From the NCBI RefSeq assembly GCF_024298765.1, contig NZ_CP101210.1: 64,000 bases of DNA; one strand, 5' to 3'. The translations under genes were made by a program, and so were the position numbers. Numbering within the stretch: position 1 is the stretch's first letter; each line of letters starts with the position of its first letter. Source of the DNA: Escherichia coli (lineage in GTDB: Bacteria > Pseudomonadota > Gammaproteobacteria > Enterobacterales > Enterobacteriaceae). Below the pieces are notes generated by a model, which was not told the origin of the DNA, did not search any database, and was given only the letters and a program-made list of their open reading frames with translations. This document shows positions 1 through 64,000 of the stretch, piece by piece.

Positions 1-683
1 CTATTTCGCTGGGTTACATCGGCATCCACGAAACCATTAACGCGCTGTTCGGCGGCGAGCATGTTTACGACAACGAGCAGCTGCGCGCGAAAGGTATTGC
101 GATTGTTGAGCGTCTGCGTCAGGCGGTGGATCAGTGGAAAGAAGAAACTGGCTACGGTTTCAGCCTCTACAGTACGCCGAGTGAGAACCTGTGCGACCGC
201 TTCTGCCGTCTCGATACCGCTGAGTTTGGCGTGGTGCCGGGCGTGACCGATAAAGGTTACTACACCAACAGTTTCCACCTTGATGTGGAGAAAAAGGTGA
301 ACCCGTATGACAAGATCGACTTTGAAGCGCCTTACCCGCCGCTGGCGAACGGTGGTTTCATTTGCTACGGCGAGTATCCAAACATTCAGCACAACCTGAA
401 GGCGCTGGAAGATGTCTGGGATTACAGCTATCAGCATGTACCGTATTACGGCACCAATACGCCGATCGATGAGTGCTACGAGTGTGGCTTTACCGGTGAG
501 TTCGAGTGCACCAGCAAAGGCTTCACTTGTCCGAAATGTGGTAACCATGACGCCTCCCGTGTGTCGGTGACTCGCCGCGTGTGCGGATATTTAGGTAGCC
601 CGGATGCACGTCCATTTAACGCCGGTAAGCAGGAAGAAGTTAAGCGCCGCGTTAAACATTTGGGGAATGGGCAGATAGGTTAA
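1..683 (+). CDS. nrdD: Anaerobic ribonucleoside-triphosphate reductase NrdD, C-terminal part (5' end lies before the window)
   Basis: Open frame from window start to stop at 681-683; translation ends with the glycyl-radical-type C-terminus; followed by nrdG as in E. coli. Confidence 0.9.
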   Translation, partial: ISLGYIGIHETINALFGGEHVYDNEQLRAKGIAIVERLRQAVDQWKEETGYGFSLYSTPSENLCDRFCRLDTAEFGVVPGVTDKGYYTNSFHLDVEKKVNPYDKIDFEAPYPPLANGGFICYGEYPNIQHNLKALEDVWDYSYQHVPYYGTNTPIDECYECGFTGEFECTSKGFTCPKCGNHDASRVSVTRRVCGYLGSPDARPFNAGKQEEVKRRVKHLGNGQIG

Positions 684-704
684 TCTTCACTCTGCGTTAA
701 GCAA

Positions 705-800
<96 letters not shown>

Positions 801-840
801 GGATGCAGCCTACACGCGGACTGATAAGCCAGGCGAAATA

Positions 841-1305
841 ATGAATTATCATCAGTACTATCCTGTCGACATCGTCAACGGCCCCGGCACTCGCTGCACC
901 CTGTTTGTCTCCGGGTGTGTTCATGAATGCCCCGGTTGCTATAACAAAAGCACCTGGCGGGTAAATTCCGGTCAGCCATTTACCAAAGCAATGGAAGACC
1001 AGATCATTAACGATCTGAATGACACTCGCATCAAACGCCAGGGTATTTCCCTCTCCGGCGGCGATCCGCTGCATCCGCAAAACGTGCCGGATATTCTGAA
1101 ACTGGTACAACGCATCCGCGCCGAATGTCCGGGTAAAGACATCTGGGTGTGGACAGGCTATAAACTCGACGAACTCAACGCTGCGCAAATGCAGGTTGTT
1201 GATTTGATTAACGTGCTGGTCGACGGCAAATTTGTGCAGGATTTAAAAGACCCTTCCCTGATCTGGCGCGGCAGCAGCAATCAGGTGGTGCATCATTTGC
1301 GATGA
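841..1305 (+). CDS. nrdG: Anaerobic ribonucleotide reductase activating protein (radical SAM)
   Basis: 154 aa ORF with N-terminal CxxxCxxC-like cysteine cluster (GCVHECPGCYN); downstream of nrdD. Confidence 0.92.
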   Translation: MNYHQYYPVDIVNGPGTRCTLFVSGCVHECPGCYNKSTWRVNSGQPFTKAMEDQIINDLNDTRIKRQGISLSGGDPLHPQNVPDILKLVQRIRAECPGKDIWVWTGYKLDELNAAQMQVVDLINVLVDGKFVQDLKDPSLIWRGSSNQVVHHLR

Positions 1306-1310
1306 TAAGT

Positions 1311-1340
1311 TCCCTGTTACCTGAGTGCAGGCAACAGGGA
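1311..1340. terminator. Imperfect hairpin between convergent nrdG and cybC
   Basis: TCCCTGTT...AACAGGGA inverted repeat with inner CCTG/CAGG; no clean T-tract. Confidence 0.3.
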
Positions 1341-1349
1341 AATAAGGAA

Positions 1350-1739
<390 letters not shown>

Positions 1740-1918
1740 TCACTTCCTTTTTTATTTACACTTCATCCTTCACACTGCCTCATCGACGGCTACGCTCATT
1801 CGCCCGAGTCACGTACTGCGAGTACGCTCCCCGGTCCTCATTCACTTTCCGTCTCGATGCAGTGCGAATGATTTTGTGTAATTTTTTAGTTTATAGCGCG
1901 GCAGGTCGCGCCAGTTTT

Positions 1919-3271
1919 TTACTGCCCGGCGATTTTCATCTCCGGCAACAGCACAGAACCACACTGTATATTACTGCGTGTTTCAATATCGTTACCGACG
2001 GTGACAATATTGCGCCACATATCTTTTAAATTACCTGCGATGGTGATTTCGCTAACCGGATACTGAATTTCGCCATTCTCTACCCAGAAGCCCGCTGCAC
2101 CACGGGAATAATCACCGGTAATGGCACTCACGCCCTGGCCCATCAGCTCCGTCACCACCAGCCCGGTGCCCATCTCTTTGAGCATTTGTTCGAAGCTTAG
2201 CCCTTGTCCGGCAATCCGCCAGTTGTGAATACCGCCCGCATGTCCGGTGCTTTTCAGCCCCAGTTTCCGCGCCGAGTAGCTGGTCAGCAGCCACTGAGTC
2301 AGGATGCCATCTTTAATAATATCGCGACGCTCGGTGCGCACACCTTCGCTGTCGAATGGCGTAGAGGCCAGCCCTTTCAGCAGATGCGGATGCTCTTCAA
2401 TGGTCAGCCAGTCCGGCAGAATTTGTTTACCCAGCGAATCCAGCAGGAAGGTAGATTTACGGTAAACCGATCCACCCGCTATCGCCCCCACCAGATGCCC
2501 AAAAAGCCCGGTTGCCACTTCATTGGCAAAAATGACCGGCGCTTTCATGGTGGAGAGTTTACGCGGTGACAGACGCGATAAAGTGCGGCGAGCACAGTCG
2601 GCCCCGACCCACTCTGGCGTTTGCAGATCGCTCATCGCACGACCAATGGTGTAGGCGTAATCACGCTCCATATCGCCATTTTCTTCGGCAATTACACAGC
2701 TGGAGAGCGAATGACGCGTAGAGCAGTAACCCTGCAACATGCCGTGGCTGTTGCCAAAAACTTTGACACCGTAGTGGCTGTTAAAGCTGCCACCTTCGGT
2801 ATTGGTGATGCGTTTGTCCGCCTGCAATGCTGCCTGTTCTGCGCGGGCCGCCAGTTCAATGGCTTCATCCGGGGAAACTTCCGCAGGGTGGAACAAGTCG
2901 AGATCCGGTGCGTCAAAGGCCAGCAGCTCTTTGTCTGCCACGCCGGCACAGGGATCTGGCGAGGTATAACGGGCAATATCTAGCGCCGCCTGTACGGTGC
3001 GGGCAATGGCCTGCGGGCTTAAATCGGTAGACGATGCGCTACCTTTGCGGTTCTGGTGATAAACAGTGATCCCCAACGCGCCATCGCTATTGAATTCAAC
3101 ATTCTCCACTTCACCATAACGCGTGCTTACGCTAATGCCGGTGGTCTTGCTGACGGCAACTTCTGCACCGTCCGATTTGCCTGAGGCCAACTCCAGCGCA
3201 GTCGAAACTGCTTCTTCCAGAATCTTGCGCTGCGCTTCAACTTGAGAGATTACTTTCATTGCAAGTGCCAT
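1919..3271 (-). CDS. pmbA: Metalloprotease PmbA/TldE
   Basis: 450 aa ORF; conserved position between cybC and yjgA. Confidence 0.92.
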
Positions 3272-3364
3272 AATGTAGAGAGTTTCTCTGAAGTCTAACA
3301 GAGAACCGTTTTTCAGTGCGCATCTTAACTGGTAACATTAGCCTCTTTTTTTAAGGAGCCTGAG

Positions 3365-3916
3365 ATGACTAAGCAGCCCGAAGACTGGCTCGACGACGTT
3401 CCCGGTGATGACATCGAAGACGAAGACGATGAAATTATCTGGGTCAGTAAAAGTGAAATTAAACGCGATGCCGAGGAGCTAAAACGCCTTGGCGCGGAAA
3501 TTGTTGATCTGGGGAAAAACGCGCTGGATAAGATCCCGTTAGATGCGGATCTGCGCGCGGCTATTGAGCTCGCCCAGCGTATTAAGATGGAAGGTCGCCG
3601 CCGCCAGTTGCAGCTCATCGGTAAGATGCTGCGCCAGCGCGATGTTGAGCCTATTCGTCAGGCGCTGGATAAGCTGAAAAACCGCCACAACCAGCAAGTG
3701 GTGTTGTTCCATAAACTGGAAAACCTGCGCGATCGTCTGATCGAGCAAGGTGATGACGCCATCGCTGAAGTATTGAATCTGTGGCCCGATGCCGATCGTC
3801 AGCAACTGCGTACTCTGATCCGTAACGCGAAGAAAGAGAAAGAAGGGAATAAGCCGCCGAAATCCGCGCGCCAGATTTTCCAGTATCTGCGTGAGTTAGC
3901 GGAAAACGAAGGGTAA
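3365..3916 (+). CDS. yjgA: Ribosome-associated DUF615 protein YjgA (DarP)
   Basis: 183 aa acidic/basic ORF divergent from pmbA. Confidence 0.88.
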
Positions 3917-3942
3917 TTTTCGTTGTTGATGTGAGTATGGTT

Positions 3943-4047
3943 TGCCGGATGCGGTGCACCTGTAGGCCTGATAAGACGCATCAAGCGTCGCATCAGGCAC
4001 TATGCTCAAATGCCGGATGCGGCGTGAACGCCTTATCCGGCCTACAC
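3943..4047. repeat. REP/BIME cluster
   Basis: GCCGGATGCGG...CCTTATCCGGCCTACA units plus GGCCTGATAAGACGC...GCGTCGCATCAGGC unit. Confidence 0.8.
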
Positions 4048-4073
4048 ACACTCTATCAGGCTGAGGCTGTGAA

Positions 4074-5447
4074 TTACTGCGCGGCTTCCGCTTTCTTCGC
4101 TAACCCATCCAGCAGTTTCTGATGGATCCCACCAAAACCGCCGTTACTCATCACCAGAATGTGATCGCCCGGCTGAGCGGTTTTCACCACCATATCTGCC
4201 AGCGTATCCACATCGCCGCTCCAGTGTGCAGGCTGAACGCAGGCTTCTGCCACTTCTGCCACCTGCCACGGAATATGCGCCGGTTGCAGCAGGAAGACTT
4301 CATCGGCACGACCTAATGAAGGTGCCAGATCGTCTTTGCAGATCCCCATTTTCATGGTGTTTGAGCGCGGTTCCAGCACGGCAATAATGCGCGCCGTACC
4401 ACCAACTTTGCCACGCAGCGCCGCAAGCGTTGCCAGAATCGCCGTCGGGTGATGGGCAAAATCGTCATATACCGTCACACCATTCGCTTCACCACGCAAC
4501 TCCAGACGGCGACGAGCATTAATAAACGAACCCAGCGCGTTAGCGGCATCTGCCGGCGCTACACCAACATGGCGAGCCGCCGCAATCGCCATCAGGCCAT
4601 TGTGCATATTATGTTCGCCTACCAGCGACCATTTCACTTCGCCCACTTTTTCGCCATCCAGCAAGACTTCCCATTCGGAAGCATCGGTGGTCAGCTTTTT
4701 CGCCTGCCAGTGACCTTGCTCGCCCACCAGCTCCTGCTCGCTCCAGCAGCCCATCGCCATGGTCTGTTTCAGGTTGATGTCATTTTCCGGCCAGATAATA
4801 CGGCCCTGCCCCGGAACGATACGCACCAGATGGTGGAACTGTTTCTGGATCGCTTTCAGGTCGTCAAAGATATCGGCGTGATCGAACTCAAGGTTGTTGA
4901 GGATCAGCGTACGCGGGCAGTAATGGACAAATTTAGAGCGTTTGTCGAAGAAGGCGCAGTCATACTCATCCGCTTCGATAACAAAGAAGTCGCTTTCGCC
5001 CAGACGCGCCGAAACCTCAAAGTTCCCCGGCACACCGCCGATCACAAATCCCGGTTTGTAACCGCACTGTTCCAGAATCCAGGTTGCCATTCCCGCGGTG
5101 GTGGTTTTGCCATGTGTACCGGCAACGGCCAGCACCCAGCGGTCGCGCAGCACAAAATCGTGCAGCCACTGCGGACCTGACATATAAGGGATGTTTTTTT
5201 CCAGTACCGCTTCCACACACGGATTTCCACGGGTCATGGCGTTACCAATAATCACCAGATCCGGCTGTGGATCGAGCTGGCTGGCATCGTAACCCTGAAT
5301 CAGTTCAATGCCTTGCTTCTCAAGTAAGGTGCTCATCGGCGGATACACATTGGCGTCCGAACCCGTTACTTCATGGCCTAACTGGCGCGCCAGCATCGCC
5401 AGACCGCCCATAAACGTGCCACAAATTCCTAAAATATGAATGCGCAT
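4074..5447 (-). CDS. mpl: UDP-N-acetylmuramate:L-alanyl-gamma-D-glutamyl-meso-diaminopimelate ligase (murein peptide ligase)
   Basis: 457 aa ORF with Mur ligase P-loop (GTHGKTTT). Confidence 0.92.
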   Translation of the reverse strand: MRIHILGICGTFMGGLAMLARQLGHEVTGSDANVYPPMSTLLEKQGIELIQGYDASQLDPQPDLVIIGNAMTRGNPCVEAVLEKNIPYMSGPQWLHDFVLRDRWVLAVAGTHGKTTTAGMATWILEQCGYKPGFVIGGVPGNFEVSARLGESDFFVIEADEYDCAFFDKRSKFVHYCPRTLILNNLEFDHADIFDDLKAIQKQFHHLVRIVPGQGRIIWPENDINLKQTMAMGCWSEQELVGEQGHWQAKKLTTDASEWEVLLDGEKVGEVKWSLVGEHNMHNGLMAIAAARHVGVAPADAANALGSFINARRRLELRGEANGVTVYDDFAHHPTAILATLAALRGKVGGTARIIAVLEPRSNTMKMGICKDDLAPSLGRADEVFLLQPAHIPWQVAEVAEACVQPAHWSGDVDTLADMVVKTAQPGDHILVMSNGGFGGIHQKLLDGLAKKAEAAQ

Positions 5448-5622
5448 ACGTCACTATCCTTTTTTAATCTGGCGCTCATTTTACGCATATGTCGGGCAAG
5501 TGAGAAACGCATTTCAGGATAATCCGTAATTTGCTGGCGCGATTCACCTGAGCGCAACATTGGGATTATTTGTTAAGATTGTTGCGGTCGCTTTACTCCA
5601 TAAACATTGCAGGGAAAGTTTT

Positions 5623-6621
5623 ATGAAAACGTTAGGTGAATTTATTGTCGAAAAGCAGCACGAGTTTTCTCATGCTACCGGTGAGCTCACTGCTTTGCTG
5701 TCGGCAATAAAACTGGGCGCCAAGATTATCCATCGCGATATCAACAAAGCAGGACTGGTTGATATCCTGGGTGCCAGCGGTGCTGAGAACGTGCAGGGCG
5801 AGGTTCAGCAGAAACTCGACCTGTTCGCTAATGAGAAACTGAAAGCCGCACTGAAAGCACGCGATATCGTTGCGGGCATTGCCTCTGAAGAAGAAGATGA
5901 GATTGTCGTCTTTGAAGGCTGTGAACACGCAAAATACGTGGTGCTGATGGACCCACTGGATGGCTCGTCCAACATCGATGTTAACGTCTCTGTCGGTACC
6001 ATTTTCTCCATCTACCGCCGCGTTACGCCTGTTGGCACGCCGGTAACGGAAGAAGATTTCCTCCAGCCTGGTAACAAACAGGTTGCGGCAGGTTACGTGG
6101 TATACGGCTCCTCTACTATGCTGGTTTACACCACCGGATGCGGTGTTCACGCCTTTACTTATGATCCTTCGCTGGGTGTTTTCTGCCTGTGCCAGGAACG
6201 GATGCGCTTCCCGGAGAAAGGCAAAACCTACTCCATCAACGAAGGAAACTACATTAAGTTTCCGAACGGGGTGAAGAAGTACATTAAATTCTGCCAGGAA
6301 GAAGATAAATCCACCAACCGCCCGTATACCTCACGTTATATCGGTTCACTGGTCGCGGATTTCCACCGTAACCTGCTGAAAGGCGGTATTTATCTCTACC
6401 CAAGCACCGCCAGCCACCCGGACGGTAAACTGCGTTTACTGTATGAGTGCAACCCGATGGCATTCCTGGCGGAACAAGCAGGCGGTAAAGCGAGCGATGG
6501 CAAAGAGCGTATTCTGGATATCATCCCGGAAACCCTGCACCAGCGCCGTTCATTCTTTGTCGGCAACGACCATATGGTTGAAGATGTCGAACGCTTTATC
6601 CGTGAGTTCCCGGACGCGTAA
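5623..6621 (+). CDS. fbp: Fructose-1,6-bisphosphatase class I
   Basis: ORF 5560-6621; start taken at [10 protein letters not shown] (332 aa) rather than the upstream ORF start. Confidence 0.92.
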
Positions 6622-6629
6622 TCTCCTGC

Positions 6630-6655
6630 GCCTCTCCACACGGAGAGGCGTTTTT
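6630..6655 (+). terminator. Rho-independent terminator after fbp (may act bidirectionally for yjfF)
   Basis: GCCTCTCC-ACAC-GGAGAGGC stem-loop followed by TTTTT. Confidence 0.65.
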
Positions 6656-7649
6656 ATCGCTGCGCAATGTTGACTCTTGTCACAGGCGAACTCTGACGAT
6701 TCTCCCACAGCACCGTTAATCCACGCTGTAATGCTATAAAAATAAACAACAAAATACCGATGGCGATTTTCGTCCACCATGAGCTCAGCGTGCCATCAAA
6801 GTTTATGTAAGTCTGAATCAGTCCCTGAATCGCCACGCCAAAAAGCGTCCCTAATACCGTTCCAACGCCACCACTCAAAAGCGTACCGCCAATTACCACT
6901 GAGGCGATAGCATCCAGTTCCACACCTACGCCCGCCAGCGCATATCCGGCCTGGGTATAAATCGAGAAGACAATCCCCGCCAGTGTCGCCAGCCCGGTAG
7001 AGAGCATATAAATGCGAATAGTGGTGCTGCGAGTGGAAATCCCCATCAGGTTCGCCGACGTTGCGTTGCCGCCAATGGCGTACACCTGATTACCAAAACG
7101 CGTACGATGCGCGAGGAATATGCCGATAACCACCACCGCCAGCATCAGCAGCCCCATCGCACTTAAGCGACCGCCGCCAGGGATTTTCCACGCAAGGCTT
7201 GAGAGCGTGTCATAAACAGGATGGTTTATCGGGATCGACTCTTCCGAAACGAGATAGCTGACGCCGCGCAAAAAGAACATCCCCGCCAGGGTAATGATAA
7301 ATGCCGGGATCTTCAGGGCGTCGATCAAAAGCCCCATAAATGCGCCGAAGGCACAGCCCATCACCAGCACCAGTGGAAACGCCAGCAGCGGCGAGAGGCC
7401 GAAATCGCCAATCACTTTTGCCAGAAACACGCCGGTAAAGGCGATCACCGAACCGACGGAGAGATCGATCCCACCGGAGAGGATCACAAAGGTCATACCA
7501 ACGGCGATTATCCCAAGAAAGGCATTATCAGTCAGGATATTGCAGATCACTCTTGTGGAAGCAAAACCGGGAAACTGGGTCAGACAGTAGAGATAACCCA
7601 ACACAAAGACGCCGATGGTGATCATCAGTGGCAAATTACGTTTTATCAC
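6654..7649 (-). CDS. yjfF: Sugar ABC transporter permease (galactofuranose system)
   Basis: 331 aa multi-TM ORF; last gene of ytfQRT-yjfF cluster. Confidence 0.9.
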   Translation of the reverse strand: MIKRNLPLMITIGVFVLGYLYCLTQFPGFASTRVICNILTDNAFLGIIAVGMTFVILSGGIDLSVGSVIAFTGVFLAKVIGDFGLSPLLAFPLVLVMGCAFGAFMGLLIDALKIPAFIITLAGMFFLRGVSYLVSEESIPINHPVYDTLSSLAWKIPGGGRLSAMGLLMLAVVVIGIFLAHRTRFGNQVYAIGGNATSANLMGISTRSTTIRIYMLSTGLATLAGIVFSIYTQAGYALAGVGVELDAIASVVIGGTLLSGGVGTVLGTLFGVAIQGLIQTYINFDGTLSSWWTKIAIGILLFIFIALQRGLTVLWENRQSSPVTRVNIAQR

Positions 7650-8658
7650 GGTTACGTACCCCTTTAATCAGACTGATAAAGCGTTGCGACTGGACAATCA
7701 GCACGCAAAGCACCACCACCGCTTTCACCACCTGGTTCATCTCCGGCGGAAAGCCAGAAAGCAAAATTCCGGTGTTCATTCCCTGAATAATCAGCGCCCC
7801 CACCACCGAAAGCAGCAGGTTAAAGCGCCCGCCCATCAGCGATCCGCCGCCAATCACCACTGCAAGAATGGCGTCCAGCTCCAGCCATAATCCGGCATTG
7901 TTGGCATCGGCACCGCGAATATCCGCCGCCACGATAATGCCCGCAATCGCCGCACATAGCCCGCTCAACACGTAGGTGAGCATGACGATGATCCGCGTGT
8001 TTACCCCGGCATTTTTTGCCGCCCGAATGTTGATACCAACGGCTTCGATAAACATCCCCAGTGCCGTTTTGCGGGTCAACAGCCAGAACAGGAGAAGCGT
8101 CAGCACCGCAATAATGACTGGCGTTGGCAGGAACAACAGCGATCCACTGCCGAACCAGGAGAGATCCGGTGAGTTAAATGTGACGATCTGTCCGGAGGTG
8201 ATCAGTTGCGCCACGCCGCGCCCGGCGACCATCAGGATCAGGGTGGCGACAAACGGCTGAATTTTGAGGATCGCTACCAGTATGCCGTTCCACAATCCTG
8301 CCAGGATGCCAGTGCCCAGGGCGCTTAACAAAACAATTGGCAGGCTGAATCCCGCGACCGTCATCGCAGCCGTTGTGGCTCCGGCGATAGCCATCACCGC
8401 CCCTACGGAGAGATCAATCCCACCGGTGGCGATAACCAGCGTCATGCCAATCGCCAGTAGCGCAACGGGGGCCGCACGGTTAAGAATGTCGATAGGGCTA
8501 CCGAACAAACGCCCATCCTGAAGCACCACCTGCCAGAAATGTGGGGCCACCAGGCTATCAACCAGCAGCACCAGCAACAGTGCCGCCAGCTGCGGCATTC
8601 CTGTTGGCCAGCGAAAACGCCTTTTCGGCGGCGTAGTGTCCGGGAGAGATTGAGGCAT
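7636..8658 (-). CDS. ytfT: Sugar ABC transporter permease
   Basis: Multi-TM ORF; start placed at ATG (MPQSLP...) preceded by GGAGA Shine-Dalgarno, 340 aa; ORF track starts 8 codons upstream at TTG. Confidence 0.88.
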   Translation of the reverse strand: MPQSLPDTTPPKRRFRWPTGMPQLAALLLVLLVDSLVAPHFWQVVLQDGRLFGSPIDILNRAAPVALLAIGMTLVIATGGIDLSVGAVMAIAGATTAAMTVAGFSLPIVLLSALGTGILAGLWNGILVAILKIQPFVATLILMVAGRGVAQLITSGQIVTFNSPDLSWFGSGSLLFLPTPVIIAVLTLLLFWLLTRKTALGMFIEAVGINIRAAKNAGVNTRIIVMLTYVLSGLCAAIAGIIVAADIRGADANNAGLWLELDAILAVVIGGGSLMGGRFNLLLSVVGALIIQGMNTGILLSGFPPEMNQVVKAVVVLCVLIVQSQRFISLIKGVRNRDKT

Positions 8659-8671
8659 CACACTGTTCTCC

Positions 8672-10174
8672 TTACGCCGCAATGGCGTTCATGATCGCCG
8701 GAACGGAAAGCTCTGCCAGCGGGATCTCCGCCACCTGTTTGCGATCGCGCATGATAATCACCCGATCGGCATAGCCCACCAGCTCTTCCAGCTCGGAGGA
8801 GATCACCAGCAGCGCCAGCCCATCGGCGCACAGCGTTTCAATCAGGCGGATGATCTCGGCGTGGGCACCAACATCAATTCCGCGCGTTGGCTCGTCGAGA
8901 ATCAGAAATTGCGGTCGGGTCAGTAGCCAACGTGAAAGCAACACTTTTTGCTGATTGCCGCCGGAGAGAAATTCAATCGGTTGTTCGGTGGAAGGTGTGC
9001 GAATGCCAAGCTGGCGGATAAAGCGTTCGGCAATCTCTTGCTGTTCTTTACGGGAAATAGGTCGTAGCCAGCCGCGCTGGGCCTGGAGAGCGAGGATGAT
9101 ATTTTCCCGCACCGAGGCGGCGGCGATAATGCCATCGGTTTTCCTGTCTTCCGGGCAGAAGCCAATGCCCAGTACCGAAGCCTGATGTGGCGAGCGTAGC
9201 GTTTGCAGTTTGCCTTTGATCAACGCCGTGCCGCTATCAGCAGGTTTGATACCGAAGATCACTTCGGCGGTTTCGGTACGTCCTGATCCCAGCAAGCCTG
9301 CCAGACCGACGATCTCGCCGGGGCGTACTTCGAGATCAAACGGCGCGATCGTTCCTTTTTTGCCGTAATTTTTGAACGCGGCAACAGGTTTGTCGCTCAG
9401 CAATGTTCTCCCGGCACGCTGAAGCGCGTGGGTGTCCAGTTCACGCCCCAGCATCATTTTTACCAGTTCGATCTGCGGTAGCTCGCGGGTTTCCCGACAG
9501 CCCACAAAACTGCCGTTACGTAAGACGGTGATCCGATCGCTGACCTGATAGACCTGATCGAGAAAGTGAGTGACGAAGATCAGACTGACGCCGCGATCGC
9601 GAAGCTGACGCATCAGGCCAAACAGTAACTCTACTTCCTGAGTGTCGAGACTGGCGGTGGGTTCATCGAGGATCAGCACTTTGGCGGAGAGATCGATAGC
9701 CCGGCAAATGGCGACGATTTGCTGCATCGCGACTGAAAAGCGGTTGAGCGGTTCGCGCACGTCGAGGGAGAAACCGTAAGATGCCATCAGTTCGGTGGCG
9801 CGCTTTTCTATCTCTTTACGGCGTAGAAGGCCGAAACGTTTGGGTTCGCGACCTATGAATAGATTATCAGCGACCGACATATTGGGTAGCAGGTTGACTT
9901 CCTGATAGACGGTGCCGATGCCGAGTTGTTGTGCGTGGGCGGTGTTTTTCGGTGAGATAGCCTGGCCTTCCAGCCAGATAGTGCCGCGATCGGCGTGGTA
10001 TACACCGGTTAATGCTTTGATGAGCGTCGATTTTCCCGCCCCGTTTTCACCGAGCAGCGCCATGATTTCACCACGGCGCAGGCTGAAATCAACGTTGTCT
10101 AACGCTTTGACACCGGGGAAAAATTTACTTAATCCTTCGGTGCGGAGGATTTCCTGGTGTTGGTCGGTCGTCAT
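8672..10174 (-). CDS. ytfR: Sugar ABC transporter ATP-binding protein (duplicated ABC domains)
   Basis: 500 aa ORF with two Walker A motifs (GENGAGKST and GLLGSGRTE) and two LSGG signatures. Confidence 0.92.
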   Translation of the reverse strand: MTTDQHQEILRTEGLSKFFPGVKALDNVDFSLRRGEIMALLGENGAGKSTLIKALTGVYHADRGTIWLEGQAISPKNTAHAQQLGIGTVYQEVNLLPNMSVADNLFIGREPKRFGLLRRKEIEKRATELMASYGFSLDVREPLNRFSVAMQQIVAICRAIDLSAKVLILDEPTASLDTQEVELLFGLMRQLRDRGVSLIFVTHFLDQVYQVSDRITVLRNGSFVGCRETRELPQIELVKMMLGRELDTHALQRAGRTLLSDKPVAAFKNYGKKGTIAPFDLEVRPGEIVGLAGLLGSGRTETAEVIFGIKPADSGTALIKGKLQTLRSPHQASVLGIGFCPEDRKTDGIIAAASVRENIILALQAQRGWLRPISRKEQQEIAERFIRQLGIRTPSTEQPIEFLSGGNQQKVLLSRWLLTRPQFLILDEPTRGIDVGAHAEIIRLIETLCADGLALLVISSELEELVGYADRVIIMRDRKQVAEIPLAELSVPAIMNAIAA

Positions 10175-10204
10175 GGTTTCCCCCGGTGTAAAGCGTGCTC
10201 CCAG

Positions 10205-10305
10205 TAGGCATGATAAGACGCGGTAAGCGTCGCATCAGGCTTCAGCGCACCACCGCCGGATGCGGCGCGAGCGCCTTATCCGGCCTACGAATCGGCATCA
10301 GGCAT
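10205..10305. repeat. REP/BIME cluster
   Basis: GATAAGACGCG...CGTCGCATCAGGC and GCCGGATGCGGCGCGAGCGCCTTATCCGGCCTAC units between ytfR and ytfQ. Confidence 0.8.
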
Positions 10306-10313
10306 AGCAACCC

Positions 10314-11270
10314 TCAATACCCCATATTTTTCTTCTTCTCTAACTCTTCTTTTGCGGTATCAGGCAGATAAAGGATGGATTTGGTCAGAGTTAGCTTTTC
10401 AGGCATGGTGCCGTCTTTTTTATATTTCTCCAGCGCATCAAAAGCGGGGCCTGCCATGTTCGGCGTCAGTTCAACGCTGGCGTTCGCTTCGCCATCAATC
10501 ATCGCTTTGTAGATGTCCGGCACGCCGTCGATAGAGCCTGTCAGGATATCTTTGCCCGGTTTCAGGCCCGCTTCTTTAATTGCCTGAATTGCACCAATCA
10601 CCATGTCATCGTTATGGGCGTAAACCATGCAGATGTTTTTGCCGTTGTTTTCCGCTTTGATAAAGCTCTCCATCACTTCTTTGCCTTTGCTGCGGGTGAA
10701 GTCACCTGACTGCGAGCGGATAATTTTGATATTTGGCGCATTCTTAATGGCTTCGGCAAAGCCTTTCTTACGGTCAATGGCGACGCTGGCCCCAACGGTG
10801 CCCTGCAGCTCCACCACGTTGCATGGTTTGCCATTCACTTCTTTTACCAGCCAGTCACCAATCAACTTGCCTTCGAGGATGTTGTCGGCGGTGACAGTGG
10901 TCATATAGAGAGATTTGTCTTTCACATCGATGGAACGGTCAAGCAAGAAGACCGGGATTTCGGCATCTTTCGCCTCTTTTAATACCGGTTCCCAACCCGT
11001 CGCCACCACCGGAGCGATAAAGATCGCATCCACCCCTTGTGCGACGAAGGAACGTACCGCTTTAATCTGGTTTTCCTGCTTTTGCTGACCATCGGCAATT
11101 TTCAGTGTGATACCGCGTTTTTCGGCTTCACTTTTCGCCACATTGGTTTCTGCGGCGCGCCAGCCGGATTCCGATCCGACCTGCGAAAATCCTACGGTTA
11201 ATGGAGCGGCCAACGCCATAGACGACATGGCTGCCGAGACTGCAGAGACTACAAGTAAGCGTTTCCACAT
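10314..11270 (-). CDS. ytfQ: Periplasmic sugar-binding protein (galactofuranose ABC transporter)
   Basis: 318 aa ORF with N-terminal signal peptide; heads the ytfQRT-yjfF cluster. Confidence 0.92.
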   Translation of the reverse strand: MWKRLLVVSAVSAAMSSMALAAPLTVGFSQVGSESGWRAAETNVAKSEAEKRGITLKIADGQQKQENQIKAVRSFVAQGVDAIFIAPVVATGWEPVLKEAKDAEIPVFLLDRSIDVKDKSLYMTTVTADNILEGKLIGDWLVKEVNGKPCNVVELQGTVGASVAIDRKKGFAEAIKNAPNIKIIRSQSGDFTRSKGKEVMESFIKAENNGKNICMVYAHNDDMVIGAIQAIKEAGLKPGKDILTGSIDGVPDIYKAMIDGEANASVELTPNMAGPAFDALEKYKKDGTMPEKLTLTKSILYLPDTAKEELEKKKNMGY

Positions 11271-11341
11271 AGGGTTGTCCTCGTCGGGGTAATTATTATT
11301 GGTGAAAAGATGTTCGCGAAAAAACTATAGACAATTCGTTA

Positions 11342-11360
11342 TGTAACGGATTGCGTTACA
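11342..11360. promoter_or_regulatory. Inverted repeat TGTAACG-gattg-CGTTACA in ytfQ upstream region, candidate operator
   Basis: 7-5-7 perfect palindrome ~70 bp upstream of the ytfQ start. Confidence 0.3.
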
Positions 11361-11510
11361 TCACACTTCAAAAAAGTAAATAAAACGTTAATCACAAGTT
11401 TGTAATCGCTTTCATCTCACTATGAAAAATGCGGCTACGGTTATGGATTTTCCTGCTCTGTATACCGTCTTAAAACTGGCGAAAAAGGAAAATGAAGACG
11501 AAAACAAGCG

Positions 11511-11538
11511 AAGACATTCGGCGCGAGTTGGCTATAAT
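11511..11538 (+). promoter_or_regulatory. Putative sigma70 promoter of ppa
   Basis: -35 AAGACA (11511-11516), 16-nt spacer, -10 TATAAT (11533-11538), ~40 nt upstream of the ppa ATG. Confidence 0.4.
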
Positions 11539-11579
11539 ACTCGGCACTTGTTTGCCACATATTTTTAAAGGAAACAGAC

Positions 11580-12110
11580 ATGAGCTTACTCAACGTCCCT
11601 GCGGGTAAAGATCTGCCGGAAGACATCTACGTTGTTATTGAGATCCCGGCTAACGCAGATCCAATCAAATACGAAATCGACAAAGAGAGCGGCGCACTGT
11701 TCGTTGACCGCTTCATGTCCACCGCGATGTTCTATCCGTGCAACTACGGTTACATCAACCACACTCTGTCTCTGGACGGTGACCCGGTTGACGTACTGGT
11801 CCCGACTCCGTACCCGCTGCAGCCGGGTTCTGTGATCCGCTGCCGTCCGGTTGGCGTACTGAAAATGACCGACGAAGCCGGTGAAGATGCGAAACTGATT
11901 GCTGTTCCGCACACCAAGCTGAGCAAAGAATACGATCACATTAAAGACGTTAACGATCTGCCAGAGCTGCTGAAAGCGCAAATCGCTCACTTCTTCGAGC
12001 ACTACAAAGACCTCGAAAAAGGCAAGTGGGTTAAAGTTGAAGGTTGGGAAAACGCAGAAGCCGCTAAAGCTGAAATCGTTGCTTCCTTCGAGCGCGCCAA
12101 GAATAAATAA
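11580..12110 (+). CDS. ppa: Inorganic pyrophosphatase
   Basis: 176 aa ORF recognised as E. coli Ppa ([32 protein letters not shown]...). Confidence 0.95.
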
Positions 12111-12451
12111 GTTCTTCTGGCGCAATAACCCTGAACACCGGGCTTCGGTTAGTAAGGGTTTTTTTATGCCCGCAATTTATAAACTCTCTACTCCACTATT
12201 ATTATTTTCAGCAGTTGAAAGGCTTGAACGGTAAGAACAAGCTAAACTCGACCACCATTTTGCTGTTCATAGCCACTTGCTGGAAGTTAGCCGGCCTCAC
12301 TCATACTCACCGTTCAAAGCGTGTCCCCGTTTTACCCCTGTACATTTGTTAACGCCAGCAGAGTTTTTTATGCGATTGCAGATATGGAAAGCGGCCCGGA
12401 GAGAAAAGCAAAAGATGGGAAAGTTACAAAAAAAATCGCGAGATACATCGC

Positions 12452-12478
12452 ATAAAACAACGCCACCCGAAGGTGGCG
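12452..12478 (-). terminator. Rho-independent terminator downstream of ytfP (bidirectional in appearance)
   Basis: CGCCACC-CGAA-GGTGGCG hairpin flanked by T-rich sequence on both strands. Confidence 0.6.
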
Positions 12479-12489
12479 TGCTTTTATTA

Positions 12490-12831
12490 TTACTTATCCC
12501 TGTCTAACCAGTCGCCGCTTTCAATTAGCTTTAATCCATCGACGGGTCGTTGATAAACGTACATCCATGCACTCCCGTACGGCGTCTGAATCAACTGGCG
12601 CGCGTATTCACCGCCCCTGGTGCGCAAGGCATCAAGTTCGGCCAGCGTGGCGTTATCAATACGATAAACTTCACCGTGTACTGTTCCGTTCCCCGGAACT
12701 GCGCCTGGATAGTGGCCCAGGCTATACAACTGGTAGTTATCGATACTGAAATCGCCCAGTAACTGGGCATTGGTCATCCAGTGACTGTTGCCTTGTTTGT
12801 GGCGTAAACTGCCGTAGACAAATATTCGCAT
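12490..12831 (-). CDS. ytfP: Gamma-glutamylcyclotransferase-family protein
   Basis: 113 aa ORF immediately downstream of tamB. Confidence 0.88.
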   Translation of the reverse strand: MRIFVYGSLRHKQGNSHWMTNAQLLGDFSIDNYQLYSLGHYPGAVPGNGTVHGEVYRIDNATLAELDALRTRGGEYARQLIQTPYGSAWMYVYQRPVDGLKLIESGDWLDRDK

Positions 12832-12833
12832 TG

Positions 12834-18385
<5,552 letters not shown>

Positions 18386-18548
18386 TTAAACGGCTTAACA
18401 AAAATCCAGTAATATGGATTAAAAAGCAGACTAAACCCAAAATATTTCTTATGTTTTACTTTAGACCTATTCACGGTGGTTATTGTGTGCAAATACGCCT
18501 CTTGTTACAACCTTAACCCCAATGACCGATTTTCGGGAGAGCGACACC

Positions 18549-19187
18549 ATGAGTTTATTTGATAAAAAGCATCTGGTTTCCCCCGCCGATGCCCTGCCTG
18601 GACGTAACACCCCGATGCCCGTAGCCACACTGCATGCGGTCAACGGTCACTCAATGACCAATGTACCTGACGGAATGGAGATTGCCATTTTTGCGATGGG
18701 TTGTTTCTGGGGTGTGGAGCGTCTGTTCTGGCAGTTACCCGGCGTTTACAGCACCGCCGCAGGCTATACCGGCGGCTATACGCCAAATCCGACTTATCGG
18801 GAAGTGTGCTCCGGCGATACTGGCCATGCCGAAGCGGTGCGCATTGTTTACGATCCATCCGTCATCAGCTATGAGCAGTTGCTACAAGTATTTTGGGAGA
18901 ATCACGATCCCGCCCAGGGAATGCGTCAGGGCAATGACCACGGCACGCAGTATCGTTCAGCGATTTATCCGCTGACCCCAGAACAGGATGCCGCCGCTCG
19001 CGCCAGTCTGGAACGTTTTCAGGCGGCGATGCTTGCCGCCGATGACGATCGTCGCATCACCACGGAAATCGCTAACGCCACACCGTTTTATTATGCCGAA
19101 GATGACCACCAGCAATATCTGCATAAAAACCCGTATGGTTACTGTGGAATTGGCGGAATTGGCGTCTGTCTGCCGCCGGAAGCATAG
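18549..19187 (+). CDS. msrA: Peptide methionine sulfoxide reductase A
   Basis: Start taken at [10 protein letters not shown] (212 aa); contains GCFWG active-site motif. Confidence 0.92.
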
Positions 19188-19232
19188 CGTTACGGGTACA
19201 AATGTAGATTGTTGATAAAGTGCATTTTGTTT

Positions 19233-19335
19233 ATGCCGGATACGGCGTAAACGCCTTGCCCGGCCTACAAAATCGTCCAAATTCAATATATTGCGGGGAC
19301 TGCGTAGGCCTGTTCGGCATAGCGCATCAGGCAGT
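19233..19335. repeat. REP cluster
   Basis: GCCGGATACGGCGTAAACGCCTTGCCCGGCCTACA and GTAGGCCTG...CATCAGGC palindromic units. Confidence 0.75.
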
Positions 19336-19509
19336 TTTTCATTTTTCAGCTGTCTGAATTTTAACCCTCTGGCGGCTTTACAGTACCTTACGCTATACTA
19401 GCCACTGAAAATGCCGGTTCACTTTCTTCGAATCGGCTTTCAATGTGTATTTCACACAAATTAATCAACTTCCCCTTCCGAGGATCTGGCCTGAAAGGTC
19501 GGATAAGAT

Positions 19510-20853
19510 ATGTTAAACAGTATTTTAGTCATACTCTGTTTGATCGCTGTAAGTGCGTTCTTCTCGATGTCCGAGATCTCGCTTGCCGCCTCACGCAAAA
19601 TCAAACTTAAACTGCTGGCTGATGAAGGCAATATAAATGCCCAACGCGTTCTGAATATGCAGGAAAATCCCGGCATGTTCTTTACCGTGGTCCAGATCGG
19701 TCTGAACGCAGTGGCGATTCTCGGCGGTATCGTCGGTGATGCGGCATTTTCTCCAGCTTTTCACAGCCTGTTCTCCCGCTATATGTCGGCAGAACTCTCT
19801 GAGCAACTGAGCTTTATTCTCTCTTTCTCGTTAGTGACTGGCATGTTTATCCTGTTTGCGGATTTAACCCCGAAACGCATCGGTATGATTGCGCCAGAAG
19901 CTGTGGCTTTGCGTATCATCAACCCGATGCGCTTCTGCCTGTACGTTTGCACCCCGCTGGTGTGGTTCTTCAACGGACTGGCGAACATAATCTTCCGTAT
20001 TTTCAAACTGCCAATGGTACGTAAAGATGACATCACTTCTGATGATATCTACGCGGTAGTGGAAGCCGGTGCGCTGGCGGGCGTGTTACGTAAACAGGAA
20101 CACGAGCTGATTGAAAACGTCTTTGAGCTGGAATCCCGTACCGTTCCGTCTTCAATGACACCGCGTGAAAACGTGATTTGGTTTGATCTCCACGAAGATG
20201 AGCAAAGTCTGAAGAATAAGGTGGCGGAACATCCGCACTCTAAGTTTCTCGTCTGTAATGAAGATATTGACCACATCATCGGCTATGTCGATTCTAAAGA
20301 CCTGCTGAACCGCGTGCTGGCTAACCAAAGCCTGGCACTGAACAGCGGCGTACAAATTCGCAATACGCTGATTGTGCCGGATACGTTAACCCTTTCAGAG
20401 GCGTTGGAAAGTTTTAAAACCGCAGGTGAAGACTTCGCGGTGATCATGAACGAGTACGCACTGGTAGTGGGGATCATCACCCTCAACGACGTGATGACCA
20501 CGCTGATGGGCGATCTGGTCGGTCAGGGGCTGGAAGAGCAGATTGTCGCCCGTGATGAGAACTCATGGCTGATAGACGGCGGCACGCCTATTGACGACGT
20601 CATGCGCGTGCTGGATATTGACGAGTTCCCGCAGTCGGGCAACTACGAAACCATCGGCGGCTTTATGATGTTTATGCTGCGTAAGATCCCGAAACGCACC
20701 GATTCGGTGAAATTCGCCGGCTACAAATTTGAAGTGGTGGATATCGATAACTACCGCATCGACCAGCTGCTGGTGACCCGAATCGACAGCAAAGCCACCG
20801 CCCTTTCGCCAAAACTGCCTGACGCTAAAGATAAAGAAGAAAGCGTCGCGTAA
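19510..20853 (+). CDS. ytfL: Inner-membrane CNNM/HlyC-CorC family protein with CBS domains (polyamine exporter PaeA)
   Basis: 447 aa ORF with N-terminal TM region. Confidence 0.9.
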   Translation: MLNSILVILCLIAVSAFFSMSEISLAASRKIKLKLLADEGNINAQRVLNMQENPGMFFTVVQIGLNAVAILGGIVGDAAFSPAFHSLFSRYMSAELSEQLSFILSFSLVTGMFILFADLTPKRIGMIAPEAVALRIINPMRFCLYVCTPLVWFFNGLANIIFRIFKLPMVRKDDITSDDIYAVVEAGALAGVLRKQEHELIENVFELESRTVPSSMTPRENVIWFDLHEDEQSLKNKVAEHPHSKFLVCNEDIDHIIGYVDSKDLLNRVLANQSLALNSGVQIRNTLIVPDTLTLSEALESFKTAGEDFAVIMNEYALVVGIITLNDVMTTLMGDLVGQGLEEQIVARDENSWLIDGGTPIDDVMRVLDIDEFPQSGNYETIGGFMMFMLRKIPKRTDSVKFAGYKFEVVDIDNYRIDQLLVTRIDSKATALSPKLPDAKDKEESVA

Positions 20854-20868
20854 CCCCAGAAACATCAA

Positions 20869-20896
20869 CGGCTCCTGAATCAGGAGCCGTCTTATT
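20869..20896 (+). terminator. Rho-independent terminator after ytfL
   Basis: CGGCTCCTG-AAT-CAGGAGCCG hairpin followed by T-rich tract. Confidence 0.6.
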
Positions 20897-20930
20897 ACTG
20901 CATAGCACTTTTTACTGCATAGCACTTTGG

Positions 20931-21137
20931 TTAAGCCATCTCTGTTTGCAGACGCATAACCTGACGGTTAACTTCGGACATCACTGACAAATGCAGCTTA
21001 TCCTTCACTTTTGGGATAAGAATCTTACCCTTATCAAATTCAAAAGCGCCAACGTCCTTGATGTATAACCGTCCACGGAACAGGATCTTTACGTACTTCG
21101 CCACCTGAAGTGGGTTGTACCGTTGGAAAATTTTCAT
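20931..21137 (-). CDS. ytfK: Small DUF1107 protein YtfK
   Basis: 68 aa from [15 protein letters not shown]...; ORF track extends 22 codons upstream. Confidence 0.85.
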
Positions 21138-21461
21138 TGTTATCTCCTGCTGAGTATTACGCCTTTGCGGTGCCACAATCGGCCCAACTATTATGAGGCG
21201 CAAATTTTAATGCCTAGTGACTATAGACTATCCGGGCAATGTTTCCACCGCGTATAACTTTTTTTACCTAAAGGTTACAATTATTCAGAATTATCTTTTT
21301 ACCGAAGCGCGGTCTTCAGTATAAGCATTCATTTTTCATATGATTTGTGCGCTTGACCGCAAACTGGCATCACACTTGCGGGAAATTCGATAAATAGCAC
21401 ATATGATTAAAACTCAGACCCAAGTGGTCGGATCACCTGCATATCATAAGAAGGAAACACC

Positions 21462-22016
21462 ATGACCCTACGCAAGATTCTGGCACTCACCTGCCTGCTG
21501 TTGCCGATGATGGCTTCCGCACATCAGTTCGAAACCGGTCAGCGAGTGCCGCCGATTGGCATCACCGATCGTGGCGAGTTGGTGCTTGATAAAGATCAGT
21601 TTAGCTACAAAACCTGGAACAGCGCGCAGTTAGTGGGAAAAGTGCGAGTACTGCAACATATTGCTGGTCGCACCTCTGCAAAAGAGAAAAACGCGACGCT
21701 GATTGAAGCGATTAAATCAGCGAAGTTACCGCACGATCGTTACCAGACCACCACCATTGTTAACACCGACGACGCGATTCCGGGTTCCGGCATGTTTGTG
21801 CGCAGCAGTCTGGAGAGTAATAAAAAGCTTTATCCCTGGTCGCAGTTTATTGTCGATAGCAATGGCGTCGCGCGCGGTGCCTGGCAGCTGGATGAAGAAA
21901 GTTCCGCTGTAGTGGTGCTGGATAAAGACGGTCGCGTGCAATGGGCCAAAGACGGGGCACTCACACAGGAAGAGGTGCAGCAAGTGATGGACCTGCTGCA
22001 AAAGTTGCTCAAATAA
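21462..22016 (+). CDS. ytfJ: Periplasmic protein YtfJ
   Basis: 184 aa ORF with signal peptide MTLRKILALTCLLLPMMASA. Confidence 0.9.
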   Translation: MTLRKILALTCLLLPMMASAHQFETGQRVPPIGITDRGELVLDKDQFSYKTWNSAQLVGKVRVLQHIAGRTSAKEKNATLIEAIKSAKLPHDRYQTTTIVNTDDAIPGSGMFVRSSLESNKKLYPWSQFIVDSNGVARGAWQLDEESSAVVVLDKDGRVQWAKDGALTQEEVQQVMDLLQKLLK

Positions 22017-22037
22017 TGGCAATAACATAAATTCTGC

Positions 22038-22069
22038 AAAAATAATTTTCCCCTATCGTTATCTATGGG
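22038..22069. terminator. Hairpin between convergent ytfJ and ytfI
   Basis: TTCCCCTATC-gttatctatg-GATAGGGGAA inverted repeat. Confidence 0.45.
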
Positions 22070-22105
22070 ATAGGGGAATTAAGCCTCTGAGTTCTTACGC
22101 CGAAC

Positions 22106-22861
22106 TCATACTGGTAACGCTAGTTGCTTTTTTTTAAACGCCTCAATGGTTGATTTATATTTCTCGCAAATCTCCTCTTCGGTAATATCACTATCTACGG
22201 CCAGATTCGCACTTACTATCGCATCCACTTGTTCGGCTAATTCCACTTGTTGGCAACCTGCATTAACCAGAAAATTATAAATAAGAGAGTAATCTTCATC
22301 CTCCAAAACAACAGAGGAACCATTACGAAAACGTTCATCCCCTCCATAGATTTTAAGCGCAAAGCCCAAAGATTCTATGACTATGGCAAAATTATCATCA
22401 ATTATTTTTTCGTAAATATACCATCCATCGCATTCTTTAATTCCACCTCCTGGTATTTGGAGGTCAAATTTACCCCGTTTTAATTTACTTACTATATCAT
22501 CCAATACAGCATAACCTAAAGACACGTCACCAAACGCCTGGCGAATATAACCTTTAATCCTTTCCGGTATGTCAGACTGTTTTTTCTGCAGAATATCCCA
22601 GGCATACAATCTTCTGTTTTGTTCTAACGGAAACTCGCGGTTTTTGAAATCCATGAATGAGTTATACTCATTTATTGTTATGGGAATTTCTTCGTATTCA
22701 AATCCACTGCCTCGCAATGTCATTATATATTCGGCACCGTTATCTTTAAGGCTGAAACTGATAAGAAACTTATCCATGGCGTTAACAGTTTCATTTTTTG
22801 ATGAAAGTACCTGATAACTATTTTTATCAATCTGAGTTGCGCAACGAAAGAACTCCCTCAA
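22106..22861 (-). CDS. ytfI: Uncharacterised protein YtfI (AT-rich gene; 5' region apparently frameshifted, see findings)
   Basis: 251 aa ORF from a TTG start; reading frame stays open 43 codons further upstream and an ATG-initiated ORF in another frame precedes it. Confidence 0.7.
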   Translation of the reverse strand: MREFFRCATQIDKNSYQVLSSKNETVNAMDKFLISFSLKDNGAEYIMTLRGSGFEYEEIPITINEYNSFMDFKNREFPLEQNRRLYAWDILQKKQSDIPERIKGYIRQAFGDVSLGYAVLDDIVSKLKRGKFDLQIPGGGIKECDGWYIYEKIIDDNFAIVIESLGFALKIYGGDERFRNGSSVVLEDEDYSLIYNFLVNAGCQQVELAEQVDAIVSANLAVDSDITEEEICEKYKSTIEAFKKKQLALPV

Positions 22862-23227
22862 AGTTAACAGGCTATCATAATTTGAAGTCCAATCTTTTTT
22901 ATTAAATGCATGCTGGATATTGTTAAAAAATTGTTTGAATGTGTTTTTGTATGCGATGATTTTACGAATAACTCCACCGCACCAATAAAATTATTGTGTC
23001 TGATCCTGGGTAACATATGGCTACCTTATTTTATTTGGTTATTTTATGTCGCCATTAAATATCTCATTATAGAAGTAAACTATCAAAAAACGCTCATTAT
23101 TAAAATATAACTTATTAGTAATTGAATTTTTGCACTTTAAATACAATCTCTTTTTATTTATAACTTTTTAGGTTGGGAGAAATCAGGATGGCAGAATCAG
23201 GAAATACACTGTTTCTGCCATCTGAAT

Positions 23228-23968
23228 TTAGTAAATAGACACTCTGAACCCCGGATTCAGGAACGACTCGCGCGGAGTGTAATCCAGCGGTTTACCCTGC
23301 CAGTCGTGAACGTGCGCTCCGGCAGCTGCGGCCACAGCATGTCCAGCGGCGGTGTCCCAAATATTCGTTGGTCCGAAGCGCGGGTACAGCTGCGCCTGCC
23401 CTTCCGCCACAAGGCAGAATTTCAGCGAAGAGCCGATGGACGTGGTCTGATGTTCGCCAAGCTGTTGCAGATACTCTTTCAGCTCCGCATCTGCATGGGA
23501 TCGGCTAATAACGACCAGTGGCGGGCGCGCATCACGGACCTGAATCTGCTTGCGCACGCCGCACTCTTCTTTCCACGCTTTGCCTTCTGCCGCGCTGTAC
23601 ATTACGTTCATTACCGGCGCATACACCACGCCTATAATCGGTTTGCCGTGGTCGATGAGCGCAATGTTAACGGTGAATTCGCCATTGCGTTTAATAAACT
23701 CTTTAGTACCATCCAGCGGGTCTACCAGCCAGTAACGCTGCCAGTGCTGACGGACTTCCCAACCGGGAGGATCTTCTTCAGAAAGGACCGGAATATCCGG
23801 TGTCAGCGTACGTAAACCGTCCATGATAACGGTGTGTGCGGCAATATCCGCTGCCGTTACCGGAGAATTGTCCGCTTTGCTGACGACGTCCATCGGTTTC
23901 GTCCCGTCGTAGACCTGCATAATGGCATCGCCTGCATTCCGTGCAAGCTGGCATACTTGATCTAACAT
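23228..23968 (-). CDS. cysQ: 3'(2'),5'-bisphosphate nucleotidase
   Basis: 246 aa ORF, inositol monophosphatase family motifs (WLVDPLDGT). Confidence 0.92.
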
Positions 23969-24157
23969 TTCTCCACCTCGTCTCTGTGAGCGGTGTTAAC
24001 TTATTGTTTTACTTATACCCTATCGTTAATGAATGCGCCAACTGTGATAGTGTCATCATTTTCAAAGCGTAAAATTGTGGCATTCTTCACTGTTCTATAA
24101 GTAAGACGTTTATTCTCCCTTTTCTTTCGTATTCCCGATGATAAAAGGATGTCCCTG

Positions 24158-26101
24158 ATGATTAAGTTTAGCGCAACGCTCCTGGCCACGCTGATTGCCG
24201 CCAGTGTGAATGCAGCGACGGTCGATCTGCGTATCATGGAAACCACTGATCTGCATAGCAACATGATGGATTTCGATTATTACAAAGACACCGCCACGGA
24301 AAAATTCGGACTGGTACGTACGGCAAGCCTGATTAACGATGCCCGCAATGAAGTGAAAAACAGCGTACTGGTCGATAACGGCGATTTGATTCAGGGGAGT
24401 CCGCTGGCAGATTACATGTCGGCGAAAGGATTAAAAGCAGGTGATATTCACCCAGTGTATAAGGCATTAAATACGCTGGACTATACCGTCGGCACGCTTG
24501 GCAACCATGAGTTTAACTACGGTCTGGATTACCTGAAAAATGCGCTGGCGGGAGCGAAATTCCCTTATGTAAATGCCAACGTCATTGACGCCAGAACCAA
24601 ACAGCCAATGTTTACACCGTATTTAATTAAAGACACCGAAGTGGTCGATAAAGACGGAAAAAAACAGACGCTGAAGATTGGCTATATTGGCGTCGTACCG
24701 CCGCAAATCATGGGCTGGGATAAAGCTAATTTATCCGGGAAAGTGACGGTGAATGATATTACCGAAACCGTGCGCAAATACGTGCCTGAAATGCGCGAGA
24801 AAGGTGCCGATGTCGTTGTCGTTCTGGCACATTCCGGGCTGTCTGCCGATCCGTATAAAGTGATGGCGGAAAACTCAGTTTATTACCTCAGTGAAATTCC
24901 GGGCGTTAACGCCATTATGTTTGGCCATGCTCACGCCGTTTTCCCAGGTAAAGATTTTGCTGATATCGAAGGAGCTGATATCGCGAAAGGCACGCTGAAT
25001 GGTGTTCCGGCGGTAATGCCAGGCATGTGGGGCGATCATCTTGGTGTGGTCGACTTACAACTCAGTAATGACAGCGGTAAATGGCAGGTAACACAGGCGA
25101 AAGCGGAAGCACGACCGATTTACGACATCGCTAATAAAAAATCCCTCGCGGCGGAAGACAGCAAGCTGGTAGAAACACTCAAAGCCGATCACGATGCCAC
25201 ACGCCAGTTCGTCAGCAAGCCAATCGGTAAATCTGCCGACAATATGTATAGCTATCTGGCACTGGTGCAGGACGATCCGACCGTGCAGGTGGTGAACAAC
25301 GCGCAAAAAGCGTATGTCGAGCATTACATTCAGGGCGATCCGGATCTGGCAAAACTGCCAGTGCTTTCAGCTGCCGCACCGTTTAAAGTTGGTGGTCGCA
25401 AAAATGACCCGGCAAGCTATGTGGAGGTGGAAAAAGGTCAGTTGACCTTCCGTAATGCCGCCGATCTTTATCTCTATCCCAATACGCTGATTGTGGTGAA
25501 AGCCAGCGGTAAAGAGGTGAAAGAGTGGCTGGAGTGCTCCGCCGGACAGTTTAACCAGATTGATCCTAACAGCACGAAACCACAGTCACTCATCAACTGG
25601 GATGGTTTCCGCACCTATAACTTTGATGTGATTGATGGTGTGAATTATCAGATTGATGTTACCCAGCCTGCCCGTTATGACGGCGAGTGCCAGATGGTTA
25701 ATGCCAATGCGGAAAGGATTAAGAACCTGACCTTTAATGGCAAGCCAATTGATCCGAACGCCATGTTCCTCGTTGCCACCAATAACTATCGCGCTTACGG
25801 CGGCAAATTTGCCGGTACGGGCGACAGCCATATCGCTTTTGCTTCACCGGATGAGAACCGCTCGGTGCTGGCAGCGTGGATTGCTGATGAGTCGAAACGT
25901 GCGGGGGAAATTCACCCGGCGGCAGATAACAACTGGCGTTTAGCACCAATAGCTGGCGATAAGAAACTGGATATCCGTTTCGAAACCTCTCCATCAGATA
26001 AAGCCGCGGCGTTTATTAAAGAGAAAGGGCAATATCCGATGAATAAAGTCGCGACCGATGATATCGGGTTTGCGATTTATCAGGTGGATTTGAGTAAGTA
26101 A
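24158..26101 (+). CDS. cpdB: 2',3'-cyclic-nucleotide 2'-phosphodiesterase / 3'-nucleotidase (periplasmic)
   Basis: Start at [19 protein letters not shown] (signal peptide), 647 aa; metallophosphatase plus 5'-nucleotidase C-terminal region. Confidence 0.92.
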
Positions 26102-26113
26102 TACACTTCTTTT

Positions 26114-26212
26114 TCGGCCTACAAATCATCAACCGCATCCGACACTTTTGTCGGATGCGATGCTGGCGCATCTTATCCGTCCTACAAGTCATACACCGTA
26201 GGCCGCGCATCC
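26114..26212. repeat. REP-like palindromic units
   Basis: CGGATGCG...CGCATCCGAC-type inverted repeats between cpdB and ytfH. Confidence 0.6.
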
Positions 26213-26217
26213 TGCAG

Positions 26218-26598
26218 TTACGCCGCACGTTCATCCCGCACCGCCAACACCTCGGGCAAATTCAACTCAATCCAGTCCGCCAGTGCAGCAACCTTTTCGC
26301 TCACCTGCTCGCCCAGCGGCGTGAGGCTATATTCCACATGCGGCGGCACCACCGGATACGCGATACGGTTAAGAAAACCATCCTGCTCTAGCGCCTGTAA
26401 CGACTGCGCAAGCATCTTTTCACTCACCCCGCCCATTTTGCGCCGCAGGTCGCTAAAGCGATGAGTACCTTCGCGTAGCGCCACCAGAATCAACACCCCC
26501 CAACGGCTGGTGACGTGTTTCAAAACCTCGCGCGACGGACACTGTTCAGCGAAGAGATTTCCCTCTTTCAGTTGTTGCGACAGGCTAACCTGACTCAT
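26218..26598 (-). CDS. ytfH: HxlR-family transcriptional regulator
   Basis: Start at MSQVSLSQQLKEG (126 aa); divergent from ytfG. Confidence 0.88.
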   Translation of the reverse strand: MSQVSLSQQLKEGNLFAEQCPSREVLKHVTSRWGVLILVALREGTHRFSDLRRKMGGVSEKMLAQSLQALEQDGFLNRIAYPVVPPHVEYSLTPLGEQVSEKVAALADWIELNLPEVLAVRDERAA

Positions 26599-26686
26599 CT
26601 CATACTTACCTTTTTGTACGTACTTACTAAAAGTAAGTTTAGGTGTTAGCGTATTTAAACACAAGACAAAACGATGGAGACTTCCT

Positions 26687-27547
26687 ATGATCGCAATTAC
26701 TGGTGCCACTGGCCAACTTGGTCACTATGTTATTGAATCCTTGATGAAAACGGTTCCTGCCAGCCAAATAGTGGCTATCGTTCGTAATCCGGCAAAAGCC
26801 CAGGCACTGACAGCACAAGGCATTACCGTGCGTCAGGCTGACTACGGCGATGAAGCCGCACTGACATCTGCACTTCAGGGAGTGGAAAAACTACTGCTGA
26901 TCTCTTCCAGCGAAGTGGGTCAACGTGCCCCGCAGCATCGTAATGTTATTAATGCCGCAAAGGCGGCTGGTGTGAAATTTATCGCTTATACCAGTCTGCT
27001 TCACGCGGATAAATCTCCGCTCGGCCTCGCCGATGAGCACATTGAGACGGAGAAAATGTTGGCTGATTCTAGCATCGTTTACACCCTGCTGCGCAACGGC
27101 TGGTACAGCGAAAACTACCTCGCCAGCGCCCCGGCAGCACTGGAACACGGCGTATTTATCGGTGCGGCGGGCGATGGCAAAATCGCCTCAGCAACGCGGG
27201 CAGATTATGCGGCAGCTGCGGCACGCGTGATTAGCGAAGCCGGTCACGAAGGCAAGGTTTACGAACTGGCGGGCGATAGTGCCTGGACGCTGACACAGTT
27301 AGCGGCAGAACTCACCAAACAGAGCGGCAAACAGGTTACCTATCAAAACCTGAGCGAAGCTGATTTCGCTGCGGCACTGAAAAGCGTCGGACTGCCTGAT
27401 GGACTGGCGGATATGCTGGCGGATTCTGACGTTGGCGCATCGAAAGGCGGTCTGTTTGATGACAGCAAAACGCTTAGCAAATTGATTGGCCGCCCAACGA
27501 CAACGTTAGCCGAAAGCGTAAGCCATCTTTTTAATGTTAATAACTAG
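26687..27547 (+). CDS. ytfG: NAD(P)H:quinone oxidoreductase (NmrA-like)
   Basis: 286 aa ORF with N-terminal Rossmann motif ITGATGQLG. Confidence 0.9.
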   Translation: MIAITGATGQLGHYVIESLMKTVPASQIVAIVRNPAKAQALTAQGITVRQADYGDEAALTSALQGVEKLLLISSSEVGQRAPQHRNVINAAKAAGVKFIAYTSLLHADKSPLGLADEHIETEKMLADSSIVYTLLRNGWYSENYLASAPAALEHGVFIGAAGDGKIASATRADYAAAAARVISEAGHEGKVYELAGDSAWTLTQLAAELTKQSGKQVTYQNLSEADFAAALKSVGLPDGLADMLADSDVGASKGGLFDDSKTLSKLIGRPTTTLAESVSHLFNVNN

Positions 27548-27654
27548 TTAATTAAAGTGGCATCCTCCCGCATCCTCTCTGATAATGACGGGATGCCGGG
27601 AGCAATCATGTCTGCTTCCTGAACTTTCTTCTGACAGACCAATGGATGCCAGTA

Positions 27655-28620
27655 ATGATTAGCGGCGTGCTGTACGCCCTGTTAGCAGGGTTGATGTGGG
27701 GGCTTATTTTTGTCGGGCCGTTGATCGTACCGGAATACCCGGCGATGTTGCAGTCGATGGGGCGTTACCTGGCGCTAGGGTTAATTGCGCTGCCCATTGC
27801 CTGGCTGGGACGCGTGCGTCTGCGTCAGTTGGCGCGTCGCGACTGGCTTACCGCCTTGATGCTCACCATGATGGGCAACCTTATCTATTACTTCTGCCTT
27901 GCAAGTGCCATTCAACGTACTGGCGCGCCTGTTTCCACGATGATTATCGGCACCCTGCCGGTGGTGATTCCCGTTTTTGCCAATCTGCTTTATAGCCAGC
28001 GCGACGGCAAACTCGCATGGGGAAAACTCGCCCCGGCACTGGTTTGTATTGGCATCGGCCTGGCGTGTGTGAATATTGCTGAGTTAAACCACGGACTCCC
28101 CGATTTTGACTGGGCACGTTATACCTCAGGCATCGTGCTGGCGTTAGTTTCCGTAGTCTGCTGGGCATGGTATGCCCTGCGCAACGCCCGCTGGCTGCGG
28201 GAGAATCCCGACAAACATCCGATGATGTGGGCGACGGCGCAGGCGCTGGTCACGCTGCCGGTTTCTCTCATCGGCTATCTCGTCGCCTGTTACTGGCTGA
28301 ATACGCAAACGCCGGGCTTCTCCCTACCCTTTGGCCCCCGTCCGCTGGTGTTTATTAGTCTGATGGTTGCGATAGCCGTGCTTTGCTCATGGGTTGGCGC
28401 ACTCTGCTGGAACGTCGCCAGCCAGCGATTACCGACAGTGATTCTCGGGCCGCTGATTGTTTTCGAAACGCTGGCAGGCTTGCTGTACACCTTTTTGTTA
28501 CGCCAGCAAATGCCGCCGCTAATGACGCTGAGCGGTATCGCGCTGTTAGTGGTTGGCGTGGTCATTGCAGTCAGAGCAAAACCAGAAAAACCTTTAACTG
28601 AATCTGTCTCAGAAAGTTGA
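27655..28620 (+). CDS. ytfF: Inner-membrane DMT/EamA-family transporter
   Basis: Multi-TM ORF; start taken at MISGVLYALL (321 aa). Confidence 0.85.
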   Translation: MISGVLYALLAGLMWGLIFVGPLIVPEYPAMLQSMGRYLALGLIALPIAWLGRVRLRQLARRDWLTALMLTMMGNLIYYFCLASAIQRTGAPVSTMIIGTLPVVIPVFANLLYSQRDGKLAWGKLAPALVCIGIGLACVNIAELNHGLPDFDWARYTSGIVLALVSVVCWAWYALRNARWLRENPDKHPMMWATAQALVTLPVSLIGYLVACYWLNTQTPGFSLPFGPRPLVFISLMVAIAVLCSWVGALCWNVASQRLPTVILGPLIVFETLAGLLYTFLLRQQMPPLMTLSGIALLVVGVVIAVRAKPEKPLTESVSES

Positions 28621-28678
28621 CACGCTGGCAGTGAGTTAAATAAGCCTCTGCTACGTAAGGGTTATAGCTTTTGCCTTA

Positions 28679-28701
28679 AAGATGCATTTAAAATGCATCT
28701 T
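28679..28701 (+). promoter_or_regulatory. NsrR operator upstream of ytfE
   Basis: Perfect 11-1-11 palindrome AAGATGCATTT-A-AAATGCATCTT, 27 nt upstream of the ytfE ATG. Confidence 0.7.
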
Positions 28702-28727
28702 ATCTTATTAAGAATGAGGTATCAGCT

Positions 28728-29390
28728 ATGGCTTATCGCGACCAACCTTTAGGTGAACTGGCGCTCTCTATTCCTCGCGCTTCGGCTCTGTTTCGTAAAT
28801 ATGATATGGATTACTGCTGTGGCGGTAAGCAGACGCTGGCGCGCGCGGCGGCACGTAAAGAACTGGATGTTGACGTCATTGAAGCCGAACTGGCAAAGCT
28901 TGCTGAACAACCGATTGAGAAAGACTGGCGTAGCGCCCCGCTGGCAGAAATCATCGACCATATCATCGTGCGCTACCACGATCGCCATCGCGAGCAGCTG
29001 CCGGAGCTGATCCTGCAAGCGACTAAAGTCGAGCGCGTTCACGCCGACAAACCGAGCGTGCCAAAAGGGCTGACAAAATACCTGACTATGCTGCATGAAG
29101 AGCTTTCCAGCCACATGATGAAAGAAGAGCAGATCCTCTTCCCGATGATCAAACAAGGCATGGGCAGCCAGGCAATGGGGCCAATCAGCGTAATGGAAAG
29201 CGAGCACGATGAAGCGGGTGAACTGCTGGAAGTGATCAAACACACCACCAATAACGTCACACCGCCGCCAGAAGCCTGCACCACCTGGAAAGCGATGTAT
29301 AACGGTATCAATGAATTGATTGATGACCTGATGGATCACATTAGTCTGGAAAATAATGTACTGTTCCCGCGCGCGCTGGCGGGTGAGTGA
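28728..29390 (+). CDS. ytfE: Iron-sulfur cluster repair di-iron protein (RIC)
   Basis: 220 aa ORF; hemerythrin-like His/Glu-rich repeats; NsrR box upstream. Confidence 0.93.
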
Positions 29391-29403
29391 TTTGTTCGAT
29401 CAA

Positions 29404-29434
29404 CGCACCTGGTTTACACAATCAGGTGCGTTTT
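29404..29434 (+). terminator. Rho-independent terminator after ytfE
   Basis: CGCACCTG-gtttacacaat-CAGGTGCG hairpin followed by TTTT. Confidence 0.65.
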
Positions 29435-29636
29435 CAAATGCTTTGAGTTATTCACCACTCCGGGACAATCTTTTGTATCTACTGAACTGGGAAAATTCAT
29501 TATTCAGCCAATAATAAGTTCCTTCAACGGTTACTAACTTATTTTTTTCATTAATATAATTACTTATTCATCGCTCCTGTATAAGCCAGAATAAAATCAC
29601 CCATTCCCTAGTTTTTACGTGTACATCCAGCTACCG

Positions 29637-30704
29637 CTACGCTTCCACCCACACCGACCCGCCATCATGGCGGTTCATCAGCGACCACAGCACATGGAAT
29701 TTCTCGCCTCTTTTATACTCCCCCTCCATTTTCCTGTCCGTCCATTCTGGCATCTGCTCTCCCTGCTCCAGTGTCACCGTCGCTTGTCTACCTTCTACAA
29801 AAATCGACCACTCCCCGCTATGAGGACAAGCTTCACCGCTAAAGGCCGCTATCCGCTGCCGGTCTGTAACATACTGCGCTTCGCGCTGTGGCCAGTTGTA
29901 CAACTCCTCCGGCATGCCCTGTGGGAAAAATCCCTCCGGCGGCACATTGATAAATCGGTTTGCCACCCGCCGTATACGTTTCCAATTGCATTTTGCCCAC
30001 GCCCCGCTTTCCCAGTAATATTCTTGTATCCCAGCCTCGTTGACATACTTCGTTCGTACCCGCCCCTGCCAAGCCTCGGGAATATGTTCACTCCGGTACA
30101 ACAGTTGGGCGCTGGCATCTGGGATATCCGGCAGATACAGGCCAGCCACCGTTACCGGGTCATCCTCACGCAGGTATACGCTACTATCCAGCTCATACAA
30201 CGGTAATTGCATCGGCAGGGCCAGCGGGCCGTGCAGACTTTCCTCATAATAATAAGTCAGTTCGCCGTCATACCAGTATCCGCCCGAGGTACGTCTGATT
30301 AAATTATTATAATGTGCACCTCGCCATTTCAGTCTGTCATACTGTTTTTGCGCGGCGAGTGACATCCAGTCCGACGGATAATCAATTAGTCCTTTCATAT
30401 CACTGCTAATATTGCCCCCGGATTGCAGTACCCGCAGGTCCCCCTGCTGTAGCTGAATAAAGTCATACTGTACCGACTTTAAAGTACTGCGGATATTGGG
30501 CAACACTCGCCCGCCCCAGACGACGTCAATCTGCTCGCACAGCGGACGACGGCGCACATCCAGCGGCATGGCCTTGCTCCACTCTGCCACCTGTCGCTCG
30601 CACAGCTCGACAAACTCCTGCCACCCCTCAAAACGACGCCGATAATATTCCGGCGACATTATTCTTTCCAGCAACCAGCACTCCTGTGGATGTAATATAG
30701 CCAC
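29637..30704 (-). CDS. Hypothetical Trp/Tyr-rich cytoplasmic protein (355 aa from GTG with AGGAG Shine-Dalgarno; ORF track gives 373 aa from ATG at 30758)
   Basis: Long ORF in the ytfE-cycA insertion; no signal peptide, no TM segment, no motif I recognise; 16 Trp by my count. Confidence 0.6.
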   Translation of the reverse strand: MAILHPQECWLLERIMSPEYYRRRFEGWQEFVELCERQVAEWSKAMPLDVRRRPLCEQIDVVWGGRVLPNIRSTLKSVQYDFIQLQQGDLRVLQSGGNISSDMKGLIDYPSDWMSLAAQKQYDRLKWRGAHYNNLIRRTSGGYWYDGELTYYYEESLHGPLALPMQLPLYELDSSVYLREDDPVTVAGLYLPDIPDASAQLLYRSEHIPEAWQGRVRTKYVNEAGIQEYYWESGAWAKCNWKRIRRVANRFINVPPEGFFPQGMPEELYNWPQREAQYVTDRQRIAAFSGEACPHSGEWSIFVEGRQATVTLEQGEQMPEWTDRKMEGEYKRGEKFHVLWSLMNRHDGGSVWVEA

Positions 30705-30958
30705 TTTATCTCCTGATTTATTAATTAATTGTCTATTGATACTTTTATTTCGGTACATAAATATTTGTTTGCAACTGAGACACAGCTATATACATATCCA
30801 CTTCATCTATCATCGGTACGCTGACCGTCAAAATAGACGCTGCGTTTATCGGCAGCGAAAGCGCCGAATGCCTGAAAACTGGCGGCATCAACATTAGGTT
30901 CACCGGATGGATTTTTCAGGACTTTGCCTGCCCAAAGGACAGAACGTCCATCGGTGAG

Positions 30959-31237
30959 TCAGGTATGCTGGCAATCCCCCTCATCATCGCAATCGAACTT
31001 ATCGGGATTAAAATCGGACAGTAACCGGGAATCTTGTTTATTGGCTAAATTGGCAATGCGCCAGAGGCGGGACAAATTAACGTCCGGCAGTTCGGAGAGG
31101 ATCTCATCTTTTTTCCCCTTCTGTTCGGCAACGTAAACAGTGCCTTTCTCCTGCTGGCGGTAATAAAAATCCGCGCCCCAGGAAGGTGAAATGGAGAGAG
31201 GTAATGCGGCGATTAATAACCAACTGCGCTTAACCAT
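30959..31237 (-). CDS. Hypothetical small secreted protein (signal peptide, acidic Cys-containing C-terminus)
   Basis: ORF 30959-31261; start taken at ATG giving MVKRSWLLIAALPLSISPSWGA signal peptide; C-terminus DCDDEGDCQHT. Confidence 0.5.
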   Translation of the reverse strand: MVKRSWLLIAALPLSISPSWGADFYYRQQEKGTVYVAEQKGKKDEILSELPDVNLSRLWRIANLANKQDSRLLSDFNPDKFDCDDEGDCQHT

Positions 31238-31321
31238 AATGAACTCTGCAATGAGTGGCAAAGATTCACGGTAAGCCCGCGCCTGGGGGGATGTCGATGA
31301 CGGTAAGTTTTTTTAGGAATG

Positions 31322-31350
31322 TATAAAGACAAAGGCACCCGCAGGTGCCT
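31322..31350 (-). terminator. Putative terminator downstream of cycA
   Basis: AAGGCACC-CGCA-GGTGCCTT hairpin followed on the minus strand by a T-rich tract. Confidence 0.5.
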
Positions 31351-31371
31351 TTCAGAGTGATAAACGCGGCA

Positions 31372-32775
31372 TTACTTCGCCATGCGTTTTTTACCAATAA
31401 ACAACCAGCCCAGCCCCAGCAAGATAAACCATAACGGGGTAACTATCAGCGCCTGGCGAGTGTCATCTTCCAGTGTCAGCAGCACGATCACGAACACAAA
31501 GAACGCCATACATACCCAGCACATCAGCTTACCGAGCGGCATCTTGTAGATTGATTTCTCATGCAGGTGCGGACGCTGTTTGCGATACACCAGGTACGAG
31601 CAAAGGATAATCGTCCAGACGAACATAAACAGGATCGCGGAAACCGTCGTGATCATCGTGAACGCACCAATCACGCTGGGATTCACATACAACATCACCA
31701 CGCCGCCGAGCAGACAGATGCAGGAGAAGGTCAGCCCTTTCGCGGGTACTGCGCGCTTAGAGAGTTTAGCGAACGCTTTCGGTGCCACACCTTCCTGCGC
31801 CAGACCAAACAGCATACGGCTGGTAGAGAAGACGCCACTGTTAGCGGAAGACGCCGCAGACGTCAGCACCACAAAGTTAATCACGCTTGCGGCAGCAGGC
31901 AGACCTACCAATACAAACAGTTCAACAAACGGGCTTTTCTCCGCGACCACCGAACTCCACGGCGTCACAGACATAATCACAATCAGCGCGAAGACGTAGA
32001 ACATAATGATACGGATCGGAATGGAGTTAATCGCGCGTGGCAGTGATTTCTCCGGATCTTTGGTTTCCGCAGCTGTTGTACCTACCAGCTCAATCCCCAC
32101 GAAAGCGAAAACCGCTATCTGGAATCCGGCAAAGAAGCCACTTAAACCTTTCGGGAACCAGCCGCCATCATTCCACAAATGCGTGAATGACGCTTCCACG
32201 CCAGTCGGTGACTGGAAGTGCATCATCACCATGATCAAACCAACGACAATCAGTGACACGATGGCGACAATTTTGATCATCGCAAACCAGAACTCCATCT
32301 CACCGAACATTTTTACCGTGGCGAGGTTTAGAACCAGTAACAGAATGATCACGGATAACGAAGCAACCCAGTCAGAAAGCCCAGGGAACCAGAATTGCGC
32401 ATATGCGGTAATGGCAACGACATCTGCCATCCCGGTTACTACCCAACAGAACCAGTAGGTCCAACCAGTAAAATACCCTGCCCACGGCCCCAGTAGATCG
32501 GAAGCGAAGTCACTAAAAGATTTGTATTCCAGATTCGAAAGCAGCAATTCCCCCATTGCTCGCATCACGAAAAAGAGCATAAAACCGATGATCATATAAA
32601 CGAAGATGATCGACGGTCCGGCAAGACTGATTGTTTTACCGGAACCCATAAACAGCCCCGTACCAATGGCCCCACCAATGGCAATAAGCTGGATATGTCG
32701 GTTTGTGAGATTGCGCCGTAGCGACTGTTCAGCCGGAGCCTGTTCTTCGGCAACGACTTTTACCTGATCTACCAT
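31372..32775 (-). CDS. cycA: D-serine/D-alanine/glycine:H+ symporter (APC family)
   Basis: 467 aa 12-TM ORF recognised as CycA (MVDQVKVVAEEQAPAEQSLRRNLTNRHIQLIAIGG...). Confidence 0.93.
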   Translation of the reverse strand: MVDQVKVVAEEQAPAEQSLRRNLTNRHIQLIAIGGAIGTGLFMGSGKTISLAGPSIIFVYMIIGFMLFFVMRAMGELLLSNLEYKSFSDFASDLLGPWAGYFTGWTYWFCWVVTGMADVVAITAYAQFWFPGLSDWVASLSVIILLLVLNLATVKMFGEMEFWFAMIKIVAIVSLIVVGLIMVMMHFQSPTGVEASFTHLWNDGGWFPKGLSGFFAGFQIAVFAFVGIELVGTTAAETKDPEKSLPRAINSIPIRIIMFYVFALIVIMSVTPWSSVVAEKSPFVELFVLVGLPAAASVINFVVLTSAASSANSGVFSTSRMLFGLAQEGVAPKAFAKLSKRAVPAKGLTFSCICLLGGVVMLYVNPSVIGAFTMITTVSAILFMFVWTIILCSYLVYRKQRPHLHEKSIYKMPLGKLMCWVCMAFFVFVIVLLTLEDDTRQALIVTPLWFILLGLGWLFIGKKRMAK

Positions 32776-33083
32776 GTTTTTTTCTTCCTGTACCTGTCTG
32801 TGTTGTTCAGGCTCTGCGGCCTTTTGTACGTCTATGATACGACGAATCTGTATCGGGACTCATCGATATTAGGTAAGAATAAGCGGGATGAATACTAAGA
32901 TTTAAATATTATGTTAATTACATGTTGAATTTGAGGGTCATATCACTCTGGTAACGCGAAACAGCTCACAAAAATAACCGCAACAGAGCCATTTGCAACA
33001 TAAAATATCGACAGTAAGCAAATTCTAGTTTTTACGCTCTGTTGTCCATTCCCCTCAAATCTGAGGGGAACAGAATGCGCTGC

Positions 33084-33704
33084 TTAGAGGATTTCCAGCA
33101 GTTCGACTTCAAACACCAGGGTGCTGAACGGAGGGATGGACGCGCCTGCGCCACGCTCGCCATATGCCAGTTCCTGCGGGATAGTCAGTTCCCATTTAGA
33201 ACCTACCGGCATCAGAGTCAGTGCTTCAATCCAGCCAGGGATCACGCCATTAACCGGGAATTCAGCTGGCTCGCCGCGAGCAACGGAGCTGTCAAACACG
33301 GTGCCGTCGATCAGTTTTCCGGTGTAATGAACACGAACGCGGTCGGTACGTGCCGGAATTGCGCCTTCACCCTGGTTGATCACGCGGAATTGCAGGCCAG
33401 ATTCGGTGCTATTTACACCTTCTTTTTTGGCGTTTTCTTCCAGGTATTTCACACCTTCAGCAGCCATCGCCTGGAAACGCTGACGACGAACGGCATCGGC
33501 GCGTTCGTGGATTTCACGCAGCGCGCGGTGCACCACATCAACCGGAACAGCCGGATGTTTGCCTTCCAGCGCATCGGCAATGCCTGCAACCAGTGCTTCT
33601 GGCAGCAGCCCTTCCAGGCCAGATTCACTCAGTTGTTGCCCTACCTGCAAACCAATGCCGTAGCTTGCTTGCGCTTCGATGGTGTCAAAAGTTGGGGTGG
33701 TCAT
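33084..33704 (-). CDS. fklB: FKBP-type peptidyl-prolyl cis-trans isomerase
   Basis: Start at [18 protein letters not shown] (206 aa); FKBP domain at C-terminus. Confidence 0.92.
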
Positions 33705-33921
33705 CGTATTTCCTTTCTTAGGGTATAAAGTAGCGGGCAGCATATCAGCCACACTTCTTTGGGTAAAACTTTGTCGCGGGAATGATGACAAATCCCGGGG
33801 AAAAAGAAACAATAGCAATATCCCGTATGAATATAATAAAGGCGGGTTTACCACGGACATCATAGCGTTAGCTTATTCATAGGCTATGATTGAGGAACAA
33901 GACGCGGAGCAGGAGGAAACC

Positions 33922-34560
33922 ATGCCCGGGCGCTTTGAACTAAAACCAACCCTGGAGAAAGTCTGGCACGCGCCGGACAATTTTCGCTTCATGGACCCGC
34001 TGCCGCCGATGCATCGTCGGGGGATCATTATTGCCGCCATTGTATTGGTGGTCGGATTTCTGCTTCCATCTGATGATACGCCCAACGCGCCGGTGGTGAC
34101 GCGTGAAGCACAGTTAGATATTCAGTCGCAATCACAACCACCGACAGAAGAACAGCTGCGGGCGCAATTAGTTACGCCACAAAATGATCCTGATCAGGTG
34201 GCTCCGGTCGCTCCAGAACCAATACAGGAAGGCCAGCCAGAAGAACAGCCGCAAACCACCCAAACGCAACCATTCCAGTCAGATAGCGGAATTGATAATC
34301 AATGGCGCTCCTATCGTGTCGAACCTGGTAAAACGATGGCGCAACTGTTCCGCGACCACGGACTGCCCGCTACCGATGTCTATGCCATGGCGCAGGTAGA
34401 AGGCGCGGATAAGCCACTGAGTAATTTGCAAAACGGGCAGATGGTGAAAATCCGCCAGAACGCCAGCGGCGTGGTGACGGGCTTAACCATTGATACGGGG
34501 AATAATCAACAGGTCCTGTTTACCCGCCAGCCGGATGGCAGTTTTATTCGTGCGCGGTAG
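33922..34560 (+). CDS. ytfB: Cell-division-associated protein YtfB (OapA/LysM-like C-terminus)
   Basis: Start at [10 protein letters not shown] (212 aa); single TM segment and Pro/Gln-rich linker. Confidence 0.88.
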
Positions 34561-35191
34561 ATGAAGGGTCAACCAAAAGCCAGCTAAGGATTGTCTCTTT
34601 GATGACCTTACGTCTGGCTTCCAGTGCCTGGGGTGAAACCATACTGATGTGATAAACCAGGCCAAGCGTATGCTGGTTGATCAAATAATATCCCCCAAGC
34701 GCAGCAATATTAATATTCACCTGCAATGGGTCGATATCTGGCTTAAAAATATTGTGTTTCTTCCCTTCATCCAATAAGGATTCCATTAACTGCAAGTGCG
34801 CATGGTTAATTTCTAAGAGACGCTGTGATTTTGCATAATGCACACCTTTACTTTGATTTTCACTATGCACAATTTTTAAAAACCAGGGATTAGAAATATA
34901 ATAATCCCATGTAAAATCGATTATTTTCTCAATGGCTTTCTGTGGCGGAAGATCTGAGAAATCAAGGGCCTTTTCTTTTTGTCGAATATCGTTCCAGGTA
35001 TATTCCAGTACTTCGATAAATAAATTTTCTTTATTACCAAAGTGGTGATAAACCGTCTGTTTACTGCACCCCGCGGCCTTGACGATATTATCGACTCTGG
35101 CCCCTTCGTAACCATATTCGGCAAATTCATTAACCGCGCATAACAGCAGCTTTTCTTTCAGGCTCTGTACGTTGCTGGTATCAAGATACAT
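34544..35191 (-). CDS. TetR/AcrR-family transcriptional regulator
   Basis: HTH region [44 protein letters not shown]; start taken at [11 protein letters not shown]-rich; divergent from the downstream operon. Confidence 0.8.
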
Positions 35192-35313
35192 AACGCTTCC
35201 CCACGACCTCTTCGTGGTGACTATCATAACCTGATTTGATTTCAGCTTCAGAAAAAAGGGCAAAAACTTGTACTTTCATCAGGTTATCAAATGTCCTGTG
35301 ATCGCCATCGCAT

Positions 35314-35335
35314 ATCAACCAACTAGATGGTTGAT
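35314..35335. promoter_or_regulatory. Candidate TetR operator (inverted repeat ATCAACCA-actaga-TGGTTGAT)
   Basis: Perfect 8-bp arms in the divergent intergenic region between the TetR gene and the SDR gene. Confidence 0.35.
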
Positions 35336-35403
35336 CTTTTTATCCTCCAGTCGCAAGCTAATCATCACTAAGGAAACAAAATTCAAAAAAAGAGAGCTAT
35401 TGT

Positions 35404-36195
35404 ATGAAATCCACTCGTCCTGTTGCCGTGATTACCGGAGCCGCACGTGGTATTGGAAAGGGCTGTGCGCTGGAGCTTGCGCGTGGCGGATTTAATCTGC
35501 TGATTAATGATCGTCCGGATACCGATAGCGTAGAAAAATTACATGCCACACAACAAGAATGTCTGGCGGAAGGCGTGGAAGTGATTTGCTTCCCTGCTGA
35601 TGTTGGCGATCTCTCCCTGCATGAAGAGATGCTCGACGCAGCGCAAAACCAGTGGGGACGTCTGGACTGCCTGCTCAACAACGCAGGCATTTCAGTGAAA
35701 AAACGCGGTGATCTTCTCGACCTCGAACCAGACAGCTTCGACCAAAATATTGCCATTAACACCCGCGCACCGTTCTTCCTCGCTCAGGCATTCAGTAAGC
35801 GCTTACTGGCACAGCCGAAACCGGAAGCAGAACTGCCGCACCGCTCGATTATTTTCGTCAGTTCCATCAACGCCATCATGCTGGCGATGAATCGCGGCGA
35901 ATATACCATTGCCAAAACTGCCGTCTCTGCCGCTGCTCGTCTGTTTGCTGCTCGCCTTTGTAATGAACAAATTGGCGTTTATGAAGTGCGTCCTGGTCTC
36001 ATCAAAACCGATATGACTATTCCGGCAACGGCCTATTACGACGAACTGATTGCCAAAGGTCTGGTGCCGTGGGGACGTTGGGGTTATCCGGCTGATATTG
36101 CTTCCACTGTCCGCGCGATGGCGGAAGGTAAACTGATTTACACCTGTGGTCAGGCGGTCGCCATCGACGGCGGCTTAAGTATGCCGCGCTTCTGA
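35404..36195 (+). CDS. Short-chain dehydrogenase/reductase (SDR) family oxidoreductase
   Basis: 263 aa; TGAARGIG cofactor motif near the N-terminus. Confidence 0.85.
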   Translation: MKSTRPVAVITGAARGIGKGCALELARGGFNLLINDRPDTDSVEKLHATQQECLAEGVEVICFPADVGDLSLHEEMLDAAQNQWGRLDCLLNNAGISVKKRGDLLDLEPDSFDQNIAINTRAPFFLAQAFSKRLLAQPKPEAELPHRSIIFVSSINAIMLAMNRGEYTIAKTAVSAAARLFAARLCNEQIGVYEVRPGLIKTDMTIPATAYYDELIAKGLVPWGRWGYPADIASTVRAMAEGKLIYTCGQAVAIDGGLSMPRF

Positions 36196-36204
36196 GGCTG
36201 AATC

Positions 36205-37047
36205 ATGAGAGATCTGTTACAACGCCCGGATTTATTCAGTATCAATACCGCGACACTGGGCTATAAAACGCCGCTGCCCGCCATTATTGATGCCTGCGCC
36301 GCACGCGGTATTGGCGCCATTGCCCCCTGGCGCAGGGAGTTGCAGGGTGAAGATCTCCAGCAAATCGCCCGCCAGCTTGCTGCCAGTAACATAAACGTTT
36401 CCGGTTTGTGCCGTAGCACCTACTACACCGCACCGACGCTGGCGGAGCGCAAACTGGCGATTGACGATAACCGCCGGGCGCTGGACGACGCCGCTGTACT
36501 GAACGCCGCCTGTTATATGCAGGTGGTTGGCGGTCTGCCAATGGGAACAAAAGATCTGTATGAAGCGCGGGAACAAGTGAAACAAGGGATTCGCCAGTTA
36601 CTGCCACATTCGAAAGAGGTCGGCGTGCCGATTGCGCTGGAGCCGCTACACCCGATGACCGCAGCCGATCGTTCCTGTTTGTGCACGTTACGTCAGGCGC
36701 TGGACTGGTGTGATGAACTCGATCCCGATGGCGAATTTGGCCTCGGCGTGGCGGTAGATGTCTACCATGTCTGGTGGGACCCGGATCTCGCCAGTCAGAT
36801 CCTGCGTGCCGGAAAACGCATCCTCGCGTTTCATGTTTCCGACTGGTTAGTGCCGACCACCGATCTGGTCAATGACCGTGGAATGCCGGGAGATGGTGTC
36901 ATCAATATTCCGTCAATTCGTCGGCTGGTTGAAAACGCCGGATTTAATGGCGCTATTGAACTGGAAATATTCTCACCGTACTGGTGGCAGAAAGATATTA
37001 ACAGCACGCTGGATATTAGCGTCGATCGCATCGCACATTATTGTTAA
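36205..37047 (+). CDS. Sugar phosphate isomerase/epimerase (xylose-isomerase-like TIM barrel)
   Basis: 280 aa; family assigned from overall resemblance only; 9-nt gap to SDR gene. Confidence 0.7.
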   Translation: MRDLLQRPDLFSINTATLGYKTPLPAIIDACAARGIGAIAPWRRELQGEDLQQIARQLAASNINVSGLCRSTYYTAPTLAERKLAIDDNRRALDDAAVLNAACYMQVVGGLPMGTKDLYEAREQVKQGIRQLLPHSKEVGVPIALEPLHPMTAADRSCLCTLRQALDWCDELDPDGEFGLGVAVDVYHVWWDPDLASQILRAGKRILAFHVSDWLVPTTDLVNDRGMPGDGVINIPSIRRLVENAGFNGAIELEIFSPYWWQKDINSTLDISVDRIAHYC

Positions 37048-37056
37048 GGAATAATC

Positions 37057-37833
37057 ATGAGTGACCAACCCGTTCTGTTCAGCAGAGCGGCGGCTTCTTG
37101 CCGCCTGACATTGAACCGTGAAGATAAATGTCATGCTATTAATGAAGAAATGATCGAATCTCTCGACCATTATTTAAATGAAATTGAAAACGACACCACA
37201 TTACGATTAGTCGAATTAACGGCAACCGGCGATAAATTCTTTTGTGCGGGCGGCGATATTAAATCGTGGTCGGCCTATTCGCCATTAGATATGGGCAGAA
37301 AATGGATTAAACGCGGTAACGAGGTTTTTAATCGCCTGCGCAACTTACCCCAATTAACCGTTGCGAATCTCAACGGTCATACCATCGGTGGCGGTATTGA
37401 ACTTGCCTTGTGCTGCGATATTCGTATCGCTCGCCCCGGCGCGAAATTCTCTAACCCGGAAGTGATGCTCGGCATGGTGCCTGGCTGGATGGGCATTGAA
37501 CGCGTGCTTAATCAGGTTGGCCCGGTGGTCGGTCGCCAGATGCTGATGCTGGGTAAACGCCTGACGGCGCAGGAAGCTCAGGTGGCGAATTTAATTGATG
37601 AAGTGGTAGAAAAAGAACAGGTGGAAAGCTGGATGGCGAACCAGTTAGCGCAGCTGGAAAAATGTGGTCCGGTGGCACTGGCACATATTAAGCAACTGAT
37701 TCTGGCGCTGGAAAATAAACACGCCGATTACTCCCACCAGTTACTGGCTGGATTAATGTCCGCCACTCAGGATTGCCAACAGGCGACGCACGCATTTGCC
37801 GAAAAAGCCGGCGTGAGCTTCCACAATCAATAA
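37057..37833 (+). CDS. Enoyl-CoA hydratase/isomerase (crotonase) family protein
   Basis: 258 aa; crotonase-fold motifs (FCAGGDIK, GHTIGGGIELAL). Confidence 0.85.
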   Translation: MSDQPVLFSRAAASCRLTLNREDKCHAINEEMIESLDHYLNEIENDTTLRLVELTATGDKFFCAGGDIKSWSAYSPLDMGRKWIKRGNEVFNRLRNLPQLTVANLNGHTIGGGIELALCCDIRIARPGAKFSNPEVMLGMVPGWMGIERVLNQVGPVVGRQMLMLGKRLTAQEAQVANLIDEVVEKEQVESWMANQLAQLEKCGPVALAHIKQLILALENKHADYSHQLLAGLMSATQDCQQATHAFAEKAGVSFHNQ

Positions 37834-37842
37834 GGAAATTGT

Positions 37843-39384
37843 ATGCGTAAGTTATCAACCGCCGAGACACTGGCGGCGCAAATTCAGGACGGCGCAACCA
37901 TTGCCATTAGCGGCAACGGCGGCGGCATGGTGGAAGCTGACCATATTCTGGCCGCCATTGAAGCGCGCTTTCTGCAAACCGGACACCCGCGCGATCTGAC
38001 ATTAATCCACTCGCTGGGTATTGGCGATCGCGACAGCAAAGGCACTAACCGTTTTGCTCACGCCGAAATGCTCAAACGCATTATTGCCGGACATTTTACC
38101 TGGTCGCCCAAGATGCAGGAACTGGTGAAAAGCAATGCTATTGAAGCCTACTGTTTCCCTGGTGGCGTAATTCAGGCACTGCTGCGGGAGATCGGTGCCG
38201 GACGTCCGGGGCTTTTTACCCACGTTGGGCTGGGATCGTTTGTTGATCCACGCAATGGTGGCGGTAAGTCGAATGAATGCACGACCGACGACCTGGTAGA
38301 ACTGATTGAAATCGACGGTGAAACCAAACTCCGCTATCGCCCTTTCAAAGTGGACTACGCGATTTTGCGCGGCACCTATGCCGATCCGCGTGGCAACGTT
38401 AGCCTCGAAGAAGAAGCGATTGATATGGATAGCTATTCGATGGCGCTGGCAGCACACAACAGTGGCGGCAAAGTGTTTGTACAGGTGCGCGATGTACTGG
38501 AAGCTGGCGCCATTGAACCTCGCAAGGTCAAGCTACCGGGGATTCTGGTCGATGGTATCGTTGAACACCGCGAACAACCGCAAACCTATCTTGGCGGTTA
38601 CGACCTGACCATCAGCGGTCAGCATCGCCGTCTAAGTTCTAACGACGCTATTGAACTGGTTAGTCATCCGGTGCGTCGCCTGATTGCCCGTCGGGCAGCG
38701 CGGGAACTGGCGGCAGGTGCTTCAACCAACTTTGGCTTTGGTATTCCCGGCGGTATTCCTGGGGTTGCACTGCGCGAAGGCGTGCCTTATCAAAGTTTGT
38801 GGCTGAGTGTAGAACAGGGTGTACATAACGGCATGATGCTGGATGATGCTCTGTTCGGCTGCGCCCGTAACGCCGATGCCATTATTCCATCACTCGATCA
38901 ATTCGAATTCTACAGTGGCGGCGGTATCGATATCACCTTCCTCGGCATGGGAGAGATGGATCGGTACGGTAACGTCAACGTATCCCATCTCAATGGCAAT
39001 CTCATTGGCCCCGGCGGCTTCCTCGAAATTGCGCAAAACGCCCGTAAAGTGGTGTTCTGCGGTACGTTCGACGCTAAAGGCAGCAAGATTGATGTAACGC
39101 CTGATGGCCTGCATATCGCCCAGTCAGGTCAAATCCCCAAACTGGTTACCCAGGTGGAAAAAATTACTTTTAGCGCCGCATACGCACAGCAAAGCAGTCA
39201 GGAAGTGCTGTATATCACCGAACGTGCGGTATTCCAGTTAACGGCAGAAGGCGTTGAATTAATTGAGATCGCCCCTGGCGTAGAGATTGACCGCGACATT
39301 CTGCCGTATATGGCCTTCCGTCCGATTATCAGGCACCCACGCCTGATGGAAAGTAGCCTGTTTACGCCAATGGAGGATGCATGA
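37843..39384 (+). CDS. Family I CoA-transferase (fused alpha/beta; propionate/acetate CoA-transferase-like)
   Basis: 513 aa; assigned by resemblance to YdiF/Pct-type CoA transferases. Confidence 0.75.
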   Translation: MRKLSTAETLAAQIQDGATIAISGNGGGMVEADHILAAIEARFLQTGHPRDLTLIHSLGIGDRDSKGTNRFAHAEMLKRIIAGHFTWSPKMQELVKSNAIEAYCFPGGVIQALLREIGAGRPGLFTHVGLGSFVDPRNGGGKSNECTTDDLVELIEIDGETKLRYRPFKVDYAILRGTYADPRGNVSLEEEAIDMDSYSMALAAHNSGGKVFVQVRDVLEAGAIEPRKVKLPGILVDGIVEHREQPQTYLGGYDLTISGQHRRLSSNDAIELVSHPVRRLIARRAARELAAGASTNFGFGIPGGIPGVALREGVPYQSLWLSVEQGVHNGMMLDDALFGCARNADAIIPSLDQFEFYSGGGIDITFLGMGEMDRYGNVNVSHLNGNLIGPGGFLEIAQNARKVVFCGTFDAKGSKIDVTPDGLHIAQSGQIPKLVTQVEKITFSAAYAQQSSQEVLYITERAVFQLTAEGVELIEIAPGVEIDRDILPYMAFRPIIRHPRLMESSLFTPMEDA

Positions 39385-41453
39385 GTCAGCTTGATGAGGC
39401 CATCCTTGATGCACTGACACACGTTACTTTCCCAAAGGGTTTTGCACAGGCAGAACCCGCATGGGTTGTCACGGTAGACGGTGTTGATTACCCACTCTGG
39501 AAAACAGATGCCCTGGTAGTCGGCAGTGGTGCAGCCGGGCTACGTGCAGCTGTGGAACTTAAACGCCGCCAGCAAAATGTGTTAATCGCCACCGCCGGGT
39601 TATATATGGGGACATCGGCATGTTCTGGCTCTGATAAACAAACACTGTTTACCGCCGCTACCGCGGGCAACGGCGACAACTTCGCCAAACTGGCAGAGGC
39701 ACTGGCGAGCGGTGGGGCGATGGATCACGACACCGCTTATGTCGAAGCGGTAGGTTCTCTGCACACTCTTGGCGGGTTGCAATATCTTGGTCTGGAATTA
39801 CCGGAAGATCGCTATGGCGCGATTCTTCGTTATCAAACCGACCATGACGAAGCCGGGCGTGCAACCTCGTGTGGGCCGCGTACCTCAAGGTTAATGGTGA
39901 AAGTGCTGCTGGAAGAAGTACAGCGTCTTGCTATCCCAATGTTGACCAGTGCAACAGTGATTAAACTGCTGCATCAGCGTGACGAAAACGGTGAAGACCG
40001 TGTGGCGGGGGCAATCCTCGCGACCGGTCATCGCGCCCATAACCCATGGGGGCTGGCAATTGTGACTGCGCCCAATGTGGTACTGGCAACAGGAGGGCCT
40101 GGCGAGCTTTATCGCGACAGTGTGTATCCACACAAATGTTTCGGCTCGCTGGGGCTGGCGCTGGAGGAAGGTCTGACGCTAACCAATCTGACTGAAAGCC
40201 AGTTTGGTATCGGCACACCGCGCAGCACGTTTCCGTGGAATTTGTCCGGCACCTATGTGCAGGTGATCCCGTATATCTATTCCGTGGATGCCGAGGGCAA
40301 CGAGTATAACTTCCTCGCGGATTACTATCGCACCACCCAAGAGCTGGCTTCAAACATTTTCCGTAAAGGCTATCAGTGGCCGTTCCACGCCACGCGGGTA
40401 ATGGATTTTGGCTCCAGCTTGTTAGATATGGCGGTGGCGCAAGAGCAGCAACATGGTCGCCAGGTGTTTATGGATTTCAATCGCAATCCTGAAGTGGTGC
40501 CGGGTGACCTGCCCTTCTCATTAGATCGACTGGACGACGACGTTCGCGCGTATCTGGAAAATAACGACGCTCTGGCACCATCGCCCATCGAACGACTGCA
40601 ACGAATGAATCCGCTGTCTATCTCGCTGTATAAGATGCACGGTTACGATCTCACCACGCAGCCATTGCAGTTTGCCATGAATAATCAGCATATGAATGGC
40701 GGCATTGAAGTGGATATCTGGGGACAAACATCTCTGCCCGGTTGTTTTGCTGTGGGGGAAGTTGCTGGCACACACGGCGTCACCCGACCTGGCGGTGCGG
40801 CATTGAATGCCGGGCAGGTTTTTGCTGTTCGTCTGGCACGTTTTATTGGTTGCACGCAAAAGCGGAATATTGATGGAGATATAGCACAGCTGGCAGCTCC
40901 GGCACTGGCTTCTATAAGAGAGATCATTACTCAGGCGCACGATAACGGAACCGGGATGCCGTTGTCGGTTGTGAGGGAAAAAATTCAGGCACGAATGTCT
41001 GACCATGCGGGATTTATTTGTCATGCCGATAAAGTCCGACGCGCCACTCGTGATGCCCTGCTATTGAGTGAATTTGTGCAACGGCATGGATTGGCAATCA
41101 AACATGTGGGTGAAGTTGCCGAGCTGTTTATGTGGCGGCATATGGCGCTGACTTCTGCCGCGGTATTAACACAATTAACGCATTATATTGATGCTGGTGG
41201 TGGTAGCCGTGGGGCGCGTATGGTTATAGATCCACAAGGCAAATGCCTACCACAAACTCGTCGCGGCGCAAAAGAAGAATGGCGTTTTCGCTCTGAACTC
41301 GCTGAAGACAAAAATCACAAATTAACAATTCAATATTCGCAAGGTTCTTTTATTACCGAAGTAAAGTCTTTACGTATTCAACCGTGTATTAACGGTATTT
41401 ACTTTGAAAAAAACTGGCCAGACTTTTTAAAGGGAGACATTTACACACAATAA
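39381..41453 (+). CDS. FAD-dependent oxidoreductase (fumarate reductase/succinate dehydrogenase flavoprotein-like)
   Basis: 690 aa; dinucleotide-binding motif VVGSGAAGLRAAVEL; ATGA overlap with the upstream CoA-transferase. Confidence 0.75.
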   Translation: MSQLDEAILDALTHVTFPKGFAQAEPAWVVTVDGVDYPLWKTDALVVGSGAAGLRAAVELKRRQQNVLIATAGLYMGTSACSGSDKQTLFTAATAGNGDNFAKLAEALASGGAMDHDTAYVEAVGSLHTLGGLQYLGLELPEDRYGAILRYQTDHDEAGRATSCGPRTSRLMVKVLLEEVQRLAIPMLTSATVIKLLHQRDENGEDRVAGAILATGHRAHNPWGLAIVTAPNVVLATGGPGELYRDSVYPHKCFGSLGLALEEGLTLTNLTESQFGIGTPRSTFPWNLSGTYVQVIPYIYSVDAEGNEYNFLADYYRTTQELASNIFRKGYQWPFHATRVMDFGSSLLDMAVAQEQQHGRQVFMDFNRNPEVVPGDLPFSLDRLDDDVRAYLENNDALAPSPIERLQRMNPLSISLYKMHGYDLTTQPLQFAMNNQHMNGGIEVDIWGQTSLPGCFAVGEVAGTHGVTRPGGAALNAGQVFAVRLARFIGCTQKRNIDGDIAQLAAPALASIREIITQAHDNGTGMPLSVVREKIQARMSDHAGFICHADKVRRATRDALLLSEFVQRHGLAIKHVGEVAELFMWRHMALTSAAVLTQLTHYIDAGGGSRGARMVIDPQGKCLPQTRRGAKEEWRFRSELAEDKNHKLTIQYSQGSFITEVKSLRIQPCINGIYFEKNWPDFLKGDIYTQ

Positions 41454-41545
41454 TTTCCAATATTTCCTCTGTACCTGATTTTTATTGCCTATTACATGGA
41501 AATACCAACAACCAGGGTTTATTAATATAATTAAAAGGTTTAAAA

Positions 41546-42823
41546 ATGAATAAAATAAAGAATTATCGATGGTATATGATTGCCCTCGTATGCTTTATCA
41601 CTGTAATCAATTATCTGGACAGAACGGCGTTAGGTATTGCGGCTCCAACGATTATGGAGACAACCGGAATAACCAAAGAACAATATTCATGGATTGTCAG
41701 TGCATTCCAGTTGGCCTATACATTAGGGCAACCGGTAATGGGCTTCTTTATTGATACCGTGGGTCTGAAGTTAAGTTTTGCGATATGTGCCGCAATTTGG
41801 GGCCTGGCGACAATGGGCCATGCACTAACCGGAACGTGGTCTGGTCTGGCATTTATGCGCGCCCTGATGGGTTTCAGCGAAGCGTCGGCAATTCCGGCGG
41901 GTGTAAAAACCGCATCAACATGGTTCCCGGCAAAAGAGCGTGGCGTGGCGACAGGTGTTTTCAATATGGGCACCTCACTCGGCGCGATGCTTGCTCCACC
42001 GTTGATTGCCTGGTGCATTATGTTTCATAGCTGGCAATTTGCGTTTATTGTTTCAGGTAGCCTTGCTTTGCTCGCGGCTTTATTTTGGTTCTTTTGTTAT
42101 AAAGATCCGAAAGATGCCAAACGCCTTTCTGATGAAGAGCGCCACTATATTGAATCAGGACAAGAACAGCATCTTAAAACAGATAAGAAAGAAAAAACAT
42201 CAATCAAGCATATCCTCAGCCAACGTAATTTCTGGGGGATTGGCATCGCGCGTTTTCTCGCAGACCCGGCATGGGGAACCATTAACTTCTGGGTGCCGAT
42301 TTTCTTCGTCGAAACGCTGCATTTTAGCCTGAAAGAAATTGCCATGTTCGTCTGGCTGCCTTTCCTGCTGGGCGATCTCGGCTGTTTAGCCAGTGGTTTT
42401 GTCGCGAAGTTCTTCCACGATCGCGGCGTGAGTTTAATTAACTCACGAAGAATTACCTTCACTATTGCAGCCGTCATTATGATGACGATTGGCCTGGTGA
42501 GTATTGTCGAAAATCCCTACATTGCCGTATTACTGATTAGTATTGGCGCGTTCTCGCATCAATGCCTTTCTACTGTAGCAGCAACTCTGGGTGGCGATCT
42601 GTTCAAAAAAGACGAAGTAGCTACCGCAGTGGGTATGGCAGGAGCCTGTGCGTGGAGCGGTCAGTTGATTTTCAACCTGTTCATCGGGGCATTCGTTCAC
42701 ATTATCGGCTTCGCGCCGTTCTTTATTGCCCTGGCTTTCTTTGACATTATTGGCGCCATTGCGCTGTGGATGCTTATCAAAGTTAAAGACGAAGAACTAC
42801 AAGTACAGTTAGCGACAAGCTAA
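41546..42823 (+). CDS. MFS transporter (anion:cation symporter family, hexuronate/glucarate-transporter-like)
   Basis: 425 aa 12-TM ORF; N-terminus NYLDRTALGIAAP typical of ExuT/GudP-like carriers. Confidence 0.82.
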   Translation: MNKIKNYRWYMIALVCFITVINYLDRTALGIAAPTIMETTGITKEQYSWIVSAFQLAYTLGQPVMGFFIDTVGLKLSFAICAAIWGLATMGHALTGTWSGLAFMRALMGFSEASAIPAGVKTASTWFPAKERGVATGVFNMGTSLGAMLAPPLIAWCIMFHSWQFAFIVSGSLALLAALFWFFCYKDPKDAKRLSDEERHYIESGQEQHLKTDKKEKTSIKHILSQRNFWGIGIARFLADPAWGTINFWVPIFFVETLHFSLKEIAMFVWLPFLLGDLGCLASGFVAKFFHDRGVSLINSRRITFTIAAVIMMTIGLVSIVENPYIAVLLISIGAFSHQCLSTVAATLGGDLFKKDEVATAVGMAGACAWSGQLIFNLFIGAFVHIIGFAPFFIALAFFDIIGAIALWMLIKVKDEELQVQLATS

Positions 42824-42832
42824 TTATTTTAC

Positions 42833-42875
42833 ATAGAAACGCTATAATTTAGCTTTGTAGCGTTTCTATTTTTCT
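42833..42875 (+). terminator. Rho-independent terminator after the MFS gene
   Basis: ATAGAAACGCT...AGCGTTTCTAT 11-bp stem followed by TTTTCT. Confidence 0.6.
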
Positions 42876-42960
42876 CATAAATTAAACGTCTCTTCCAAAA
42901 CGTTCAGTATCTACTGGCATTGCTTCGCAAATTTATGATTTAGATATCAAAATAACTATT

Positions 42961-44228
42961 CTAAATTGCCCCCCTGAATGCCTCTGCCATTAACTCTTGC
43001 TCACGACCAGGTAATCGAAGACGCTCGGCAATGATTCGCCACTGACTGACAATCCCTCTAAAATTAGCAATAATGTCATCTGCTTCTGTCAAACCAAGTC
43101 GAAAATACTCCGCAACTTCTCGAGCTAATTCCAAATCAAGTGCATTATCATTTCTGTAATATTGAGTTTTAGACCGTCAGACCTGGCAACAGGATTCAAA
43201 TCATATGCCTCAGAAAGCCGCCAACCTTTTCCCGGTATCAAGATATATCCATGATTACGTAAATGGTCATCGGTATTAGAAACAAGAATATTAAAAACAA
43301 TCCTGGACCAGAGTTCCTTAAGGTCAGTATTAGTCTGCGCTCCATGTCTGATAAGAACATCTGCTAATTCCAGATAACTCACACCTGTAGAGGCATCTTC
43401 ACCATCCTGATGCCTGGTTAGTGTCATAGCCGAAGCAAAATGCAGACGCCTTCCCGCATTAGTGCGGTCAAAACGACGAACCATAAAACAATGGTAATTG
43501 CTGGCAAATTTATGCGCCTGAGCAGGTGCAACATTCAGTCCACAGCCAACAGCAAGTGCATTAACGACCATTTCCCATCCACCAACATCATACTCATCTT
43601 TTACACTGGGAAATTTAGCGATGTAGAGATGCCCAGCTTCATCAACAACACTGGCTTTCGGACGTGCCCCCCCTAATGATCCCCCCGGAGCGATTAGCAT
43701 TCTTAACCATTTTTGCCCCATTAGCTCTTTATTATCAGGATCTTCTTCAATTGCCCGGCTAGCCCTTTCCAGACTCGCTATTTCGGTAAATGGTGGGGCT
43801 GCAACATCAATGCGATTATCAAGAAACTCTCCAGCGTCTTCACGTTTGTATCGAAGAGCCCCAACCCGATAAAGATCATGAACACCTAGTAGATAATCAG
43901 ACTCATAAAGGTGGGAGTCTTTATCACATAACCCGTCTCGAATATCCCTCTCAAAACGACGCTTCATTAGCATACGCCCCCAACGATCCGGGCAGGAATC
44001 ACTAAATGCACCAAATTTATCCTTTGGAGGAATTGGGTACTGTGCTCCCTCATACAACATTATTTCAGGATCTAACTGAATGAAATTAAGTGAAGGATCT
44101 GCAAGCGCCTTTTTATCGTACTCAAACTCAAATATCTCACGCGTCCGAGTGCGGCGACTGTGTAAATAACCAATCCGCTCCGGACCATCCAGGCCTTCCC
44201 AATCCGCATACACTCCGATTAATGCCAT
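42961..44228 (-). pseudogene. HipA-family serine/threonine kinase toxin, frameshifted (367-aa ORF plus ~56 codons continuing in another frame)
   Basis: HipA motifs (APGGSLGGARPK, DDHLRNHG, AYDLNP); ORF stops at 43125 but frame continues to stop at 42961 after a 1-nt shift in an A run near 43151-43153. Confidence 0.7.
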
Positions 44229-44230
44229 AA

Positions 44231-44722
44231 TTAATTTCCTTTTAACGGTTTTTTTATCGGTTTTAATAGTGCTGCAAGAGAGGTTGATGTTTCTCCTGTA
44301 ATAGATGGCGTCGAGCCTTCTGCCAGTGCTGTTAAATCCGTGGTGAGATGACCTTCTTTCTCGTGCCTCATCTGCAATGAGGCTGTCTGAGAACCTTCTT
44401 CATTCTTACTTGATGCACGAGAAAGCCCTCTTTTTTTAATCAAACGGGAATCCTGGAGCTGACGCCCTAAGTCGTCTTCAGCTGCAAGCTTATTTAAATC
44501 CGTTTCCAGGCCCAAAACCTGCATCACAGACAAATATGCCCCTATCGTGACCCCTGCACTTCCTGACTCCAGAGAGCGCAATGTTATTGGCGACATCCCA
44601 GCACGTTCAGCAACTTGCTTTGCGGTAAGCCTGCGTCGTAAACGAGCAAGTTTCAGCCGCTCACCAAATTCACTAAGCATCTGATTCGTATAAGGGAGTA
44701 ACGGTGCTGTTTTTTTACCCAT
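44231..44722 (-). CDS. HipB-like XRE-family HTH antitoxin with long Ser/Thr-rich C-terminal extension
   Basis: 163 aa; [26 protein letters not shown]; stop 2 nt before hipA-like start. Confidence 0.75.
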
Positions 44723-44742
44723 AGTGATAATATTTTATCTTT

Positions 44743-44763
44743 TTATGGCTATGATAGCCATAA
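44743..44763. promoter_or_regulatory. Perfect 21-bp palindrome TTATGGCTAT-G-ATAGCCATAA upstream of hipB-like gene (candidate autoregulatory operator)
   Basis: 10-bp arms, 21-41 nt upstream of the hipB-like start codon. Confidence 0.4.
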
Positions 44764-45076
44764 TATTAGCATTTATTGGATTGAACGCACCTGCAAAGCG
44801 TTCAAGATTACGAAAGTGATGGTATTTTATCTTTTTATATATAAAAACAATAAAATAACAGCACATTCATATATAACATATTGTTTTTATTATCATACAA
44901 GTGAGACGATCGCTGTATTGATGCTTTTGTCGTGTTTTACGCGTAAAAAACATGACACGAACTACCAGCGGCGAGGCTGGGGGCCAGGTATGGGTACTGC
45001 GAACTTTTTATAAAAGGAATAGCAAGAGATTTATGGAGGGAACGTCTGTTTCTGCGGTTTTTATCACTTAAAAGCA

Positions 45077-45103
45077 AAACGCCGACCACTGGTCGGCGTT
45101 TTT
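45077..45103 (-). terminator. Rho-independent terminator downstream of rplI (bidirectional in appearance)
   Basis: GCCGACC-ACT-GGTCGGC hairpin flanked by A-run and T-run. Confidence 0.65.
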
Positions 45104-45123
45104 ACGTCTCGTTGAATAACGAA

Positions 45124-45585
<462 letters not shown>

Positions 45586-45614
45586 TCAAAGTCGTATTAA
45601 TGGACCGTGACCGA

Positions 45615-46161
<547 letters not shown>

Positions 46162-46167
46162 CAGAAA

Positions 46168-46581
<414 letters not shown>

Positions 46582-46661
46582 TTATTCAGCCTCCTGTCTG
46601 GGTCAGCCGAATCCCGGGGAGGCAAGGAACGTGTTAAAGGTCGGCTGAAAAATGACGCGTT

Positions 46662-46690
46662 ATAGTACTGACATACCCCGCTAAACTCAA
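46662..46690 (-). promoter_or_regulatory. Putative sigma70 promoter of the rpsF-priB-rpsR-rplI operon
   Basis: On the minus strand: -35 TTGAGT, 17-nt spacer, -10 TACTAT, ~95 nt upstream of rpsF. Confidence 0.35.
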
Positions 46691-46890
46691 GGCCAGCCGA
46701 CAAATAAATCTCATCCTTCACCAAATCGTACTAACACGCTGATTTGAAGTTCATCACACTTCATCATGGTGTTTTTTTGAACAACTGCATCAGAAATGGT
46801 CACCATCCACTTCTTTATCATTGATTAAAATTAAATCAGAAGATCACCACAAGAGGAGAGCACACAAAGTCAGCCGTCGAGGAGGTATCT

Positions 46891-47166
46891 ATGTTCAGCC
46901 GTGTTTTAGCCCTTCTGGCTGTGCTTTTGCTAAGTGCAAATACATGGGCAGCCATTGAAATTAATAACCACCAGGCCAGAAATATGGACGATGTGCAAAG
47001 CTTAGGCGTGATTTATATCAATCATAATTTCGCCACTGAAAGCGAAGCGCGTCAGGCATTAAATGAAGAGACAGATGCGCAGGGCGCAACGTACTACCAC
47101 GTGATTCTGATGCGGGAACCGGGGAGTAACGGCAATATGCACGCCAGCGCGGATATTTATCGCTAG
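46891..47166 (+). CDS. yjfY: Periplasmic DUF1471 (YdgH/BhsA/McbA-like) protein
   Basis: 91 aa ORF with signal peptide. Confidence 0.88.
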   Translation: MFSRVLALLAVLLLSANTWAAIEINNHQARNMDDVQSLGVIYINHNFATESEARQALNEETDAQGATYYHVILMREPGSNGNMHASADIYR

Positions 47167-47206
47167 CACCAGGTATAACCAACGAAACATTGCCATAGTT
47201 TGCTTT

Positions 47207-47231
47207 GCCCCCTTTTCAGGGGGCTTTTTTT
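47207..47231 (+). terminator. Rho-independent terminator after yjfY
   Basis: GCCCCC-TTTTCA-GGGGGC hairpin followed by TTTTTTT. Confidence 0.7.
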
Positions 47232-47294
47232 GAAAAACGGCTGCGGACTTAGACCAGTTATCTCCCGAAGAAGGAAATCTCCGCAGCGCGTGTT

Positions 47295-47981
47295 TTACTT
47301 CTGCCCGTAATAGGCGTTGGGACCGTGCTTACGCATGAAGTGTTTATTCATGAGATAGCTGTCGATGTGATTCAGTTGCGGGTTAATGCCGCGGGCAATC
47401 CACGCCATTTTCGCCACTTCTTCCATCACCACCGCGTTATGCACCGCATCGTGAGCATCTTTCCCCCAGGCGAATGGCCCGTGCTGATACACCACAATTC
47501 CCGGCGTATGCAGCGGCTCGGCGTCACCCAGCGTTTCGATAATCACTTTGCCAGTGTTTAGCTCGTATTCCCCCTGCACTTCTTCTTCGCTTAACCCGCG
47601 CGTACAGGGGATATCGCCAAAGAAGTAGTCAGCGTGCGTGGTGCCTAATGCCGGGATAGCCAGCCCCGCCTGCGCCCATGCGGTGGCATGCGTGGAATGG
47701 GTATGGACAATGCCGCCAAGCGACGGATAACGGCGGTAGAGTTCAAGATGCGTCGCGGTGTCGGAAGACGGACGATACTCCCCTTCCACCACCTTGCCGC
47801 TCATATCAACCACCACCATATCGTCTGCTTTCATGGTTTCGTAGGCAACGCCGCTGGGCTTGATCACCACCAGCCCGCGTTCGCGGTCAATGGCGCTGAC
47901 GTTGCCCCAGGTAAAGGTCACCAGCCCGTAGCGCGGCAGATCCATATTGGCTTCAAATACCTGCTGTTTTAGCTTTTGCAT
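47295..47981 (-). CDS. ulaF: L-ribulose-5-phosphate 4-epimerase
   Basis: Start at [15 protein letters not shown] (228 aa); class II aldolase fold; 1-nt overlap with ulaE stop. Confidence 0.9.
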
Positions 47982-48835
47982 TATGCCGCCTCCACCATGC
48001 CGGCTTTGGCCATGCGCGCTTTCACCCAATCACGCGCTTTCGCCACTTCTGCCGCCGGGTCTTCCGCCGTTTCGCTCCACATCTCAATCAGGTACGGCCC
48101 GCAATAACCACTCTGTTTGAGCGTTTCGAAGCAACGTTCGAAATCCACTACACCTTCGCCAAACGGGACGTTTTTGAAGACGCCTGGTTTGGTGTCTTTC
48201 ACATGCACCGCGACGATATGCCCGATCCCGGCCTGCAACTCCATCTGCACGTCGTTGTCCCACGCCGACAAGTTGCCGATATCCGGGTAGAGCTGGAACC
48301 ACGGGTTGTTAAGATAGTGCGCGTAACCCAGCGCCTTGCTGATGGAGTTCATCAACGGGTAATCCATGATCTCCATCGCCAGCGTCACCTGCGCGCGGCT
48401 TGCCATCTCAACGCTCTCTTTCAGGCCGTCACGGAAACGACGACGCGTTTCGTTATTGGCTTCCTGATAGTAAACGTCGTAGCCCGCCAGTTGGATCACG
48501 CGAATACCGACATCCTGGGCGAACTGGATAGCTTTGCGCATAATCTCCAGCCCCTGCGCCCGCACTGCGTCATCTTCGCTGCCCAGCGGGAAACGACGAT
48601 GAGCAGAAAGGCACATGGACGGCACGCGCACGCCGGTTTCAACAATCGCGTTCACCAGCGCCAGACGCTGCTCGCGGCTCCAGTCGAGGCGCGACAGGCG
48701 ATCGTCCGTTTCATCTACCGAAATCTCGACAAAATCGAAGCCTAACGTTTTTGCCAGTTGCAGCCGTTCCAGCCAGCACTCCCCGGCGGGGAGCGCTTTT
48801 TCATAGATGCCAAGCGGGATTTGTTTGGACAACAT
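47981..48835 (-). CDS. ulaE: L-xylulose/L-ribulose-5-phosphate 3-epimerase
   Basis: 284 aa TIM-barrel ORF in ula operon. Confidence 0.92.
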
Positions 48836-48844
48836 ATCCGCTCC

Positions 48845-49495
48845 TTAGCCCCACAGTTCAGCGATGGAACGTTTGAACTGACGTGCGGCCTCCACCGGAG
48901 AAGCGGCATCACGAATGCTGCGACCAGCGATAAACACATGAATCGGAATGCCTTTAAACAACGGCAGATCTTCCAGCGCCAGACCACCGGTGACGGTGAC
49001 TTTGAAGCCCATATCGGAAAGACGTTTGATCGCGGTAATGTCCGCTTCGCCCCACGCCACACCTGCGGCCTGTGCGTCACGGCTGCGGTGATAAACCACC
49101 TGCCCAATGCCTGCGTCGCGCCACTGTTGCGCCTGTTCCCAGGTCCAGTAACCGGTCAGTTCGATCTGCACGTCGCCGTTAAACTCTTTTGCCACGTCCA
49201 GCGCACCTTTAGCTGTGTTGATATCCGCACAGCAAATCACGGTCACCCAGTCAGCGTTAGCTTCGAAGCACATACGAGAAAGGATTTTGCCCGCATCGGC
49301 AATTTTGGCGTCTGCCAGTACGATTTTGTGCGGGTAAAGCGCTTTCAGATCGCGAACCGCACGCACGCCTTCGCCCACGCACAGAATGGTACCCACTTCG
49401 ATAATGTCGACTTCTTCGGCAATCAGGCGAGTGGTTTCATAGGCGCTATCCATAGTCTGGTTGTCCAGCGCGACCTGCAACATCGGTAATGACAT
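48845..49495 (-). CDS. ulaD: 3-keto-L-gulonate-6-phosphate decarboxylase
   Basis: Start at [14 protein letters not shown] (216 aa). Confidence 0.9.
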
Positions 49496-49508
49496 TTTCA
49501 ATTCCTTC

Positions 49509-49973
49509 TTAAGCTGCCGCGTTGGTGCGGTCAATGAGATCCAGTACTTCCTGCTCGGTACGGCAGGCACGTAAACGGTCGAAATTCTCTTCATCTTCAA
49601 ACAGATTGACGATCTGCATGATGCCCACTTCCTGGTGAGTGTTGGCATCGACCGCCGCCATGGTGATGAGGATATCCACCGGATCGTTATCTTCGTGGTT
49701 GAACTCCAGCGGCTTTTTCAGCGTCACCAGCGCAAAACCGGTTTTCTTAACGCCCTCTTCCGGGCGACCGTGCGGCATTGCCAGGCCGGGTGCGAGCACA
49801 AAGTACGGACCGTGCTGTTCAACCGCATCCAGAATCGCCTGGTAGTAACGCGGCTCGACAACATCCGCCGCCACCAGCAGGTCAACGCCGATTTTTACTG
49901 CGTCCTGCCATGTCTCAGCTTCAGCCTGCAGGCGGATGGATTTATTCTCCGCCAGCGAATCACGTAATTTCAT
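49509..49973 (-). CDS. ulaC: Ascorbate-specific PTS EIIA component
   Basis: 154 aa ORF. Confidence 0.9.
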
Positions 49974-49982
49974 GGCGCGTCC

Positions 49983-50288
49983 TTACTTCACGTCCTGCGG
50001 AAAATGCTCTTTGATCACTTCCAGCAATTTCGGGCCAAAGTCGGCAGGAGAGAGCATATTGCGCACGCCAACCACATATTTGTTGCCGGTCACAGTGATT
50101 TCGCCCGCAATATGGGTAGAAGCGATGATGATATCCGCGCCGCTCAACTCGCTTTTGTATTCGCCAACCGCGCAGCTGTTTACCGTGTGGTCAATGTTCG
50201 ACTGGGTTAAAAACTGGTCCACTTTCATTTTCATGATCATGGAACTGCCTTGTCCGTTGCCACACACAGCCAGAATACGTACGGTCAT
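49983..50288 (-). CDS. ulaB: Ascorbate-specific PTS EIIB component
   Basis: Start at [16 protein letters not shown] (101 aa), phospho-Cys motif. Confidence 0.9.
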
Positions 50289-50303
50289 AATCAAAACTCC
50301 TTA

Positions 50304-52055
<1,752 letters not shown>

Positions 52056-53120
52056 ATGAGTAAAGTGAAAAGTATCACCCGTGAGTCCTGGATCCTGAGC
52101 ACTTTCCCGGAGTGGGGTAGCTGGCTGAATGAAGAAATTGAGCAAGAGCAGGTCGCCCCTGGCACTTTCGCAATGTGGTGGCTCGGCTGTACCGGGATCT
52201 GGTTGAAATCGGAAGGTGGCACCAACGTTTGCGTTGATTTCTGGTGCGGTACTGGCAAACAAAGTCACGGTAACCCGTTCATGAAACAGGGTCACCAGAT
52301 GCAGCGCATGGCTGGCGTGAAAAAACTGCAGCCAAACCTGCGCACCACCCCGTTTGTTCTTGATCCGTTTGCGATTCGCCAGATCGACGCGGTACTGGCA
52401 ACTCACGATCACAACGATCATATCGACGTCAACGTCGCTGCTGCCGTGATGCAGAACTGTGCTGATGACGTACCGTTTATCGGACCGAAAACCTGCGTGG
52501 ATTTATGGATTGGCTGGGGAGTACCGAAAGAGCGTTGCATCGTGGTCAAACCAGGCGATGTGGTAAAAGTGAAAGACATTGAAATTCATGCCCTTGACGC
52601 GTTCGATCGTACTGCACTGATCACCCTACCAGCGGATCAAAAAGCGGCTGGCGTGCTGCCAGACGGCATGGACGATCGCGCAGTAAACTATCTGTTCAAA
52701 ACACCGGGCGGTTCTCTGTATCACAGCGGCGATTCCCACTACTCTAACTACTATGCAAAACATGGCAACGAGCATCAGATCGACGTGGCTTTAGGTTCAT
52801 ACGGCGAAAACCCACGCGGTATTACCGACAAAATGACCAGTGCTGATATCTTGCGTATGGGCGAAGCGCTGAATGCTAAAGTAGTGATCCCGTTCCACCA
52901 CGATATCTGGTCAAACTTCCAGGCCGATCCGCAAGAGATCCGCGTGCTGTGGGAGATGAAAAAAGATCGCCTGAAGTATGGCTTCAAGCCGTTTATCTGG
53001 CAGGTCGGCGGCAAATTTACCTGGCCGCTGGATAAAGACAACTTCGAGTACCACTATCCGCGTGGTTTCGATGATTGCTTCACTATTGAACCAGATCTGC
53101 CGTTCAAGTCGTTCCTGTAA
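52056..53120 (+). CDS. ulaG: L-ascorbate-6-phosphate lactonase (metallo-beta-lactamase fold)
   Basis: Start at [21 protein letters not shown] (354 aa); HDHNDH metal-binding motif. Confidence 0.92.
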
Positions 53121-53132
53121 TCTGTCGCTTGT

Positions 53133-53161
53133 ACCGGATAGCGTGGAGATGCTCGCGCTAT
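53133..53161 (+). terminator. Hairpin downstream of ulaG
   Basis: CCGGATAGCG...CGCTATCCGG 10-bp inverted repeat; no clear T-tract. Confidence 0.4.
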
Positions 53162-53227
53162 CCGGCATAGTATTTCCTGGCTATTTCAAATATCATCTAA
53201 AAAAATCAAATTTTATCGGAATAGCTC

Positions 53228-53983
53228 ATGACTGAAGCACAAAGACATCAAATCCTCCTGGAAATGCTCGCACAATTGGGCTTTGTGACCGTTGAGAAAG
53301 TCGTTGAGCGTCTGGGAATTTCGCCTGCCACTGCACGACGCGATATCAATAAACTTGACGAAAGCGGCAAACTGAAAAAAGTGCGCAATGGCGCAGAAGC
53401 TATTACCCAACAGCGCCCGCGCTGGACGCCGATGAATCTGCATCAAGCGCAGAATCACGATGAAAAAGTACGTATTGCTAAAGCGGCCTCGCAGCTGGTT
53501 AATCCGGGCGAAAGCGTAGTCATCAACTGCGGCTCCACCGCGTTTCTGCTTGGGCGGGAAATGTGTGGCAAGCCAGTGCAAATCATCACTAATTATCTAC
53601 CGCTGGCAAATTACCTGATCGATCAGGAGCATGACAGCGTGATCATTATGGGCGGACAGTACAACAAAAGTCAGTCCATCACTTTAAGCCCGCAAGGCAG
53701 CGAAAACAGTCTCTATGCCGGGCACTGGATGTTTACCAGCGGCAAAGGGCTGACAGCAGAAGGGTTGTATAAAACCGATATGCTGACGGCAATGGCAGAG
53801 CAGAAGATGCTAAGCGTGGTAGGGAAACTGGTGGTACTGGTTGAGAGCAGTAAGATCGGCGAACGCGCGGGAATGCTTTTTAGCCGTGCCGATCAAATCG
53901 ATATGCTGATCACCGGCAAAAATGCTAACCCGGAAATCCTGCAACAACTGGAAGCGCAAGGGGTCAGCATTCTGCGTGTTTAA
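53228..53983 (+). CDS. ulaR: DeoR-family repressor of the ula regulon
   Basis: 251 aa; N-terminal HTH ([22 protein letters not shown]). Confidence 0.92.
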
Positions 53984-54729
53984 AGATGCTGGCGGAAAAA
54001 TGTCACGGCAGCATCTAACGCCTCAGGCGTAATGCGGTGACGCACGCCTGGCTGCCATGAACAGGTTAGCAGTTTATCCCGTCCCGTCTCGCTTAAGGCC
54101 TGCTGCAAACGTAGTGATTCGTCGGCAGGCACGACGTCATCGTCAAGGCCATGCCACAGCAGTAGAGGTCTGTCACCAAGTTGTTCCAGGTGGTTTGTCG
54201 CTTCCCACTCTGCCAGCGGCGCGACAATGTTATTGAATTCATTCTGCTGTGCTGCCGTTTCAGATATCAGCGGTGGAAACAGTGAACGGGCGAGCGATGT
54301 AAAATAGCCCGATCCCATCATGCTGGCGGTACATTTCACCGTGGGGTGGCGAGCGGTAATTCCCAGTGCCGTCATCGCGCCCATCGACGCGCCACCGACT
54401 GCCAGACGGTCATCAAGCAGCCAGTTTTCTTCGGCTATTGCCGCACGTAAAGTAGTGAATTCCTGCATACTTTGTAGCAAGATTTGCCAGAATTGATTTA
54501 ACCGCCGCGCTGCGTCGCCACTAAAACGACTACCGTGATCGGGCGCATCCGGCATGATCACCCGCAAACCAGCCTGCGCCAGCGCAACGGCAAAATAGCT
54601 ATACACCAGACTGGACGAAGTAAAGCCGTGATAAAAAATCGCGCACGGTAACGGGGTATCTTTTTGCCCGACAGGATAAGCATGAAGAACGGGAATATCT
54701 GCCAGCTCGCGTGATTCTATTTCAATCAT
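53980..54729 (-). CDS. yjfP: Alpha/beta-hydrolase-fold esterase
   Basis: 249 aa; GASMG nucleophile-elbow motif; 4-nt convergent overlap with ulaR. Confidence 0.9.
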
Positions 54730-54910
54730 CTGTCTCTCCTTTTTGTCTGGTATGACATGAAGAAATCCTTAGCACAAGTTTCTGCTGGCGGTATTAGTTC
54801 ATAATGTTGAGAAGTGGGTTACGCTTTCATCACGTTTTCATTCGAAAATCGCGTACCAGGTAACAATTCGGGAACATTCCCCCAAAGTTAAATTAATAAG
54901 GCACTACACT

Positions 54911-55240
54911 ATGGTTAGCAGGAAACGTAATAGCGTTATTTACCGGTTTGCCAGTTTATTATTGGTGTTGATGTTAAGTGCCTGTAGCGCACTGCAAGGT
55001 ACGCCACAGCCAGCACCGCCAGTAACCGACCATCCGCAAGAGATTCGCCGCGACCAGACGCAAGGGTTACAGCGAATAGGTAGCGTAAGCACGATGGTTC
55101 GGGGTTCTCCGGATGACGCATTAGCAGAAATCAGAGCGAAAGCTGTCGCTGCAAAAGCTGATTATTACGTTGTCGTCATGGTGGACGAAACCATCGTCAC
55201 AGGACAGTGGTATTCACAAGCCATTTTGTACCGTAAATAA
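54911..55240 (+). CDS. bsmA: Biofilm/stress lipoprotein BsmA (YjfO)
   Basis: 109 aa; lipobox LLVLMLSAC. Confidence 0.88.
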   Translation: MVSRKRNSVIYRFASLLLVLMLSACSALQGTPQPAPPVTDHPQEIRRDQTQGLQRIGSVSTMVRGSPDDALAEIRAKAVAAKADYYVVVMVDETIVTGQWYSQAILYRK

Positions 55241-55388
55241 ATCAGACAACTTACATAGTCAGCTTTACATTGCTTTGCGTCCCTATGCGTTTACCTGTGC
55301 ACAATAAATTACCGGCTGGAAGCCTGGGCGTTTATTACCGCGATGGAATGCCCTGCAACATGTGGGGAAACGAAAAATGGAGCTGACG

Positions 55389-55664
55389 ATGAAACAATTC
55401 CTTGCCTCACCCTCGCTGCAATTAGTGACTTATCCTGCGAGCGCCACGGCACAGTCTGCAGAATTCGCCAGTGCTGACTGCGTGACAGGCCTGAATGAAA
55501 TAGGTCAGATCTCAGTTAGCAATATTTCAGGGGATCCGCAGGACGTGGAACGTATCGTGGCGTTAAAGGCTGATGAACAAGGTGCGTCATGGTACCGCAT
55601 TATTACCATGTACGAAGACCAGCAGCCTGATAACTGGCGCGTACAGGCGATCCTGTATGCGTGA
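55389..55664 (+). CDS. yjfN: Periplasmic DUF1471 protein YjfN
   Basis: Start at MKQFLASPSLQL preceded by GGAG (91 aa). Confidence 0.85.
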   Translation: MKQFLASPSLQLVTYPASATAQSAEFASADCVTGLNEIGQISVSNISGDPQDVERIVALKADEQGASWYRIITMYEDQQPDNWRVQAILYA

Positions 55665-55689
55665 GTGTCATCTACAGCAAATGAACAAT

Positions 55690-55722
55690 GCCGGATGCGG
55701 CGCGAGCGCCTTGTCCGGCTAA
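55690..55722. repeat. REP element
   Basis: GCCGGATGCGGCGCGAGCGCCTTGTCCGGC palindromic unit between yjfN and aidB. Confidence 0.75.
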
Positions 55723-55771
55723 CAATTTTCACATATTTCATTGAGTTAATCGAAACCAGCGTCGTATACAC

Positions 55772-57415
55772 TTACAAACACACTCCTCCCGTCGCCCGCA
55801 GCAATAAATCATTCTGGATCTGCTCTGACAACCGTACGCCGCCGCGCGTATCTAACATCACCTGACACCACGCCTGCGCCATTGGCGGAGAGGCATATTT
55901 CAACATTTGCGCACCGCAGCCCAGCAGGAATAGCTGATGAGTAATCTCTCGCCCCAGTTCTTCAGCAGGCTTACGCAGCTGCTGCTGTAAACGACGAACC
56001 GCGCGATCAAAATAGCGATCCTGCCCTTTCACTTCCACAAATGCTTCCGACAATAAGTCGTATACACCCGCTTGCTTATTGAGCACGCGCAGTACATCCA
56101 GGCACATAATATTACCGGAACCTTCCCAAATACTGTTTACCGGCATCTCCCGGTAAAGCCGCGGCAGCTCGCTCTCCTCGCAATAACCAATGCCACCCAG
56201 CACCTCCATCGCTTCGGCCACAAACGGCATACCTCGTTTGCAGATCACAAATTTCGCCGCAGGCGTAAATAAACGCGCCCACAGGGCTTCTTTGGCATCG
56301 GCACGCCGGTCCCAGGCTCGCGCAAGACGAAACAGCAACGCCGTTTGCCCTTCAAGCTGAAGTGCCATGCGACTTAAGACATGACGCATAAGGGGCTGTT
56401 GGATCAATGGATTACCAAAAACATGGCGTTGATGTGCATGATAAATCGCTAGCGAAAATGCACGGCGCATCATGGCATGGCTACCCAGGGCGCAATCAAA
56501 ACGCGTCATCCCACCCATTTTCAGGATCAGACGAACTCCTTCCCCTTCCTGCCCCAACAACCAGCCAATGGCATCCTGAAACTCCACTTCGCAGCTGGCG
56601 TTAGAGCGATTACCCAGCTTATCTTTCAGCCGCTCGAGGCGAATCGCGTTGCGTTGCCCGTCAGGCAAAAAGCGCGGCACAAAAAAGCAGGACAAACCGC
56701 CCGTAGTCTGCGCCAGCACCAGATGCGCATCGCTTTGCGGCACCGAGAAAAACCATTTATGCCCCACCAGCCGATAAGAGCCATCTTCCAGGCGCTCTGC
56801 GCGGGTGGTGTTGCTCATGACATCGGAACCGCCCTGCTTTTCCGTCATTCCCATGCCAATCAACAAACCGCGTTTTTGCCCACCTGGCAATAAGTGAGAA
56901 TCGTAGCGATCGCTCAACAGCGGCGTGGTCCAGTCCTGAAACGGCGCGGGTAACATCTGTAACAGCAATGGCGTGGCGGCAAAGGTCATCGTTATCGGAC
57001 ATAACGACCCTGCCTCAACCTGTGCGTGCAACATAAAACGTGCCGCGCGCGCCACAAATGCGCCGGAGCGAGCGTCTTCTTCCCAGGCAAGATTGTGCAC
57101 CCGATTGGTACATAGCGCCTGCATCAGCAGGTGCCAGGCGGGGTGAAAACGCACATCGTCCAGACGCCGCCCCTGGGCATCGTAGCGCAATAATTCAGGC
57201 GGATTCACATTCGCCAGCCGCCCCAGTTCAAGGGATTCAGCCGTCCCTAACTGCTGACCAATACTGGCTAGAAAATCGCTATCCCAGCCAGCACCTTCAC
57301 GCGTTACCGCTTCGCAGAGCGCGCCATCAGACAGGTATAAGTTGCTGTTATTTAATGGTATAGGTTGATTAAAAACGGTGTGAGTTTGCCAGTGCACTGT
57401 GTCTCCCTCCATCAA
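55772..57415 (-). CDS. aidB: Acyl-CoA dehydrogenase-family protein AidB (adaptive response)
   Basis: 547 aa ORF; exact start uncertain (possibly a few codons downstream). Confidence 0.9.
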   Translation of the reverse strand: MMEGDTVHWQTHTVFNQPIPLNNSNLYLSDGALCEAVTREGAGWDSDFLASIGQQLGTAESLELGRLANVNPPELLRYDAQGRRLDDVRFHPAWHLLMQALCTNRVHNLAWEEDARSGAFVARAARFMLHAQVEAGSLCPITMTFAATPLLLQMLPAPFQDWTTPLLSDRYDSHLLPGGQKRGLLIGMGMTEKQGGSDVMSNTTRAERLEDGSYRLVGHKWFFSVPQSDAHLVLAQTTGGLSCFFVPRFLPDGQRNAIRLERLKDKLGNRSNASCEVEFQDAIGWLLGQEGEGVRLILKMGGMTRFDCALGSHAMMRRAFSLAIYHAHQRHVFGNPLIQQPLMRHVLSRMALQLEGQTALLFRLARAWDRRADAKEALWARLFTPAAKFVICKRGMPFVAEAMEVLGGIGYCEESELPRLYREMPVNSIWEGSGNIMCLDVLRVLNKQAGVYDLLSEAFVEVKGQDRYFDRAVRRLQQQLRKPAEELGREITHQLFLLGCGAQMLKYASPPMAQAWCQVMLDTRGGVRLSEQIQNDLLLRATGGVCL

Positions 57416-57480
57416 TGGCAGTCACCATTAGTATGGTCACTGCCATGGATTCATGACAGAAAGAGATTGCTAAAACATTC

Positions 57481-58644
57481 TTATCCAGCAATGTAATGCG
57501 GAACGAAACGTGAGGTGTCTTTGGTGATCAGCGTGTTATCTTCACGGATCCCCATTCCGCACGCTTCATCATCGACAATCCAGCTACCGATGAGTGTGTA
57601 GCTATCGCCAAATCGCGGCAGAGGTTGAAACGCCTGGTAGATCATCGGTTCATCGGCGTAATCACCATCAGCGTGGTCAACAACGTTATTCTGACCGTCG
57701 AAAATGGTGACGTTTCCGCCTTCGCGCGAGTAAATCGGTTTACGCACATAGCTTTCGCCAGCGGCAATCTGCGGTTTTTCACCATCGAACCAGGATGCAA
57801 GAAGGTTAGGATGACCAGGGAAGAAGCGCCAAAGCAGCGGCATTAGCCCTTTATTACTCAAGATACTTTTCCATAACGGCTCCACCCATTGCTCGCGACG
57901 CTTGCGCAGCAGCGGACCGTTATCGTCACGCATCATCCACTCCAGCGGATACAGCTTAAATGCACGCTGGATGACATTATCATCAAGATCGGTCAGCACA
58001 CCGCCGACGCCCAAACCGAGATCTTCAATGTAGATAAACCGCGACTCCTGCCCTGCCTGCTCGGCGCAGTCCTGCAAGTACAGCACGGTACTCCTGTCTT
58101 CGTCGGTGTCCTGACAGCAGCAAAAATAAAACGGTTCCCGACTGTAAAGCTCGCTAAAGCGTGAAATCAGGCGCTCCTGAATGGCATTGTACTGATCGGC
58201 ATCGCGCGGAATAACGCCGCTGCGCCGGGCATCTTCCAGCCACAACCACTGGAAATAAGCCGACTCGTACAATGAAGTTGGCGTATCGGCGTTGTACTCC
58301 AGCAACTTAACCGGTGCATTACCACACCAGGCAAAATCCATACGGCCATACAACGAAGGATCGCGTGCGCGCCAGCTTTCGGCGATCACATCCCAGTACA
58401 ACGGCGGGATCGCCAGTTGCGTCAGGATCTCTTCGTCTTTAACCGCGCGATCCACCACCTCAAGGCACATCTGATGCAGTTCCGCAGTCGGTTTTTCGAT
58501 CTGCTCTTCAATCTGGCGCAGAGTAAAACGGTAAGCTCGACTCTCGTCCCAATAGATTTCATTGTCGATGATATGAAAGTCGAAACCGTTGTCAGCGGCG
58601 ATCTGGTCCAGATCCCGCCGTACAGGAACGTTGTGTCTCAGCAT
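57481..58644 (-). CDS. yjfC: Glutathionylspermidine synthase-like ATP-grasp protein
   Basis: Start at MLRHNVPVRRDLDQ (387 aa); last gene of the yjfI-yjfC cluster. Confidence 0.88.
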   Translation of the reverse strand: MLRHNVPVRRDLDQIAADNGFDFHIIDNEIYWDESRAYRFTLRQIEEQIEKPTAELHQMCLEVVDRAVKDEEILTQLAIPPLYWDVIAESWRARDPSLYGRMDFAWCGNAPVKLLEYNADTPTSLYESAYFQWLWLEDARRSGVIPRDADQYNAIQERLISRFSELYSREPFYFCCCQDTDEDRSTVLYLQDCAEQAGQESRFIYIEDLGLGVGGVLTDLDDNVIQRAFKLYPLEWMMRDDNGPLLRKRREQWVEPLWKSILSNKGLMPLLWRFFPGHPNLLASWFDGEKPQIAAGESYVRKPIYSREGGNVTIFDGQNNVVDHADGDYADEPMIYQAFQPLPRFGDSYTLIGSWIVDDEACGMGIREDNTLITKDTSRFVPHYIAG

Positions 58645-58646
58645 GA

Positions 58647-59285
58647 TTAGCCTCCCCAATGCCCACGGGCGCTGGAAGAACGACCATAGCCGCCGCGGGA
58701 AACGGTTGACACTTTTTTGGTGGTAAAGCCGCCCGAAGAGTAAGACTCTTTTTTGCCAGAACCGGAGCGCCAGGAGTAATCACCAGAAGTGTTGCGCCAG
58801 ACGGGGCGCGAAGCAAATGAGGATCCGCCGCTGTTATAGACGAACGGCTCATCGCGATCTTTACGAATAACCCGGCTTAACAAAAATCCAGAAACGACCG
58901 GGATCCAACTCTGTTCAACATTGTCGTAGTAGCAATTTTCGTACTTAGACTGACAATTCTGCTGAGTCATATTCTTCGGAACATCGGCATAAAACGCCGC
59001 TTTGGCGTTGTTCCAGCCACGCGCGCAAATGTCTGCATTATTACCGTCATCAATACAATCCTGCACAGTCGCGTAAAACGTTCCGTCGCCGTCGTTATCG
59101 ACATCGCCACTATCTCCACAACCTTTCAATACGAAAAAAGCGGCACCGCCCATTAGCGCCAACGTTAAGTATTTTTGTGCGTAGCGATTGCGGCGCGGCT
59201 CAAAAGGATTATGCGGTCTACCAATGCGACTGATTGCCCCATGTCCGATATTTTTGTTATTTCTGGATTTGCGTTTTCTGGCCAT
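58647..59285 (-). CDS. yjfM: DUF1190 protein YjfM
   Basis: 212 aa; Gly/Ser-rich C-terminus, one TM segment. Confidence 0.88.
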   Translation of the reverse strand: MARKRKSRNNKNIGHGAISRIGRPHNPFEPRRNRYAQKYLTLALMGGAAFFVLKGCGDSGDVDNDGDGTFYATVQDCIDDGNNADICARGWNNAKAAFYADVPKNMTQQNCQSKYENCYYDNVEQSWIPVVSGFLLSRVIRKDRDEPFVYNSGGSSFASRPVWRNTSGDYSWRSGSGKKESYSSGGFTTKKVSTVSRGGYGRSSSARGHWGG

Positions 59286-59294
59286 GATCGTCCA

Positions 59295-59693
59295 TTACCA
59301 TGTCATACAAGCTGCGTTAAAAATACCGCCAGCCAGCGCGGCGGTTCCCATAAACATTCCTGCTGCGGTATTGTGATTAATAATTTTTTCGCTTAATGCG
59401 GGCATATAAAGCCTGACGCCAGCAAAAACGAGTAATTGAATCACCAGAGCAATCCCGCCCCATGCGAAATAGTCTGGAATACTCACCGCATTGATTGCCG
59501 CACTGGATAAGGGGATCACGTACCCCAACAATGTTCCGCTGAACGCCAGTGCCGCCGCGGTGTTATTATTTTTGATTAACTGCCATTCGTTGTGCGGTGT
59601 AATTTTGGAGTAGATAAACAGAAAAATAATCACCATAGCCACGCCAATAAAAAAATAAGCGCTAAAGGCAAGAAATGAATCCAGTATATGCAT
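59295..59693 (-). CDS. yjfL: DUF350 inner-membrane protein YjfL
   Basis: Start at MHILDSFLAFSAYFF (132 aa), four predicted TM helices. Confidence 0.85.
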   Translation of the reverse strand: MHILDSFLAFSAYFFIGVAMVIIFLFIYSKITPHNEWQLIKNNNTAAALAFSGTLLGYVIPLSSAAINAVSIPDYFAWGGIALVIQLLVFAGVRLYMPALSEKIINHNTAAGMFMGTAALAGGIFNAACMTW

Positions 59694-59710
59694 CGTAAAC
59701 GTCCTTGTAA

Positions 59711-60370
59711 TTAACCAATAATATGAAGTGATGTCAGCGGGATATCGACCCCCAGCGCGCGCGAAAATAACCACTCCGGCTCGCCGAGATCATTAAAAGA
59801 TTCCTCACCATTTAACAGCAGATATTCGTAAGTATCTTCGGTCACTTGCCGTTGATAGCCCATGGTAAAATTATGGACCTCCCATTTGGCATGGTTTTGA
59901 TTTTCTACTTTTTCCAGCATGTAGACGGGTTCGATATTTCCCGGTTCTTCGCTATTAAAAAATCGCTGCCAGCGTTTTTCCTGCCAGTTTAAGGTCATTG
60001 CCCCCATCGCTTTGGCATTGATCGCCTCGCGCCAGTGACTCTCTTTACTGATACCGTAGCTCTCTTCATAGACAAAGAGCTTGATATCATCAATGTCATC
60101 AATATCTTCGCCGCCAGTGGTATTGATTTGCAGAAACTCATCGCCTGAAGTGTAGTAGCGGAAAATCTGGCTACCGCCGCCCAGATCGATGCGGCTGACA
60201 GCGGCTACCGTAAATTCCTCACCCGGCAGCGCAATCAGCAATTCATCTTCCAGCAAACGAAACGCTAACGTGTCGAGCGTAAAGCCACTATTGAGATGAA
60301 GTCCCAGAGGACCGCGAGCGATAGCAGGCTTATTATCCTTGCCAAACAGACGCTGGAAAAAACCAGACAT
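59711..60370 (-). CDS. yjfK: DUF2491 protein YjfK
   Basis: 219 aa ORF. Confidence 0.88.
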   Translation of the reverse strand: MSGFFQRLFGKDNKPAIARGPLGLHLNSGFTLDTLAFRLLEDELLIALPGEEFTVAAVSRIDLGGGSQIFRYYTSGDEFLQINTTGGEDIDDIDDIKLFVYEESYGISKESHWREAINAKAMGAMTLNWQEKRWQRFFNSEEPGNIEPVYMLEKVENQNHAKWEVHNFTMGYQRQVTEDTYEYLLLNGEESFNDLGEPEWLFSRALGVDIPLTSLHIIG

Positions 60371-60419
60371 ATTTTATCCTTAAAATAGTTGCCAGCCTTG
60401 CAGTGAGGCTGGCAAAAAA

Positions 60420-61118
60420 TTACTCGCCCTGTTGGCGTTGCAGTCTTGCTAATACATCCTGGGCGCTACTTTTATTGCTACCGCCAATTCCGGCTTCCGC
60501 CAGCTTTTCATCAAGATCGCGACCGTCTGCGACTTTTTCCAACTGTGCGGCAGCATCCAGGCGAGCCTGACGTTCGGCCTGACGCGTTTGCAGGCGTTTT
60601 AAGGATTCTGCCGCTGTCGAAACGCTGGAAGATGCGCCAACGGTAGAGGTCGTTACAGCCTGTTGTGCACGCTGCATGGCTTCAGTAGCTTTAACGACTT
60701 CCATTTGCTGCTCAAACTGAGCGATACGCTGCGCTGTCGCTGTAACTGCTTTTTCCACGCCATCACGAGAGACTTCCAGATTCGACAACACTTGCTCTTC
60801 AGCGGTAATGAGATTCTCAAGGCGCGCGATTTCTTCAGCAACTTCGTTAATCAACGACGGATTAACGTTCTTGCTTAACGCTTCCAGCGCACGAGCTTCC
60901 AGACTGGCTTTGCGCTCACGTAAATCTTTCAGCTTATCGTGACTTAATTTCACCCGCGCCAGCAGATCAACGCGAGATTTTCCGGCTTTATCGAGTTCAG
61001 CTTTAGCGTCACGAATATGCTGTTCCAGCATGCGCACGCCCTGGGTTTCTTCAATGGATTCTTCCGCCTGGGAGATAAACGATTTCCCCAGCGTAAATAA
61101 ACTTTTTAAAATCCCCAT
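60420..61118 (-). CDS. yjfJ: PspA/IM30-family protein YjfJ
   Basis: 232 aa; extended coiled-coil-like sequence. Confidence 0.9.
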   Translation of the reverse strand: MGILKSLFTLGKSFISQAEESIEETQGVRMLEQHIRDAKAELDKAGKSRVDLLARVKLSHDKLKDLRERKASLEARALEALSKNVNPSLINEVAEEIARLENLITAEEQVLSNLEVSRDGVEKAVTATAQRIAQFEQQMEVVKATEAMQRAQQAVTTSTVGASSSVSTAAESLKRLQTRQAERQARLDAAAQLEKVADGRDLDEKLAEAGIGGSNKSSAQDVLARLQRQQGE

Positions 61119-61136
61119 AAATACCCGTCCTTGTAA

Positions 61137-61538
61137 TTAGTGTGAATATTCTTCTGTAATTTCAGCCAGATCCAATGCGTTATCTACCAGCGAGGTTATC
61201 TCAAGCAGGATATCTTCAAGAGAAGATTTAAGCGATAACGCACCGAAAACAATGTAATACTCTTCCTGTTGCACGCTGGAGATCCCTACCGATGACAATG
61301 GCATCATCTTCTGATTTCTTAATAAGAAGGTATTAAATTCATCTGTATTGCTGATACAACTTACCGGACAAATAAAGGTTTCGATAATCATTTGGCGGGA
61401 AGTAAATAGAATATTGATTTGCAAATCGCCATAATCATTCATTTTAATAATTAATGCGTTCTCGCTATTTGTTACATCAATATTTTGTTCAGGTACAGTT
61501 TGCAGCGCCGTCGCCAGCGCCAACGGATTCCATGTCAT
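61137..61538 (-). CDS. yjfI: DUF2170 protein YjfI
   Basis: 133 aa; first gene of the cluster. Confidence 0.88.
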   Translation of the reverse strand: MTWNPLALATALQTVPEQNIDVTNSENALIIKMNDYGDLQINILFTSRQMIIETFICPVSCISNTDEFNTFLLRNQKMMPLSSVGISSVQQEEYYIVFGALSLKSSLEDILLEITSLVDNALDLAEITEEYSH

Positions 61539-61618
61539 ATATTATTCCATATAAATTAAGTTTAAATATTAATAAAATGAATATTTGCAGTACGTAATTA
61601 TCTTACCAGCTATAGACA

Positions 61619-61649
61619 AAAAAAAACCATCCAAATCTGGATGGCTTTT
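61619..61649 (-). terminator. Rho-independent terminator downstream of rlmB (bidirectional in appearance)
   Basis: A8 - CCATCCA-AATC-TGGATGG - CTTTT. Confidence 0.7.
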
Positions 61650-61664
61650 CATAATTCAGAGGAA

Positions 61665-62396
61665 CTAGCTGCGCTGACGAACCGCTTCAAATAAGCAAAT
61701 TCCGGTTGCAACCGAAACGTTCAGGGAAGAAACACTTCCTGCCATTGGGATGCTGATCAACTCATCGCAATGTTCACGGGTCAGGCGACGCATACCTTCA
61801 CCTTCCGCGCCCATCACCAGCGCCAGGCGTCCGGTCATTTTGCTCTGATAGAGTGTATGATCCGCCTCGCCTGCCGTACCGACGATCCAGATATTCTCTT
61901 CCTGCAACATACGCATGGTGCGCGCCAGATTAGTCACCCGAATCAGCGGAACGCTTTCTGCCGCACCACAGGCCACTTTTTTCGCCGTGGCGTTGAGCTG
62001 TGCGGAGCGATCTTTCGGCACAATCACCGCATGAACACCAGCGGCGTCCGCGCTACGCAGGCACGCGCCGAGGTTGTGCGGATCGGTTACGCCGTCGAGG
62101 ATCAGCAGGAACGGTTGATCGAGCGAAGCGATCAGATCCGGCAGATCGTTTTCCTGATACTGCCGTCCTGGCTTCACACGAGCGATAATGCCCTGATGCA
62201 CGGCACCGTCGCTTTTCTCGTCGAGATATTGGCGGTTTGCCAACTGGATAACCACGCCCTGAGACTCAAGGGCGTGAATCAGCGGTAACAGACGTTTATC
62301 TTCACGGCCTTTTAAAATAAAGACTTCCTGAAAACGTTCAGGGGCGCGCTCCAGCAGGGCCTGCACTGCGTGGATGCCGTAAATCATTTCGCTCAT
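61665..62396 (-). CDS. rlmB: 23S rRNA (guanosine2251-2'-O)-methyltransferase (SpoU/TrmH family)
   Basis: 243 aa ORF immediately downstream of rnr. Confidence 0.93.
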
Positions 62397-62486
62397 TAAT
62401 GTACTCGTTATTTACGTTTTGCCGGGAGCGCCACGCTTGCCCGGCCTACGGATAATTCACCCTCTTCTGTTTGAAGAGGGTAATGA

Positions 62487-64000
62487 TCACTCTGCCACTT
62501 TTTTCTTCGCCGCACGCTTCGCTTTGGTCGCTGCGGCTATTTTCTGCGTTTTCGCCGATGGCTTTTTCGCTTTTCTCGCGTCTTTCTTCGCTGCTTTCGG
62601 CTTCGGTTTTTTCTCGCCGCGGAAGGCGCTGTCTGGCTCAAAGTTGACCTTTTTGCCGACCTGACGCCGCTTGCCGCCTTTTTTGCCTGCATCGCCTTTT
62701 TTCGCTTTCTCGCGCGCCGTTTTACCGACGTTGCGCGGTGCGCGTTCGCTGGAGATCAGGCTAAAGTCGATTTTGCGCTCGTCCATATTAACCGCTTCGA
62801 CGCGAACTTCCACGCGATCGCCCAGGCGATAAGTCTGGCCGCTGGATTCGCCCATCAGGCGTTGCCCCACCTGGTCAAAGCGATAGTAGTCATTGTCCAG
62901 CGAAGAGACATGGACCAGACCATCAATGAACAAGTCATCCAGGCGAACAAAGAAGCCAAAACCAGTGACGCTGGAAATTACGCCTTTAAAGACGTTACCT
63001 ACCTGGTCGAGCATGAAGTCACACTTCAGCCAGTCAGCCACATCGCGCGTTGCTTCGTCGGCACGACGTTCCGCCATCGAACAGTGCTGACCCAGTTGCA
63101 GCATCTCTTCCATCGAATAATGGTAGCCGCCGGTTTCAGTGGTATTCCCCTGATGCCCCTGCTCTTTCGCCAACAGATACTTAATGGCGCGGTGCAGCGT
63201 CAGGTCAGGATAACGACGAATCGGCGAAGTAAAGTGCGCATAGGACTGCAATGCCAGACCGAAGTGACCACGGTTTTCCGGATCGTAAATCGCTTGTTTC
63301 ATCGAGCGCAACAGCATGGTTTGCAGCATTTCTGCGTCAGGACGGTCAGCAACCGATTCCAGCAGTTCCGCGTAGTCACGCGGTTCCGGCTTGTTACCGC
63401 CAGGCAATTCCAGCCCCAGTTCCGCCAGCACTGAACGGAAAGAGGTTATTGCTTCAGTGCTCGGCTTGTCGTGAATACGGAACAGTGCCGGTTCTTTGGC
63501 CTTCTCAACGAAACGCGCCGCCGAGATATTCGCCAGAATCATGCACTCTTCAATTAACTTGTGTGCGTCGTTACGCTGGGTCTGTTCGATACGCTCAATA
63601 CGGCGTTCAGCGTTGAAAATGAACTTCGCTTCTTCGCTCTCAAACGAGATCCCGCCGCGTTCTTCACGGGCTTTATCCAGCACTTTATAGAGGTTATGCA
63701 GCTCTTCGAGGTGCTTAACCAGCGGGGCGTACTGCTCGCGCAGATCCTGATCGCCCTGCAGAATATGCCAGACTTTGGTGTAGGTCAGACGCGCGTGAGA
63801 GCTCATCACCGCTTCATAGAATTTGTAGCCCGTCAGGCGACCTTTCGACGAAATGGTCATCTCACACACCATACACAGGCGGTCTACCTGCGGGTTGAGC
63901 GAGCACAGGCCGTTAGAGAGCACTTCCGGCAGCATCGGGATAACCTGCGAAGGGAAGTACACCGACGTACCACGGTTACGCGCTTCTCTGTCCAGCGGTG
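62487..64000 (-). CDS. rnr: Ribonuclease R, C-terminal part (5' end lies beyond the window)
   Basis: Frame open to window edge; S1 domain and Lys-rich basic tail ([12 protein letters not shown]...[12 protein letters not shown]). Confidence 0.92.

Follow-up and report, generated by a model that had tools for sequence, protein, structure and literature searches.

Organization of the ytfQ/ppa control region

The analyzed window, a 64-kb stretch of E. coli DNA, contains the divergently transcribed genes ytfQ and ppa, which are separated by an intergenic region of 309 bp (Table 1), and is 100% identical to several complete E. coli genomes. Within the intergenic region lies the sequence TGTAACGGATTGCGTTACA, a perfect inverted repeat with 7-nt arms and a 5-nt spacer (TGTAACG-GATTG-CGTTACA). 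Direct reading of the window, in which this sequence has a single match, confirmed both the palindrome reported in the initial annotation and its assignment to the divergent control region. The palindrome can be extended by one A/T pair to an 8-5-8 repeat (11341-11361), and a search for inverted repeats at this point recovered arms of 11 nt at 91%. The equivalent segment of E. coli K-12 occupies positions 4449871-4449891.

The perfect 7-5-7 palindrome is statistically unremarkable by itself, because the window contains 10 such repeats compared with 3.9 +/- 2.7 in dinucleotide shuffles; for 8-5-8 repeats the corresponding numbers are 7 and 2.1. When arms of 8 bp and spacers of 0-10 bp are considered, the window as a whole contains three times as many perfect inverted repeats as shuffled sequences (42 vs. 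14 +/- 5.7), with clusters near 20870, 28680, 44745, and 45080. Moreover, the perfect 7-5-7 form is only one allele among E. coli: a 59-bp core is identical to the window in 52% of 5,424 complete E. coli genomes, and K-12 MG1655 carries TGTAAC-GCAATCT-GTTACA, in which the innermost pair is broken.

The description of the control region given in the initial annotation was incomplete, since two canonical GalR/GalS operators and a pair of AraC-type boxes had been overlooked. The region on the other side of ppa also differs from K-12, where chpB adjoins this gene (4448692-4449121). Only about 380 bp (12111-12489) separate ppa in the window from the next ORF, presumably ytfP, and on account of this short distance the window strain appears to be devoid of the chpSB toxin-antitoxin pair.

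Table 1. Genes and predicted regulatory elements of the ytfQ/ppa region (window coordinates; centres of sites are given relative to the predicted ytfQ transcription start)
Feature	Position	Strand	Basis
ytfQ	10314-11270	-	window gene
GalR/GalS operator GTGGAAACGCTTACTT, OI-like, centre +57.5, within ytfQ codons 1-6	11253..11268	-	published site, 15.4-16.2 bits
Predicted ytfQ transcription start, G, 47-nt leader	11317	-	predicted, 7 nt past the -10 element
-10 element TCTATAGT (hexamer TATAGT, 11329..11324; C at -13)	11324..11331	-	CTATAG invariant in 24/24 orthologues
Dyad ATGTAAC-N7-GTTACAT, 21 bp, putative operator	11341..11361, centre 11351	.	invariant arms in 22/24 Enterobacteriaceae
Palindrome, 7-5-7	11342..11360	.	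direct read
Promoter-proximal CRP-like site aagTGTGAtgtaacGCAATccg	11347..11368	-	invariant TGTGA, cya effect
Conserved T-tract CTTTTTT	11370..11376	-	aCTTTt in alignment
Distal CRP-like site TGTGATTAACGTTTTA, centre -71.5	11378..11399	-	simple consensus count, equal to the proximal site
GalR/GalS operator ATGAAAGCGATTACAA, OE-like, centre -90.5	11400..11415	-	16.6 bits; absent from the tables of Qian et al.
AraC-type direct repeat GAGC-N7-TCCATA / TAGC-N7-TTCATA, 21-bp register	11421..11458	-	direct read
ppa	11580-12110	+	window gene

Conservation of the dyad in Enterobacteriaceae

A total of 80 ytfQ loci were collected, and the upstream regions of 24 Enterobacteriaceae were aligned. The aligned taxa belong to at least nine genera, including Escherichia, Citrobacter, Enterobacter, Pseudocitrobacter, Phytobacter, Superficieibacter, Mangrovibacter, and Pluralibacter, as well as unnamed lineages. 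No indel occurs in any of the 24 sequences over the 84 columns surrounding the site, for which the consensus is attAAc.ttt.atT.aCTTTt..GAagTGTGATGTAACgCA.Tc.GTTACAT..c..aTTGtCTATAGTTt. Of the 24 orthologues, 22 carry the arms ATGTAAC and GTTACAT without any change, and the distances from the arms to the flanking TGTGA and CTATAG elements are fixed. At the same time, all four bases were observed at four positions of the spacer and at five positions past the right arm. As the neighbouring positions are saturated with changes while the arms remain constant, both arms are under selection.

The innermost G.C pair of the window palindrome varies among species and is mismatched (U.U or G.A) in four taxa; since it is also broken in K-12, the conserved geometry of the element is 7-7-7, ATGTAAC-N7-GTTACAT. 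The 7-5-7 geometry proposed previously thus holds for the window allele, but not for the conserved form, in which the spacer reads GCAwTyy and overlaps the right half of a CRP-like site. The two orthologues with altered arms are Pluralibacter gergoviae, in which both arms are gone, and E. cloacae DSM 26481, which has a single change in the right arm. Since P. gergoviae lost both arms together and retained TGTGA, GCA, and CTATAG, the two arms behave as a single unit.

It is the conservation, rather than the palindromy, that constitutes the evidence of function. A chance palindrome without function would agree with the abundance of perfect 7-5-7 repeats in the window; this explanation is hardly credible given that the arms are constant over at least nine genera amid saturated positions, which already contradicts chance. 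Among the compared ytfQ promoters the dyad is confined to Enterobacteriaceae. No second copy was found in the window or in 94 ytfQ and other loci compared, and a paralogous 59-mer was absent from every E. coli genome searched; the dyad is single-copy, and therefore no regulon could be defined in its support.

We also considered whether the palindrome might act in RNA, as a hairpin in a longer ytfQ leader transcribed from an upstream, e.g., AraC-dependent, promoter. The AraC-type boxes are indeed situated upstream, and the C-to-T change of K-12 retains a G.U pair in the ytfQ-sense RNA. An RNA role is nonetheless very improbable, because the arms, being invariant, show no covariation and the inner pair is mismatched in four taxa. 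In addition, the predicted structure is weak (-9.2 kcal/mol, z = -1.56), with 17 of 200 shuffled sequences folding equally well, no Rfam family scored above its threshold (OrzO-P reached 22 bits where 60 are required), and no terminator-like site was found. The conserved block furthermore continues into TGTGA and the -10 element, a logic that belongs to DNA. A promoter and terminator scan of the ytfQ strand revealed nothing relevant in the way of a terminator or an alternative promoter.

The ytfQ promoter and its CRP-like sites

The sole plausible candidate for the -10 element of ytfQ is TCTATAGT, an assignment made from the sequence and from its position at a constant distance from TGTGA in 24 of 24 orthologues. 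A cytosine at position -13, as in this element, favours sigmaS. A -35 partner was not detected by a simple sigma-70 scan; the GTTACA hexamer of the right dyad arm was rejected in this role, being separated from TATAGT by only 12 bp. In the supplement of Romero et al., an entry for ytfQ was not found. An unusual leader was observed in Enterobacteriaceae bacterium RIT691 (L013), in which an insertion of approximately 110 bp between the -10 element and the ytfQ ribosome-binding site leaves the promoter block intact but extends the distance from CTATAG to the start codon to 170 nt, compared with 56-61 nt elsewhere.

Data on the dependence of ytfQ on sigmaS differ between strains. In stationary-phase EDL933 the RpoS-dependence ratio of ytfQ is 879, and the same list includes the classical CRP-regulated genes acs and aceBA, whereas the chemostat table for K-12 gives no effect of RpoS on ytfQ. 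Because of this co-listing and of the absent effect in K-12 chemostats, direct control by sigmaS is not established, and the use of sigmaS at the ytfQ promoter is to be regarded as possible.

The core of the promoter-proximal CRP-like site (TGTGA-TGTAAC-GCAAT, 16 bp, 11365..11350) is centred at 11357.5, i.e., at -40.5 from the predicted start. Its left half is perfect and is invariant in all 24 Enterobacteriaceae, whereas the right half matches the consensus at two of five positions. In K-12 chemostats, a cya mutation decreased the expression of ytfQ 3.6-fold and that of ytfR 5.2-fold; the supplement of the CRP ChIP-exo study contains no ytfQ entry. We infer from the conserved half-site and the cya effect that CRP occupies the -40.5 site. 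The T-tract immediately upstream may serve as a contact for alpha-CTD, in the manner of an UP element. The distal CRP-like site lies 31 bp from the proximal one and is restricted to Escherichia, Citrobacter, and the E. cloacae group; a TTAAC core at this position is conserved more widely than the site.

The dyad does not stand alone but is closely interwoven with the proximal CRP-like site. The palindrome itself (TGTAA-N9-TTACA) does not have the spacing of a CRP site; instead, the left arm of the dyad forms the 6-bp spacer of the CRP-like site. Being centred at -34, the dyad spans approximately -44 to -24 of the predicted promoter, with the right arm at -30 to -24, and overlies both the -35 region and the core of the CRP-like site, which extends from -48 to -33.

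Outside Enterobacteriaceae, an element of the form TGTGA-N6-(T/G)CAwT was found without the dyad in the ytfQ promoters of Serratia, Yersinia, Pectobacterium, Brenneria, Rahnella, Aeromonas, and Vibrio, where it is located directly downstream of AraC-type boxes. Likewise, Erwiniaceae retain a TGTGA-N6-TCAtt element and have no dyad. Since other families carry the CRP-like element without the dyad, the CRP-like site is ancestral, with the dyad as an overlay specific to Enterobacteriaceae; on the same grounds, the dyad would be dispensable for the basal and CRP-dependent functions of the promoter.

These comparisons bear on the simplest explanation of the conserved block, namely that it consists of a CRP site and a core promoter only and that constraints from CRP-induced bending or from contacts with sigma or alpha happen to make the arms symmetrical. 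The invariant TGTGA, orthologous across the order, the cAMP dependence of ytfQ, and the position at -40.5, typical of class II CRP promoters, are all in line with it, and similarly weak right halves occur in the proximal elements of deoP2 and tsx-p2, which we take to be CRP sites. CRP, however, does not read its 6-bp spacer, which at ytfQ contains the invariant TGTAAC, and the right arm falls outside the 22-bp CRP site. In other families, the CRP-like element has very different spacers and no right arm, and P. gergoviae has dropped both arms while preserving TGTGA and the -10 element. We therefore consider an explanation by CRP and the core promoter alone unlikely.

GalR/GalS operators and AraC-type boxes

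The similarity of the arms to GalR/GalS half-sites was assessed with a weight matrix built from the 18-19 ChIP-supported operators of Qian et al., among which ATGAAAGCGATTACAA does not occur. In its best 14-mer register the palindrome scored 5.2 bits, against a range of 11.7-19.8 bits for the training sites, and 121 sites of the window reach at least 4 bits. The mismatch with the 16-bp GalR/GalS site noted in the initial annotation is thereby borne out. The first six bases of the arm, TGTAAC, correspond to the half-site consensus and score 7.6 bits, but the seventh base is G instead of the expected C and reduces the score to 3.3 bits. A conserved central CpG was not found in any register of the dyad. 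As an operator of GalR/GalS (TGnAAnCGnTTnCA, 16 bp) the dyad was accordingly rejected: its score is at background level, the CpG is missing, and the distance between the half-sites exceeds that of an operator by 5 bp.

Two canonical operators flank the dyad and form a pair resembling OE and OI, 147 bp apart. Each orthologue from Enterobacteriaceae and Erwiniaceae has exactly two operators, one centred at +9.5 from the start codon and the other 132-249 bp upstream. The downstream operator is kept in all Enterobacteriaceae and Erwiniaceae compared, and owing to this conservation the first six codons of ytfQ (MWKRLL) appear to be doubly used, for coding and as an operator. The spacings between the two operators are 132-133, 146-148, or 231-249 bp, in which strict helical phasing is not apparent; phased looping by GalR was discarded on this basis. 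In the ChIP-chip data of Qian et al., ppa/ytfQ is a GalR target with a ratio of 22, and the site is given as GTGGAAACGCTTACT. The peak probe is located at 4449971, and the resolution is too coarse to separate the dyad from the canonical operators 56 and 90 bp away. Since Erwiniaceae possess both operators and no dyad, the dyad seems to represent a layer of control apart from GalR/GalS.

The dyad and the GalR/GalS operators share the half-sites TGTAAC/GTTACA, at a promoter verified by ChIP as a GalR target, and differ in the half-site spacing (5 bp larger in the dyad), the central CpG, the matrix score, and the phyletic spread. The arrangement is also different from that of the mglB and galS promoters, in which an ordinary operator is placed directly upstream of a full CRP site. 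The K-12 mglB leader (L083, approximately 130-270) contains five GTAAC/GTTAC pentamers within about 150 bp, including TATGTAACAG, a 10-mer common to this leader and the right arm of K-12 ytfQ.

A flexible protein of the LacI family, either GalR/GalS themselves or one similar to CytR, might still recognize TGTAAC and GTTACA as split half-sites with 5 bp of additional spacing. CytR tolerates variable distances between its half-sites and acts together with CRP, and its region at deoP2 contains TGTAA besides TGCAA. The agreement of six bases in each arm with the GalR/GalS half-site and the high ChIP signal at ytfQ are compatible with such binding. On the other hand, the full-site score does not exceed background, the centre of the dyad varies among species and is free of a central CpG, and the additional 5 bp would place the half-sites on opposite sides of the helix. 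The ChIP signal is already explained by the two canonical operators, which are both present in Erwiniaceae, where the dyad is absent. Binding to split half-sites is, in our assessment, quite improbable.

The AraC-type direct repeat was recognized by the AraC box consensus TAGC-N7-TCCATA. Its TCCATA box is retained in Escherichia, Citrobacter, the E. cloacae group, and Pluralibacter. The repeat points toward ytfQ and ends approximately 104 bp upstream of the predicted start, which is far for simple repression. Regulation of ytfQ by AraC has been reported in the literature.

Comparison with other regulatory systems

The operators of several further regulators were compared with the dyad. NsrR recognizes an 11-1-11 operator (AAGATGCATTT-N-AAATGCATCTT) of the Rrf2 family, whose halves each contain an ATGyA core, and in this it resembles the dyad; its half-sites are about 4 bp closer than those of the dyad, and the flanking bases differ. 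With up to three mismatches allowed, the only match to this operator in the window is at 28679-28701 rather than at the palindrome, and the dyad was rejected as an NsrR operator of this form. The match is a perfect 23-bp operator (AAGATGCATTTAAAATGCATCTT), with zero expected by chance, and presumably represents the ytfE promoter site; nsrR itself is located just past the end of the window, beside rnr.

A functional parallel would be provided by CytR and cAMP-CRP at deoP2, tsx-p2, cdd, and udp. As proposed for ytfQ, a repressor site is combined there with a proximal CRP site near -40.5, whose TGTGA is strong and whose right half is weak, and CRP-dependent activation is blocked. The systems differ in that CytR, which recognizes TGCAA, takes a place between or next to two CRP dimers, whereas at ytfQ the sequence is TGTAA and the dyad shares its DNA with the CRP site. 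Evidence tying CytR to ytfQ was not found. The region upstream of K-12 tsx (L090) contains a LacI-type 16-mer, ACGCAATCGATTACGT, upstream of the tsx-p2 CRP sites; this 16-mer and the ytfQ dyad, in its left arm and spacer, have the 9-mer AACGCAATC in common.

The TyrR box has the consensus TGTAAA-N6-TTTACA, which the arms of the dyad match at five of six positions each. As the spacer of the dyad is N7, only one arm could be in the TyrR register at once. TyrR, UvrY/GacA, OmpR, RstA, CpxR, PurR, HexR, Fis, IHF, and Tus/Ter were all set aside upon reading the site by eye against their consensuses, the spacing or orientation being wrong.

A description of the dyad was not found in the literature searched, nor was a peak at the dyad in the published binding studies searched. 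In the ChIP-exo data of Gao et al. (2021), one uncharacterized TF (Dataset S4, fourth list) has a peak at 4448117-4448149 (U00096.2) with ytfQ as the nearest gene; the signal-to-noise ratio is 18.7 and RNAP is bound as well, but the peak lies off the promoter, inside the coding region (approximately +132 to +164). In the NrdR paper, ytfQ is mentioned solely for a decrease in its protein.

An identical dyad associated with Rrf2-family regulators

Scanning of metagenome contigs for ATGTAAC-N7-GTTACAT produced at least 120 matches. Six of the matches listed belong to ytfQ promoters, and the majority of the others look like chance occurrences. A distinct set is formed by eight contigs with GC contents of 0.34-0.70 (L101, L120, L135, L143, L157, L170, L211, and L213), in which the arm includes the ATG of a gene of about 150 codons, the start codon being 9 bp from the centre of the dyad. 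All eight encoded proteins belong to the Rrf2 family (PF02082, Pfam scores of 61-112 bits against a cutoff of 30). The same arrangement is apparent from the reading frame that follows the arm in L185 and L189, which are cut off by contig ends. The proteins form a subfamily with an invariant TNPVV(V/I)RR helix and one conserved cysteine, and the consensus of the linked sites is ATGTAAC-(A/T-rich N7)-GTTACAT-G. Genes for an OYE-type flavin oxidoreductase and an MFS transporter are among the neighbours; in L120, a second copy of the dyad lies 37 bp upstream of the MFS gene. This recurrent arrangement shows the dyad to be a genuine autoregulatory operator of a single-Cys Rrf2 subfamily in other bacteria. 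We know of no published description of an operator for this subfamily.

The arms and spacing of the ytfQ dyad are identical to those of the 10 Rrf2-linked sites, and the interpretation of the former as a protein-binding site gains support from this link of the same dyad to a dimeric winged-helix regulator. The geometry in both cases would suit a winged-helix dimer, and by analogy both would be sites of the repressor type placed over a promoter or gene start. The two differ in context, since the metagenome operators include the ATG of their own gene and have A/T-rich spacers, while the ytfQ dyad has the spacer described above and no Rrf2 gene nearby. A gene of the subfamily was not detected beside ytfQ or elsewhere in the 64-kb window (tblastn E > 0.29). 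To our knowledge, NsrR and IscR are the only Rrf2 proteins of K-12; their recognition helices read SRNHMVKIINQL and SLSYLEQLFSRL, respectively, compared with TNPVVvRR, and they are 20-24% identical to the subfamily.

Related sequences were observed in other metagenome contigs. Five contigs of high GC content contain a near-perfect 27-bp palindrome, AACATGTAACGTATTACGTTACATGTT, with the geometry TGTAACG-N5-CGTTACA (L096, position 6533; L163, 7432; L165, 11034; L166, 5509; L202, 1962). The neighbouring genes are diverse, with glycosyltransferases, a methyltransferase, and an oxidoreductase among their products, and no regulator gene is adjacent; these sites may be further targets of a similar regulator. 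A contig with 44% GC (L127, 11757-11815) has two identical dyads, ATGTAACatacggtGTTACAT, 38 bp apart within a direct repeat.

A putative repressor operator over the CRP site of ytfQ

Taken together, the conservation of the dyad, its position, and the use of the same dyad by Rrf2 regulators elsewhere strongly suggest an operator for a dimeric regulator, as the initial annotation had supposed. The most likely reading, which we hold to be moderately probable, is that a dimeric repressor has its operator in the dyad and, once bound, keeps CRP and RNA polymerase away from the ytfQ promoter. Both the binding of a protein at the dyad and repression as its effect are what we infer from the arrangement of sites. 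By analogy with the Rrf2-linked sites, the protein is probably of the winged-helix type; the earlier remark that the cognate regulator is not obvious still applies. Among the observations that point against this reading are the damaged arms tolerated in E. cloacae DSM 26481 and P. gergoviae, the weak right half of the CRP-like site, the single copy of the dyad, the absence of a peak at the dyad in the binding studies searched, and the differing recognition helices of NsrR and IscR.

According to the proposed mechanism, the ytfQ promoter would have a -10 element of the sigmaS/sigma70 type (TCTATAGT), no recognizable -35 element, and a class-II-like CRP site near -40.5. A dimeric repressor bound to the dyad would shut out both cAMP-CRP and RNA polymerase, since the dyad overlaps the CRP core and the -35 region, and the operon for the galactofuranose/arabinofuranose transporter would be switched off. 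GalR/GalS would act separately from the dyad via their two flanking operators, and AraC, also separately, via the upstream direct repeat.

A more far-reaching possibility, which we advance tentatively and regard as doubtful, is an unrecognized regulator-operator pair in Enterobacteriaceae, including K-12, with a specificity similar to that of the Rrf2 subfamily and with a dimer over the ytfQ CRP site that gates furanose uptake. The regulator could be an uncharacterized winged-helix factor, or a known protein such as NsrR, IscR, GalR, or GalS (the last two on split half-sites) acting outside its described specificity.

The dyad would be a new, orphan example of a familiar element, a repressor operator over an activator site, in a well-studied organism. 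The metagenome sites, for their part, provide a clean operator consensus for a widespread and apparently uncharacterized Rrf2 subfamily, which could help in the annotation of its regulons. For E. coli, the 21-bp dyad of K-12 is a precise bait for fishing out the binding protein. The operon ytfQRT-yjfF encodes the sole furanose-specific sugar transporter known in E. coli, and a conserved orphan operator over its CRP/-35 region would imply one extra signal. If the proposed pair exists, it would be a fourth input, besides CRP, GalR/GalS, and AraC, at one small promoter of the best-studied bacterium.

Follow-up and report, generated by a model that had tools for sequence, protein, structure and literature searches.

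In Escherichia coli K-12, the interval between ppa and ytfP is occupied by chpS-chpB (chpBI-chpBK), a toxin-antitoxin pair of the MazE/MazF-PemI/PemK family that was reportedly described by Masuda et al. in 1993. The K-12 locus (L001) has the order ppa, 79 bp, chpB, chpS, 211 bp, ytfP, and Table 1 of PMC5120126 gives the identical layout with chpB and chpS between ppa and ytfP, as an earlier note on the present DNA had correctly stated. In the window, by which we mean the whole 64-kb stretch of E. coli DNA analyzed here, ppa and ytfP are separated by exactly 379 bp (12111-12489). The earlier note had put this gap at about 380 bp and had taken it to lack the chpS-chpB module. The question is whether the gap is a site that was never occupied or one from which the module has been lost. 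Our comparison indicates that the gap is very probably the chpS-chpB type II toxin-antitoxin locus itself (ChpBI/ChpBK, MazEF-like) in an old deletion allele that no longer functions, and not an unoccupied site.

The segment 11580-12831, spanning both flanking genes, is 100% identical to that of E. coli strain 104, a chicken isolate from China, for which RefSeq gives the same ends of ppa and ytfP and annotates no feature in the gap. Next after ytfP lies tamB (12834-16613, minus strand). The features of the locus, with their coordinates in the window, are as follows.

11580-12110, plus strand: ppa (inorganic diphosphatase), the left flank; 176-aa ORF, annotated ppa in strain 104.
12111-12187, plus strand: ppa-proximal spacer with a terminator-like hairpin of ppa inside, homologous to the K-12 ppa-chpB spacer.
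12188-12212, minus strand: putative chpB 3′-end remnant, the last ~8 codons (..IIIVE*) with a TAG stop at 12188-12190, corresponding to K-12 chpB nt ~341-351 plus downstream spacer.
12213-12318, minus strand: chpB 5′-third remnant, nt 19-128 (codons ~7-43), recovered by blastn, tblastn and block alignment.
12319-12328, no strand assigned: deletion junction, ~10 nt assignable to no K-12 sequence, short and not securely aligned.
12329-12453, minus strand: remnant of the chpS upstream leader, 84% identical to the K-12 region upstream of chpS.
12454-12489, minus strand: intrinsic terminator of ytfP (hairpin 12460-12479), bidirectional in form and conserved in every genus examined.
12490-12831, minus strand: ytfP (gamma-glutamylcyclotransferase family), the right flank; 113-aa ORF, Pfam GGACT, E 1e-28.

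The terminator hairpin that the earlier note had placed right after ytfP is borne out by folding. The hairpin, ACGCCACC-TTCG-GGTGGCGT, begins 10 nt past the ytfP stop, is followed on the ytfP strand by a U-rich tail, and folds at -19.9 kcal/mol (z = -4.6), with none of 200 shuffled sequences as stable. The ppa hairpin is weaker (-15.9 kcal/mol, z = -1.4), with its stem at ~12127-12160 and a U run behind it; the end of ppa together with the spacer is 93% identical to K-12 over 104 nt, and the spacer is conserved across relic alleles. The convergent terminators, which insulate ppa and ytfP, are both intact in the window. The note had also found no convincing ORF between them, and this holds as well: the ORF list contains only mechanical ORFs of at most 76 aa in the gap, some of which run into the end of ppa or of ytfP, and RefSeq annotates none of them.

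A resemblance of part of the gap to chpB was first spotted by eye and later confirmed by local alignment. The earlier note's reading depended on the interval being free of chpSB-homologous sequence, and such sequence is present. In blastn, 12212-12284 aligned to K-12 chpB over 76 nt with 80% identity (E 1e-15), and in tblastn against the whole 64 kb, ChpB residues 19-48 aligned to 12283-12194 on the minus strand with 60% identity and an in-frame stop (E 6e-6). When the relic core (12175-12335) was searched by blastn in 28 Gb of E. coli sequence, its matches in chpSB-positive genomes fell solely inside annotated chpB (E 1e-8). A global MAFFT alignment with K-12 had looked like a clean replacement, the remnant being misplaced on chpS and the leader, and was overturned by the local blastn and tblastn results. 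A global alignment with low gap-extension cost yielded several spurious blocks of 5-9 nt; only blocks backed by blastn or block alignment were retained, and the anatomy listed above is defined by piecewise and block alignments to K-12 chpB. The conceptual translation of the remnant, which is too short and degraded for a domain search, gave no Pfam match, and homology is accordingly drawn from direct comparison with chpB; as a control, intact K-12 ChpB matched PF02452 (E 1e-25).

The remnant is orthologously placed: it lies on the ytfP strand, with the chpS leader to one side and the ppa-side spacer to the other, and both flanks are collinear with K-12. In all, ~130 bp of decayed chpB and ~125 bp of chpS leader are left in the gap. 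Two deletions separate it from the K-12 locus. At the junction 12319-12328, chpS, its promoter and operator, and chpB nt 1-18 have been lost (~313 bp relative to K-12); the second deletion took ~200 bp out of the middle of chpB (nt ~129-325). The stretch 12213-12318 carries further lesions: a 1-nt deletion shifts the reading frame, 3 nt are deleted as well, and a TAG interrupts the frame at 12242-12244. Assignment of 12188-12212 to the chpB 3′ end is the least secure part of this anatomy, the block being short and its alignment not secure; here the intact gene has GGTGGTGGAATAA, and GATGG(T/C)GGAATAG stands in its place in the alleles of BL21, L006 and E. albertii. The leader remnant lacks the operator palindrome GTTATACTTTGTATAAC and the ribosome-binding site, and contains a second terminator-like site (12437-12452, minus strand).

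Compared with chpS-chpB of K-12, the window thus retains the position, the flanking spacers, the leader and sequence homologous to chpB nt 19-128 and the 3′ end, but has no antitoxin gene, promoter/operator, chpB start or chpB core, and with its broken frame the remnant cannot encode toxin or antitoxin. Missing from the gap are an intact PemK/MazF-family toxin ORF (~116 aa, as in ChpB) and the MazE/AbrB-type antitoxin gene chpS, which lies upstream of and overlaps the toxin gene; the autoregulated promoter with its operator palindrome upstream of the antitoxin is deleted. A tblastn search with ChpS found nothing in the gap (best E 1.4) and nothing credible in the 64 kb (best E 0.01, inside tamB), and no further copy of chpB or chpS was detected by tblastn anywhere in the window. 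What stands of the earlier note is therefore the absence of a functional module; the clean empty site that it implied does not stand, since decayed chpB and leader are present, and the alignment with K-12 that it had proposed for telling chpB remnants from a clean site turned up remnants.

The remnant is ~25% different from every intact Escherichia chpB, whereas the flanking genes differ from K-12 by 0.6-2.6%. Block alignment over ~105 nt counts 25-27 differences to Escherichia chpB and 45-56 to the chpB of other genera. Sixteen differences are fixed between relic and intact alleles, and all are derived on the relic side, six other genera sharing the intact state; they fall on codon positions 1, 2 and 3 in the ratio 8/5/3. 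Ten of the 16 sit in chpB nt 36-53, where a single complex event is possible for some of them, and this clustering weakens any clock-like dating of the relic. Substitutions in both blocks are biased toward AT (20 GC>AT against 6 AT>GC), and relic alleles differ from one another by indels and stops within the remnant. The substitution pattern is that of an unconstrained pseudogene, a decayed Escherichia chpB. An origin from the chpB of another genus was considered and ruled out, the relic being closest to Escherichia chpB.

The relic is common in E. coli. Among 5,426 complete E. coli genomes, intact chpSB was matched in 3,098 (at least 80% of K-12 chpSB) and the relic in 2,323, or ~43% (at least 80% of the relic core); one or the other was matched in 5,422, so that there is essentially no truly empty site among sequenced complete E. 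coli genomes, and one old relic allele accounts for almost all that are chpSB-negative. The relic also occurs in a BL21 derivative and in B2 strains. esiB, the gene of a Sel1-repeat SIgA-binding protein, was found in 188 of the 5,426 genomes, and the relic without esiB occurs in ~39% of them. In both esiB genomes checked, the B2 strain NC101 and AST85, the chpB relic is kept, adjoining ppa, and a copy of the ytfP hairpin stands on each side of esiB. In NC101 (L083 4532-6566) the copies are at 4876-4899 and 6531-6554, 1,655 bp apart; the AST85 locus (L086 1007-3038) is built likewise. The relics of AST85 and the window share just 86% identity, and relic alleles are accordingly diverse. The window does not carry the esiB-occupied allele of B2 ExPEC, having a single hairpin (12460-12479) and no esiB.

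A mosaic allele was observed in strain HH45 (L089 2393-2904), in which the deletion junctions, the 3′ end and the leader are relic-type, while over 101 nt the 5′ block of chpB matches intact K-12 chpB at 100% identity, with an unusual G-rich insert of ~130 bp behind it. PGAP annotates this allele as a partial PemK/MazF pseudogene, and the mosaic may stem from gene conversion by an intact allele or be an assembly artefact.

The polymorphism itself was already published in 2013. Pastorello et al. (mBio, PMC3735183, Fig. 1C) surveyed 47 genomes, of which 15% had esiB, 53% chpBS and 32% neither, and described short direct repeats with inverted symmetry flanking esiB. These repeats correspond to the ytfP terminator hairpin, a sequence that flanks esiB as two copies in B2 strains and is present in a single copy in the window (12454-12479). 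The window represents the state called there "neither esiB nor chpBS". In the available portion of that paper both gene sets are treated as simply absent and no chpB remnant is mentioned, whereas here the absent state retains a relic, as does the esiB state in NC101 and AST85. No description of a chpB remnant was found in the open-access literature; two most relevant papers lay outside that search, so novelty is not claimed. The allele is common, and the relic, with the long time over which it has coexisted with the intact allele, extends the known polymorphism only slightly.

To place the relic in a wider setting, ytfP neighborhoods were compared at 80 loci, one per GTDB species representative genome. 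Intact chpS-chpB lies between ytfP and ppa in four Escherichia lineages other than K-12, and also in Lelliottia, Enterobacter asburiae, the Enterobacteriaceae isolate RIT691, two Pseudocitrobacter species and a Kluyvera genomospecies; ChpB is 116 aa long at every intact locus outside K-12. The leader between ytfP and chpS is nearly constant in length (209-214 bp) in 11 chpSB-positive species, and in 11 of 11 it ends in the palindrome GTTATACTTTGTATAAC conserved upstream of chpS; the relics of the window and of E. albertii have both lost this palindrome. Between Escherichia species, intact chpSB differs by 15-21% at 4-fold sites and ppa and ytfP of the same species by about 7-14%. Intact chpSB is thus roughly as diverged as the genes beside it, which speaks against a recent insertion, and the idea that the intact module lately spread horizontally between Escherichia species was rejected on the same grounds.

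Within the leader (L001 2707-2917 and its equivalents in L003-L007, L029, L038, L047, L065, L067 and L082), conserved patches such as CTGCTGG were observed well upstream of the operator. Together with the nearly constant length of the leader, they suggest that the mobile or selected unit may exceed the promoter and two ORFs, or that the leader may function by itself.

The age of the relic was approached through its distribution among species. The same junctions, in a structure of 378-379 bp, recur in L008, the type strain of E. albertii, and in L006, a divergent Escherichia lineage that is labelled E. coli, and the relics of E. coli, the L006 lineage and E. albertii have 16 derived changes in common. 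Between the window and E. albertii the relic differs by 17%, close to the local neutral rate given by the 4-fold sites of ppa and ytfP (13-15%), and tamB differs by 33% at its 4-fold sites. By tamB 4-fold distances E. albertii is the outgroup, and the relic and intact states are interleaved among the other lineages. As the relic cannot revert, this interleaving implies either that both alleles were already segregating before these species split or that they have been exchanged between species by homologous recombination. The relic probably arose once, before or near the split of E. coli and E. albertii, or else spread early between species, and has probably drifted neutrally since, with the intact allele persisting at the same locus in other lineages. 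That the relic is only about half as diverged as the tamB 4-fold sites (17% vs 33%) could reflect later interspecies transfer instead of strict vertical descent. A bolder version, in which intact and relic alleles form a trans-species polymorphism predating the E. coli/E. albertii split, possibly held at intermediate frequency (57:43 in E. coli) by opposing selection and not explained by drift or introgression, strikes us as rather doubtful; were it true, a defence or stress benefit, for example, would be set against the cost of the toxin. The common junctions and derived changes of the relics would fit it, as would the flank-like divergence of intact alleles in four other Escherichia lineages.

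Against loss of an old locus stands the reading in which the 379 bp are ancestral and clean, K-12-type strains having gained chpSB by horizontal insertion. It would agree with the general view of chromosomal toxin-antitoxin modules as horizontal insertions that Ramisetty and Santhosh are said to have put forward in 2016. Chromosomal type II toxin-antitoxin loci have indeed been described as horizontally acquired and unevenly distributed (PMC5120126, PMC7167474), and in most other genera the ytfP-ppa gap is short and free of chpSB. Those gaps without chpSB or other inserts, however, measure only ~99-170 bp (most Citrobacter, Klebsiella, Kluyvera and Enterobacter species), and five of them when aligned (93-154 bp minus stop codons) contained no leader and had only the ytfP hairpin in common, whereas the interval in the window holds both chpB-derived sequence and the chpS leader. 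With the flank-like divergence of intact chpSB added, we regard an ancestral empty site as extremely unlikely: chpSB may originally have been acquired at the level of the genus or above, but the window represents loss and not a never-occupied state. The relic thus argues for loss, not gain, as the event separating E. coli strains at this locus. That the loss was recent and specific to this strain or clone can scarcely be credited. The locus does lose sequence, as the different partial chpB of HH45 illustrates, but the junctions of the window are common to 2,323 E. coli genomes, the BL21 derivative and B2 strains among them, as well as to E. albertii and the divergent lineage, and a recent deletion would not leave a remnant ~25% away from intact Escherichia chpB between flanks that differ so little from K-12.

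It is also very unlikely, on balance, that selection keeps the remnant in some co-opted role, for instance as a small RNA or small protein, or in regulating or insulating ppa or ytfP. Structure and junctions unchanged across species would fit such a role, as would the second terminator-like site at 12437-12452 and the lower divergence of the E. albertii relic than of tamB 4-fold sites. That divergence, however, equals that of the local synonymous sites of ppa and ytfP, and indels and stops vary among alleles within the remnant. Moreover, promoter-like sites in the gap were at chance in a promoter scan (1 vs 0.9 expected), RefSeq annotates nothing there, and an Rfam scan of 11300-12900 gave no match except a sub-threshold S15-leader hit inside ppa (E 0.27), which was dismissed.

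For an old deletion allele, the anatomy suggests how the module may have been lost. The first deletion (~313 bp) would have taken antitoxin, promoter/operator and toxin start together; in the alternative order, the internal chpB deletion would have come first and disabled the toxin before the antitoxin. Loss would be tolerated in either case, with toxin and antitoxin disabled jointly or the toxin first, both being safe routes. ChpB is a sequence-specific endoribonuclease of the MazF family. We infer that the strain probably lacks both this enzyme and its antitoxin ChpS, and that the relic itself is probably unexpressed and without function. If the first order applies, the locus would offer a dated example of losing an "addictive" module, its antitoxin, promoter and toxin start being removed in one go.

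Chromosomal type II toxin-antitoxin loci have been described at conserved positions, unevenly spread among phylogroups and sometimes decaying (PMC7167474). A known case is ccdO157 (Mine et al. 2009, via PMC7167474), a fixed chromosomal locus that is intact or degraded by deletion or nonsense mutation across E. coli, and whose decay that review takes to mean that a dispensable, selfish module is being lost. As far as that account of ccdO157 goes, chpSB resembles it in being a chromosomal type II system at a fixed locus, intact in some strains and degraded in others; unlike ccdO157, it belongs to another toxin-antitoxin family at another locus, and a single old cross-species relic explains almost all chpSB-negative genomes. 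For the window itself the consequence is small, the allele being a common, published one of a dispensable toxin-antitoxin locus. More generally, "chpBS-negative" strains, including the BL21-derived strain and the two esiB genomes, are not naive sites, and a decayed toxin fragment can affect PCR or k-mer typing of toxin-antitoxin repertoires.

Possible traces of chpSB were also seen in other genera, in a tblastn search of all compared loci with ChpB and ChpS from seven lineages (K-12 and six other loci). The 347-bp gap of Citrobacter sedlakii (L025 3430-3471) holds a ChpB-like fragment of 14 aa (E 3e-5), and Enterobacter cloacae DSM 26481 (L031 5100-5168) has a ChpS-like one of 23 aa (E 1.5e-5) adjoining ppa. 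Both matches are weak and short, and it is possible that they represent independent chpSB relics.

Other genes were found in the gap as well. In E. coli N50 (L084 4532-8709), a beta-glucoside PTS IIABC gene, a family-1 glycoside hydrolase gene and a licT-type antiterminator gene come directly after ppa, with no ytfP within the following 4 kb. Outside Escherichia, occupants were seen at L014, L015, L039, L043 and L052 (about 3343-6040): the gap of Citrobacter youngae and Salmonella enterica subsp. arizonae holds an Hcp-domain protein with a C-terminal extension, which in S. arizonae matches Pfam T6SS_HCP and is followed by a small ORF, and that of Silvania, Enterobacter soli and Pluralibacter holds a methyl-accepting chemotaxis protein gene. 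The ytfP-ppa gap is an insertion or replacement hotspot across Enterobacteriaceae, taking chpSB, esiB, a beta-glucoside PTS island, and Hcp-toxin or chemoreceptor genes.

A second decaying toxin-antitoxin locus was noticed in the window at 42962-44723 on the minus strand. It comprises a HipA-family toxin gene, annotated as frameshifted in strain 104 and with its ORF ending at 367 aa (43125-44228), and an intact upstream partner, a 163-aa HTH-domain protein (44231-44722). The pair lies between rplI and a fatty-acid-type metabolic cluster (about 35405-42824) that is absent from K-12, and matches the "hipA-2/xre-3" locus of PMC7232551, where hipA-2/xre-3 are given as pseudogenes in CFT073.

Follow-up and report, generated by a model that had tools for sequence, protein, structure and literature searches.

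A probable genuine single-T deletion splits the accessory gene ytfI in an Escherichia coli strain

Why does ytfI, which close relatives carry as one coding sequence, appear as two open reading frames in the window, the 64,000-nt stretch of DNA analysed here, and if a base is missing, was it lost by the strain or by the assembly? The cpdB-cysQ-ytfI-ytfJ-ytfK region is present in the window in an orientation inverted relative to K-12, and the two frames lie between the convergent genes cysQ and ytfJ, the position taken by ytfI orthologues (Table 1). The frame that follows begins at a TTG placed 2 nt after the stop codon of the frame before it, and no SD sequence precedes this TTG. Upstream of the TTG, the same frame remains open for another 43 codons, back to position 22990 (FYWCGG...SLLT), and none of these codons is ATG, GTG or TTG. 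The shorter, upstream frame has what the longer one lacks: an ATG and, ahead of it, an SD-like motif. A re-reading of the ORF layout agrees in both respects with the initial annotation, which had described the start-less extension of the 251-aa frame and, in the frame offset by one nucleotide, an ATG-initiated ORF with a plausible ribosome-binding site.

Table 1. Positions in the window of the features of the ytfI locus and of matches to RNA families
Feature	Position	Strand	Description
ytfI pseudogene	22106..23016	-	native ATG to normal stop; 911 nt, compared with 912 nt (303 aa) in intact orthologues
5' fragment ORF	22864..23016	-	ATG start, 50 aa (MLPRIRHNNFIG...); 30 native YtfI residues and 20 out-of-frame residues; TAA stop at 22866-22864
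3' fragment ORF	22106..22861	-	251 aa, TTG start; native YtfI codons 53-303
SD-like TAAGGT(AG)	23021..23028	-	7 nt 5' of the ytfI ATG; conserved in orthologue alignments
Lesion, T6 on the coding strand (A6 on the + strand)	22925..22930	-	T7 in intact orthologues; -1 deletion, codons 30-31
U_UUU_UUA heptamer	22924..22930	-	made in the zero frame by the deletion (AAU UUU UUA); X_XXY_YYZ form
T4 run of the initial annotation	22987..22990	-	unchanged compared with intact orthologues; not the lesion
AT-rich ytfI segment	22017..23227	.	1.2 kb, 28-38% GC; between convergent ytfJ and cysQ
Rfam matches above the gathering score	24035-24157 (-), 19269-19448 (+), 3965-4042 (-), 10207-10285 (-), 46561-46645 (-)		

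Comparison with complete genomes places the lesion. A 1,181-nt query that covers the locus found matches in 1,622 of the 5,426 complete E. coli genomes, and the best matches, at 99.9% identity, span 1,182 nt and are thus one base longer than the query. In the closest genomes, those of strains 104 and D10, ytfI is a single 912-nt CDS that starts at the same ATG and encodes the 303-aa protein WP_000937651.1; the window gene is 99.9% identical to this intact CDS, with one gap. The gap falls in the run CAA-TTTTTTT-AAC, which counts seven T in the intact genes (T7) and six in the window (T6). Where the intact genes read N29 F30 F31 N32, the window reads AAU UUU UUA ACA, which changes the protein from codon 31. 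Inserting one T into the T6 run yields a product identical, residue for residue, to WP_000937651.1, the protein of strains 104, D10 and other close relatives, all of which have T7 at this place. Because a single inserted T reproduces a known protein exactly, the split of the reading frame is not a chance pattern. The indel is not a multiple of three and lies inside a mononucleotide run that differs by the same length (T7 to T6), as in a slippage-type frameshift. The initial annotation had likewise attributed the split of ytfI to a single-base deletion in an A/T homopolymer and had expected one added base to fuse the two ORFs into a protein of about 303 aa. It was right about the kind of lesion and about the length of the product, which is that of the CDS in the relatives, but not about the site. 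The T4 run at 22987-22990, where it had placed the deletion, consists of invariant columns in the alignment of the window with strain 104, WP5-S18 and K-12; it lies about 60 nt from the real site at 22925-22930, and a base added there would give codons 10-31 the wrong residues.

Does the segment upstream of the TTG belong to the gene at all? Orthologues that start at the equivalent of position 22861, with no coding sequence upstream, had been named in the initial annotation as the finding that would speak against a split gene. The orthologues start at the upstream ATG instead, and the ATG frame stays open in every intact allele examined. Between allele groups, dN/dS amounts to 0.10-0.18 for codons 1-52 and to 0.10-0.50 for codons 53-303; for the whole gene it is 0.10-0.47, compared with 0.03 for cysQ and 0.08 for ytfJ. 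As the intact gene is under purifying selection, codons 1-52 included, this 5' segment is coding and no less constrained than the remaining codons.

The relation to the K-12 gene, which we take to be b4215 (UniProt P39306), fits the assignment. K-12 ytfI shares with the window gene the position between cysQ and ytfJ, the ATG and the AT-richness, and the two are 95.8% identical over 909/911 nt, with 94% amino acid identity after repair of the frame. From the same ATG, however, the K-12 gene encodes 312 aa (WP_000937655.1), whereas the window allele is 9 codons shorter and carries the frameshift at codon 31 in addition. The shorter form is a property of its allele group, which ends in the TGA found at window positions 22106-22108; the K-12 and O157 alleles have TTA there and continue for 9 more codons to 312 aa. 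PGAP, the annotation pipeline of NCBI, uses the name 'protein YtfI' for the 312-aa form only and calls the 303-aa form a 'hypothetical protein'. A further length variant is found in strain LHM10-1 (301-1260), in which an in-frame 21-nt tandem duplication (KKQSDIP repeated) gives 319 aa. In the window, no uninterrupted ORF runs from the conserved ATG, the frame being shifted at codon 31 and stopped at codon 51. Judged by its sequence, the window gene is best described as a pseudogene of the ytfI orthologue group and not as a functional member. For the annotation this means a correction: one ytfI pseudogene replaces the 50-aa ORF and the 251-aa ORF.

How widespread is T6 at this run? GCA_017785835.1 shares the window's T6 and matches the window at 100% identity over 6,756 nt; it may be the window's own source and is hence perhaps not an independent confirmation. 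Four more contigs have the gene layout of GCA_017785835.1 and, judged by that layout, probably carry T6 as well. The complete genomes HCP5S3_I2 and LCP30S3_I5 carry T6 on another ytfI allele, flagged 'frameshifted' by PGAP. Their pseudogene has the same T7 to T6 deletion in the same run and is identical over the surrounding 70 nt, but it sits on a different allele and in a different lineage from the window (35 mismatches in 3,070 nt), which identifies it as an independent event. On a third allele background, T6 occurs in GCA_012773055.1, which is accompanied by three further contigs with the same product and gene layout. The change from T7 to T6 arose, in sum, on at least three ytfI allele backgrounds, the window's and two others. 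It is nevertheless very rare among the ~1,570 ytfI-carrying complete genomes: an exact T6 probe for the window's allele matched two of them, which form one clone. A T6 probe for the K-12-type allele found no full-length exact match among the matches listed for complete genomes, and a T8 probe for the window's allele found no clear exact match in complete genomes. Of 16 metagenome contigs, 15 have T7, and the remaining one, with T6, is error-laden. The exact 251-aa product occurs on 28 contigs, which we rejected as 28 independent T6 alleles: their 10-kb flanks resolve four different lesions, and T6 is found in one of the four groups, verified in one contig and probable, from the layout, in four. 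Gene callers report the exact 251-aa product on other disrupted ytfI alleles too, and the exact 50-aa upstream product has no record in the gene-call collection. Protein records of the 251-aa product, whatever the lesion behind it, include EEQ3582840.1, EEQ3661290.1, EET8881750.1 and EEW2253638.1. The lesion of the window has already been flagged 'frameshifted' by PGAP in other genomes, and it makes an ordinary pseudogene.

The initial annotation had left open whether the frameshift is genuine or a homopolymer sequencing error. In the case of an error, the strain would in truth carry a T7 run and an unbroken 303-aa ytfI, one base having dropped out in base-calling or in the consensus. The site is a 7-nt homopolymer, and such runs are a classic place for base-calling errors. 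T7 is present in dozens of complete genomes that match the window over 22 kb save for this single 1-nt gap (the near-identical complete genomes, with an identity of at least 99%, number at least 70 records), and on the window's allele T6 is absent from all of the closest complete genomes. One leftover homopolymer deletion per 64 kb would also be possible for a polished long-read assembly, and error-laden assemblies do carry T6 at the ytfI run: T6 is probably an error in CP051749 and in the metagenome contig VOFK01002334, each of which has several other homopolymer indels within 200 nt. It is this indel load in the surroundings that offers a way to tell a base truly lost from a homopolymer from one that the assembly has dropped. 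Over its 64,000 nt, the window differs from the complete genome of D10 by 9 substitutions and 1 indel, the one in the T run of ytfI. The window contains 24 homopolymers of 7-9 nt, and the other 23, among them two 8-mers and one 9-mer, agree with D10. With one indel in 64 kb and 23 other runs of this length unchanged, the signature of homopolymer errors is absent from the window. T6 is not a common systematic artefact at this run either, since it is so rare among the ytfI-carrying complete genomes, many of which come from long reads. The sole indel, the same T6 in another assembly (GCA_017785835.1, and probably in the four contigs of like layout) and the recurrence of the deletion elsewhere favour a genuine loss of the base. 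We consider it quite likely that the -1 deletion in the window's ytfI is real, and we regard a sequencing or assembly error as an unlikely explanation.

But what if the deletion is real and the gene still makes its protein? The heptamer created by the deletion, U_UUU_UUA, is the canonical -1 slippery heptamer known as the HIV-1 gag-pol motif; its register is the right one, and by slipping back one base the ribosome would rejoin the native frame at codon 32. Slippage of the ribosome at this heptamer, or an extra U added by RNA polymerase, could then give useful full-length YtfI, wild type or F31L, from what looks like a pseudogene, and the allele would be a naturally arising self-correcting frameshift instead of a null. 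The surroundings of the heptamer, however, argue against such recoding: no downstream structure is found (MFE -8.7 kcal/mol, compared with a shuffle mean of -11.0; z = +0.82), no SD-like element (GGAG-type motif) lies upstream of it, and the orthologues are single-frame, with nothing conserved as a recoding site. Efficient transcriptional slippage requires, to our knowledge, a run longer than T6. As measured in E. coli, even the best heptamers reach at most ~0.3% frameshifting when they lack stimulators, and U_UU.U_UU.A is missing from the motifs that were picked for exceeding 0.1% (PMC4066793). Programmed -1 frameshifting at ytfI was rejected for its lack of stimulators and of a conserved two-frame arrangement, and we find it very improbable that the gene is a leaky or recoded one, as well as that slippage in any form still delivers full-length YtfI. 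More improbable still is that the T tract acts as a contingency switch by which phase variation turns ytfI reversibly on and off. The appearance of T6 on at least three allele backgrounds would suit a switch, but the tract is only 7 nt long, T6 comes down to one clone among the ~1,570 complete genomes, with no T8 found on the window's allele, and the single metagenome contig with T6 is the error-laden one. In one allele group, moreover, the run is broken up (TTTTTAT), and nothing there points to compensation. Frequent tract-length polymorphism in both directions among close relatives, the mark of a contingency locus, is not what the ytfI run displays.

The frameshift is one of several lesions that disrupt ytfI. 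JM83 has a nonsense mutation at codon 62, a lesion different from the window's. In GCA_015339985.1 (305-2916), a ytfI remnant is directly preceded by two neighbouring genes, one for an ISEcp1-type transposase and one for a beta-lactamase. The junction corresponds to window position 22944, ~72 nt into the CDS, and the T7 run is intact; judged by the ISEcp1 inverted repeat, the end of the insertion sequence abuts ytfI where GAATCTAGG meets ACACATTC. Here the insertion of a resistance gene into the chromosome would have killed ytfI, independently, on the same allele. Also on this allele, GCA_011813425.1 (1-197) and 14 similar contigs have an additional T at ATTG^GTG in codon 12, at about window position 22981; the contigs of this group all stop at one point, 17 nt before the ATG, and this shared end hints at a repeated element inserted in the promoter region. 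ETEC1738 (2718-3797) has an IS1-associated deletion, with IS1 standing in place of ytfI and of the ytfJ 3' end, and ISKpn26 at the 3' end of ytfI alters the C-terminus in GPEC657 (2119-3099). Many draft assemblies on two allele backgrounds break within the first 45 nt of ytfI, with contig ends at the equivalents of window positions 23010, 22973 and 23001. These breaks within the 5' end of the gene probably reflect IS insertions.

What kind of gene decays in so many ways? The ytfI segment, at 28-38% GC, stands out from its neighbours at 50-57% GC, and a sensitive blastn search found the gene in 1,621 of 5,426 complete E. coli genomes (30%). In LR-46, the one ytfI-less genome examined in this respect, cysQ and ytfJ converge and have their last 11 nt in common (1031-1041), which means that the 1.2-kb ytfI segment sits exactly between two gene ends. 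According to Higashi et al., ytfI is a strain-specific segment bound by H-NS, which K-12 has and SE11 and SE15 lack (PMC4720273). The sole functional hint in the literature searched is that overexpressed ytfI was a hit for HOCl resistance (PMC8228696). Neither Pfam nor NCBIfam has a match for YtfI, and a phmmer search of 1.84 billion cluster representatives brought up nothing beyond fragments and variants of YtfI, which means that no homologue is detectable outside its group. Matches in PADLOC (Cas6b, E = 4e-4, 40 residues) and in PHROGs (E = 2e-3) are weak and partial and were treated as chance. The AlphaFold2 model of YtfI, built from a shallow 8-sequence alignment, was unusable (mean pLDDT 39). 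At the locus itself, promoter-like and terminator-like matches occur no more often than shuffled sequence would give, and no Rfam family overlaps ytfI. Elsewhere in the window, the Rfam families matched are ES239 sRNA between cysQ and cpdB, ES036 and STnc450 near msrA, two naRNA4 and the rpsF leader.

The window holds other decayed genes. A HipA-family toxin gene at 42961-44228 (-), adjoining its HTH partner at 44231-44722, is also broken, its ORF stopping at 43125 after 367 aa. In this interval the window is identical to D10, whose gene PGAP marks as 'frameshifted' with an annotated extent to 42961. The interval 30810-31238 (-), between cycA and a gene for a 355-aa hypothetical protein, corresponds to D10 RG43_RS29910, a short remnant annotated as a pseudogene, with an internal stop and its C-terminus missing; the D10 sequence is otherwise identical.

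For ytfI, the nature of the site leads us to infer that the strand slipped during replication of the T7/A7 run in codons 30-31, which probably produced the -1 deletion and would have left this strain and a few close relatives with a pseudogene in place of the 303-aa gene. A ribosome that starts at the native ATG would make 30 native and 20 missense residues and end at the UAA at 22866-22864. The remaining 251 native codons, having no ribosome-binding site of their own, would yield at most traces of product, either by reinitiation at the TTG 2 nt past the stop or by rare slippage of the ribosome. As ytfJ is convergent to ytfI, no polar effect on a downstream gene is expected. The loss of this accessory gene is probably neutral or nearly so, given its AT-richness, its lack of homologues beyond its group, the H-NS binding reported for K-12 and its absence from most E. 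coli.

Finally, we would like to place this lesion in the context of the gene as a whole. The various other inactivated alleles, by nonsense mutation, ISEcp1, an additional T, IS1 and ISKpn26, show that the gene can be dispensed with, and ytfI is a dispensable, uncharacterised accessory gene under modest purifying selection that decays repeatedly. Against this background the frameshift carries little biological weight: it is another decayed copy of a dispensable, poorly expressed gene without known homologues. Within its lineage, the exact T6 site could serve to mark a small clone.

Follow-up and report, generated by a model that had tools for sequence, protein, structure and literature searches.

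The perfect palindrome upstream of ytfE in an Escherichia coli genome is very probably the published NsrR operator of this gene, in a minority allelic form

The closest described counterpart of the site reported here is the operator that precedes ytfE (c5308) in E. coli CFT073. In a ChIP-seq study of NsrR in that strain, its 23-mer was the best-scoring 11-1-11 site by PatSer (ln P −25.13) and was ChIP-seq-positive for NsrR in vivo (PMC5320621, Tables 2 and 4). Transcription of ytfE was increased 69.6-fold with nitrate in CFT073 (PMC5320621) and 544-fold in a Salmonella nsrR mutant (PMC2884951), the latter in agreement with a preliminary description of the DNA analysed here, which had called ytfE a known NsrR-repressed nitrosative-stress gene. 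In strain EDL933, a PytfE-tnpR fusion was silent without NO and was induced by the donor NOR-4 (PMC7336997). The consensus of NsrR sites has been given as gATGyAT-N5-ATrCATc, in which operator positions 7 and 17 are the degenerate y/r pair (PMC1274295). A related arrangement is found at the yeaR–yoaG promoter, where a 7-2-7 NarL site centred at −43.5 (the NarL site of ogt is at −44.5; PMC10853779) is combined with NsrR repression, and both yeaR and ytfE were among the most nitrate-induced genes of CFT073 (PMC5320621).

Here, we compare with these systems a palindrome upstream of ytfE in a 64-kb stretch of E. coli DNA (64,000 nucleotides, in the following called the window). The binding and regulation data come from other strains, of which CFT073 carries the identical site and K-12 and O157:H7 an allele with one mismatch. 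The site is already published down to the exact 23-mer and is bound by NsrR in CFT073. The NO-donor test of a ytfE reporter that had been proposed for this locus is likewise in print, in the form of the EDL933 fusion; the primers of this reporter map to positions 28558–28738 of the window, which narrows the location of the NO-responsive promoter down to 181 bp that include the operator.

The ytfE locus and its match to published NsrR sites

The palindrome lies in a 107-bp gap between ytfF and ytfE, the local gene order being ytfH (− strand), qorB (+), ytfF (+) and ytfE (+). The co-directional upstream gene ytfF (27646–28620, +), coding for a DMT-family transporter, has its stop codon 58 nt before the operator. 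The regulated gene ytfE (28728–29390, +) codes for the RIC/YtfE di-iron protein; its product matched NF008221 over residues 1–219 of 220 (417 bits) and TIGR03652 (269 bits), and a GAGG Shine-Dalgarno sequence (28716–28719, +), which is kept in the cross-species alignment, is located 8 nt before the ATG. RefSeq annotates ytfE here, and its entries for matching E. coli genomes give identical genes and an identical start of ytfE. Of 5,426 complete E. coli genomes, 5,415 matched a 241-bp segment surrounding the palindrome, always with the annotation ytfF / ytfE. The palindrome had also been taken as support for the ytfE start call; the start is correct, but the operator adds little to it, since the full-length profile match, the GAGG sequence and the RefSeq annotation already fix it.

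Downstream, ytfE is followed by an intrinsic terminator (29402–29436, +) with a 13-bp stem (AACGCACCTGGTT/AATCAGGTGCGTT) and then TTTC, and the region 29385–29450 folded at −21.6 kcal/mol (z = −3.6). A terminator scan passed over this element, probably because its GC-rich core arms lie 11 nt apart, compared with a loop limit of 3–8 nt. No Rfam match to known RNA families was obtained in 28000–29700 at E values up to 1. Between ytfE and cycA, the window carries an islet of about 2 kb (29391–31400), which contains a − strand ORF (29637–30758, 373 aa) annotated as hypothetical and without a Pfam or NCBIfam match, as well as a pseudogene remnant adjoining cycA; it was covered to at least 80% in just 355 of 5,416 complete E. 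coli genomes, and in K-12 cycA is found 44 bp after ytfE. A tblastn search returned no Rrf2 gene (nsrR) within the window. In the genome that matches best, which is that of E. coli strain 104 (a chicken isolate, 100% identical in three sampled segments) and not that of CFT073, nsrR is annotated at the equivalent of window positions ~64,967–65,392, about 1 kb past the window end and about 36 kb from the operator.

The operator itself (28679–28701, unstranded; half-sites 28679–28689 and 28691–28701, centre 28690) has the sequence AAGATGCATTTAAAATGCATCTT, i.e. AAGATGCATTT-A-AAATGCATCTT, and its end lies 27 nt upstream of the ytfE start codon (ATG at 28728). An inverted-repeat search of the 64-kb window gave two arms of 11 nt with a complementarity of 100% and a spacer of 1 nt, so that the initial report of a perfect 11-1-11 inverted repeat was exact in both coordinates and sequence. 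The 23-mer pattern occurred once in the window, even when 3 mismatches were allowed, and in none of 100 dinucleotide-preserving shuffles. For perfect palindromes whose arms measure 11 nt or more and whose spacer is 0–3 nt long, the mean expectation was 0.03 per block-shuffled window, compared with 3 loci observed.

The other two of these palindromes, also of the 11-1-11 type, are located at 20868–20890 (ACGGCTCCTGA-T-TCAGGAGCCGT, after paeA) and 45078–45100 (AAACGCCGACC-A-CTGGTCGGCGTTTT); they have GC-rich stems with A/T-run flanks and are ordinary intrinsic terminators, possibly bidirectional ones. A perfect 10-1-10 palindrome (TTATGGCTAT-G-ATAGCCATAA, 44743–44763) was also found in AT-rich intergenic DNA that precedes a − strand ORF (44231–44722), and a motif resembling it, TTTTATCTTTTTAT, occurs again at ~44735 and ~44826; this palindrome could be a candidate operator.

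For comparison with published sites, a symmetrised weight matrix was built in leave-one-out fashion from the 25 other distinct sites of the CFT073 table, the ytfE site being excluded (PMC5320621). With this matrix, the operator scored 30.89 of a possible 31.04 bits, above every training site (12.3–26.2 bits), while maxima in 200 shuffles had a mean of 13.1 bits (sd 2.2). The runner-up in the window, TAATTGCATTACACATTCAATTT in the divergent control region of ulaG and ulaA (51889–51911), reached 17.1 bits, inside the range of the shuffled controls (maximum 24.6), and a match upstream of cycA (32904–32926) reached 14.5 bits, also inside that range; we claim neither as a site. The operator consists of two inverted 11-bp motifs (consensus AANATGCATTT) with a 1-bp spacer, the architecture of an E. 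coli-type NsrR box. Relative to CFT073, the 23-mer, the gene and the distance to the start codon are the same and no difference between the sites was detectable: the CFT073 motifs are given at 33 and 45 nt from the start (PMC5320621), and the half-site centres in the window lie 32 and 44 nt from the ATG. The comparison with curated NsrR sites that had been suggested thus led to an identical 23-mer, the top-ranked site of CFT073, and together with the score of 30.9 of 31.0 bits on a matrix of other published sites this ChIP-positive counterpart confirms that the palindrome matches the NsrR box. We put the probability that the palindrome is the NsrR operator of ytfE at about 95%, a figure that applies jointly to this assignment and to the explanation of repression given below.

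Cross-species conservation and other readings of the palindrome

When one genome of each species was scanned for the pattern AAGATGYATTTNAAATRCATCTT, at least 120 loci were returned. Among the loci listed, the flanking genes transcribed away from the site included hmp (at least 44), ytfE (at least 42), Rrf2/NsrR-like genes (at least 32), truncated globins (PF01152, at least 20) and tehB (at least 5), and the divergent neighbours included a chemoreceptor gene (at least 19) and glyA (at least 4). The same gene set makes up the classical regulon of NO-stress genes that comparative genomics had predicted for NsrR (PMC1274295). At the 41 ytfE loci among the matches listed, all from Enterobacterales and, owing to their shared ancestry, not independent of each other, the site ended 24–28 nt, mostly 27 nt, before the ATG. 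In Acinetobacter, Legionella, Methylobacter and Bacillaceae, the NsrR operators that serve hmp, nsrR and truncated-globin genes follow the same AAGATGYATTTNAAATRCATCTT pattern, with the hmp start codon usually 13–32 nt downstream; they differ from the operator in the window in their targets, in a variable centre base and in the predominance of T7/A17 arms.

In those genera in which a chemoreceptor gene is divergent from ytfE (loci L008, L012, L025 and L042, among others), a CRP-like palindrome, TGTGA-N6-TCACA/TCTCA, is conserved about 50–60 nt upstream of the operator and about 30–40 nt upstream of the 7-2-7 block described below. It is missing in E. coli, where ytfF takes that side.

Read as RNA, the palindrome could instead be an intrinsic terminator hairpin at which transcripts of ytfF end, 58 nt past the stop codon of that gene. 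The terminator scan did flag 28679–28701 (10-bp stem and 3-nt loop, followed by ATCTTATTAA) and made no other terminator-like call between ytfF and ytfE, and the window allele folded as RNA at −10.7 kcal/mol (z = −3.3). However, G-C pairs make up just 3 of the 10 pairs in the stem and the run of U residues is broken, and the majority K-12-type allele, with a C·A mismatch in the stem, folded at just −4.0 kcal/mol (z = −1.3), so that the hairpin is not the conserved feature. Moreover, many other Enterobacterales have a divergent chemoreceptor gene upstream, where no terminator is needed, and carry the palindrome at the same distance from ytfE, and the 23-mer also precedes hmp and nsrR in unrelated genera. 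We consider it highly improbable that the palindrome is a terminator; ending ytfF transcripts would be at most a weak side effect of this allele.

By eye, the operator was unlike the type 1 and type 2 consensus sequences of IscR. It is barely credible that the palindrome binds a regulator other than NsrR (e.g. an Rrf2 protein such as IscR) or is a functionless AT-rich palindrome arisen by chance: related inverted repeats are indeed recognised by Rrf2 regulators, but the identical sequence was ChIP-positive for NsrR (PMC5320621), the operator almost equals the consensus of the other published NsrR sites, the genes associated across species are the NO-stress set and not Fe-S assembly genes, it has been published for K-12, CFT073 and Salmonella that ytfE is de-repressed and the ChIP signal lost when nsrR is deleted, and chance is excluded by the shuffles and by the conservation across genera.

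The ytfE promoter and a conserved block upstream

If the palindrome is the NsrR operator of ytfE, its position relative to the start codon bears on the mode of repression. Because the Shine-Dalgarno sequence occupies −12 to −9 and the site ends 24–28 nt before the ATG, transcription would start at or just past the operator end, which would place the −10 element inside the operator. The hexamer TAAAAT (28689–28694, +), which spans the operator centre and implies a start at ~28701–28702, is the putative −10 of ytfE. Its second base is the central base of the operator, which is not constrained by NsrR, and in gene orientation this base was A at 41 of 41 ytfE loci, compared with T23, A13, C2 and G1 at hmp loci and C9, A4, T4 and G3 at truncated-globin loci (all among the matches listed); the positions flanking near the operator varied freely across the ytfE loci. 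Bodenmiller and Spiro are said to have proposed in 2006 an inverted repeat overlapping the −10 of ytfE, hmpA and ygbA, and mutagenesis by Partridge et al. in 2009 reportedly indicated that both 11-bp motifs are required for full repression of ytfE.

The preliminary description had placed the site over the likely ytfE promoter. The TAAAAT inside the site and the invariant centre A speak for this placement, but the overlap is one that we infer, and a simple σ70 consensus scan returned no + strand promoter at the site, the −35 being poor. No convincing −35 was found for TAAAAT (AGCTTT is present at 17-bp spacing), nor was a better alternative −10. A literature search returned no ytfE transcription start, and ytfE is not mentioned in the supplements of Kim 2012.

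A −10 laid over the operator would suggest repression by promoter occlusion. In the mechanism that we propose, NsrR, an NO-sensing repressor of the Rrf2 family that carries an iron-sulfur cluster, would bind the two 11-bp half-sites as a cluster-holding dimer, and, with the operator covering the centre of the ytfE core promoter, the bound repressor would exclude RNA polymerase and keep ytfE silent. NO, including that arising from nitrite in nitrate respiration, would nitrosylate the NsrR cluster; the nitrosylated protein would then leave the DNA, and ytfE would be strongly induced.

A second conserved block lies 11–30 nt upstream of the operator (28649–28668) and reads TGCTACG-TA-AGGGTTATAGC in the window, the Enterobacterales consensus being TgCCCCT-AA-AGGG(G/T)TAT; it was conserved across the 41 Enterobacterales ytfE loci among the matches listed. 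Within it, TGCTACG-TA-AGGGTTA (28649–28664, unstranded) is a candidate 7-2-7 element of the NarL/NarP type, with a well conserved right half and a left half that is degenerate in E. coli. Compared with an inverted pair of TACYYMT heptamers with a 2-bp spacer, the left half in the window matched at 4/7 and the right half at 6/7 positions; among the matches listed for other Enterobacterales, 34 of 42 loci had 6/7 or more matching positions in the right half, and 27 of 42 had 5/7 or more in the left half. In E. coli, the distance of the block from the operator exceeds that in Enterobacter, Citrobacter and Kluyvera by 1 nt, and the element would be centred at about −44.5 relative to the ytfE start implied by TAAAAT.

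Control of dnrN (ytfE) by NarQ/NarP in enterobacteria was predicted by comparison in 2005 by Rodionov et al. (PMC1274295). The candidate element at 28649–28664 probably corresponds to this predicted NarP control, and as such would probably already be known. With the NsrR operator downstream of the 7-2-7 element, ytfE may share its layout with the yeaR–yoaG promoter; in contrast to the NarL site there, the ytfE element is a candidate only, with a left heptamer in E. coli that matches at the 4/7 positions given above. Such an activator would not be obligatory at ytfE, since nsrR mutants express the gene highly without added nitrate (PMC2884951).

Three other assignments of the block were considered and dropped for the NarL/NarP-like one. 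As a third NsrR half-site, it matched at about 8 of 11 positions when tolerance was allowed, by eye, and it is not in the 11-mer scan of CFT073 (PMC5320621); as a σ54 −24/−12 element, its spacing is wrong and not conserved, and as an IscR type 2 site only half of it matched, both judged by eye against the respective consensus.

Operator alleles among E. coli genomes

The operator is polymorphic within E. coli at the two positions that pair with each other across the arms, position 7 (28685), which is C in the window and in K-12 and T in a rare allele, and position 17 (28695), which is G in the window and A in K-12 and O157:H7 (neither position is assigned a strand). Every one of these differences concerns the y/r position at which the consensus is degenerate. 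The operator of K-12 (an MG1655 derivative) and O157:H7 is AAGATGCATTTAAAATACATCTT, with one mismatch between the arms caused by G17A; in K-12, the locus, the 11-1-11 architecture, the flanks and the distance to the ATG are the same as in the window, the A at position 17 is the difference, and the matrix scores were nearly equal (30.1 and 30.9 bits). The earlier description of the operator as perfect therefore holds for this sequence, but the perfect form is a minority allele in E. coli and the K-12 site has one mismatch.

A 35-mer of the window around the site was found exactly in 887 of 5,416 complete E. coli genomes and with a one-base difference in 3,681. The C/G allele of the window and CFT073 is a perfect palindrome (30.9 bits; RNA hairpin −10.7 kcal/mol) and, with these 887 exact 35-mers and an upper bound of ~1,017, accounts for about 16–19% of the genomes. 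The C/A allele of K-12 and O157:H7, with its one mismatch (30.1 bits; −4.0 kcal/mol), was found in ~3,700–4,200 genomes, roughly three quarters, and the T/A allele (e.g. strain F5505-C1), again a perfect palindrome (29.4 bits; −8.7 kcal/mol), was found in 121 genomes as an exact 30-mer, or about 2%. The two perfect alleles, C/G and T/A, differ on both arms. In other species, the window form (19/41) and the K-12 form (18/41) were about equally frequent at the ytfE loci among the matches listed.

We regard it as unlikely that the allelic series at positions 7 and 17 alters the affinity of NsrR between lineages. If it did, the NO threshold or the basal leakiness of ytfE would vary with lineage, and, since YtfE itself makes NO from nitrite and so feeds back on NsrR, the setting of the whole NsrR regulon would vary as well. 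PytfE serves as an in vivo NO reporter, and the operator allele of a strain is useful to know when such reporters are moved between strains. What is added here to a system already described well is small, namely the allele frequencies and the strict placement of the site across species, 27 nt before the ATG and with a centre A that does not vary, and the value of the site lies mostly in annotation: it marks ytfE as NsrR-controlled and NO-inducible in this strain.

Follow-up and report, generated by a model that had tools for sequence, protein, structure and literature searches.

The region between ytfE and cycA in the analysed window, a 64,000-nucleotide stretch of an Escherichia coli genome (contig NZ_CP101210.1), carries on its minus strand a gene of 355 codons, here termed ORF-A (29637..30704), which is probably an orphan T6SS immunity gene. 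Within T6SS clusters, where the gene is native, it stands directly after that of a VgrG-linked effector of about 485 aa. Illegitimate recombination brought a 1,245-bp T6SS piece into an island of two DKNYY genes that already lay between ytfE and cycA. This piece, made up of the final 63 bp of the effector gene, the whole immunity gene, and the spacer that reaches to the start codon of the following gene, took the place of everything past codon 143 of the first DKNYY gene, with the effector itself left behind. The cytoplasmic 355-aa protein would bind and neutralise the toxin domain of an effector injected by neighbouring E. coli, Klebsiella, or a relative, and, by virtue of this neutralisation, carriers may survive an attack that they cannot mount themselves.

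The stop codons of ytfE (28728..29390, plus strand) and cycA (31372-32775, minus strand) are separated by 1,981 bp in the window, in agreement with the ~1.98 kb given in the initial annotation of this DNA; in K-12 MG1655, only 44 bp separate the coding sequences of both genes, not the ~100 bp stated there, and this 44-bp junction bears out the view that the intervening DNA is accessory and absent from K-12. The region is truly polymorphic, and three alleles were distinguished in 5,426 complete E. coli genomes, namely the K-12-like empty junction (4,787 genomes, 88%), the ORF-A allele with its orphan copy (357, about 6.6%), and a different allele with two DKNYY genes (about 272, 5%). Carriers of the ORF-A allele include the commensals HS and ED1a, EHEC O26 and O111, and APEC lineages. 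The left flank, ytfE, is conserved in all three alleles, and the 21 bp that follow it (29391..29411) are common to the two-DKNYY allele and absent from K-12, so that both island alleles share their left boundary. On the right, cycA ends in ...KKRMAK* and encodes 467 aa versus 470 aa in the K-12 form; its last codons (31372-31384) are peculiar to the island alleles, which places the allele boundary inside the end of cycA. Both genes are followed by terminator-like hairpins, that of ytfE with arms at 29402-29414 and 29420-29432 and a subsequent T run, and that of cycA at 31331..31352 on the minus strand (AAAGGCACC...GGTGCCTTT). As had been observed initially, no integrase or transposase is present among the open reading frames of the segment and no tRNA was found in a tRNA search; the short flanking direct repeats for which a check had been proposed occur at chance level only. 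The features that would mark a mobile island or a prophage remnant (integrase or transposase, tRNA target, direct repeats) are thus missing at ytfE-cycA.

The central part of the segment is derived from a T6SS cluster. Positions 29564..30807 (minus strand) match, at 96–97% nucleotide identity, positions 10365-11609 of L015 and 9820-11064 of L016, the T6SS-1 clusters of E. coli DETEC-P881 and GPEC1186, and a cluster matching this cassette occurs in only 2 of the 5,426 complete E. coli genomes. Similarly, window positions 29647-30807 are 71% identical to a T6SS cluster of Klebsiella pneumoniae. The gene order of the E. coli T6SS-1 cluster is vgrG, a 487-aa protein (the effector, WP_001606041.1), a 355-aa protein, a 126-aa protein, PAAR, and tssM, and the protein encoded after the effector there shares 97% identity with that of ORF-A (WP_001317586.1); with the Klebsiella immunity protein, the orphan of E. 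coli shares 74%. The cassette match begins exactly 63 bp ahead of the effector stop; these 63 bp are all that remains of the effector at the ytfE-cycA locus, and they form a remnant (30745..30807, minus strand) of the last 20 codons plus stop, DEVDMYIAVSQLQTNIYVPK*, that matches the C-terminus of both the 487-aa E. coli effector and the 483-aa homologue located in the K. pneumoniae cluster.

Upstream of this remnant lies the 5' fragment of a DKNYY gene (30808..31237, minus strand), a pseudogene that retains codons 1-143 of a 387-codon gene for a secreted protein and is about 93% nucleotide-identical to the intact gene of the alternative allele; about 5% of E. coli have an intact copy of the latter gene, whose DKNYY label is a RefSeq annotation. 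The DKNYY fragment and the effector tail meet at ...GQRTDD|R*, with GATGA on either side, a microhomology of 5 nt only, and the 1,245-bp T6SS fragment occupies the place of the remainder of the first DKNYY gene and of the entire second one. The AT-rich separating region of ~200 bp in the initial annotation is real in composition (GC about 0.43–0.48), but it is no spacer, being made of coding remnants, namely DKNYY codons 94-143 and the last 21 codons of the effector including its stop.

The same comparison bears on the second open reading frame, ORF-B (30959..31237, minus strand), which encodes 92 aa from its ATG, or 100 aa from a TTG at 31261, and consists of the signal peptide and first 92 codons of the DKNYY fragment. 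The initial description of a ~92-aa secreted protein holds insofar as an open reading frame of this length with a signal peptide exists, but its product is the truncated stub of the 387-codon gene and falls short of a complete DKNYY-domain coding sequence. It ends at a lineage-specific TGG-to-TGA nonsense codon (30959-30961, DKNYY codon 93); in strains HS and 2A, which are without this stop, the frame runs to codon 144. RefSeq flags the gene as a pseudogene, and searches of Pfam, NCBIfam, and PADLOC returned no match for ORF-B. It is a decaying pseudogene stub and no partner of ORF-A. The two same-strand reading frames recognised at the outset were both recovered, and they had been read as a two-gene insertion, which as an explanation would amount to a novel operon for a cytoplasmic and a small secreted protein that arrived as one unit; indeed, they are adjacent on the minus strand and occur together in 357 of 357 carriers. 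However, the two come from separate sources that meet at an illegitimate junction of exact position, ORF-B represents only the first quarter of a 387-aa gene, its length differs among strains from 92 to 144 codons, and no such partner accompanies ORF-A in its native T6SS context. The junction analysis refutes the two-gene reading, which retains hardly any credibility, and the segment is composite.

ORF-A itself spans 29637-30758 when read from its first ATG (373 aa), and 355 aa (MAILHPQEC...) when started, as in RefSeq and all homologues, from the GTG at 30704, which is preceded by AGGAG; these two values are the limits of the 355-373 aa originally reported. The protein is devoid of a signal peptide. 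Its AF2 model, obtained with a 70-sequence alignment, has a pLDDT of 94.9 (33 with the single sequence) and is predicted to fold in three parts: residues 1-160 make up a helical bundle, residues 165-255 a beta domain, and residues 285-345, at the C-terminal end, a small beta domain in which a CPxxGxW motif is situated. A direct match for ORF-A is absent from Pfam, NCBIfam, and PADLOC, in keeping with the first impression that it belongs to no nameable family; that impression gives way, however, once gene neighbourhood, profile-profile comparison, and shared domains are taken into account, which together place ORF-A among T6SS immunity proteins on comparative grounds. A separate proposal, that ORF-A is a diverged version of the 494-aa DKNYY paralogue encoded at the same position in the other allele, was rejected, as similarity between the two is absent.

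The neighbourhood evidence comes from 23 loci in species-representative genomes, which were collected by a profile scan with the closer alignment A5. A full effector gene lies directly upstream of the ORF-A homologue, on the same strand, at 17 of the 21 informative loci; two others have only a C-terminal fragment of the effector, two have no effector, and a further two loci are uninformative. VgrG is encoded upstream at nearly all of them, and the same order of effector and ORF-A homologue is found in Klebsiella, Brenneria, Pantoea, Pseudomonas fluorescens, and Pseudogulbenkiania. At an Enterobacter locus, a fragment of 207 aa with only the C-terminal domain of the effector (48% identical) directly abuts the ORF-A homologue, and a similar fragment lies just upstream of the homologue in Erwinia (L026). 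These loci indicate that ORF-A pairs with the C-terminal toxin domain of the effector, and not with VgrG; in the 487-aa E. coli effector, the C-terminal domain covers about residues 285-487. Immunity to the DUF2345 domain of VgrG, as in Klebsiella VgrG4/Sel1E, rather than to the 485-aa protein was judged less likely, because the ORF-A homologue stays with C-terminal pieces of the effector even where these are no longer linked to vgrG.

This arrangement could also be that of an accessory factor, such as a chaperone, adaptor, or co-effector, that loads the 485-aa effector on VgrG or activates it. ORF-A is large for an immunity protein, with 355 aa in three domains; its family, as counted under such a reading, always occurs with VgrG and the effector; and some homologues bear the name "type VI secretion protein ImpA". 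Yet the gene is located downstream of the effector and not between vgrG and the effector, and Pfam signals of DUF4123, DUF1795/Eag, and DUF2169 are absent. The "ImpA" names come without any ImpA_N Pfam match, and these and the "VasJ" names of other homologues were set aside as uninformative because the precomputed Pfam column reads "-" for the homologues concerned. Moreover, tandem duplicated copies are typical of immunity genes, and such copies are found in Brenneria, where two ORF-A homologues are 89% identical, as well as at further loci (L025, L028, L030, L031, L037, and L039). Together with the effector-less orphans of E. coli, Salmonella, and Chimaeribacter, they fit immunity and not loading. 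An accessory role, which is also at odds with the domains that ORF-A has in common with the Imm71/72, TsiV, and TaeI immunity proteins, is consequently considered very improbable.

These shared domains connect ORF-A, as a putative immunity protein, to known families. Its CPxxGxW C-terminal domain also ends an Imm71+Imm72 protein (P0150, with Imm71 at 8-87 and Imm72 at 186-284) and a TsiV protein (P0132), and the NCBIfam model of the T6SS immunity protein TaeI (NF041834) is matched at its end by relatives with this domain. When the family profile A3 was aligned with P0150 by hhalign, a probability of 97.4% (E 9.5e-12, 267 columns, 19% identity) was obtained, part of the score being owed to the common C-terminal domain; the alignment points to remote homology between ORF-A and a bona fide Imm71+Imm72 protein. 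Relatives of ORF-A in AFDB bear the name Immunity protein 72. ORF-A itself has no match to Pfam Imm71 (PF15602) or Imm72 (PF15584) even at E<=10, and in alignment A2 an Imm72 match is seen in 2 of 70 relatives, both of which had been recruited via the C-terminal domain, and an Imm71 match in 1 of 70. In addition, the C-terminal region of ORF-A weakly matches the PDB entries 9vy2, 9vyd, and 9waq ("DUF1911 domain-containing protein").

Whether a displaced immunity gene still serves its carriers is a further matter, as ORF-A may instead be a non-functional, hitch-hiking relic, i.e., a random T6SS piece in a decaying island that has not yet been degraded. The neighbouring DKNYY stub is in decay, being truncated and, in the window lineage, interrupted by a nonsense codon; the start codon of ORF-A has changed from ATG to GTG in the orphan copies; a promoter scan of the region identified no promoter; and the adjoining AT-rich 152 bp (29412..29563) are restricted to the 357 genomes with the ORF-A allele and have no match outside these carriers. 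In contrast to the stub, which gained a stop, ORF-A is intact with 355 codons in all four divergent orphan copies examined, and its Shine-Dalgarno sequence is kept. Its dN/dS, calculated from small counts, is 0.13–0.14 versus the T6SS-cluster copies and 0.25 between two divergent orphans at a dS of 0.05, values that point to purifying selection. The main cluster of the intact 355-aa protein has 748 member sequences, and the 357 carrier genomes extend over commensal HS as well as the O26, O111, and APEC groups. The relic is thus an unlikely explanation, and retention of ORF-A as an immunity gene is favoured; under this reading, it would be expressed in the strain of the window and of protective benefit there, and the toxin would act in the cytoplasm.

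Orphan T6SS immunity genes are also known from the acquired immunity islands of Bacteroidales. Arrays of such genes have been described in the auxiliary clusters of Vibrio cholerae and the T6SS1 islands of Pantoea agglomerans (PMC9796082). Like them, ORF-A is an immunity-type gene without its effector, has homologues directly after the effector elsewhere, and is presumed to protect from attack by relatives or competitors. Unlike these arrays, it stands alone, with no T6SS cluster or immunity array around it, and lies without integrase or recombinase at a core-genome intergenic site within the remains of an unrelated island. Its cognate effector is all but missing in E. coli (2 of 5,426 genomes) but forms a larger cluster in the protein database. 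Similarly, orphan modules of a toxin tip and an immunity gene occur in Rhs and CDI systems, and they have also been described for the Pantoea paar island (PMC9796082). In these modules, as at ytfE-cycA, a 3' fragment of the toxin gene precedes the immunity gene as a footprint of displacement or recombination; however, the 63 bp of toxin gene ahead of ORF-A are too short for re-fusion into a working toxin, and no upstream homology to a full-length effector is seen in the 64 kb of this genome that were covered.

TsiV (PF11876), which confers immunity to VRR-NUC T6SS effectors, and TaeI resemble ORF-A in the small C-terminal CPxxGxW beta domain, but only this module of ~70 aa is common, and their main bodies are unrelated to ORF-A residues 1-260. 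The Imm71-Imm72 fusion immunity proteins of polymorphic toxin systems, with Ntox48 as the linked toxin (Zhang et al. 2012, PMC3482391), have a mostly helical N-terminal part and a beta part as in ORF-A, and P0150 has the same CPxxGxW end; in contrast, ORF-A lacks the Pfam matches of these families, is only distantly similar in the profile alignment, and has a partner that is without a Pfam match.

In crowded communities such as that of the gut, orphan immunity genes are thought to influence which cells survive contact-dependent killing, and the ytfE-cycA orphan offers a clean single-gene case that is open to testing in E. coli. The general phenomenon is already well established, and ORF-A therefore adds a member to it and no new principle. 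Across the complete E. coli genomes, the immunity gene is about 180 times commoner than its effector, which a distant-mode blastn search at the nucleotide level detected in the two genomes mentioned, neither of them a strain identical to the window; a very divergent effector could escape such a search. An effector protein cluster that is 73% identical to the E. coli effector has 354 members versus 37 in the cluster of the E. coli effector itself, and the greater frequency of the immunity gene in E. coli, combined with this larger Klebsiella-type effector cluster, suggests a role of ORF-A in defence across species.

The locus also points to a large family of VgrG-linked effectors of no known activity, for which a candidate antidote is supplied. 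Literature searches returned no description of the ytfE-cycA locus or of the ORF-A/effector family, and in a 2026 review of the K. pneumoniae T6SS, VgrG4/Sel1E and Tle1/Tli1 are the only entries backed by experiment. On balance, we lean towards the view that ORF-A and the 485-aa protein represent a widespread, uncharacterised VgrG-linked T6SS effector/immunity family, with a predicted toxin domain of new fold or activity and an unusually large, three-domain, cytoplasmic immunity protein, and that ~6.6% of E. coli retain, at a core-genome site, just the immunity gene, which would be a standing defence in the gut against attackers with the effector, be they Klebsiella, Enterobacter, or rare E. 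coli. The effector has no match in Pfam, NCBIfam, PADLOC, or PDB; its clusters number at least 578 and come from Enterobacterales, Pseudomonas, and Neisseriales, and the invariant residues of the toxin domain are YR...SxDN...WR...WNxNGE...WEG...Q.

The interval between the ytfE stop (29390) and the end of cycA on the opposite strand (31372) spans 1,981 bp, in agreement with the ~1.98 kb of the initial annotation, and is real accessory DNA; in K-12 MG1655, only 44 bp separate the two coding sequences, a gap that is short but not the ~100 bp expected, and the intervening genes are absent. Two ORFs lie on the minus strand, namely ORF-A at 29637-30758 (373 aa counted from the first ATG) and ORF-B at 30959-31237 (92 aa if read from the ATG and 100 aa if the TTG at 31261 is used). 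As first noted, the interval contains no tRNA and no integrase or transposase ORF, and no meaningful repeat was found at its flanks. The proposed novel two-gene module, however, does not hold; sequence comparison points to a putative orphan T6SS immunity cassette that illegitimate recombination joined to the decayed remains of a DKNYY island.

Among 5,426 complete E. coli genomes, the K-12-like empty junction occurs in 4,787 and the allele of the window in 357, while about 272 carry a different island that matches the window at 30808-31371 only. In this third allele, an intact gene for a 387-aa "DKNYY domain-containing protein" has its 5' end in the matching stretch, and the gene after it encodes a 494-aa paralogue. 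The 21 bp past the ytfE stop are common to both island alleles, as is a cycA 3' end (...KKRMAK and stop) unlike that of K-12; the two island alleles are thus related to each other. CycA is 467 aa in both island alleles vs 470 aa in K-12, and its last codons differ (31372-31384), placing the allele boundary inside the end of cycA, so that island gain or loss altered the C-terminus of the transporter. The AT-rich 152 bp at 29412-29563 have no match beyond carriers of the window allele. The two paralogues, which about 5% of the complete E. coli genomes carry between ytfE and cycA (L002 2749-5430; L003 2747-5430), are secreted proteins with common motifs, such as WLTDGR..LWAGK and YFDG.RTDDN; literature on the DKNYY domain is essentially nil.

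ORF-B is a pseudogene stub of this island. Nucleotides 30808-31237 align with codons 1-143 of the 387-codon DKNYY gene (about 93% nucleotide identity); HS and 2A, two strains with the window allele, keep this stretch open to ...GQRTDDR, with the stop two codons beyond the junction. In the window, codon 93 has also changed from TGG to TGA, which creates the "92-aa secreted protein", an ORF but not an intact gene, and RefSeq labels the stretch a pseudogene in the window-identical strain. Between HS (L018) and the window, ORF-A (29637-30704) is near-identical (dS 0.004), whereas the stub varies at many residues (MAKHSW... vs MVKRSW...; DRNNCQHT vs DEGDCQHT), which suggests recombination inside the island after its formation.

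The origin of ORF-A is traced through its few close relatives, in Klebsiella pneumoniae (74% identity), Salmonella (71%), Brenneria (46%) and Enterobacter (about 36%). The Klebsiella homologue resides inside a T6SS cluster in the order tssK, tssL, OmpA-domain gene, vgrG (DUF2345), 483-aa protein, ORF-A homologue, 123-aa, 379-aa and tssM. The 483-aa gene, used as a nucleotide query, was found in only 2 of the 5,426 E. coli genomes, both times in a T6SS-1 cluster with the order vgrG, 487-aa, 355-aa, 126-aa, PAAR and tssM. The window is 96-97% identical to both clusters at 29564-30807; at the protein level, ORF-A and the cluster copy are 97% identical. The nucleotide match starts exactly 63 bp ahead of the stop of the 487-aa gene, with the effector tail DEVDMYIAVSQLQTNIYVPK and its stop still legible at 30745-30807, and extends as far as the start codon of the gene that follows in the cluster. 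At the right junction, DKNYY ...ACCGATGATA is fused to effector GATGAAGTGG..., and only the pentamer GATGA is common to both sides, which indicates illegitimate recombination; the junction arose once, since HS, 2A and the window have it in the same form. ORF-A homologues and T6SS-cluster copies begin MAILHPQEC; hence, from the initial range of 355-373 aa, the shorter product stands, with its true start at the GTG at 30704, upstream of which sits AGGAG. In the T6SS-1 cluster of E. coli GPEC1186 (L016 6288-9882), one of the only two E. coli genomes in which the effector gene was found, an IS21-family element (ISEc62 istAB) interrupts the effector gene and the immunity gene is intact, a snapshot of effector loss with immunity retained.

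The protein encoded upstream of ORF-A homologues, directly after vgrG, looks like an effector. Two hydrophobic helices near its N-terminus can be read straight from the sequence, and its conserved C-terminal domain of about 200 aa has invariant YR, SxDN, WR, WNxNGE, WEG and Q. The family numbers at least 578 clusters, with proteins about 480-490 aa long, from Enterobacterales, Pseudomonas and Neisseriales, none of which has a Pfam domain. Its pairing with ORF-A homologues is conserved: among 23 loci returned when a single genome was scanned for each species, the full effector lay directly upstream on the same strand in 17, a C-terminal fragment only in 2 and no effector in 2, the other 2 being cut by contig ends. 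A 207-aa fragment in Enterobacter is the C-terminal effector domain alone (48% identical) and directly abuts the ORF-A homologue; similarly, Erwinia (L026) has such a fragment just upstream. The ORF-A family thus appears to pair with the effector toxin domain, not with VgrG. Tandem homologues are frequent, as in Brenneria (two at 89% identity) and six scanned loci.

No family could initially be named, and neither ORF has a direct match in Pfam or NCBIfam; ORF-A nonetheless shares domains with known immunity proteins. Its AF2 model (70-sequence alignment; pLDDT 94.9) comprises a bundle of helices, a beta domain and a second, small beta domain at the C-terminus, and no solved structure resembling it was found. 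AFDB relatives bear the name "Immunity protein 72", and the family profile matches an Imm71+Imm72 protein (P0150) at 97.4% probability. Imm71 (mostly alpha) is often fused to Imm72 (all beta) (Zhang et al. 2012, PMC3482391), an alpha-then-beta layout that matches that of ORF-A. Residues 281-354 (about 29640-29860) form a ~70-aa domain with the motif CPxxGxW...G..MP...W, which also caps otherwise unrelated immunity proteins, including P0150, a TsiV protein (P0132; PF11876) and relatives matching the end of the NCBIfam TaeI model (NF041834), with a weak match in PDB "DUF1911" proteins of solved structure (9vy2, 9vyd, 9waq); it is also present in P0036 and P0039, and in P0039 the motif occurs twice. 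No role has been described for this domain, which has the look of a promiscuous module among T6SS immunity proteins. At the species-representative loci L022 (2176-3372) and L026 (3210-4442), the gene preceding the effector fragment also terminates in it; these loci may be multi-immunity arrays.

Immunity to a T6SS effector is the most likely role of ORF-A. Its protein has neither a signal peptide nor a membrane segment, which implies a presumably cytoplasmic site of toxin action. Orphan immunity genes are a known kind; the effector/immunity family here is uncharacterised but widespread, and no description of the ytfE-cycA locus, the accessions concerned or the effector family was found in the literature. 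Each of the four orphan copies examined is intact, and 748 member sequences make up the cluster of the 355-aa protein. From small counts, dN/dS is 0.13-0.14 between orphan and T6SS-cluster copies and 0.25 for a pair of divergent orphans. Given these small counts, the GTG start of the orphan copies and a scan that assigned no promoter, we infer rather than observe the expression and benefit of ORF-A.

In Salmonella enterica (L010 and L011, gene 10001-11074), the 71%-identical homologue has no effector gene called alongside. It adjoins an Ntox44 fragment in L010, downstream of an unannotated gene block with a DEAD-box helicase that may be a defence island, and T6SS core genes follow a few kb downstream; L011 has the same fragment and helicase block, but no T6SS genes were seen. 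Elsewhere in the window, 34544-35263 (minus strand) encodes an intact TetR/AcrR-family regulator adjoining ytfB (annotated as WP_001317585.1 in strain 104, which is identical). At this position K-12 has just the ytfA pseudogene, and in strain M7424 the copy is truncated and lies next to an IS200/IS605 element.

Follow-up and report, generated by a model that had tools for sequence, protein, structure and literature searches.

[quoted passage not shown] 2023 (PMC10539506), occludes the active site of the toxin and puts a basic residue there. Known T6SS NADase effector-immunity pairs include Tse6-Tsi6 of P. aeruginosa, Tne2-Tni2 of P. protegens and Rhs1CT-RhsI1 of Serratia marcescens, the last together with the orphan 2280Db10 (PMC10539506). 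[quoted passage not shown] Another relevant family is TaeI (NF041834), described as the immunity protein to the A. baumannii effector TafE, with a cognate toxin that, according to that description, is a nuclease and not an NAD+-consuming enzyme (PMC9973263).

We analyzed a 64,000-nucleotide stretch of the Escherichia coli chromosome (GCF_024298765.1, NZ_CP101210.1) reaching from nrdD to ula, referred to below as the window, and focused on a gene for a Trp-rich protein of 355 aa. We propose, with a probability of roughly 0.8, that it is an orphan T6SS immunity gene. The protein would be the cytoplasmic immunity protein of an uncharacterised T6SS effector-immunity pair. A 1.24-kb piece of a T6SS cluster, comprising the immunity gene with the final 63 nt of the effector gene before it and 73 nt of cluster sequence after it, probably took the place of the greater part of a DKNYY-gene islet at the ytfE-cycA site, and the strain would keep the antidote without the toxin. 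An immunity-type protein of a polymorphic toxin system had been one suggestion of a first-pass annotation made from the sequence, and the gene neighbourhood and the orphan distribution described below back it.

The window protein is unrelated to Tsi6, Tni2 and RhsI1 in sequence and in predicted fold, has no structural match in the PDB, and is about two to four times larger than these three proteins. Its partner differs from the PAAR- and Rhs-fused NADase effectors, as it is a stand-alone VgrG-linked cargo with a conserved N-terminal domain of its own, and it differs from Tne1-4 and TNT by the lack of detectable sequence similarity, its activity being predicted from a fold model. Like the known orphan immunity genes and arrays, the window gene is toxin-less, has a short toxin 3' scar upstream and belongs to a gut species in which only a minority of strains carry it. 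Unlike them, it stands alone, as one gene in the housekeeping intergenic region ytfE-cycA, a long way from T6SS, Rhs and vgrG loci. The islet contains neither an integrase nor an IS, and no mobile element can be recognised there. With the large cytoplasmic T6SS immunity proteins TsiV/DUF3396 (PF11876; PA0821, PDB 7DRG) and TaeI, which measure 282-398 aa, it shares a comparable size, a position downstream of VgrG-linked cargo effectors and a C-terminal module. The module, as seen in this family or in more distant relatives, aligns with the final part of the TaeI model, and it is appended to one TsiV-family protein. The body of the window protein (residues 1-280) resembles neither TsiV nor TaeI. 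The cognate toxins of TsiV are nucleases, not NAD+-consuming enzymes. The window protein stands outside Tsi6, Tni2, RhsI1, TsiV and TaeI, and its partner outside the described Tne sequence families. A limited full-text literature search found no published account of either the effector or the immunity family. We therefore regard the pair as a new family within a well-known kind of system, the T6SS effector-immunity pair, here in its orphan form; since this kind of system is well established, the result extends existing knowledge and overturns nothing.

The ORF at 29637-30758 on the minus strand was confirmed in the window. The gene itself occupies 29637..30704 (minus strand; PGAP/RefSeq coordinates), with 355 codons, a GTG start at 30704-30702 and a stop at 29637-29639, and encodes WP_001317586.1. 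The first-pass annotation had preferred this GTG to the ATG at 30758, and the choice holds. A Shine-Dalgarno sequence, AGGAG, lies at 30714-30710 with 5-nt spacing to the GTG, and RefSeq/PGAP uses the identical start for the 355-aa product. All 46 aligned homologs begin at the equivalent codon with M-A-(I/V)-L-H-P-Q-E-C, in which M1, A2, L4, H5, P6 and E8 are invariant. The ATG at 30758 belongs to what is left of the effector gene's 3' end and is in a different reading frame.

The translation contains 16 Trp, exactly as counted earlier (4.3% of the 373 aa of the whole ORF, 4.5% of the 355-aa form), along with 21-22 Tyr and 30-32 Arg, which likewise agrees with the earlier remark on composition. 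Its Trp fraction ranks first among the 31 window ORFs of at least 250 aa; Trp makes up 1.8% of residues in the window as a whole, and at that rate the binomial probability of at least 16 Trp is ∼8e-4. Nine of the 16 Trp residues are kept in at least 42 of the 46 homologs, thus Trp richness is a trait of the family and not noise. The protein has no hydrophobic segment (maximal Kyte-Doolittle 19-residue mean of 0.87) and neither a signal peptide nor a transmembrane segment, in line with the earlier reading, and we conclude that it is cytoplasmic.

Searches for known domains were empty, as the first-pass annotation had anticipated in reporting no recognised motif. No match to the window protein was obtained in Pfam, NCBIfam, PADLOC, PHROGs or the PDB sequences, either with the single sequence or with a profile of 46 sequences; none of the 46 family members matched any Pfam family at E <= 0.1, and no PADLOC defence model reached E <= 1 for the window protein. 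The AlphaFold2 model of the 355-aa protein is confident (pLDDT 90) and predicts two domains with a novel fold. The structure-based search that had been suggested as a check was run on this model and returned no PDB structure, which gives the protein an interest for structural biology. Homologs with 71-74% identity were identified in Klebsiella pneumoniae and Salmonella, and homologs with 35-39% identity in Enterobacter, Pantoea and Scandinavium. An exhaustive profile search returned 173 cluster representatives, including a distant relative of 319 aa.

The gene is located in an accessory islet of ∼2 kb between the conserved genes ytfE (28728-29390, plus strand) and cycA (31372-32775, minus strand). 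The 1,981-bp ytfE-cycA islet is 100% identical to that of strain 104 and of many avian and human isolates. Within it, a 1,244-bp block (29564-30807, minus strand) aligns along 1,245 nt with locus L012, the T6SS cluster of E. coli GPEC1186, at 96.9% identity, the match spanning the last 20 codons of the effector gene to the start of the next cluster gene. The effector 3' scar (30745..30807, minus strand) consists of these last 20 codons, DEVDMYIAVSQLQTNIYVPK, and the TAA stop at 30747-30745. It falls within the 96.9% match to L012, and the 483-aa Klebsiella effector aligns with it at 70% identity over 20 aa (30807-30748; tblastn, E = 2e-4); the E. coli effector fragment P0091 ends in DEVDMYIGVPQLQTNIYVPK. 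The stop of the effector remnant is separated from the GTG by a spacer of 40 nt (30705..30744, minus strand), which holds the Shine-Dalgarno sequence, and the corresponding spacer in the Klebsiella locus (L006) is 39 nt. A 73-nt stretch downstream of the gene (29564..29636, minus strand) also comes from the T6SS cluster. Here the homology ends before the start codon of the next gene, the blastn match stopping at L012 position 10055, where the gene for a 126-aa signal-peptide protein starts.

On its upstream side the block abuts a truncated DKNYY-domain gene (30808..31237, minus strand), a boundary feature outside the system, of which the 5' 143 codons are present and which PGAP annotates as a pseudogene. 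The fragment is 92.9% identical to intact 387-aa DKNYY genes of other E. coli, in which the ytfE-cycA site is occupied by such an intact gene followed by a 494-aa paralog. From these comparisons, the T6SS-derived block appears to have replaced most of an older DKNYY-gene islet. Between the block and the 3' flank of ytfE lie 152 AT-rich bp (29412..29563); this segment has no match beyond chance to the T6SS loci L012, L006 or L013, and at the left junction no clean crossover microhomology could be defined.

The intact system occurs in K. pneumoniae, in E. coli DETEC-P881 and in the E. cloacae complex, and homologs are present in several other T6SS contexts. In K. pneumoniae, the gene order is TssK-TssL-TagL-VgrG, a 483-aa protein, the homolog, a 123-aa protein, a 379-aa protein and TssM. 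In E. coli DETEC-P881, TagL-Hcp-TssH-VgrG are followed by an intact 487-aa protein, the 355-aa homolog, a 126-aa protein, PAAR, a 379-aa protein, TssM and TssA. E. coli GPEC1186 has the same cluster, arranged as ClpV-VgrG-effector-355aa-126aa-PAAR-379aa-TssM-TssA, but with the 487-aa gene split by IS21. In the E. cloacae complex, VgrG and a 481-aa protein precede a tandem array of two or three paralogous homologs with 74-93% identity to one another. In an Enterobacter T6SS, a 207-aa C-terminal fragment of the effector precedes the homolog and TssE, and a metagenome contig carries VgrG, a 488-aa protein and a homolog, then a 123-aa C-terminal effector fragment with a second homolog. Even the distant 319-aa relative is encoded directly behind a 472-aa homolog of the effector. 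In every homolog context examined, a member of the effector family or its 3' fragment is located immediately upstream and co-directionally. Tandem paralogs after an effector are typical of immunity arrays. The order of vgrG, a cargo of ∼480 aa and the homolog, the repeats of a fragment plus the gene, and the tandem copies together form the signature of an effector-immunity pair.

The effector keeps a fixed architecture of two domains in about 460-490 aa, and its family ranges over the Enterobacterales as well as genera such as Vogesella, Chromobacterium, Pseudogulbenkiania, Luteimonas and Pseudomonas. The same C-terminal domain is present in 116 of 120 homologs of the N-terminal part, and on this ground we rejected the alternative of a polymorphic effector with swappable toxin domains; this lack of polymorphism counts to some degree against the immunity reading. 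The N-terminal part contains one strongly hydrophobic segment and a 'TGTVISMIP..DQ.CDVRD' motif ('TG...IP...D.RD'); UniRef lists one homolog as 'Pre-toxin TG domain-containing'. No match to the effector was obtained in Pfam, NCBIfam or the PDB sequences, and no sequence-level link of the toxin domain to the Tne, TNT or ADP-ribosyltransferase families was found.

The C-terminal toxin domain of ∼200 aa, which corresponds to residues ∼290-487 of WP_001606041.1 and to residues 276-483 of the Klebsiella effector, has a Tne/TNT-like predicted fold, as judged from one model of medium confidence. The best match of this model is the Serratia Rhs1-CT NAD(P)+ glycohydrolase (6XTD, score 9.4), followed by Tne2 (6B12, 8.9), Tse6 (4ZV4, 6.3) and the fungal TNT-type NADases 6YGE (6.2) and 8R15 (6.0). 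Matches fall off steeply after these five, and most of those that follow are ADP-ribosyltransferase and RES toxins. Invariant motifs of the toxin domain (YR, WNxNGE, WEGxAxxQ and LEGGxxQ) would fit an NAD+-binding cleft, a suggestion made without mapping them onto a known structure. We slightly favour NAD(P)+ glycohydrolase (NADase) chemistry for the cognate toxin on the strength of this fold prediction. A toxin with an NAD+-utilising fold has its target in the cytoplasm, and the lack of a signal peptide in the immunity protein is consistent with that compartment. As its gene position suggests, the immunity protein would bind the toxin domain in the cytoplasm and block the active site, thereby neutralising it. 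Its size counts against a NADase-immunity role: known NADase immunity proteins are much smaller than this two-domain protein of 355 aa.

Of 5,426 complete E. coli genomes, 359 (∼6.5%) contain the T6SS-derived block, including strain HS and strains of O26 and O111, and 355 of the 359 carriers have the full ytfE-cycA islet. The effector body was found in only two of the 5,426 genomes, neither of them strain 104. With the gene in 359 genomes and the effector body in two, the proposed immunity gene is an orphan in this species. The analysis proposes a function for a protein that is named 'hypothetical protein' in these ∼6.5% of genomes.

The gene is real and under purifying selection, as indicated by codon-level comparison of its alleles: dN/dS is 0.06-0.08 against the Klebsiella and Salmonella orthologs. 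Within E. coli, comparing the orphan with the T6SS-linked allele gives a dN/dS of 0.14, and comparing two orphan alleles with each other gives 0.25, values that rest on about 23-29 substitutions per comparison, the orphan alleles being mostly at least 99% identical. These values bear on the possibility that the gene is a functionless relic, a recombination passenger that E. coli does not express, that is under no selection there and that is decaying. Several features of the islet would suit a relic: its neighbours are debris (the effector scar and the truncated DKNYY pseudogene); the start codon is weakened, being GTG in the orphan alleles versus ATG in the T6SS-linked allele; and a promoter and terminator scan gave weak consensus matches only, which are uninformative and include no convincing promoter. 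The low allele diversity (327 of the 359 genomes at >=99% identity) is also consistent with a gene that has spread recently and has not been maintained for long. However, virtually every carrier has an intact ORF, 358 of the 359 genomes retain at least 80% of the block, and among the matches listed the gene is annotated as an ordinary CDS and not as a pseudogene. The good Shine-Dalgarno sequence has been retained, dN/dS between the two orphan alleles is below 1, and Salmonella salamae holds an intact effector-less copy with the same short effector scar. We consider decay of a passenger quite improbable.

The remaining alternatives accept a working protein and differ in the function assigned to it. 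The protein may be an immunity protein whose toxin, as an ADP-ribosyltransferase, modifies a protein or an RNA, a reading that draws on the fold common to NADases and ADP-ribosyltransferases. In the Tri1 system, the immunity protein reverses the modification enzymatically, and so large an immunity protein might do the same. We think this unlikely, as the top five fold matches of the toxin domain are all NADases and the model of the immunity protein has no ADP-ribosylhydrolase or macro-domain features. Another candidate role, a T6SS accessory such as an effector adaptor or chaperone or a TssA/ImpA-like component, owes much to database names: many homologs in Enterobacter, Pantoea and other genera are called 'type VI secretion protein ImpA' or 'VasJ' in NCBI and JGI. 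We rejected this identity, since ImpA_N (PF06812) occurs in none of the 46 members, which have no other Pfam domain either, and the same clusters encode genuine TssA at other positions. What the family and TssA/ImpA/VasJ have in common is no more than a genomic link to T6SS clusters. The names are a misannotation, which is widespread in Enterobacter and Pantoea and is corrected here. A chaperone would account for the constant adjacency to an effector with a hydrophobic segment that might need one, but known adaptor genes are located upstream of their effectors and this gene is downstream, and neither tandem paralog arrays nor 357 effector-less E. coli genomes make sense for a chaperone. An accessory role is accordingly rated as very improbable. 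Hardly credible at all is a carbohydrate-binding or other protein acting together with the adjacent secreted DKNYY protein, two ideas of the first-pass annotation that did not survive. The high Trp and Tyr content and the physical adjacency in the window had spoken for them; however, neither domain nor fold searches found a carbohydrate-binding or lectin domain, and the neighbour is a truncated pseudogene native to the ytfE-cycA site, derived from a different source and parted from the Trp-rich gene by the recombination junction at 30807/30808. In the contexts examined, homologs in other genera never adjoin DKNYY genes. The actual partner of the immunity gene is the T6SS effector, of which only the last 63 nt survive in the window.

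As an orphan immunity protein, the window protein would most likely protect its host against T6SS attack from effector-carrying Enterobacteriaceae. The undescribed effector-immunity pair is very common in K. pneumoniae, where two effector sequences are each found on at least 1,000 contigs, in contrast to E. coli, where the antidote mostly occurs on its own. Klebsiella and E. coli toxin domains are 75% identical and the immunity proteins 74%, thus protection across the species is uncertain. If the orphan does protect against the T6SS of Klebsiella or Enterobacter, it would be a concrete case of acquired interbacterial defence among clinically important Enterobacteriaceae. The size and novel fold of the immunity protein are notable, as is the single-gene orphan at a housekeeping intergenic site. 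A bolder proposal, which we put forward tentatively and regard as possible but somewhat doubtful, is that the protein founds a structurally unprecedented large two-domain immunity family for a further 'Tne' group of VgrG-delivered NADase effectors, that the E. coli orphan cross-protects against the very common K. pneumoniae/Enterobacter effector and would thereby be a determinant of E. coli survival beside Klebsiella in the gut, and that the invariant MAILHPQEC (His5) could serve as the basic active-site plug.

The C-terminal part of the window protein (residues ∼279-353) forms a small module with the pattern SGxxCPxxGxW...MP...W, which is repeated in distant relatives. In these relatives, it aligns with the final part of the NCBIfam model for the T6SS immunity protein TaeI. 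Homology of the whole protein to TsiV/DUF3396 was considered and rejected, as only the last ∼70 residues are common with one TsiV/DUF3396 immunity protein, P0201, the body of which is TsiV/PA0821-like and unrelated. In P0201, which is encoded behind a VRR-NUC effector, the module of ∼50-70 aa is appended to this body, and a small C-terminal module of this type seems to recur among cytoplasmic T6SS immunity proteins.

The effector body, the VgrG-linked cargo protein encoded upstream of the immunity gene, was found among complete E. coli genomes only in GPEC1186 and DETEC-P881. The DETEC-P881 effector gene is intact and encodes 487 aa; the GPEC1186 gene (locus L012, the T6SS cluster of that strain, 5279-8873) carries an IS21 (istA/istB) insertion, which leaves ORFs of 200 and 290 aa. 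Immunity-protein homologs from Enterobacter, Pantoea and Scandinavium bear the NCBI/JGI names 'type VI secretion protein ImpA' or 'VasJ' (loci L002-L004, L012 and L019; proteins P0008-P0047). We rejected this identity as a propagated misannotation, because none of the homologs so named contains an ImpA_N domain and a genuine TssA is encoded elsewhere within the same T6SS clusters.

Within the T6SS clusters of Klebsiella and E. coli, the immunity gene is directly followed by a gene for a conserved signal-peptide protein of 123-126 aa (9183-9554 in L006, the K. pneumoniae cluster, and 10055-10435 in L012), after which come a PAAR gene and a gene encoding a 379-aa protein. The signal-peptide protein may serve as the immunity protein for a neighbouring periplasmic effector. 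A 74-aa fragment is encoded downstream of the Salmonella orphan (locus L010, 9076-9300). The gene for the signal-peptide protein did not move into the window with the immunity gene.

A small C-terminal module, SG[E/Q]xCPxxGxW ... G[E/D]xMP ... W, is located at residues ~279-353 of the window protein and is also present in proteins P0124, P0139 and P0201 and at locus L018 (6001-7197). The distant relative P0124 has three repeats of this module, which also aligns with the final ~50 positions of TaeI, an NCBIfam model for T6SS immunity proteins. A TsiV/DUF3396 immunity protein encoded behind a VRR-NUC effector carries the same module as a C-terminal fusion. One possibility is that the module is a mobile accessory domain found among cytoplasmic T6SS immunity proteins; another is that it is a recombination scar. 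One relative, P0160 (444 aa, from the representative library), joins an immunity-like N-terminal part of ~260 residues to the toxin domain of the effector, with the motifs …LYRVLD…WRRGFAAW…WEG…LEGGAIQ…; this either reflects a genuine immunity-toxin fusion or results from a frameshift in an array that pairs an immunity gene with an orphan C-terminal fragment.

Both orphan alleles examined start with GTG (window 30704-30702 and position 6104 of L014, the second orphan allele), whereas ATG is the start codon of the T6SS-linked E. coli allele (L012, 8915). The replacement of ATG by GTG possibly lowers expression of the orphan. On the ytfE side, a 152-bp AT-rich segment (window 29412-29563) separates the T6SS-derived block from the ytfE flank; this segment has no match in the T6SS cluster or in the alternative DKNYY islet. 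The ORF upstream of the orphan gene is the 5' part of a truncated DKNYY-domain gene (window 30808-31237, minus strand) with the signal peptide MVKRSWLLIAALPLSISPSWG; a close copy of this 5' region occurs in ~627 of 5,426 genomes (at least 90% identity and at least 80% query coverage). The alternative ytfE-cycA islet of other E. coli, represented by strain CFSAN061770 (locus L013, 1249-3930), comprises an intact DKNYY gene encoding 387 aa and a DKNYY-like paralog encoding 494 aa.

The accessory block adjoining ytfB (window 34544-42823) includes genes for a TetR/AcrR regulator, 3-ketoacyl-ACP reductase, sugar-phosphate isomerase, enoyl-CoA hydratase, CoA transferase, FAD oxidoreductase and an MFS transporter. 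This block looks variable between strains, since at the corresponding position in CFSAN061770 the TetR gene is a partial pseudogene beside an InsQ/TnpB-family gene. Between this accessory metabolic block and rplI (window 42961-44722) lie, by the annotation of strain 104, whose record is identical to the window, a frameshifted pseudogene of a HipA-family type II toxin (42961-44228, minus strand) and, upstream of it, its helix-turn-helix partner gene (44231-44722, minus strand).

What the first reader, a model, noticed from the sequence alone, without database searches (positions are those of the whole stretch)
34544..34560. Convergent overlap between ytfB and the TetR gene
The 3' ends of ytfB (+) and the TetR-family gene (-) overlap by ~17 bp with no intervening terminator. 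This marks the junction between core genome and the accessory block and could allow transcriptional interference.
Basis: seen in the sequence. Interest (0 to 1): 0.25.

Follow-up and report, generated by a model that had tools for sequence, protein, structure and literature searches.

The report
Ordinary tail-to-tail ytfB/TetR gene overlap
Two E. coli genes that face each other really do share their last 17 bases, but this is a common, already annotated arrangement, and it is not the edge of the variable gene block.

Summary
ytfB (+, 33922..34560, stop TAG) and a TetR/AcrR gene (-, 34544..35191, stop TAA) share 17 bp (34544..34560). RefSeq annotates the same overlap, including in K-12, where the TetR gene survives only as the pseudogene ytfA.

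The overlap-type junction is in 5005 of 5426 complete E. coli genomes, in other Escherichia species and in Klebsiella spallanzanii. Other alleles have a 0-bp gap (389 genomes), a 12-bp gap (10 genomes) or a 15-bp gap (Entomohabitans). The tight packing is constant; the overlap itself is not.

The overlap arose because the short spacer shrank and TetR lost its own stop. Its variable tail now runs on to a TAA formed by the complement of ytfB's Phe-Ile codons.

It is not the core/accessory junction. The K-12 deletion starts about 400 bp further on, inside TetR at about 34946, and the TetR 3' end is present in nearly every genome.

There is indeed no terminator between the genes. Published K-12 data place the ytfB mRNA 3' end at window 34627, at the foot of a stable hairpin (34577..34620) embedded in the TetR coding sequence. 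A bicyclomycin-sensitive region lies near 34766. Transcripts could therefore overlap by at least 84 nt, but interference is untested.

Verdict: ordinary, low interest.

The parts
33922..34560 (+). ytfB coding sequence (212 aa, cell division protein YtfB, OapA/LysM-like); stop TAG at 34558-34560
   Evidence: ORF list; RefSeq annotation of the identical strain 104; Pfam LysM_OapA 3e-35, reaching the penultimate residue
34544..35191 (-). TetR/AcrR-family regulator gene (215 aa); stop TAA is the complement of 34544-34546; intact counterpart of the K-12 pseudogene ytfA
   Evidence: (TetR_N and TetR_C_29; the domain ends 14 aa before the C-terminus); dN/dS 0.05-0.10
34544..34560 (.). 17-bp shared stretch. 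It covers the last 5 sense codons plus stop of TetR (STAHE*) and 2 nt of the Phe codon plus Ile-Arg-Ala-Arg-stop of ytfB. Phase is 123:132.
   Evidence: Sequence; ORF ends computed; phase from coordinates (own arithmetic)
34577..34620 (+). 18-bp hairpin in the ytfB 3' UTR, lying antisense within the codons for [15 protein letters not shown] of TetR
   Evidence: Fold; -19 to -25 kcal/mol, z -4.6 to -6.4 in Escherichia; 94% of cells paired in 11 sequences with 2 compensatory pairs; degraded in the EC05 allele (my hand count of 11 of 18 pairs on the sequence) and weak in K. spallanzanii
34619..34628 (+). Position of the mapped primary 3' terminus of ytfB mRNA in K-12 (dominant position is window 34627; 67 nt after the stop)
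   Evidence: TRS Supplementary Data 2 and 4 of PMC10687069: peak 4428011-4428020, dominant 4428012; exact string mapping to the window; K-12 sequence identical here
34766..34766 (+). Position of the bicyclomycin-sensitive 'Rho termination region' reported antisense to ytfA in K-12 (resolution is hundreds of nt)
   Evidence: PMC7815308 Supplementary file 2: 4427873 (-), Rho score 9.65, p 8.4e-39; mapped; modest C>G bias at 34641-34760
34945..34946 (.). Breakpoint of the K-12-type deletion. To the right, K-12 has yjfZ instead of the TetR N-terminal half and the operon. This is one real variable/conserved boundary.
   Evidence: Match ends at query position 1067; pseudogene annotations; sliding identity
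34651..34651 (.). Site where IS609 (tnpA/tnpB) interrupts the TetR remnant in O157:H7 and related genomes
   Evidence: Match ends at query position 772; annotation of the O157 locus

Best explanation
This is an incidental, long-standing tail-to-tail overlap with no dedicated function. ytfB and the TetR gene converge with almost no spacer in every relative found. In the common Escherichia allele only 4 nt remain between the conserved Pro codon of the TetR tail and the ytfB stop. TetR has therefore lost its own stop, and its non-domain tail reads 17 nt into ytfB until it meets TAA. That TAA is the complement of TTA inside ytfB's conserved Phe-Ile codons (TTT-ATT). With no intergenic DNA, each transcript must end inside the other gene. 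For ytfB, the mature 3' end lies at the foot of a stable hairpin encoded within the last conserved codons of TetR. It forms either directly or, more likely, by exonuclease trimming after Rho-dependent termination further downstream. Shown: the overlap, its distribution, the alternative geometries, the hairpin, and the K-12 3' end. Inferred: the direction of evolutionary change, Rho involvement in this strain, neutrality of the overlap, and where TetR transcripts end.
For: Junction geometries: +17 bp in E. coli, E. albertii, E. whittamii, two other Escherichia genomes and K. spallanzanii; 0 bp in the CS5L/TW10828 allele; a 12-bp gap in the EC05 allele; a 15-bp gap in Entomohabitans. Census: 5005, 389 and 10 of 5426 genomes. 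TetR tails after the conserved SWLL differ in length and sequence: [33 protein letters not shown]. They lie outside the Pfam domain. YtfB's C-terminus ([SN]FIRA[RQ]) is conserved and lies inside its domain. An 8-bp indel separates the overlapping and abutting alleles. Phase 123:132 is the commonest for convergent overlaps of 5 nt or more, and stop-codon loss is the accepted origin (PMC2174442). Seven convergent pairs lie in the 29.5 kb around the locus and only this one overlaps. In BL21 and TW10828, ytfJ and cysQ also overlap, by 11 bp. The ytfB 3' end maps to window 34627, 7 nt past the hairpin at 34577-34620. A Rho region maps near 34766. No Rfam family matches.
Against: The overlap-type junction is highly conserved (at least 99% identity in 4184 genomes) and recurs in K. 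spallanzanii with a different tail. This could reflect selection rather than inertia. The hairpin is degraded in the EC05 allele and weak in K. spallanzanii, so its role is not universal. All transcript data come from K-12, where TetR is a truncated pseudogene. The Rho score uses 800-nt windows, and its downstream window includes yjfZ, which is on the same strand and may itself respond to bicyclomycin. No data exist for the TetR transcript.
Confidence: 0.75

Rival explanations
1. Regulatory coupling of the excludon type. Convergent transcription and complementary 3' regions let ytfB expression lower TetR expression (and so de-repress the adjacent catabolic operon), or the reverse. The mechanism would be polymerase collision or RNase III cleavage of the RNA duplex.
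For: There is no terminator between the genes. ytfB transcripts extend at least 67 nt, and probably about 200 nt, into TetR in K-12. The minimum complementary region is therefore 34544-34627, 84 nt. This layout is one of the recognised excludon arrangements (PMC7154746). Tight packing is kept in every relative.
Against: No expression data link the two genes. The overlap is lost in natural alleles, and about 2270 genomes (5415 minus 3146) keep the arrangement with a dead TetR. TetR-family repressors are usually weakly transcribed (general knowledge). ytfB read density is also low in K-12 (0.18-0.25 read starts per nt), so collisions would be rare.
Confidence: 0.12
2. The overlap is the scar or boundary of an inserted accessory island.
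For: The operon to the right is present in only about 58% of E. coli genomes (3146 of 5426 cover at least 80% of 33880-35400). In the rare EC05 allele, similarity to the window stops exactly at the ytfB stop.
Against: The TetR 3' end is near-universal and the K-12 breakpoint is at about 34946, inside TetR. The TetR gene is adjacent to ytfB in all other Escherichia species found and in two other genera. No mobility gene or tRNA is annotated at the junction. No repeat search was run there. The diverged allele spans both genes.
Confidence: 0.04
3. The hairpin at 34577-34620, read on the - strand where UUUUGGUU follows it, is the intrinsic terminator of the TetR gene. On this view the annotated TetR tail and the overlap would not be expressed.
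For: The - strand hairpin is -16 to -25 kcal/mol. In the window, BL21, K-12 and CS5L alleles a U-rich run follows it.
Against: Termination there would cut the mRNA about 25 nt before the TetR stop, and before the stop in every allele, giving non-stop mRNA. Other Escherichia have UUCUGGUU or UUCUCGUU instead, and Entomohabitans has no U run. In most Escherichia the + strand version is more stable because of G-U pairs. The mapped 3' end is on the ytfB strand.
Confidence: 0.03
4. Annotation artefact: one of the two reading frames is not a real gene or ends elsewhere.
For: None beyond the general frequency of mis-called ends.
Against: Stop codons are unambiguous in the sequence. Both proteins have strong family matches and evolve under purifying selection.
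Confidence: 0.01

Closest known systems
ytfA (pseudogene) / ytfB overlap of E. coli K-12 MG1655 (b4205/b4206)
   Same: Identical junction sequence and the same 17-bp overlap: 4428079..4428095 in K-12, window 34544..34560.
   Different: In K-12 the TetR gene lacks its N-terminal 82 codons and its operon, which yjfZ replaces. The window carries the intact 215-aa gene and the operon.
Convergent (tail-to-tail) overlapping gene pairs of prokaryotes
   Same: Short 3' overlap in phase 123:132, explained by loss of a stop codon and extension to the next one. E. coli K-12 has 58-75 such pairs (PMC2174442; PMC4161906).
   Different: Nothing substantive. 17 bp is longer than the modal 4-bp class but within the usual range.
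Terminators or 3'-end hairpins embedded in the partner's coding sequence at convergent overlaps
   Same: In 19 of 58 E. coli convergent overlaps, one gene uses a terminator lying in the other gene's coding sequence (PMC2174442). Here the ytfB 3' end sits behind a hairpin inside TetR.
   Different: No U-tract follows this hairpin on the ytfB strand (CCAGUGCC follows it). It therefore looks like a protective stem for a Rho-terminated, trimmed transcript rather than a canonical intrinsic terminator.
Excludon / overlapping 3' UTRs of convergent genes
   Same: Convergent genes with no terminator between them, producing complementary 3' regions (PMC7154746, Fig. 3b).
   Different: The defining reciprocal effect on expression has not been shown here, and the two functions (cell division/adhesion versus a catabolic repressor) have no evident opposition.

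Membership tests
Convergent overlapping gene pair | Two real protein-coding genes on opposite strands whose 3' ends share nucleotides | tested here: met
   Stops at 34558-60 (+) and 34546-44 (-); family matches; dN/dS 0.02-0.18; the same overlap in RefSeq
Convergent overlapping gene pair | Overlap conserved in orthologous pairs | tested here: inconclusive
   Kept in 5005 of 5426 E. coli genomes, four other Escherichia genomes and K. spallanzanii. Replaced by a 0-bp, 12-bp or 15-bp gap in other alleles and in Entomohabitans
Excludon / antisense 3' UTR regulation | Transcripts of the two genes overlap | tested here: inconclusive
   The ytfB 3' end lies 67 nt past its stop, inside TetR, in K-12. 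There are no data for the TetR transcript or for a strain with intact TetR
Excludon / antisense 3' UTR regulation | Expression of one gene lowers expression of the other in cis | not testable with these tools
   Needs strand-specific expression measurements in engineered strains
Bidirectional intrinsic terminator between convergent genes | G+C-rich hairpin flanked by an A-tract upstream and a U-tract downstream, placed after both stop codons | tested here: not met
   No terminator-like site at the junction. The hairpin at 34577-34620 has a U-rich run on the - strand only and lies upstream of the TetR stop
Genomic island boundary | The presence/absence breakpoint among strains coincides with the site, with integration signatures | tested here: not met
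   Breakpoints are at about 34946 (K-12) and about 34651 (IS609). The diverged tract spans both genes. No tRNA or integrase is annotated at the junction. Only 10 genomes have a breakpoint at the ytfB stop
TetR/AcrR family regulator | N-terminal TetR-type helix-turn-helix plus a C-terminal ligand/dimerisation domain | tested here: met
   PF00440 2.3e-14 and PF17938 (TetR_C_29) 5.7e-30. No NCBIfam equivalog reaches its cut-off, so the ligand is unknown
YtfB / OapA family | OapA N-terminal motif and C-terminal LysM-like OapA domain | tested here: met
   PF08525 1.8e-8 and PF04225 3e-35; 99% identical to K-12 YtfB

The most novel reading that the evidence does not exclude
The conserved hairpin embedded in the last conserved codons of TetR would be a dual-use element. 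It would define and stabilise the ytfB mRNA 3' end. The resulting antisense 3' UTR would then tune TetR levels, and through them the adjacent uncharacterised CoA-dependent catabolic operon, according to ytfB transcription. This would be an excludon-like link between a cell-division/adhesion gene and a metabolic switch.
Probability: 0.06. Interest if true: 0.35.

Novelty: already known. Interest (0 to 1): 0.1.

Why it matters
It matters little. The result corrects a mis-placed island boundary. It shows that K-12 ytfA is the stump of an intact regulator-plus-operon unit that is ancestral to Escherichia. It also gives a worked example of how convergent overlaps arise (spacer erosion and stop loss) and where the transcripts of such pairs end (inside the partner gene, behind an embedded hairpin). 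Anyone engineering ytfA/TetR or ytfB, for instance by deletion or CRISPRi, should know that the ytfB 3' UTR and its hairpin lie inside the TetR/ytfA sequence.

Tried and rejected
1. The consensus terminator scan of 33700-35600 found nothing at the junction. It found only a weak - strand site at 34354..34340 and the ytfB-internal site at 33961..33978.
2. Folding 140-nt segments around the overlap gave non-significant z-scores (-1.1 to -1.4), except for the segment holding the hairpin (z -2.5).
3. The - strand reading of the hairpin as the TetR terminator was rejected, because it precedes the TetR stop in every allele.
4. Rfam with permissive thresholds gave no match in 33700-35500.
5. I looked for 3'-end data from a strain with intact TetR. 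The BL21(DE3) Term-seq paper (PMC9023263), Dar & Sorek 2018 (PMC6061677) and the Rend-seq annotation paper (PMC11092163) have no supplementary text held. The TetR 3' end therefore remains unknown.
6. C/G bias for rut sites is only modest: 1.3-1.4 at 34641-34760 on the + strand, and 1.25-1.5 at 34543-34384 on the - strand.
7. A literature search on yjfZ and ytfA gave nothing on the function of the operon or on the junction.
8. The genome-contig scan used TetR as the query. Species that have ytfB but lack TetR (for example Salmonella) were therefore not examined for their ytfB 3' flank.

Full report
**Observation**

- The window here is E. coli. It is 100% identical over 33880-35400 to strain 104 (NZ_CP029164.1).
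- On the + strand, ytfB ends ...AGT TTT ATT CGT GCG CGG TAG, with the stop at 34558-34560.
- On the - strand, a TetR/AcrR gene ends ...TCT ACC GCG CAC GAA TAA, with the stop on the complement of 34546-34544.
- RefSeq annotates the same coordinates: ytfB 33922..34560 (212 aa) and TetR 34544..35191 (215 aa) (window = locus + 19879).
- Both are real genes. YtfB matches LysM_OapA and OapA_N. The regulator matches TetR_N and TetR_C_29.
- Pairwise dN/dS against diverged alleles and other genera is 0.02-0.18 for both genes.
- A different start codon cannot remove a 3' overlap, and the stops are unambiguous.

**How unusual it is**

- It is not unusual. E. coli K-12 is reported to have 58 (PMC2174442) or 75 (PMC4161906) convergent overlapping pairs.
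- By my arithmetic the two frames are in phase 123:132. That is the commonest phase for convergent overlaps of 5 nt or more (49%).
- The same overlap is in MG1655, between ytfB (b4206) and the pseudogene ytfA (b4205).
- In BL21 and TW10828 the nearby pair ytfJ/cysQ also overlaps, by 11 bp.

**Distribution and alternative geometries**

| Junction type | Where found | E. coli genomes (of 5426) |
|---|---|---|
| 17-bp overlap | E. coli, E. albertii, E. whittamii, two other Escherichia genomes, K. spallanzanii | 5005 |
| 0-bp gap (stops abut, TGA\|TTA) | Diverged E. coli allele (about 80% nt identity; CS5L, TW10828) | 389 |
| 12-bp gap | Third E. coli allele (EC05) | 10 |
| 15-bp gap | Entomohabitans teleogrylli | not applicable |

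- The K. spallanzanii TetR is 89% identical. It keeps a 17-bp overlap although its tail sequence is different.
- Beyond these taxa, the closest TetR relatives are only 38-40% identical, in Alphaproteobacteria.

**Origin of the overlap**

- After the conserved ...ETILSWLL, the TetR tails differ: [33 protein letters not shown].
- These tails lie beyond the Pfam TetR_C_29 match, which ends 14 residues before the C-terminus.
- YtfB's C-terminus ([SN]FIRA[RQ]) is conserved and lies inside its LysM-like domain.
- The spacer between the conserved Pro codon of the tail and the ytfB stop is 21 nt (EC05), 12 nt (CS5L), 7 nt (K. spallanzanii) and 4 nt (common allele).
- An 8-bp indel separates the abutting allele from the overlapping one.
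- Where TetR's private stop is gone, its frame runs on until TAA. That TAA is the complement of TTA spanning ytfB's Phe-Ile codons TTT-ATT.
- In the CS5L allele these codons are TTC-ATC, so no stop would exist there.
- This is the stop-loss/extension route accepted for convergent overlaps. The direction of change (spacer erosion) is my inference.

**It is not the core/accessory junction**

- 5415 of 5426 genomes match the region, and 3146 cover at least 80% of 33880-35400, meaning they have an intact TetR.
- K-12-type genomes match up to query position 1067, which is window 34946. They then carry yjfZ in place of the TetR N-terminal half and the six-gene operon.
- O157-type genomes additionally have IS609 inserted at about 34651.
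- In the 389-genome allele, the strongly diverged tract (69-80% identity) is about 34000-35000. It covers ytfB and TetR together, while much of the operon is 87-100% identical.
- Only the 10-genome EC05 allele has its similarity breakpoint at the ytfB stop, and there the genes do not overlap.
- TetR sits next to ytfB in all other Escherichia species found. The block is therefore ancestral to the genus and variable by loss.

**Where transcripts end**

- No terminator-like site exists at the junction, and there is no Rfam match.
- Seventeen nt after the ytfB stop lies an 18-bp hairpin at 34577-34620. It is antisense to the TetR codons for [15 protein letters not shown].
- Its energy is -19.2 kcal/mol here and down to -25.2 in other Escherichia, with z of -4.6 to -6.4 against shuffles.
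- Across 11 sequences, 94% of cells pair and two pairs show compensatory changes. One (C-G/G-C/U-G) falls at synonymous third positions of a Thr codon and a Val codon.
- These sequences are related and the structure was derived from one of them, so this is supportive evidence, not proof.
- In the EC05 allele I count only 11 of 18 pairs by hand (sequence). In K. spallanzanii the hairpin is weak (-13.1 kcal/mol, z -1.6).
- Published K-12 data agree with a role on the ytfB strand.
  - TRS analysis of RNAtag-seq lists a primary ytfB 3' terminus at 4428012 (peak 4428011-20; listed 3' UTR length 68) (PMC10687069).
  - By exact string match this is window 34627, 7 nt past the hairpin foot. K-12 is identical to the window over this stretch.
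  - Adams et al. list a Rho termination region at 4427873 (-), antisense to ytfA, which maps to window 34766. The Rho score is 9.65 and p is 8.4e-39; upstream/downstream reads are 219/39 untreated and 185/318 with bicyclomycin (PMC7815308).
  - Those authors note that Rho-terminated RNAs are trimmed by 3' exonucleases.
- The simplest reading is Rho-dependent termination some 100-200 nt into antisense TetR, followed by trimming back to the hairpin.
- Caveats apply. The Rho score uses 800-nt windows, and its downstream window includes yjfZ on the same strand. All the data come from a strain in which TetR is a stump.
- On the - strand the same hairpin is followed by UUUUGGUU. It precedes the TetR stop in every allele, so it cannot be TetR's terminator.
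- Where TetR transcripts end is unknown. There is only a modest C>G bias at 34543-34384 and a weak hairpin at 34354-34340.

**Interference**

- The minimum complementary region, if TetR is transcribed to its stop, is 34544-34627 (84 nt). This matches the excludon layout of convergent genes that lack a terminator between them (PMC7154746).
- Nothing shows a reciprocal effect.
- Natural alleles lose the overlap, and about 2270 genomes (5415 minus 3146) keep the junction with a dead TetR.
- ytfB read density in K-12 is low.
- I rate regulatory coupling at about 0.12 and an incidental arrangement at about 0.75.

**Verdict**

This is an already annotated, ordinary convergent overlap of low interest. 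The one small addition is that the "missing" terminator of ytfB is in effect a hairpin-defined 3' end embedded in the TetR coding sequence.

Noticed in passing
window 33961-33987 (+), inside ytfB, 65 nt after its start codon: A terminator-like hairpin (GTCTGGCACGCGCCGGAC followed by AATTTTCGCT) coincides with a strong ORF-internal Term-seq 3' end reported in K-12 at 4428652 (-). That position maps to window 33987, and the end is scored as not Rho-dependent. It suggests premature termination, or a short 5' RNA from ytfB.
   Followed up: partly
window 35314-35335, between TetR (35191, -) and the SDR gene (35404, +): A 22-bp near-perfect palindrome, ATCAACCAACT|AGATGGTTGAT, lies in the divergent promoter region. 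The terminator scan also flagged it. It is a plausible TetR operator. Its conservation was not checked.
   Followed up: no
window 35404-42823 (+): An uncharacterised six-gene operon under the TetR gene. It encodes an SDR (PRK12745-type '3-ketoacyl-ACP reductase'), a xylose-isomerase-like TIM barrel, an enoyl-CoA hydratase, a FadX-like CoA transferase, a 690-aa FrdA/NadB-like flavoprotein and an anion:cation-symporter-type MFS transporter. In the diverged allele a TRAP transporter replaces the MFS gene. The substrate is unknown. K-12 and O157 lack the operon.
   Followed up: partly
window 42961-44722 (-): A frameshifted hipA-family toxin gene and its HTH partner lie between the MFS gene and rplI in this strain. 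They are absent at this place in BL21 (gap at 42800-45000).
   Followed up: no
window about 34000-35000, compared with L005/L006: In 389 E. coli genomes the ytfB-TetR pair is only 69-80% identical to the window, while fklB (33200-33900) is 99-100% identical and much of the operon is 87-100% identical. This looks like a mosaic tract, presumably imported by recombination. RefSeq no longer names that YtfB 'YtfB' in most of these genomes.
   Followed up: partly
window 29637-31237 (-) and 22105-23016 (-): This strain has strain-specific hypothetical genes between ytfE and cycA (one of them a pseudogene) and between ytfJ and cysQ. K-12 and BL21 lack them, and CS5L has different genes at the first site. 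In BL21 and TW10828, ytfJ and cysQ instead overlap convergently by 11 bp.
   Followed up: no
window 34875-34902 (+), inside TetR, antisense: The best sigma-70-like match in the region (TTTAAA-16-TATAAT, 10 of 12) lies on the + strand inside the TetR gene. In K-12, a constitutive-promoter/H-NS region is reported between yjfZ and ytfA (PMC3946193). A preprint reports that CRISPRi of the pseudogene ytfA changes expression of other genes. My speculation is that this effect might come from disturbing the ytfB 3' region.
   Followed up: no
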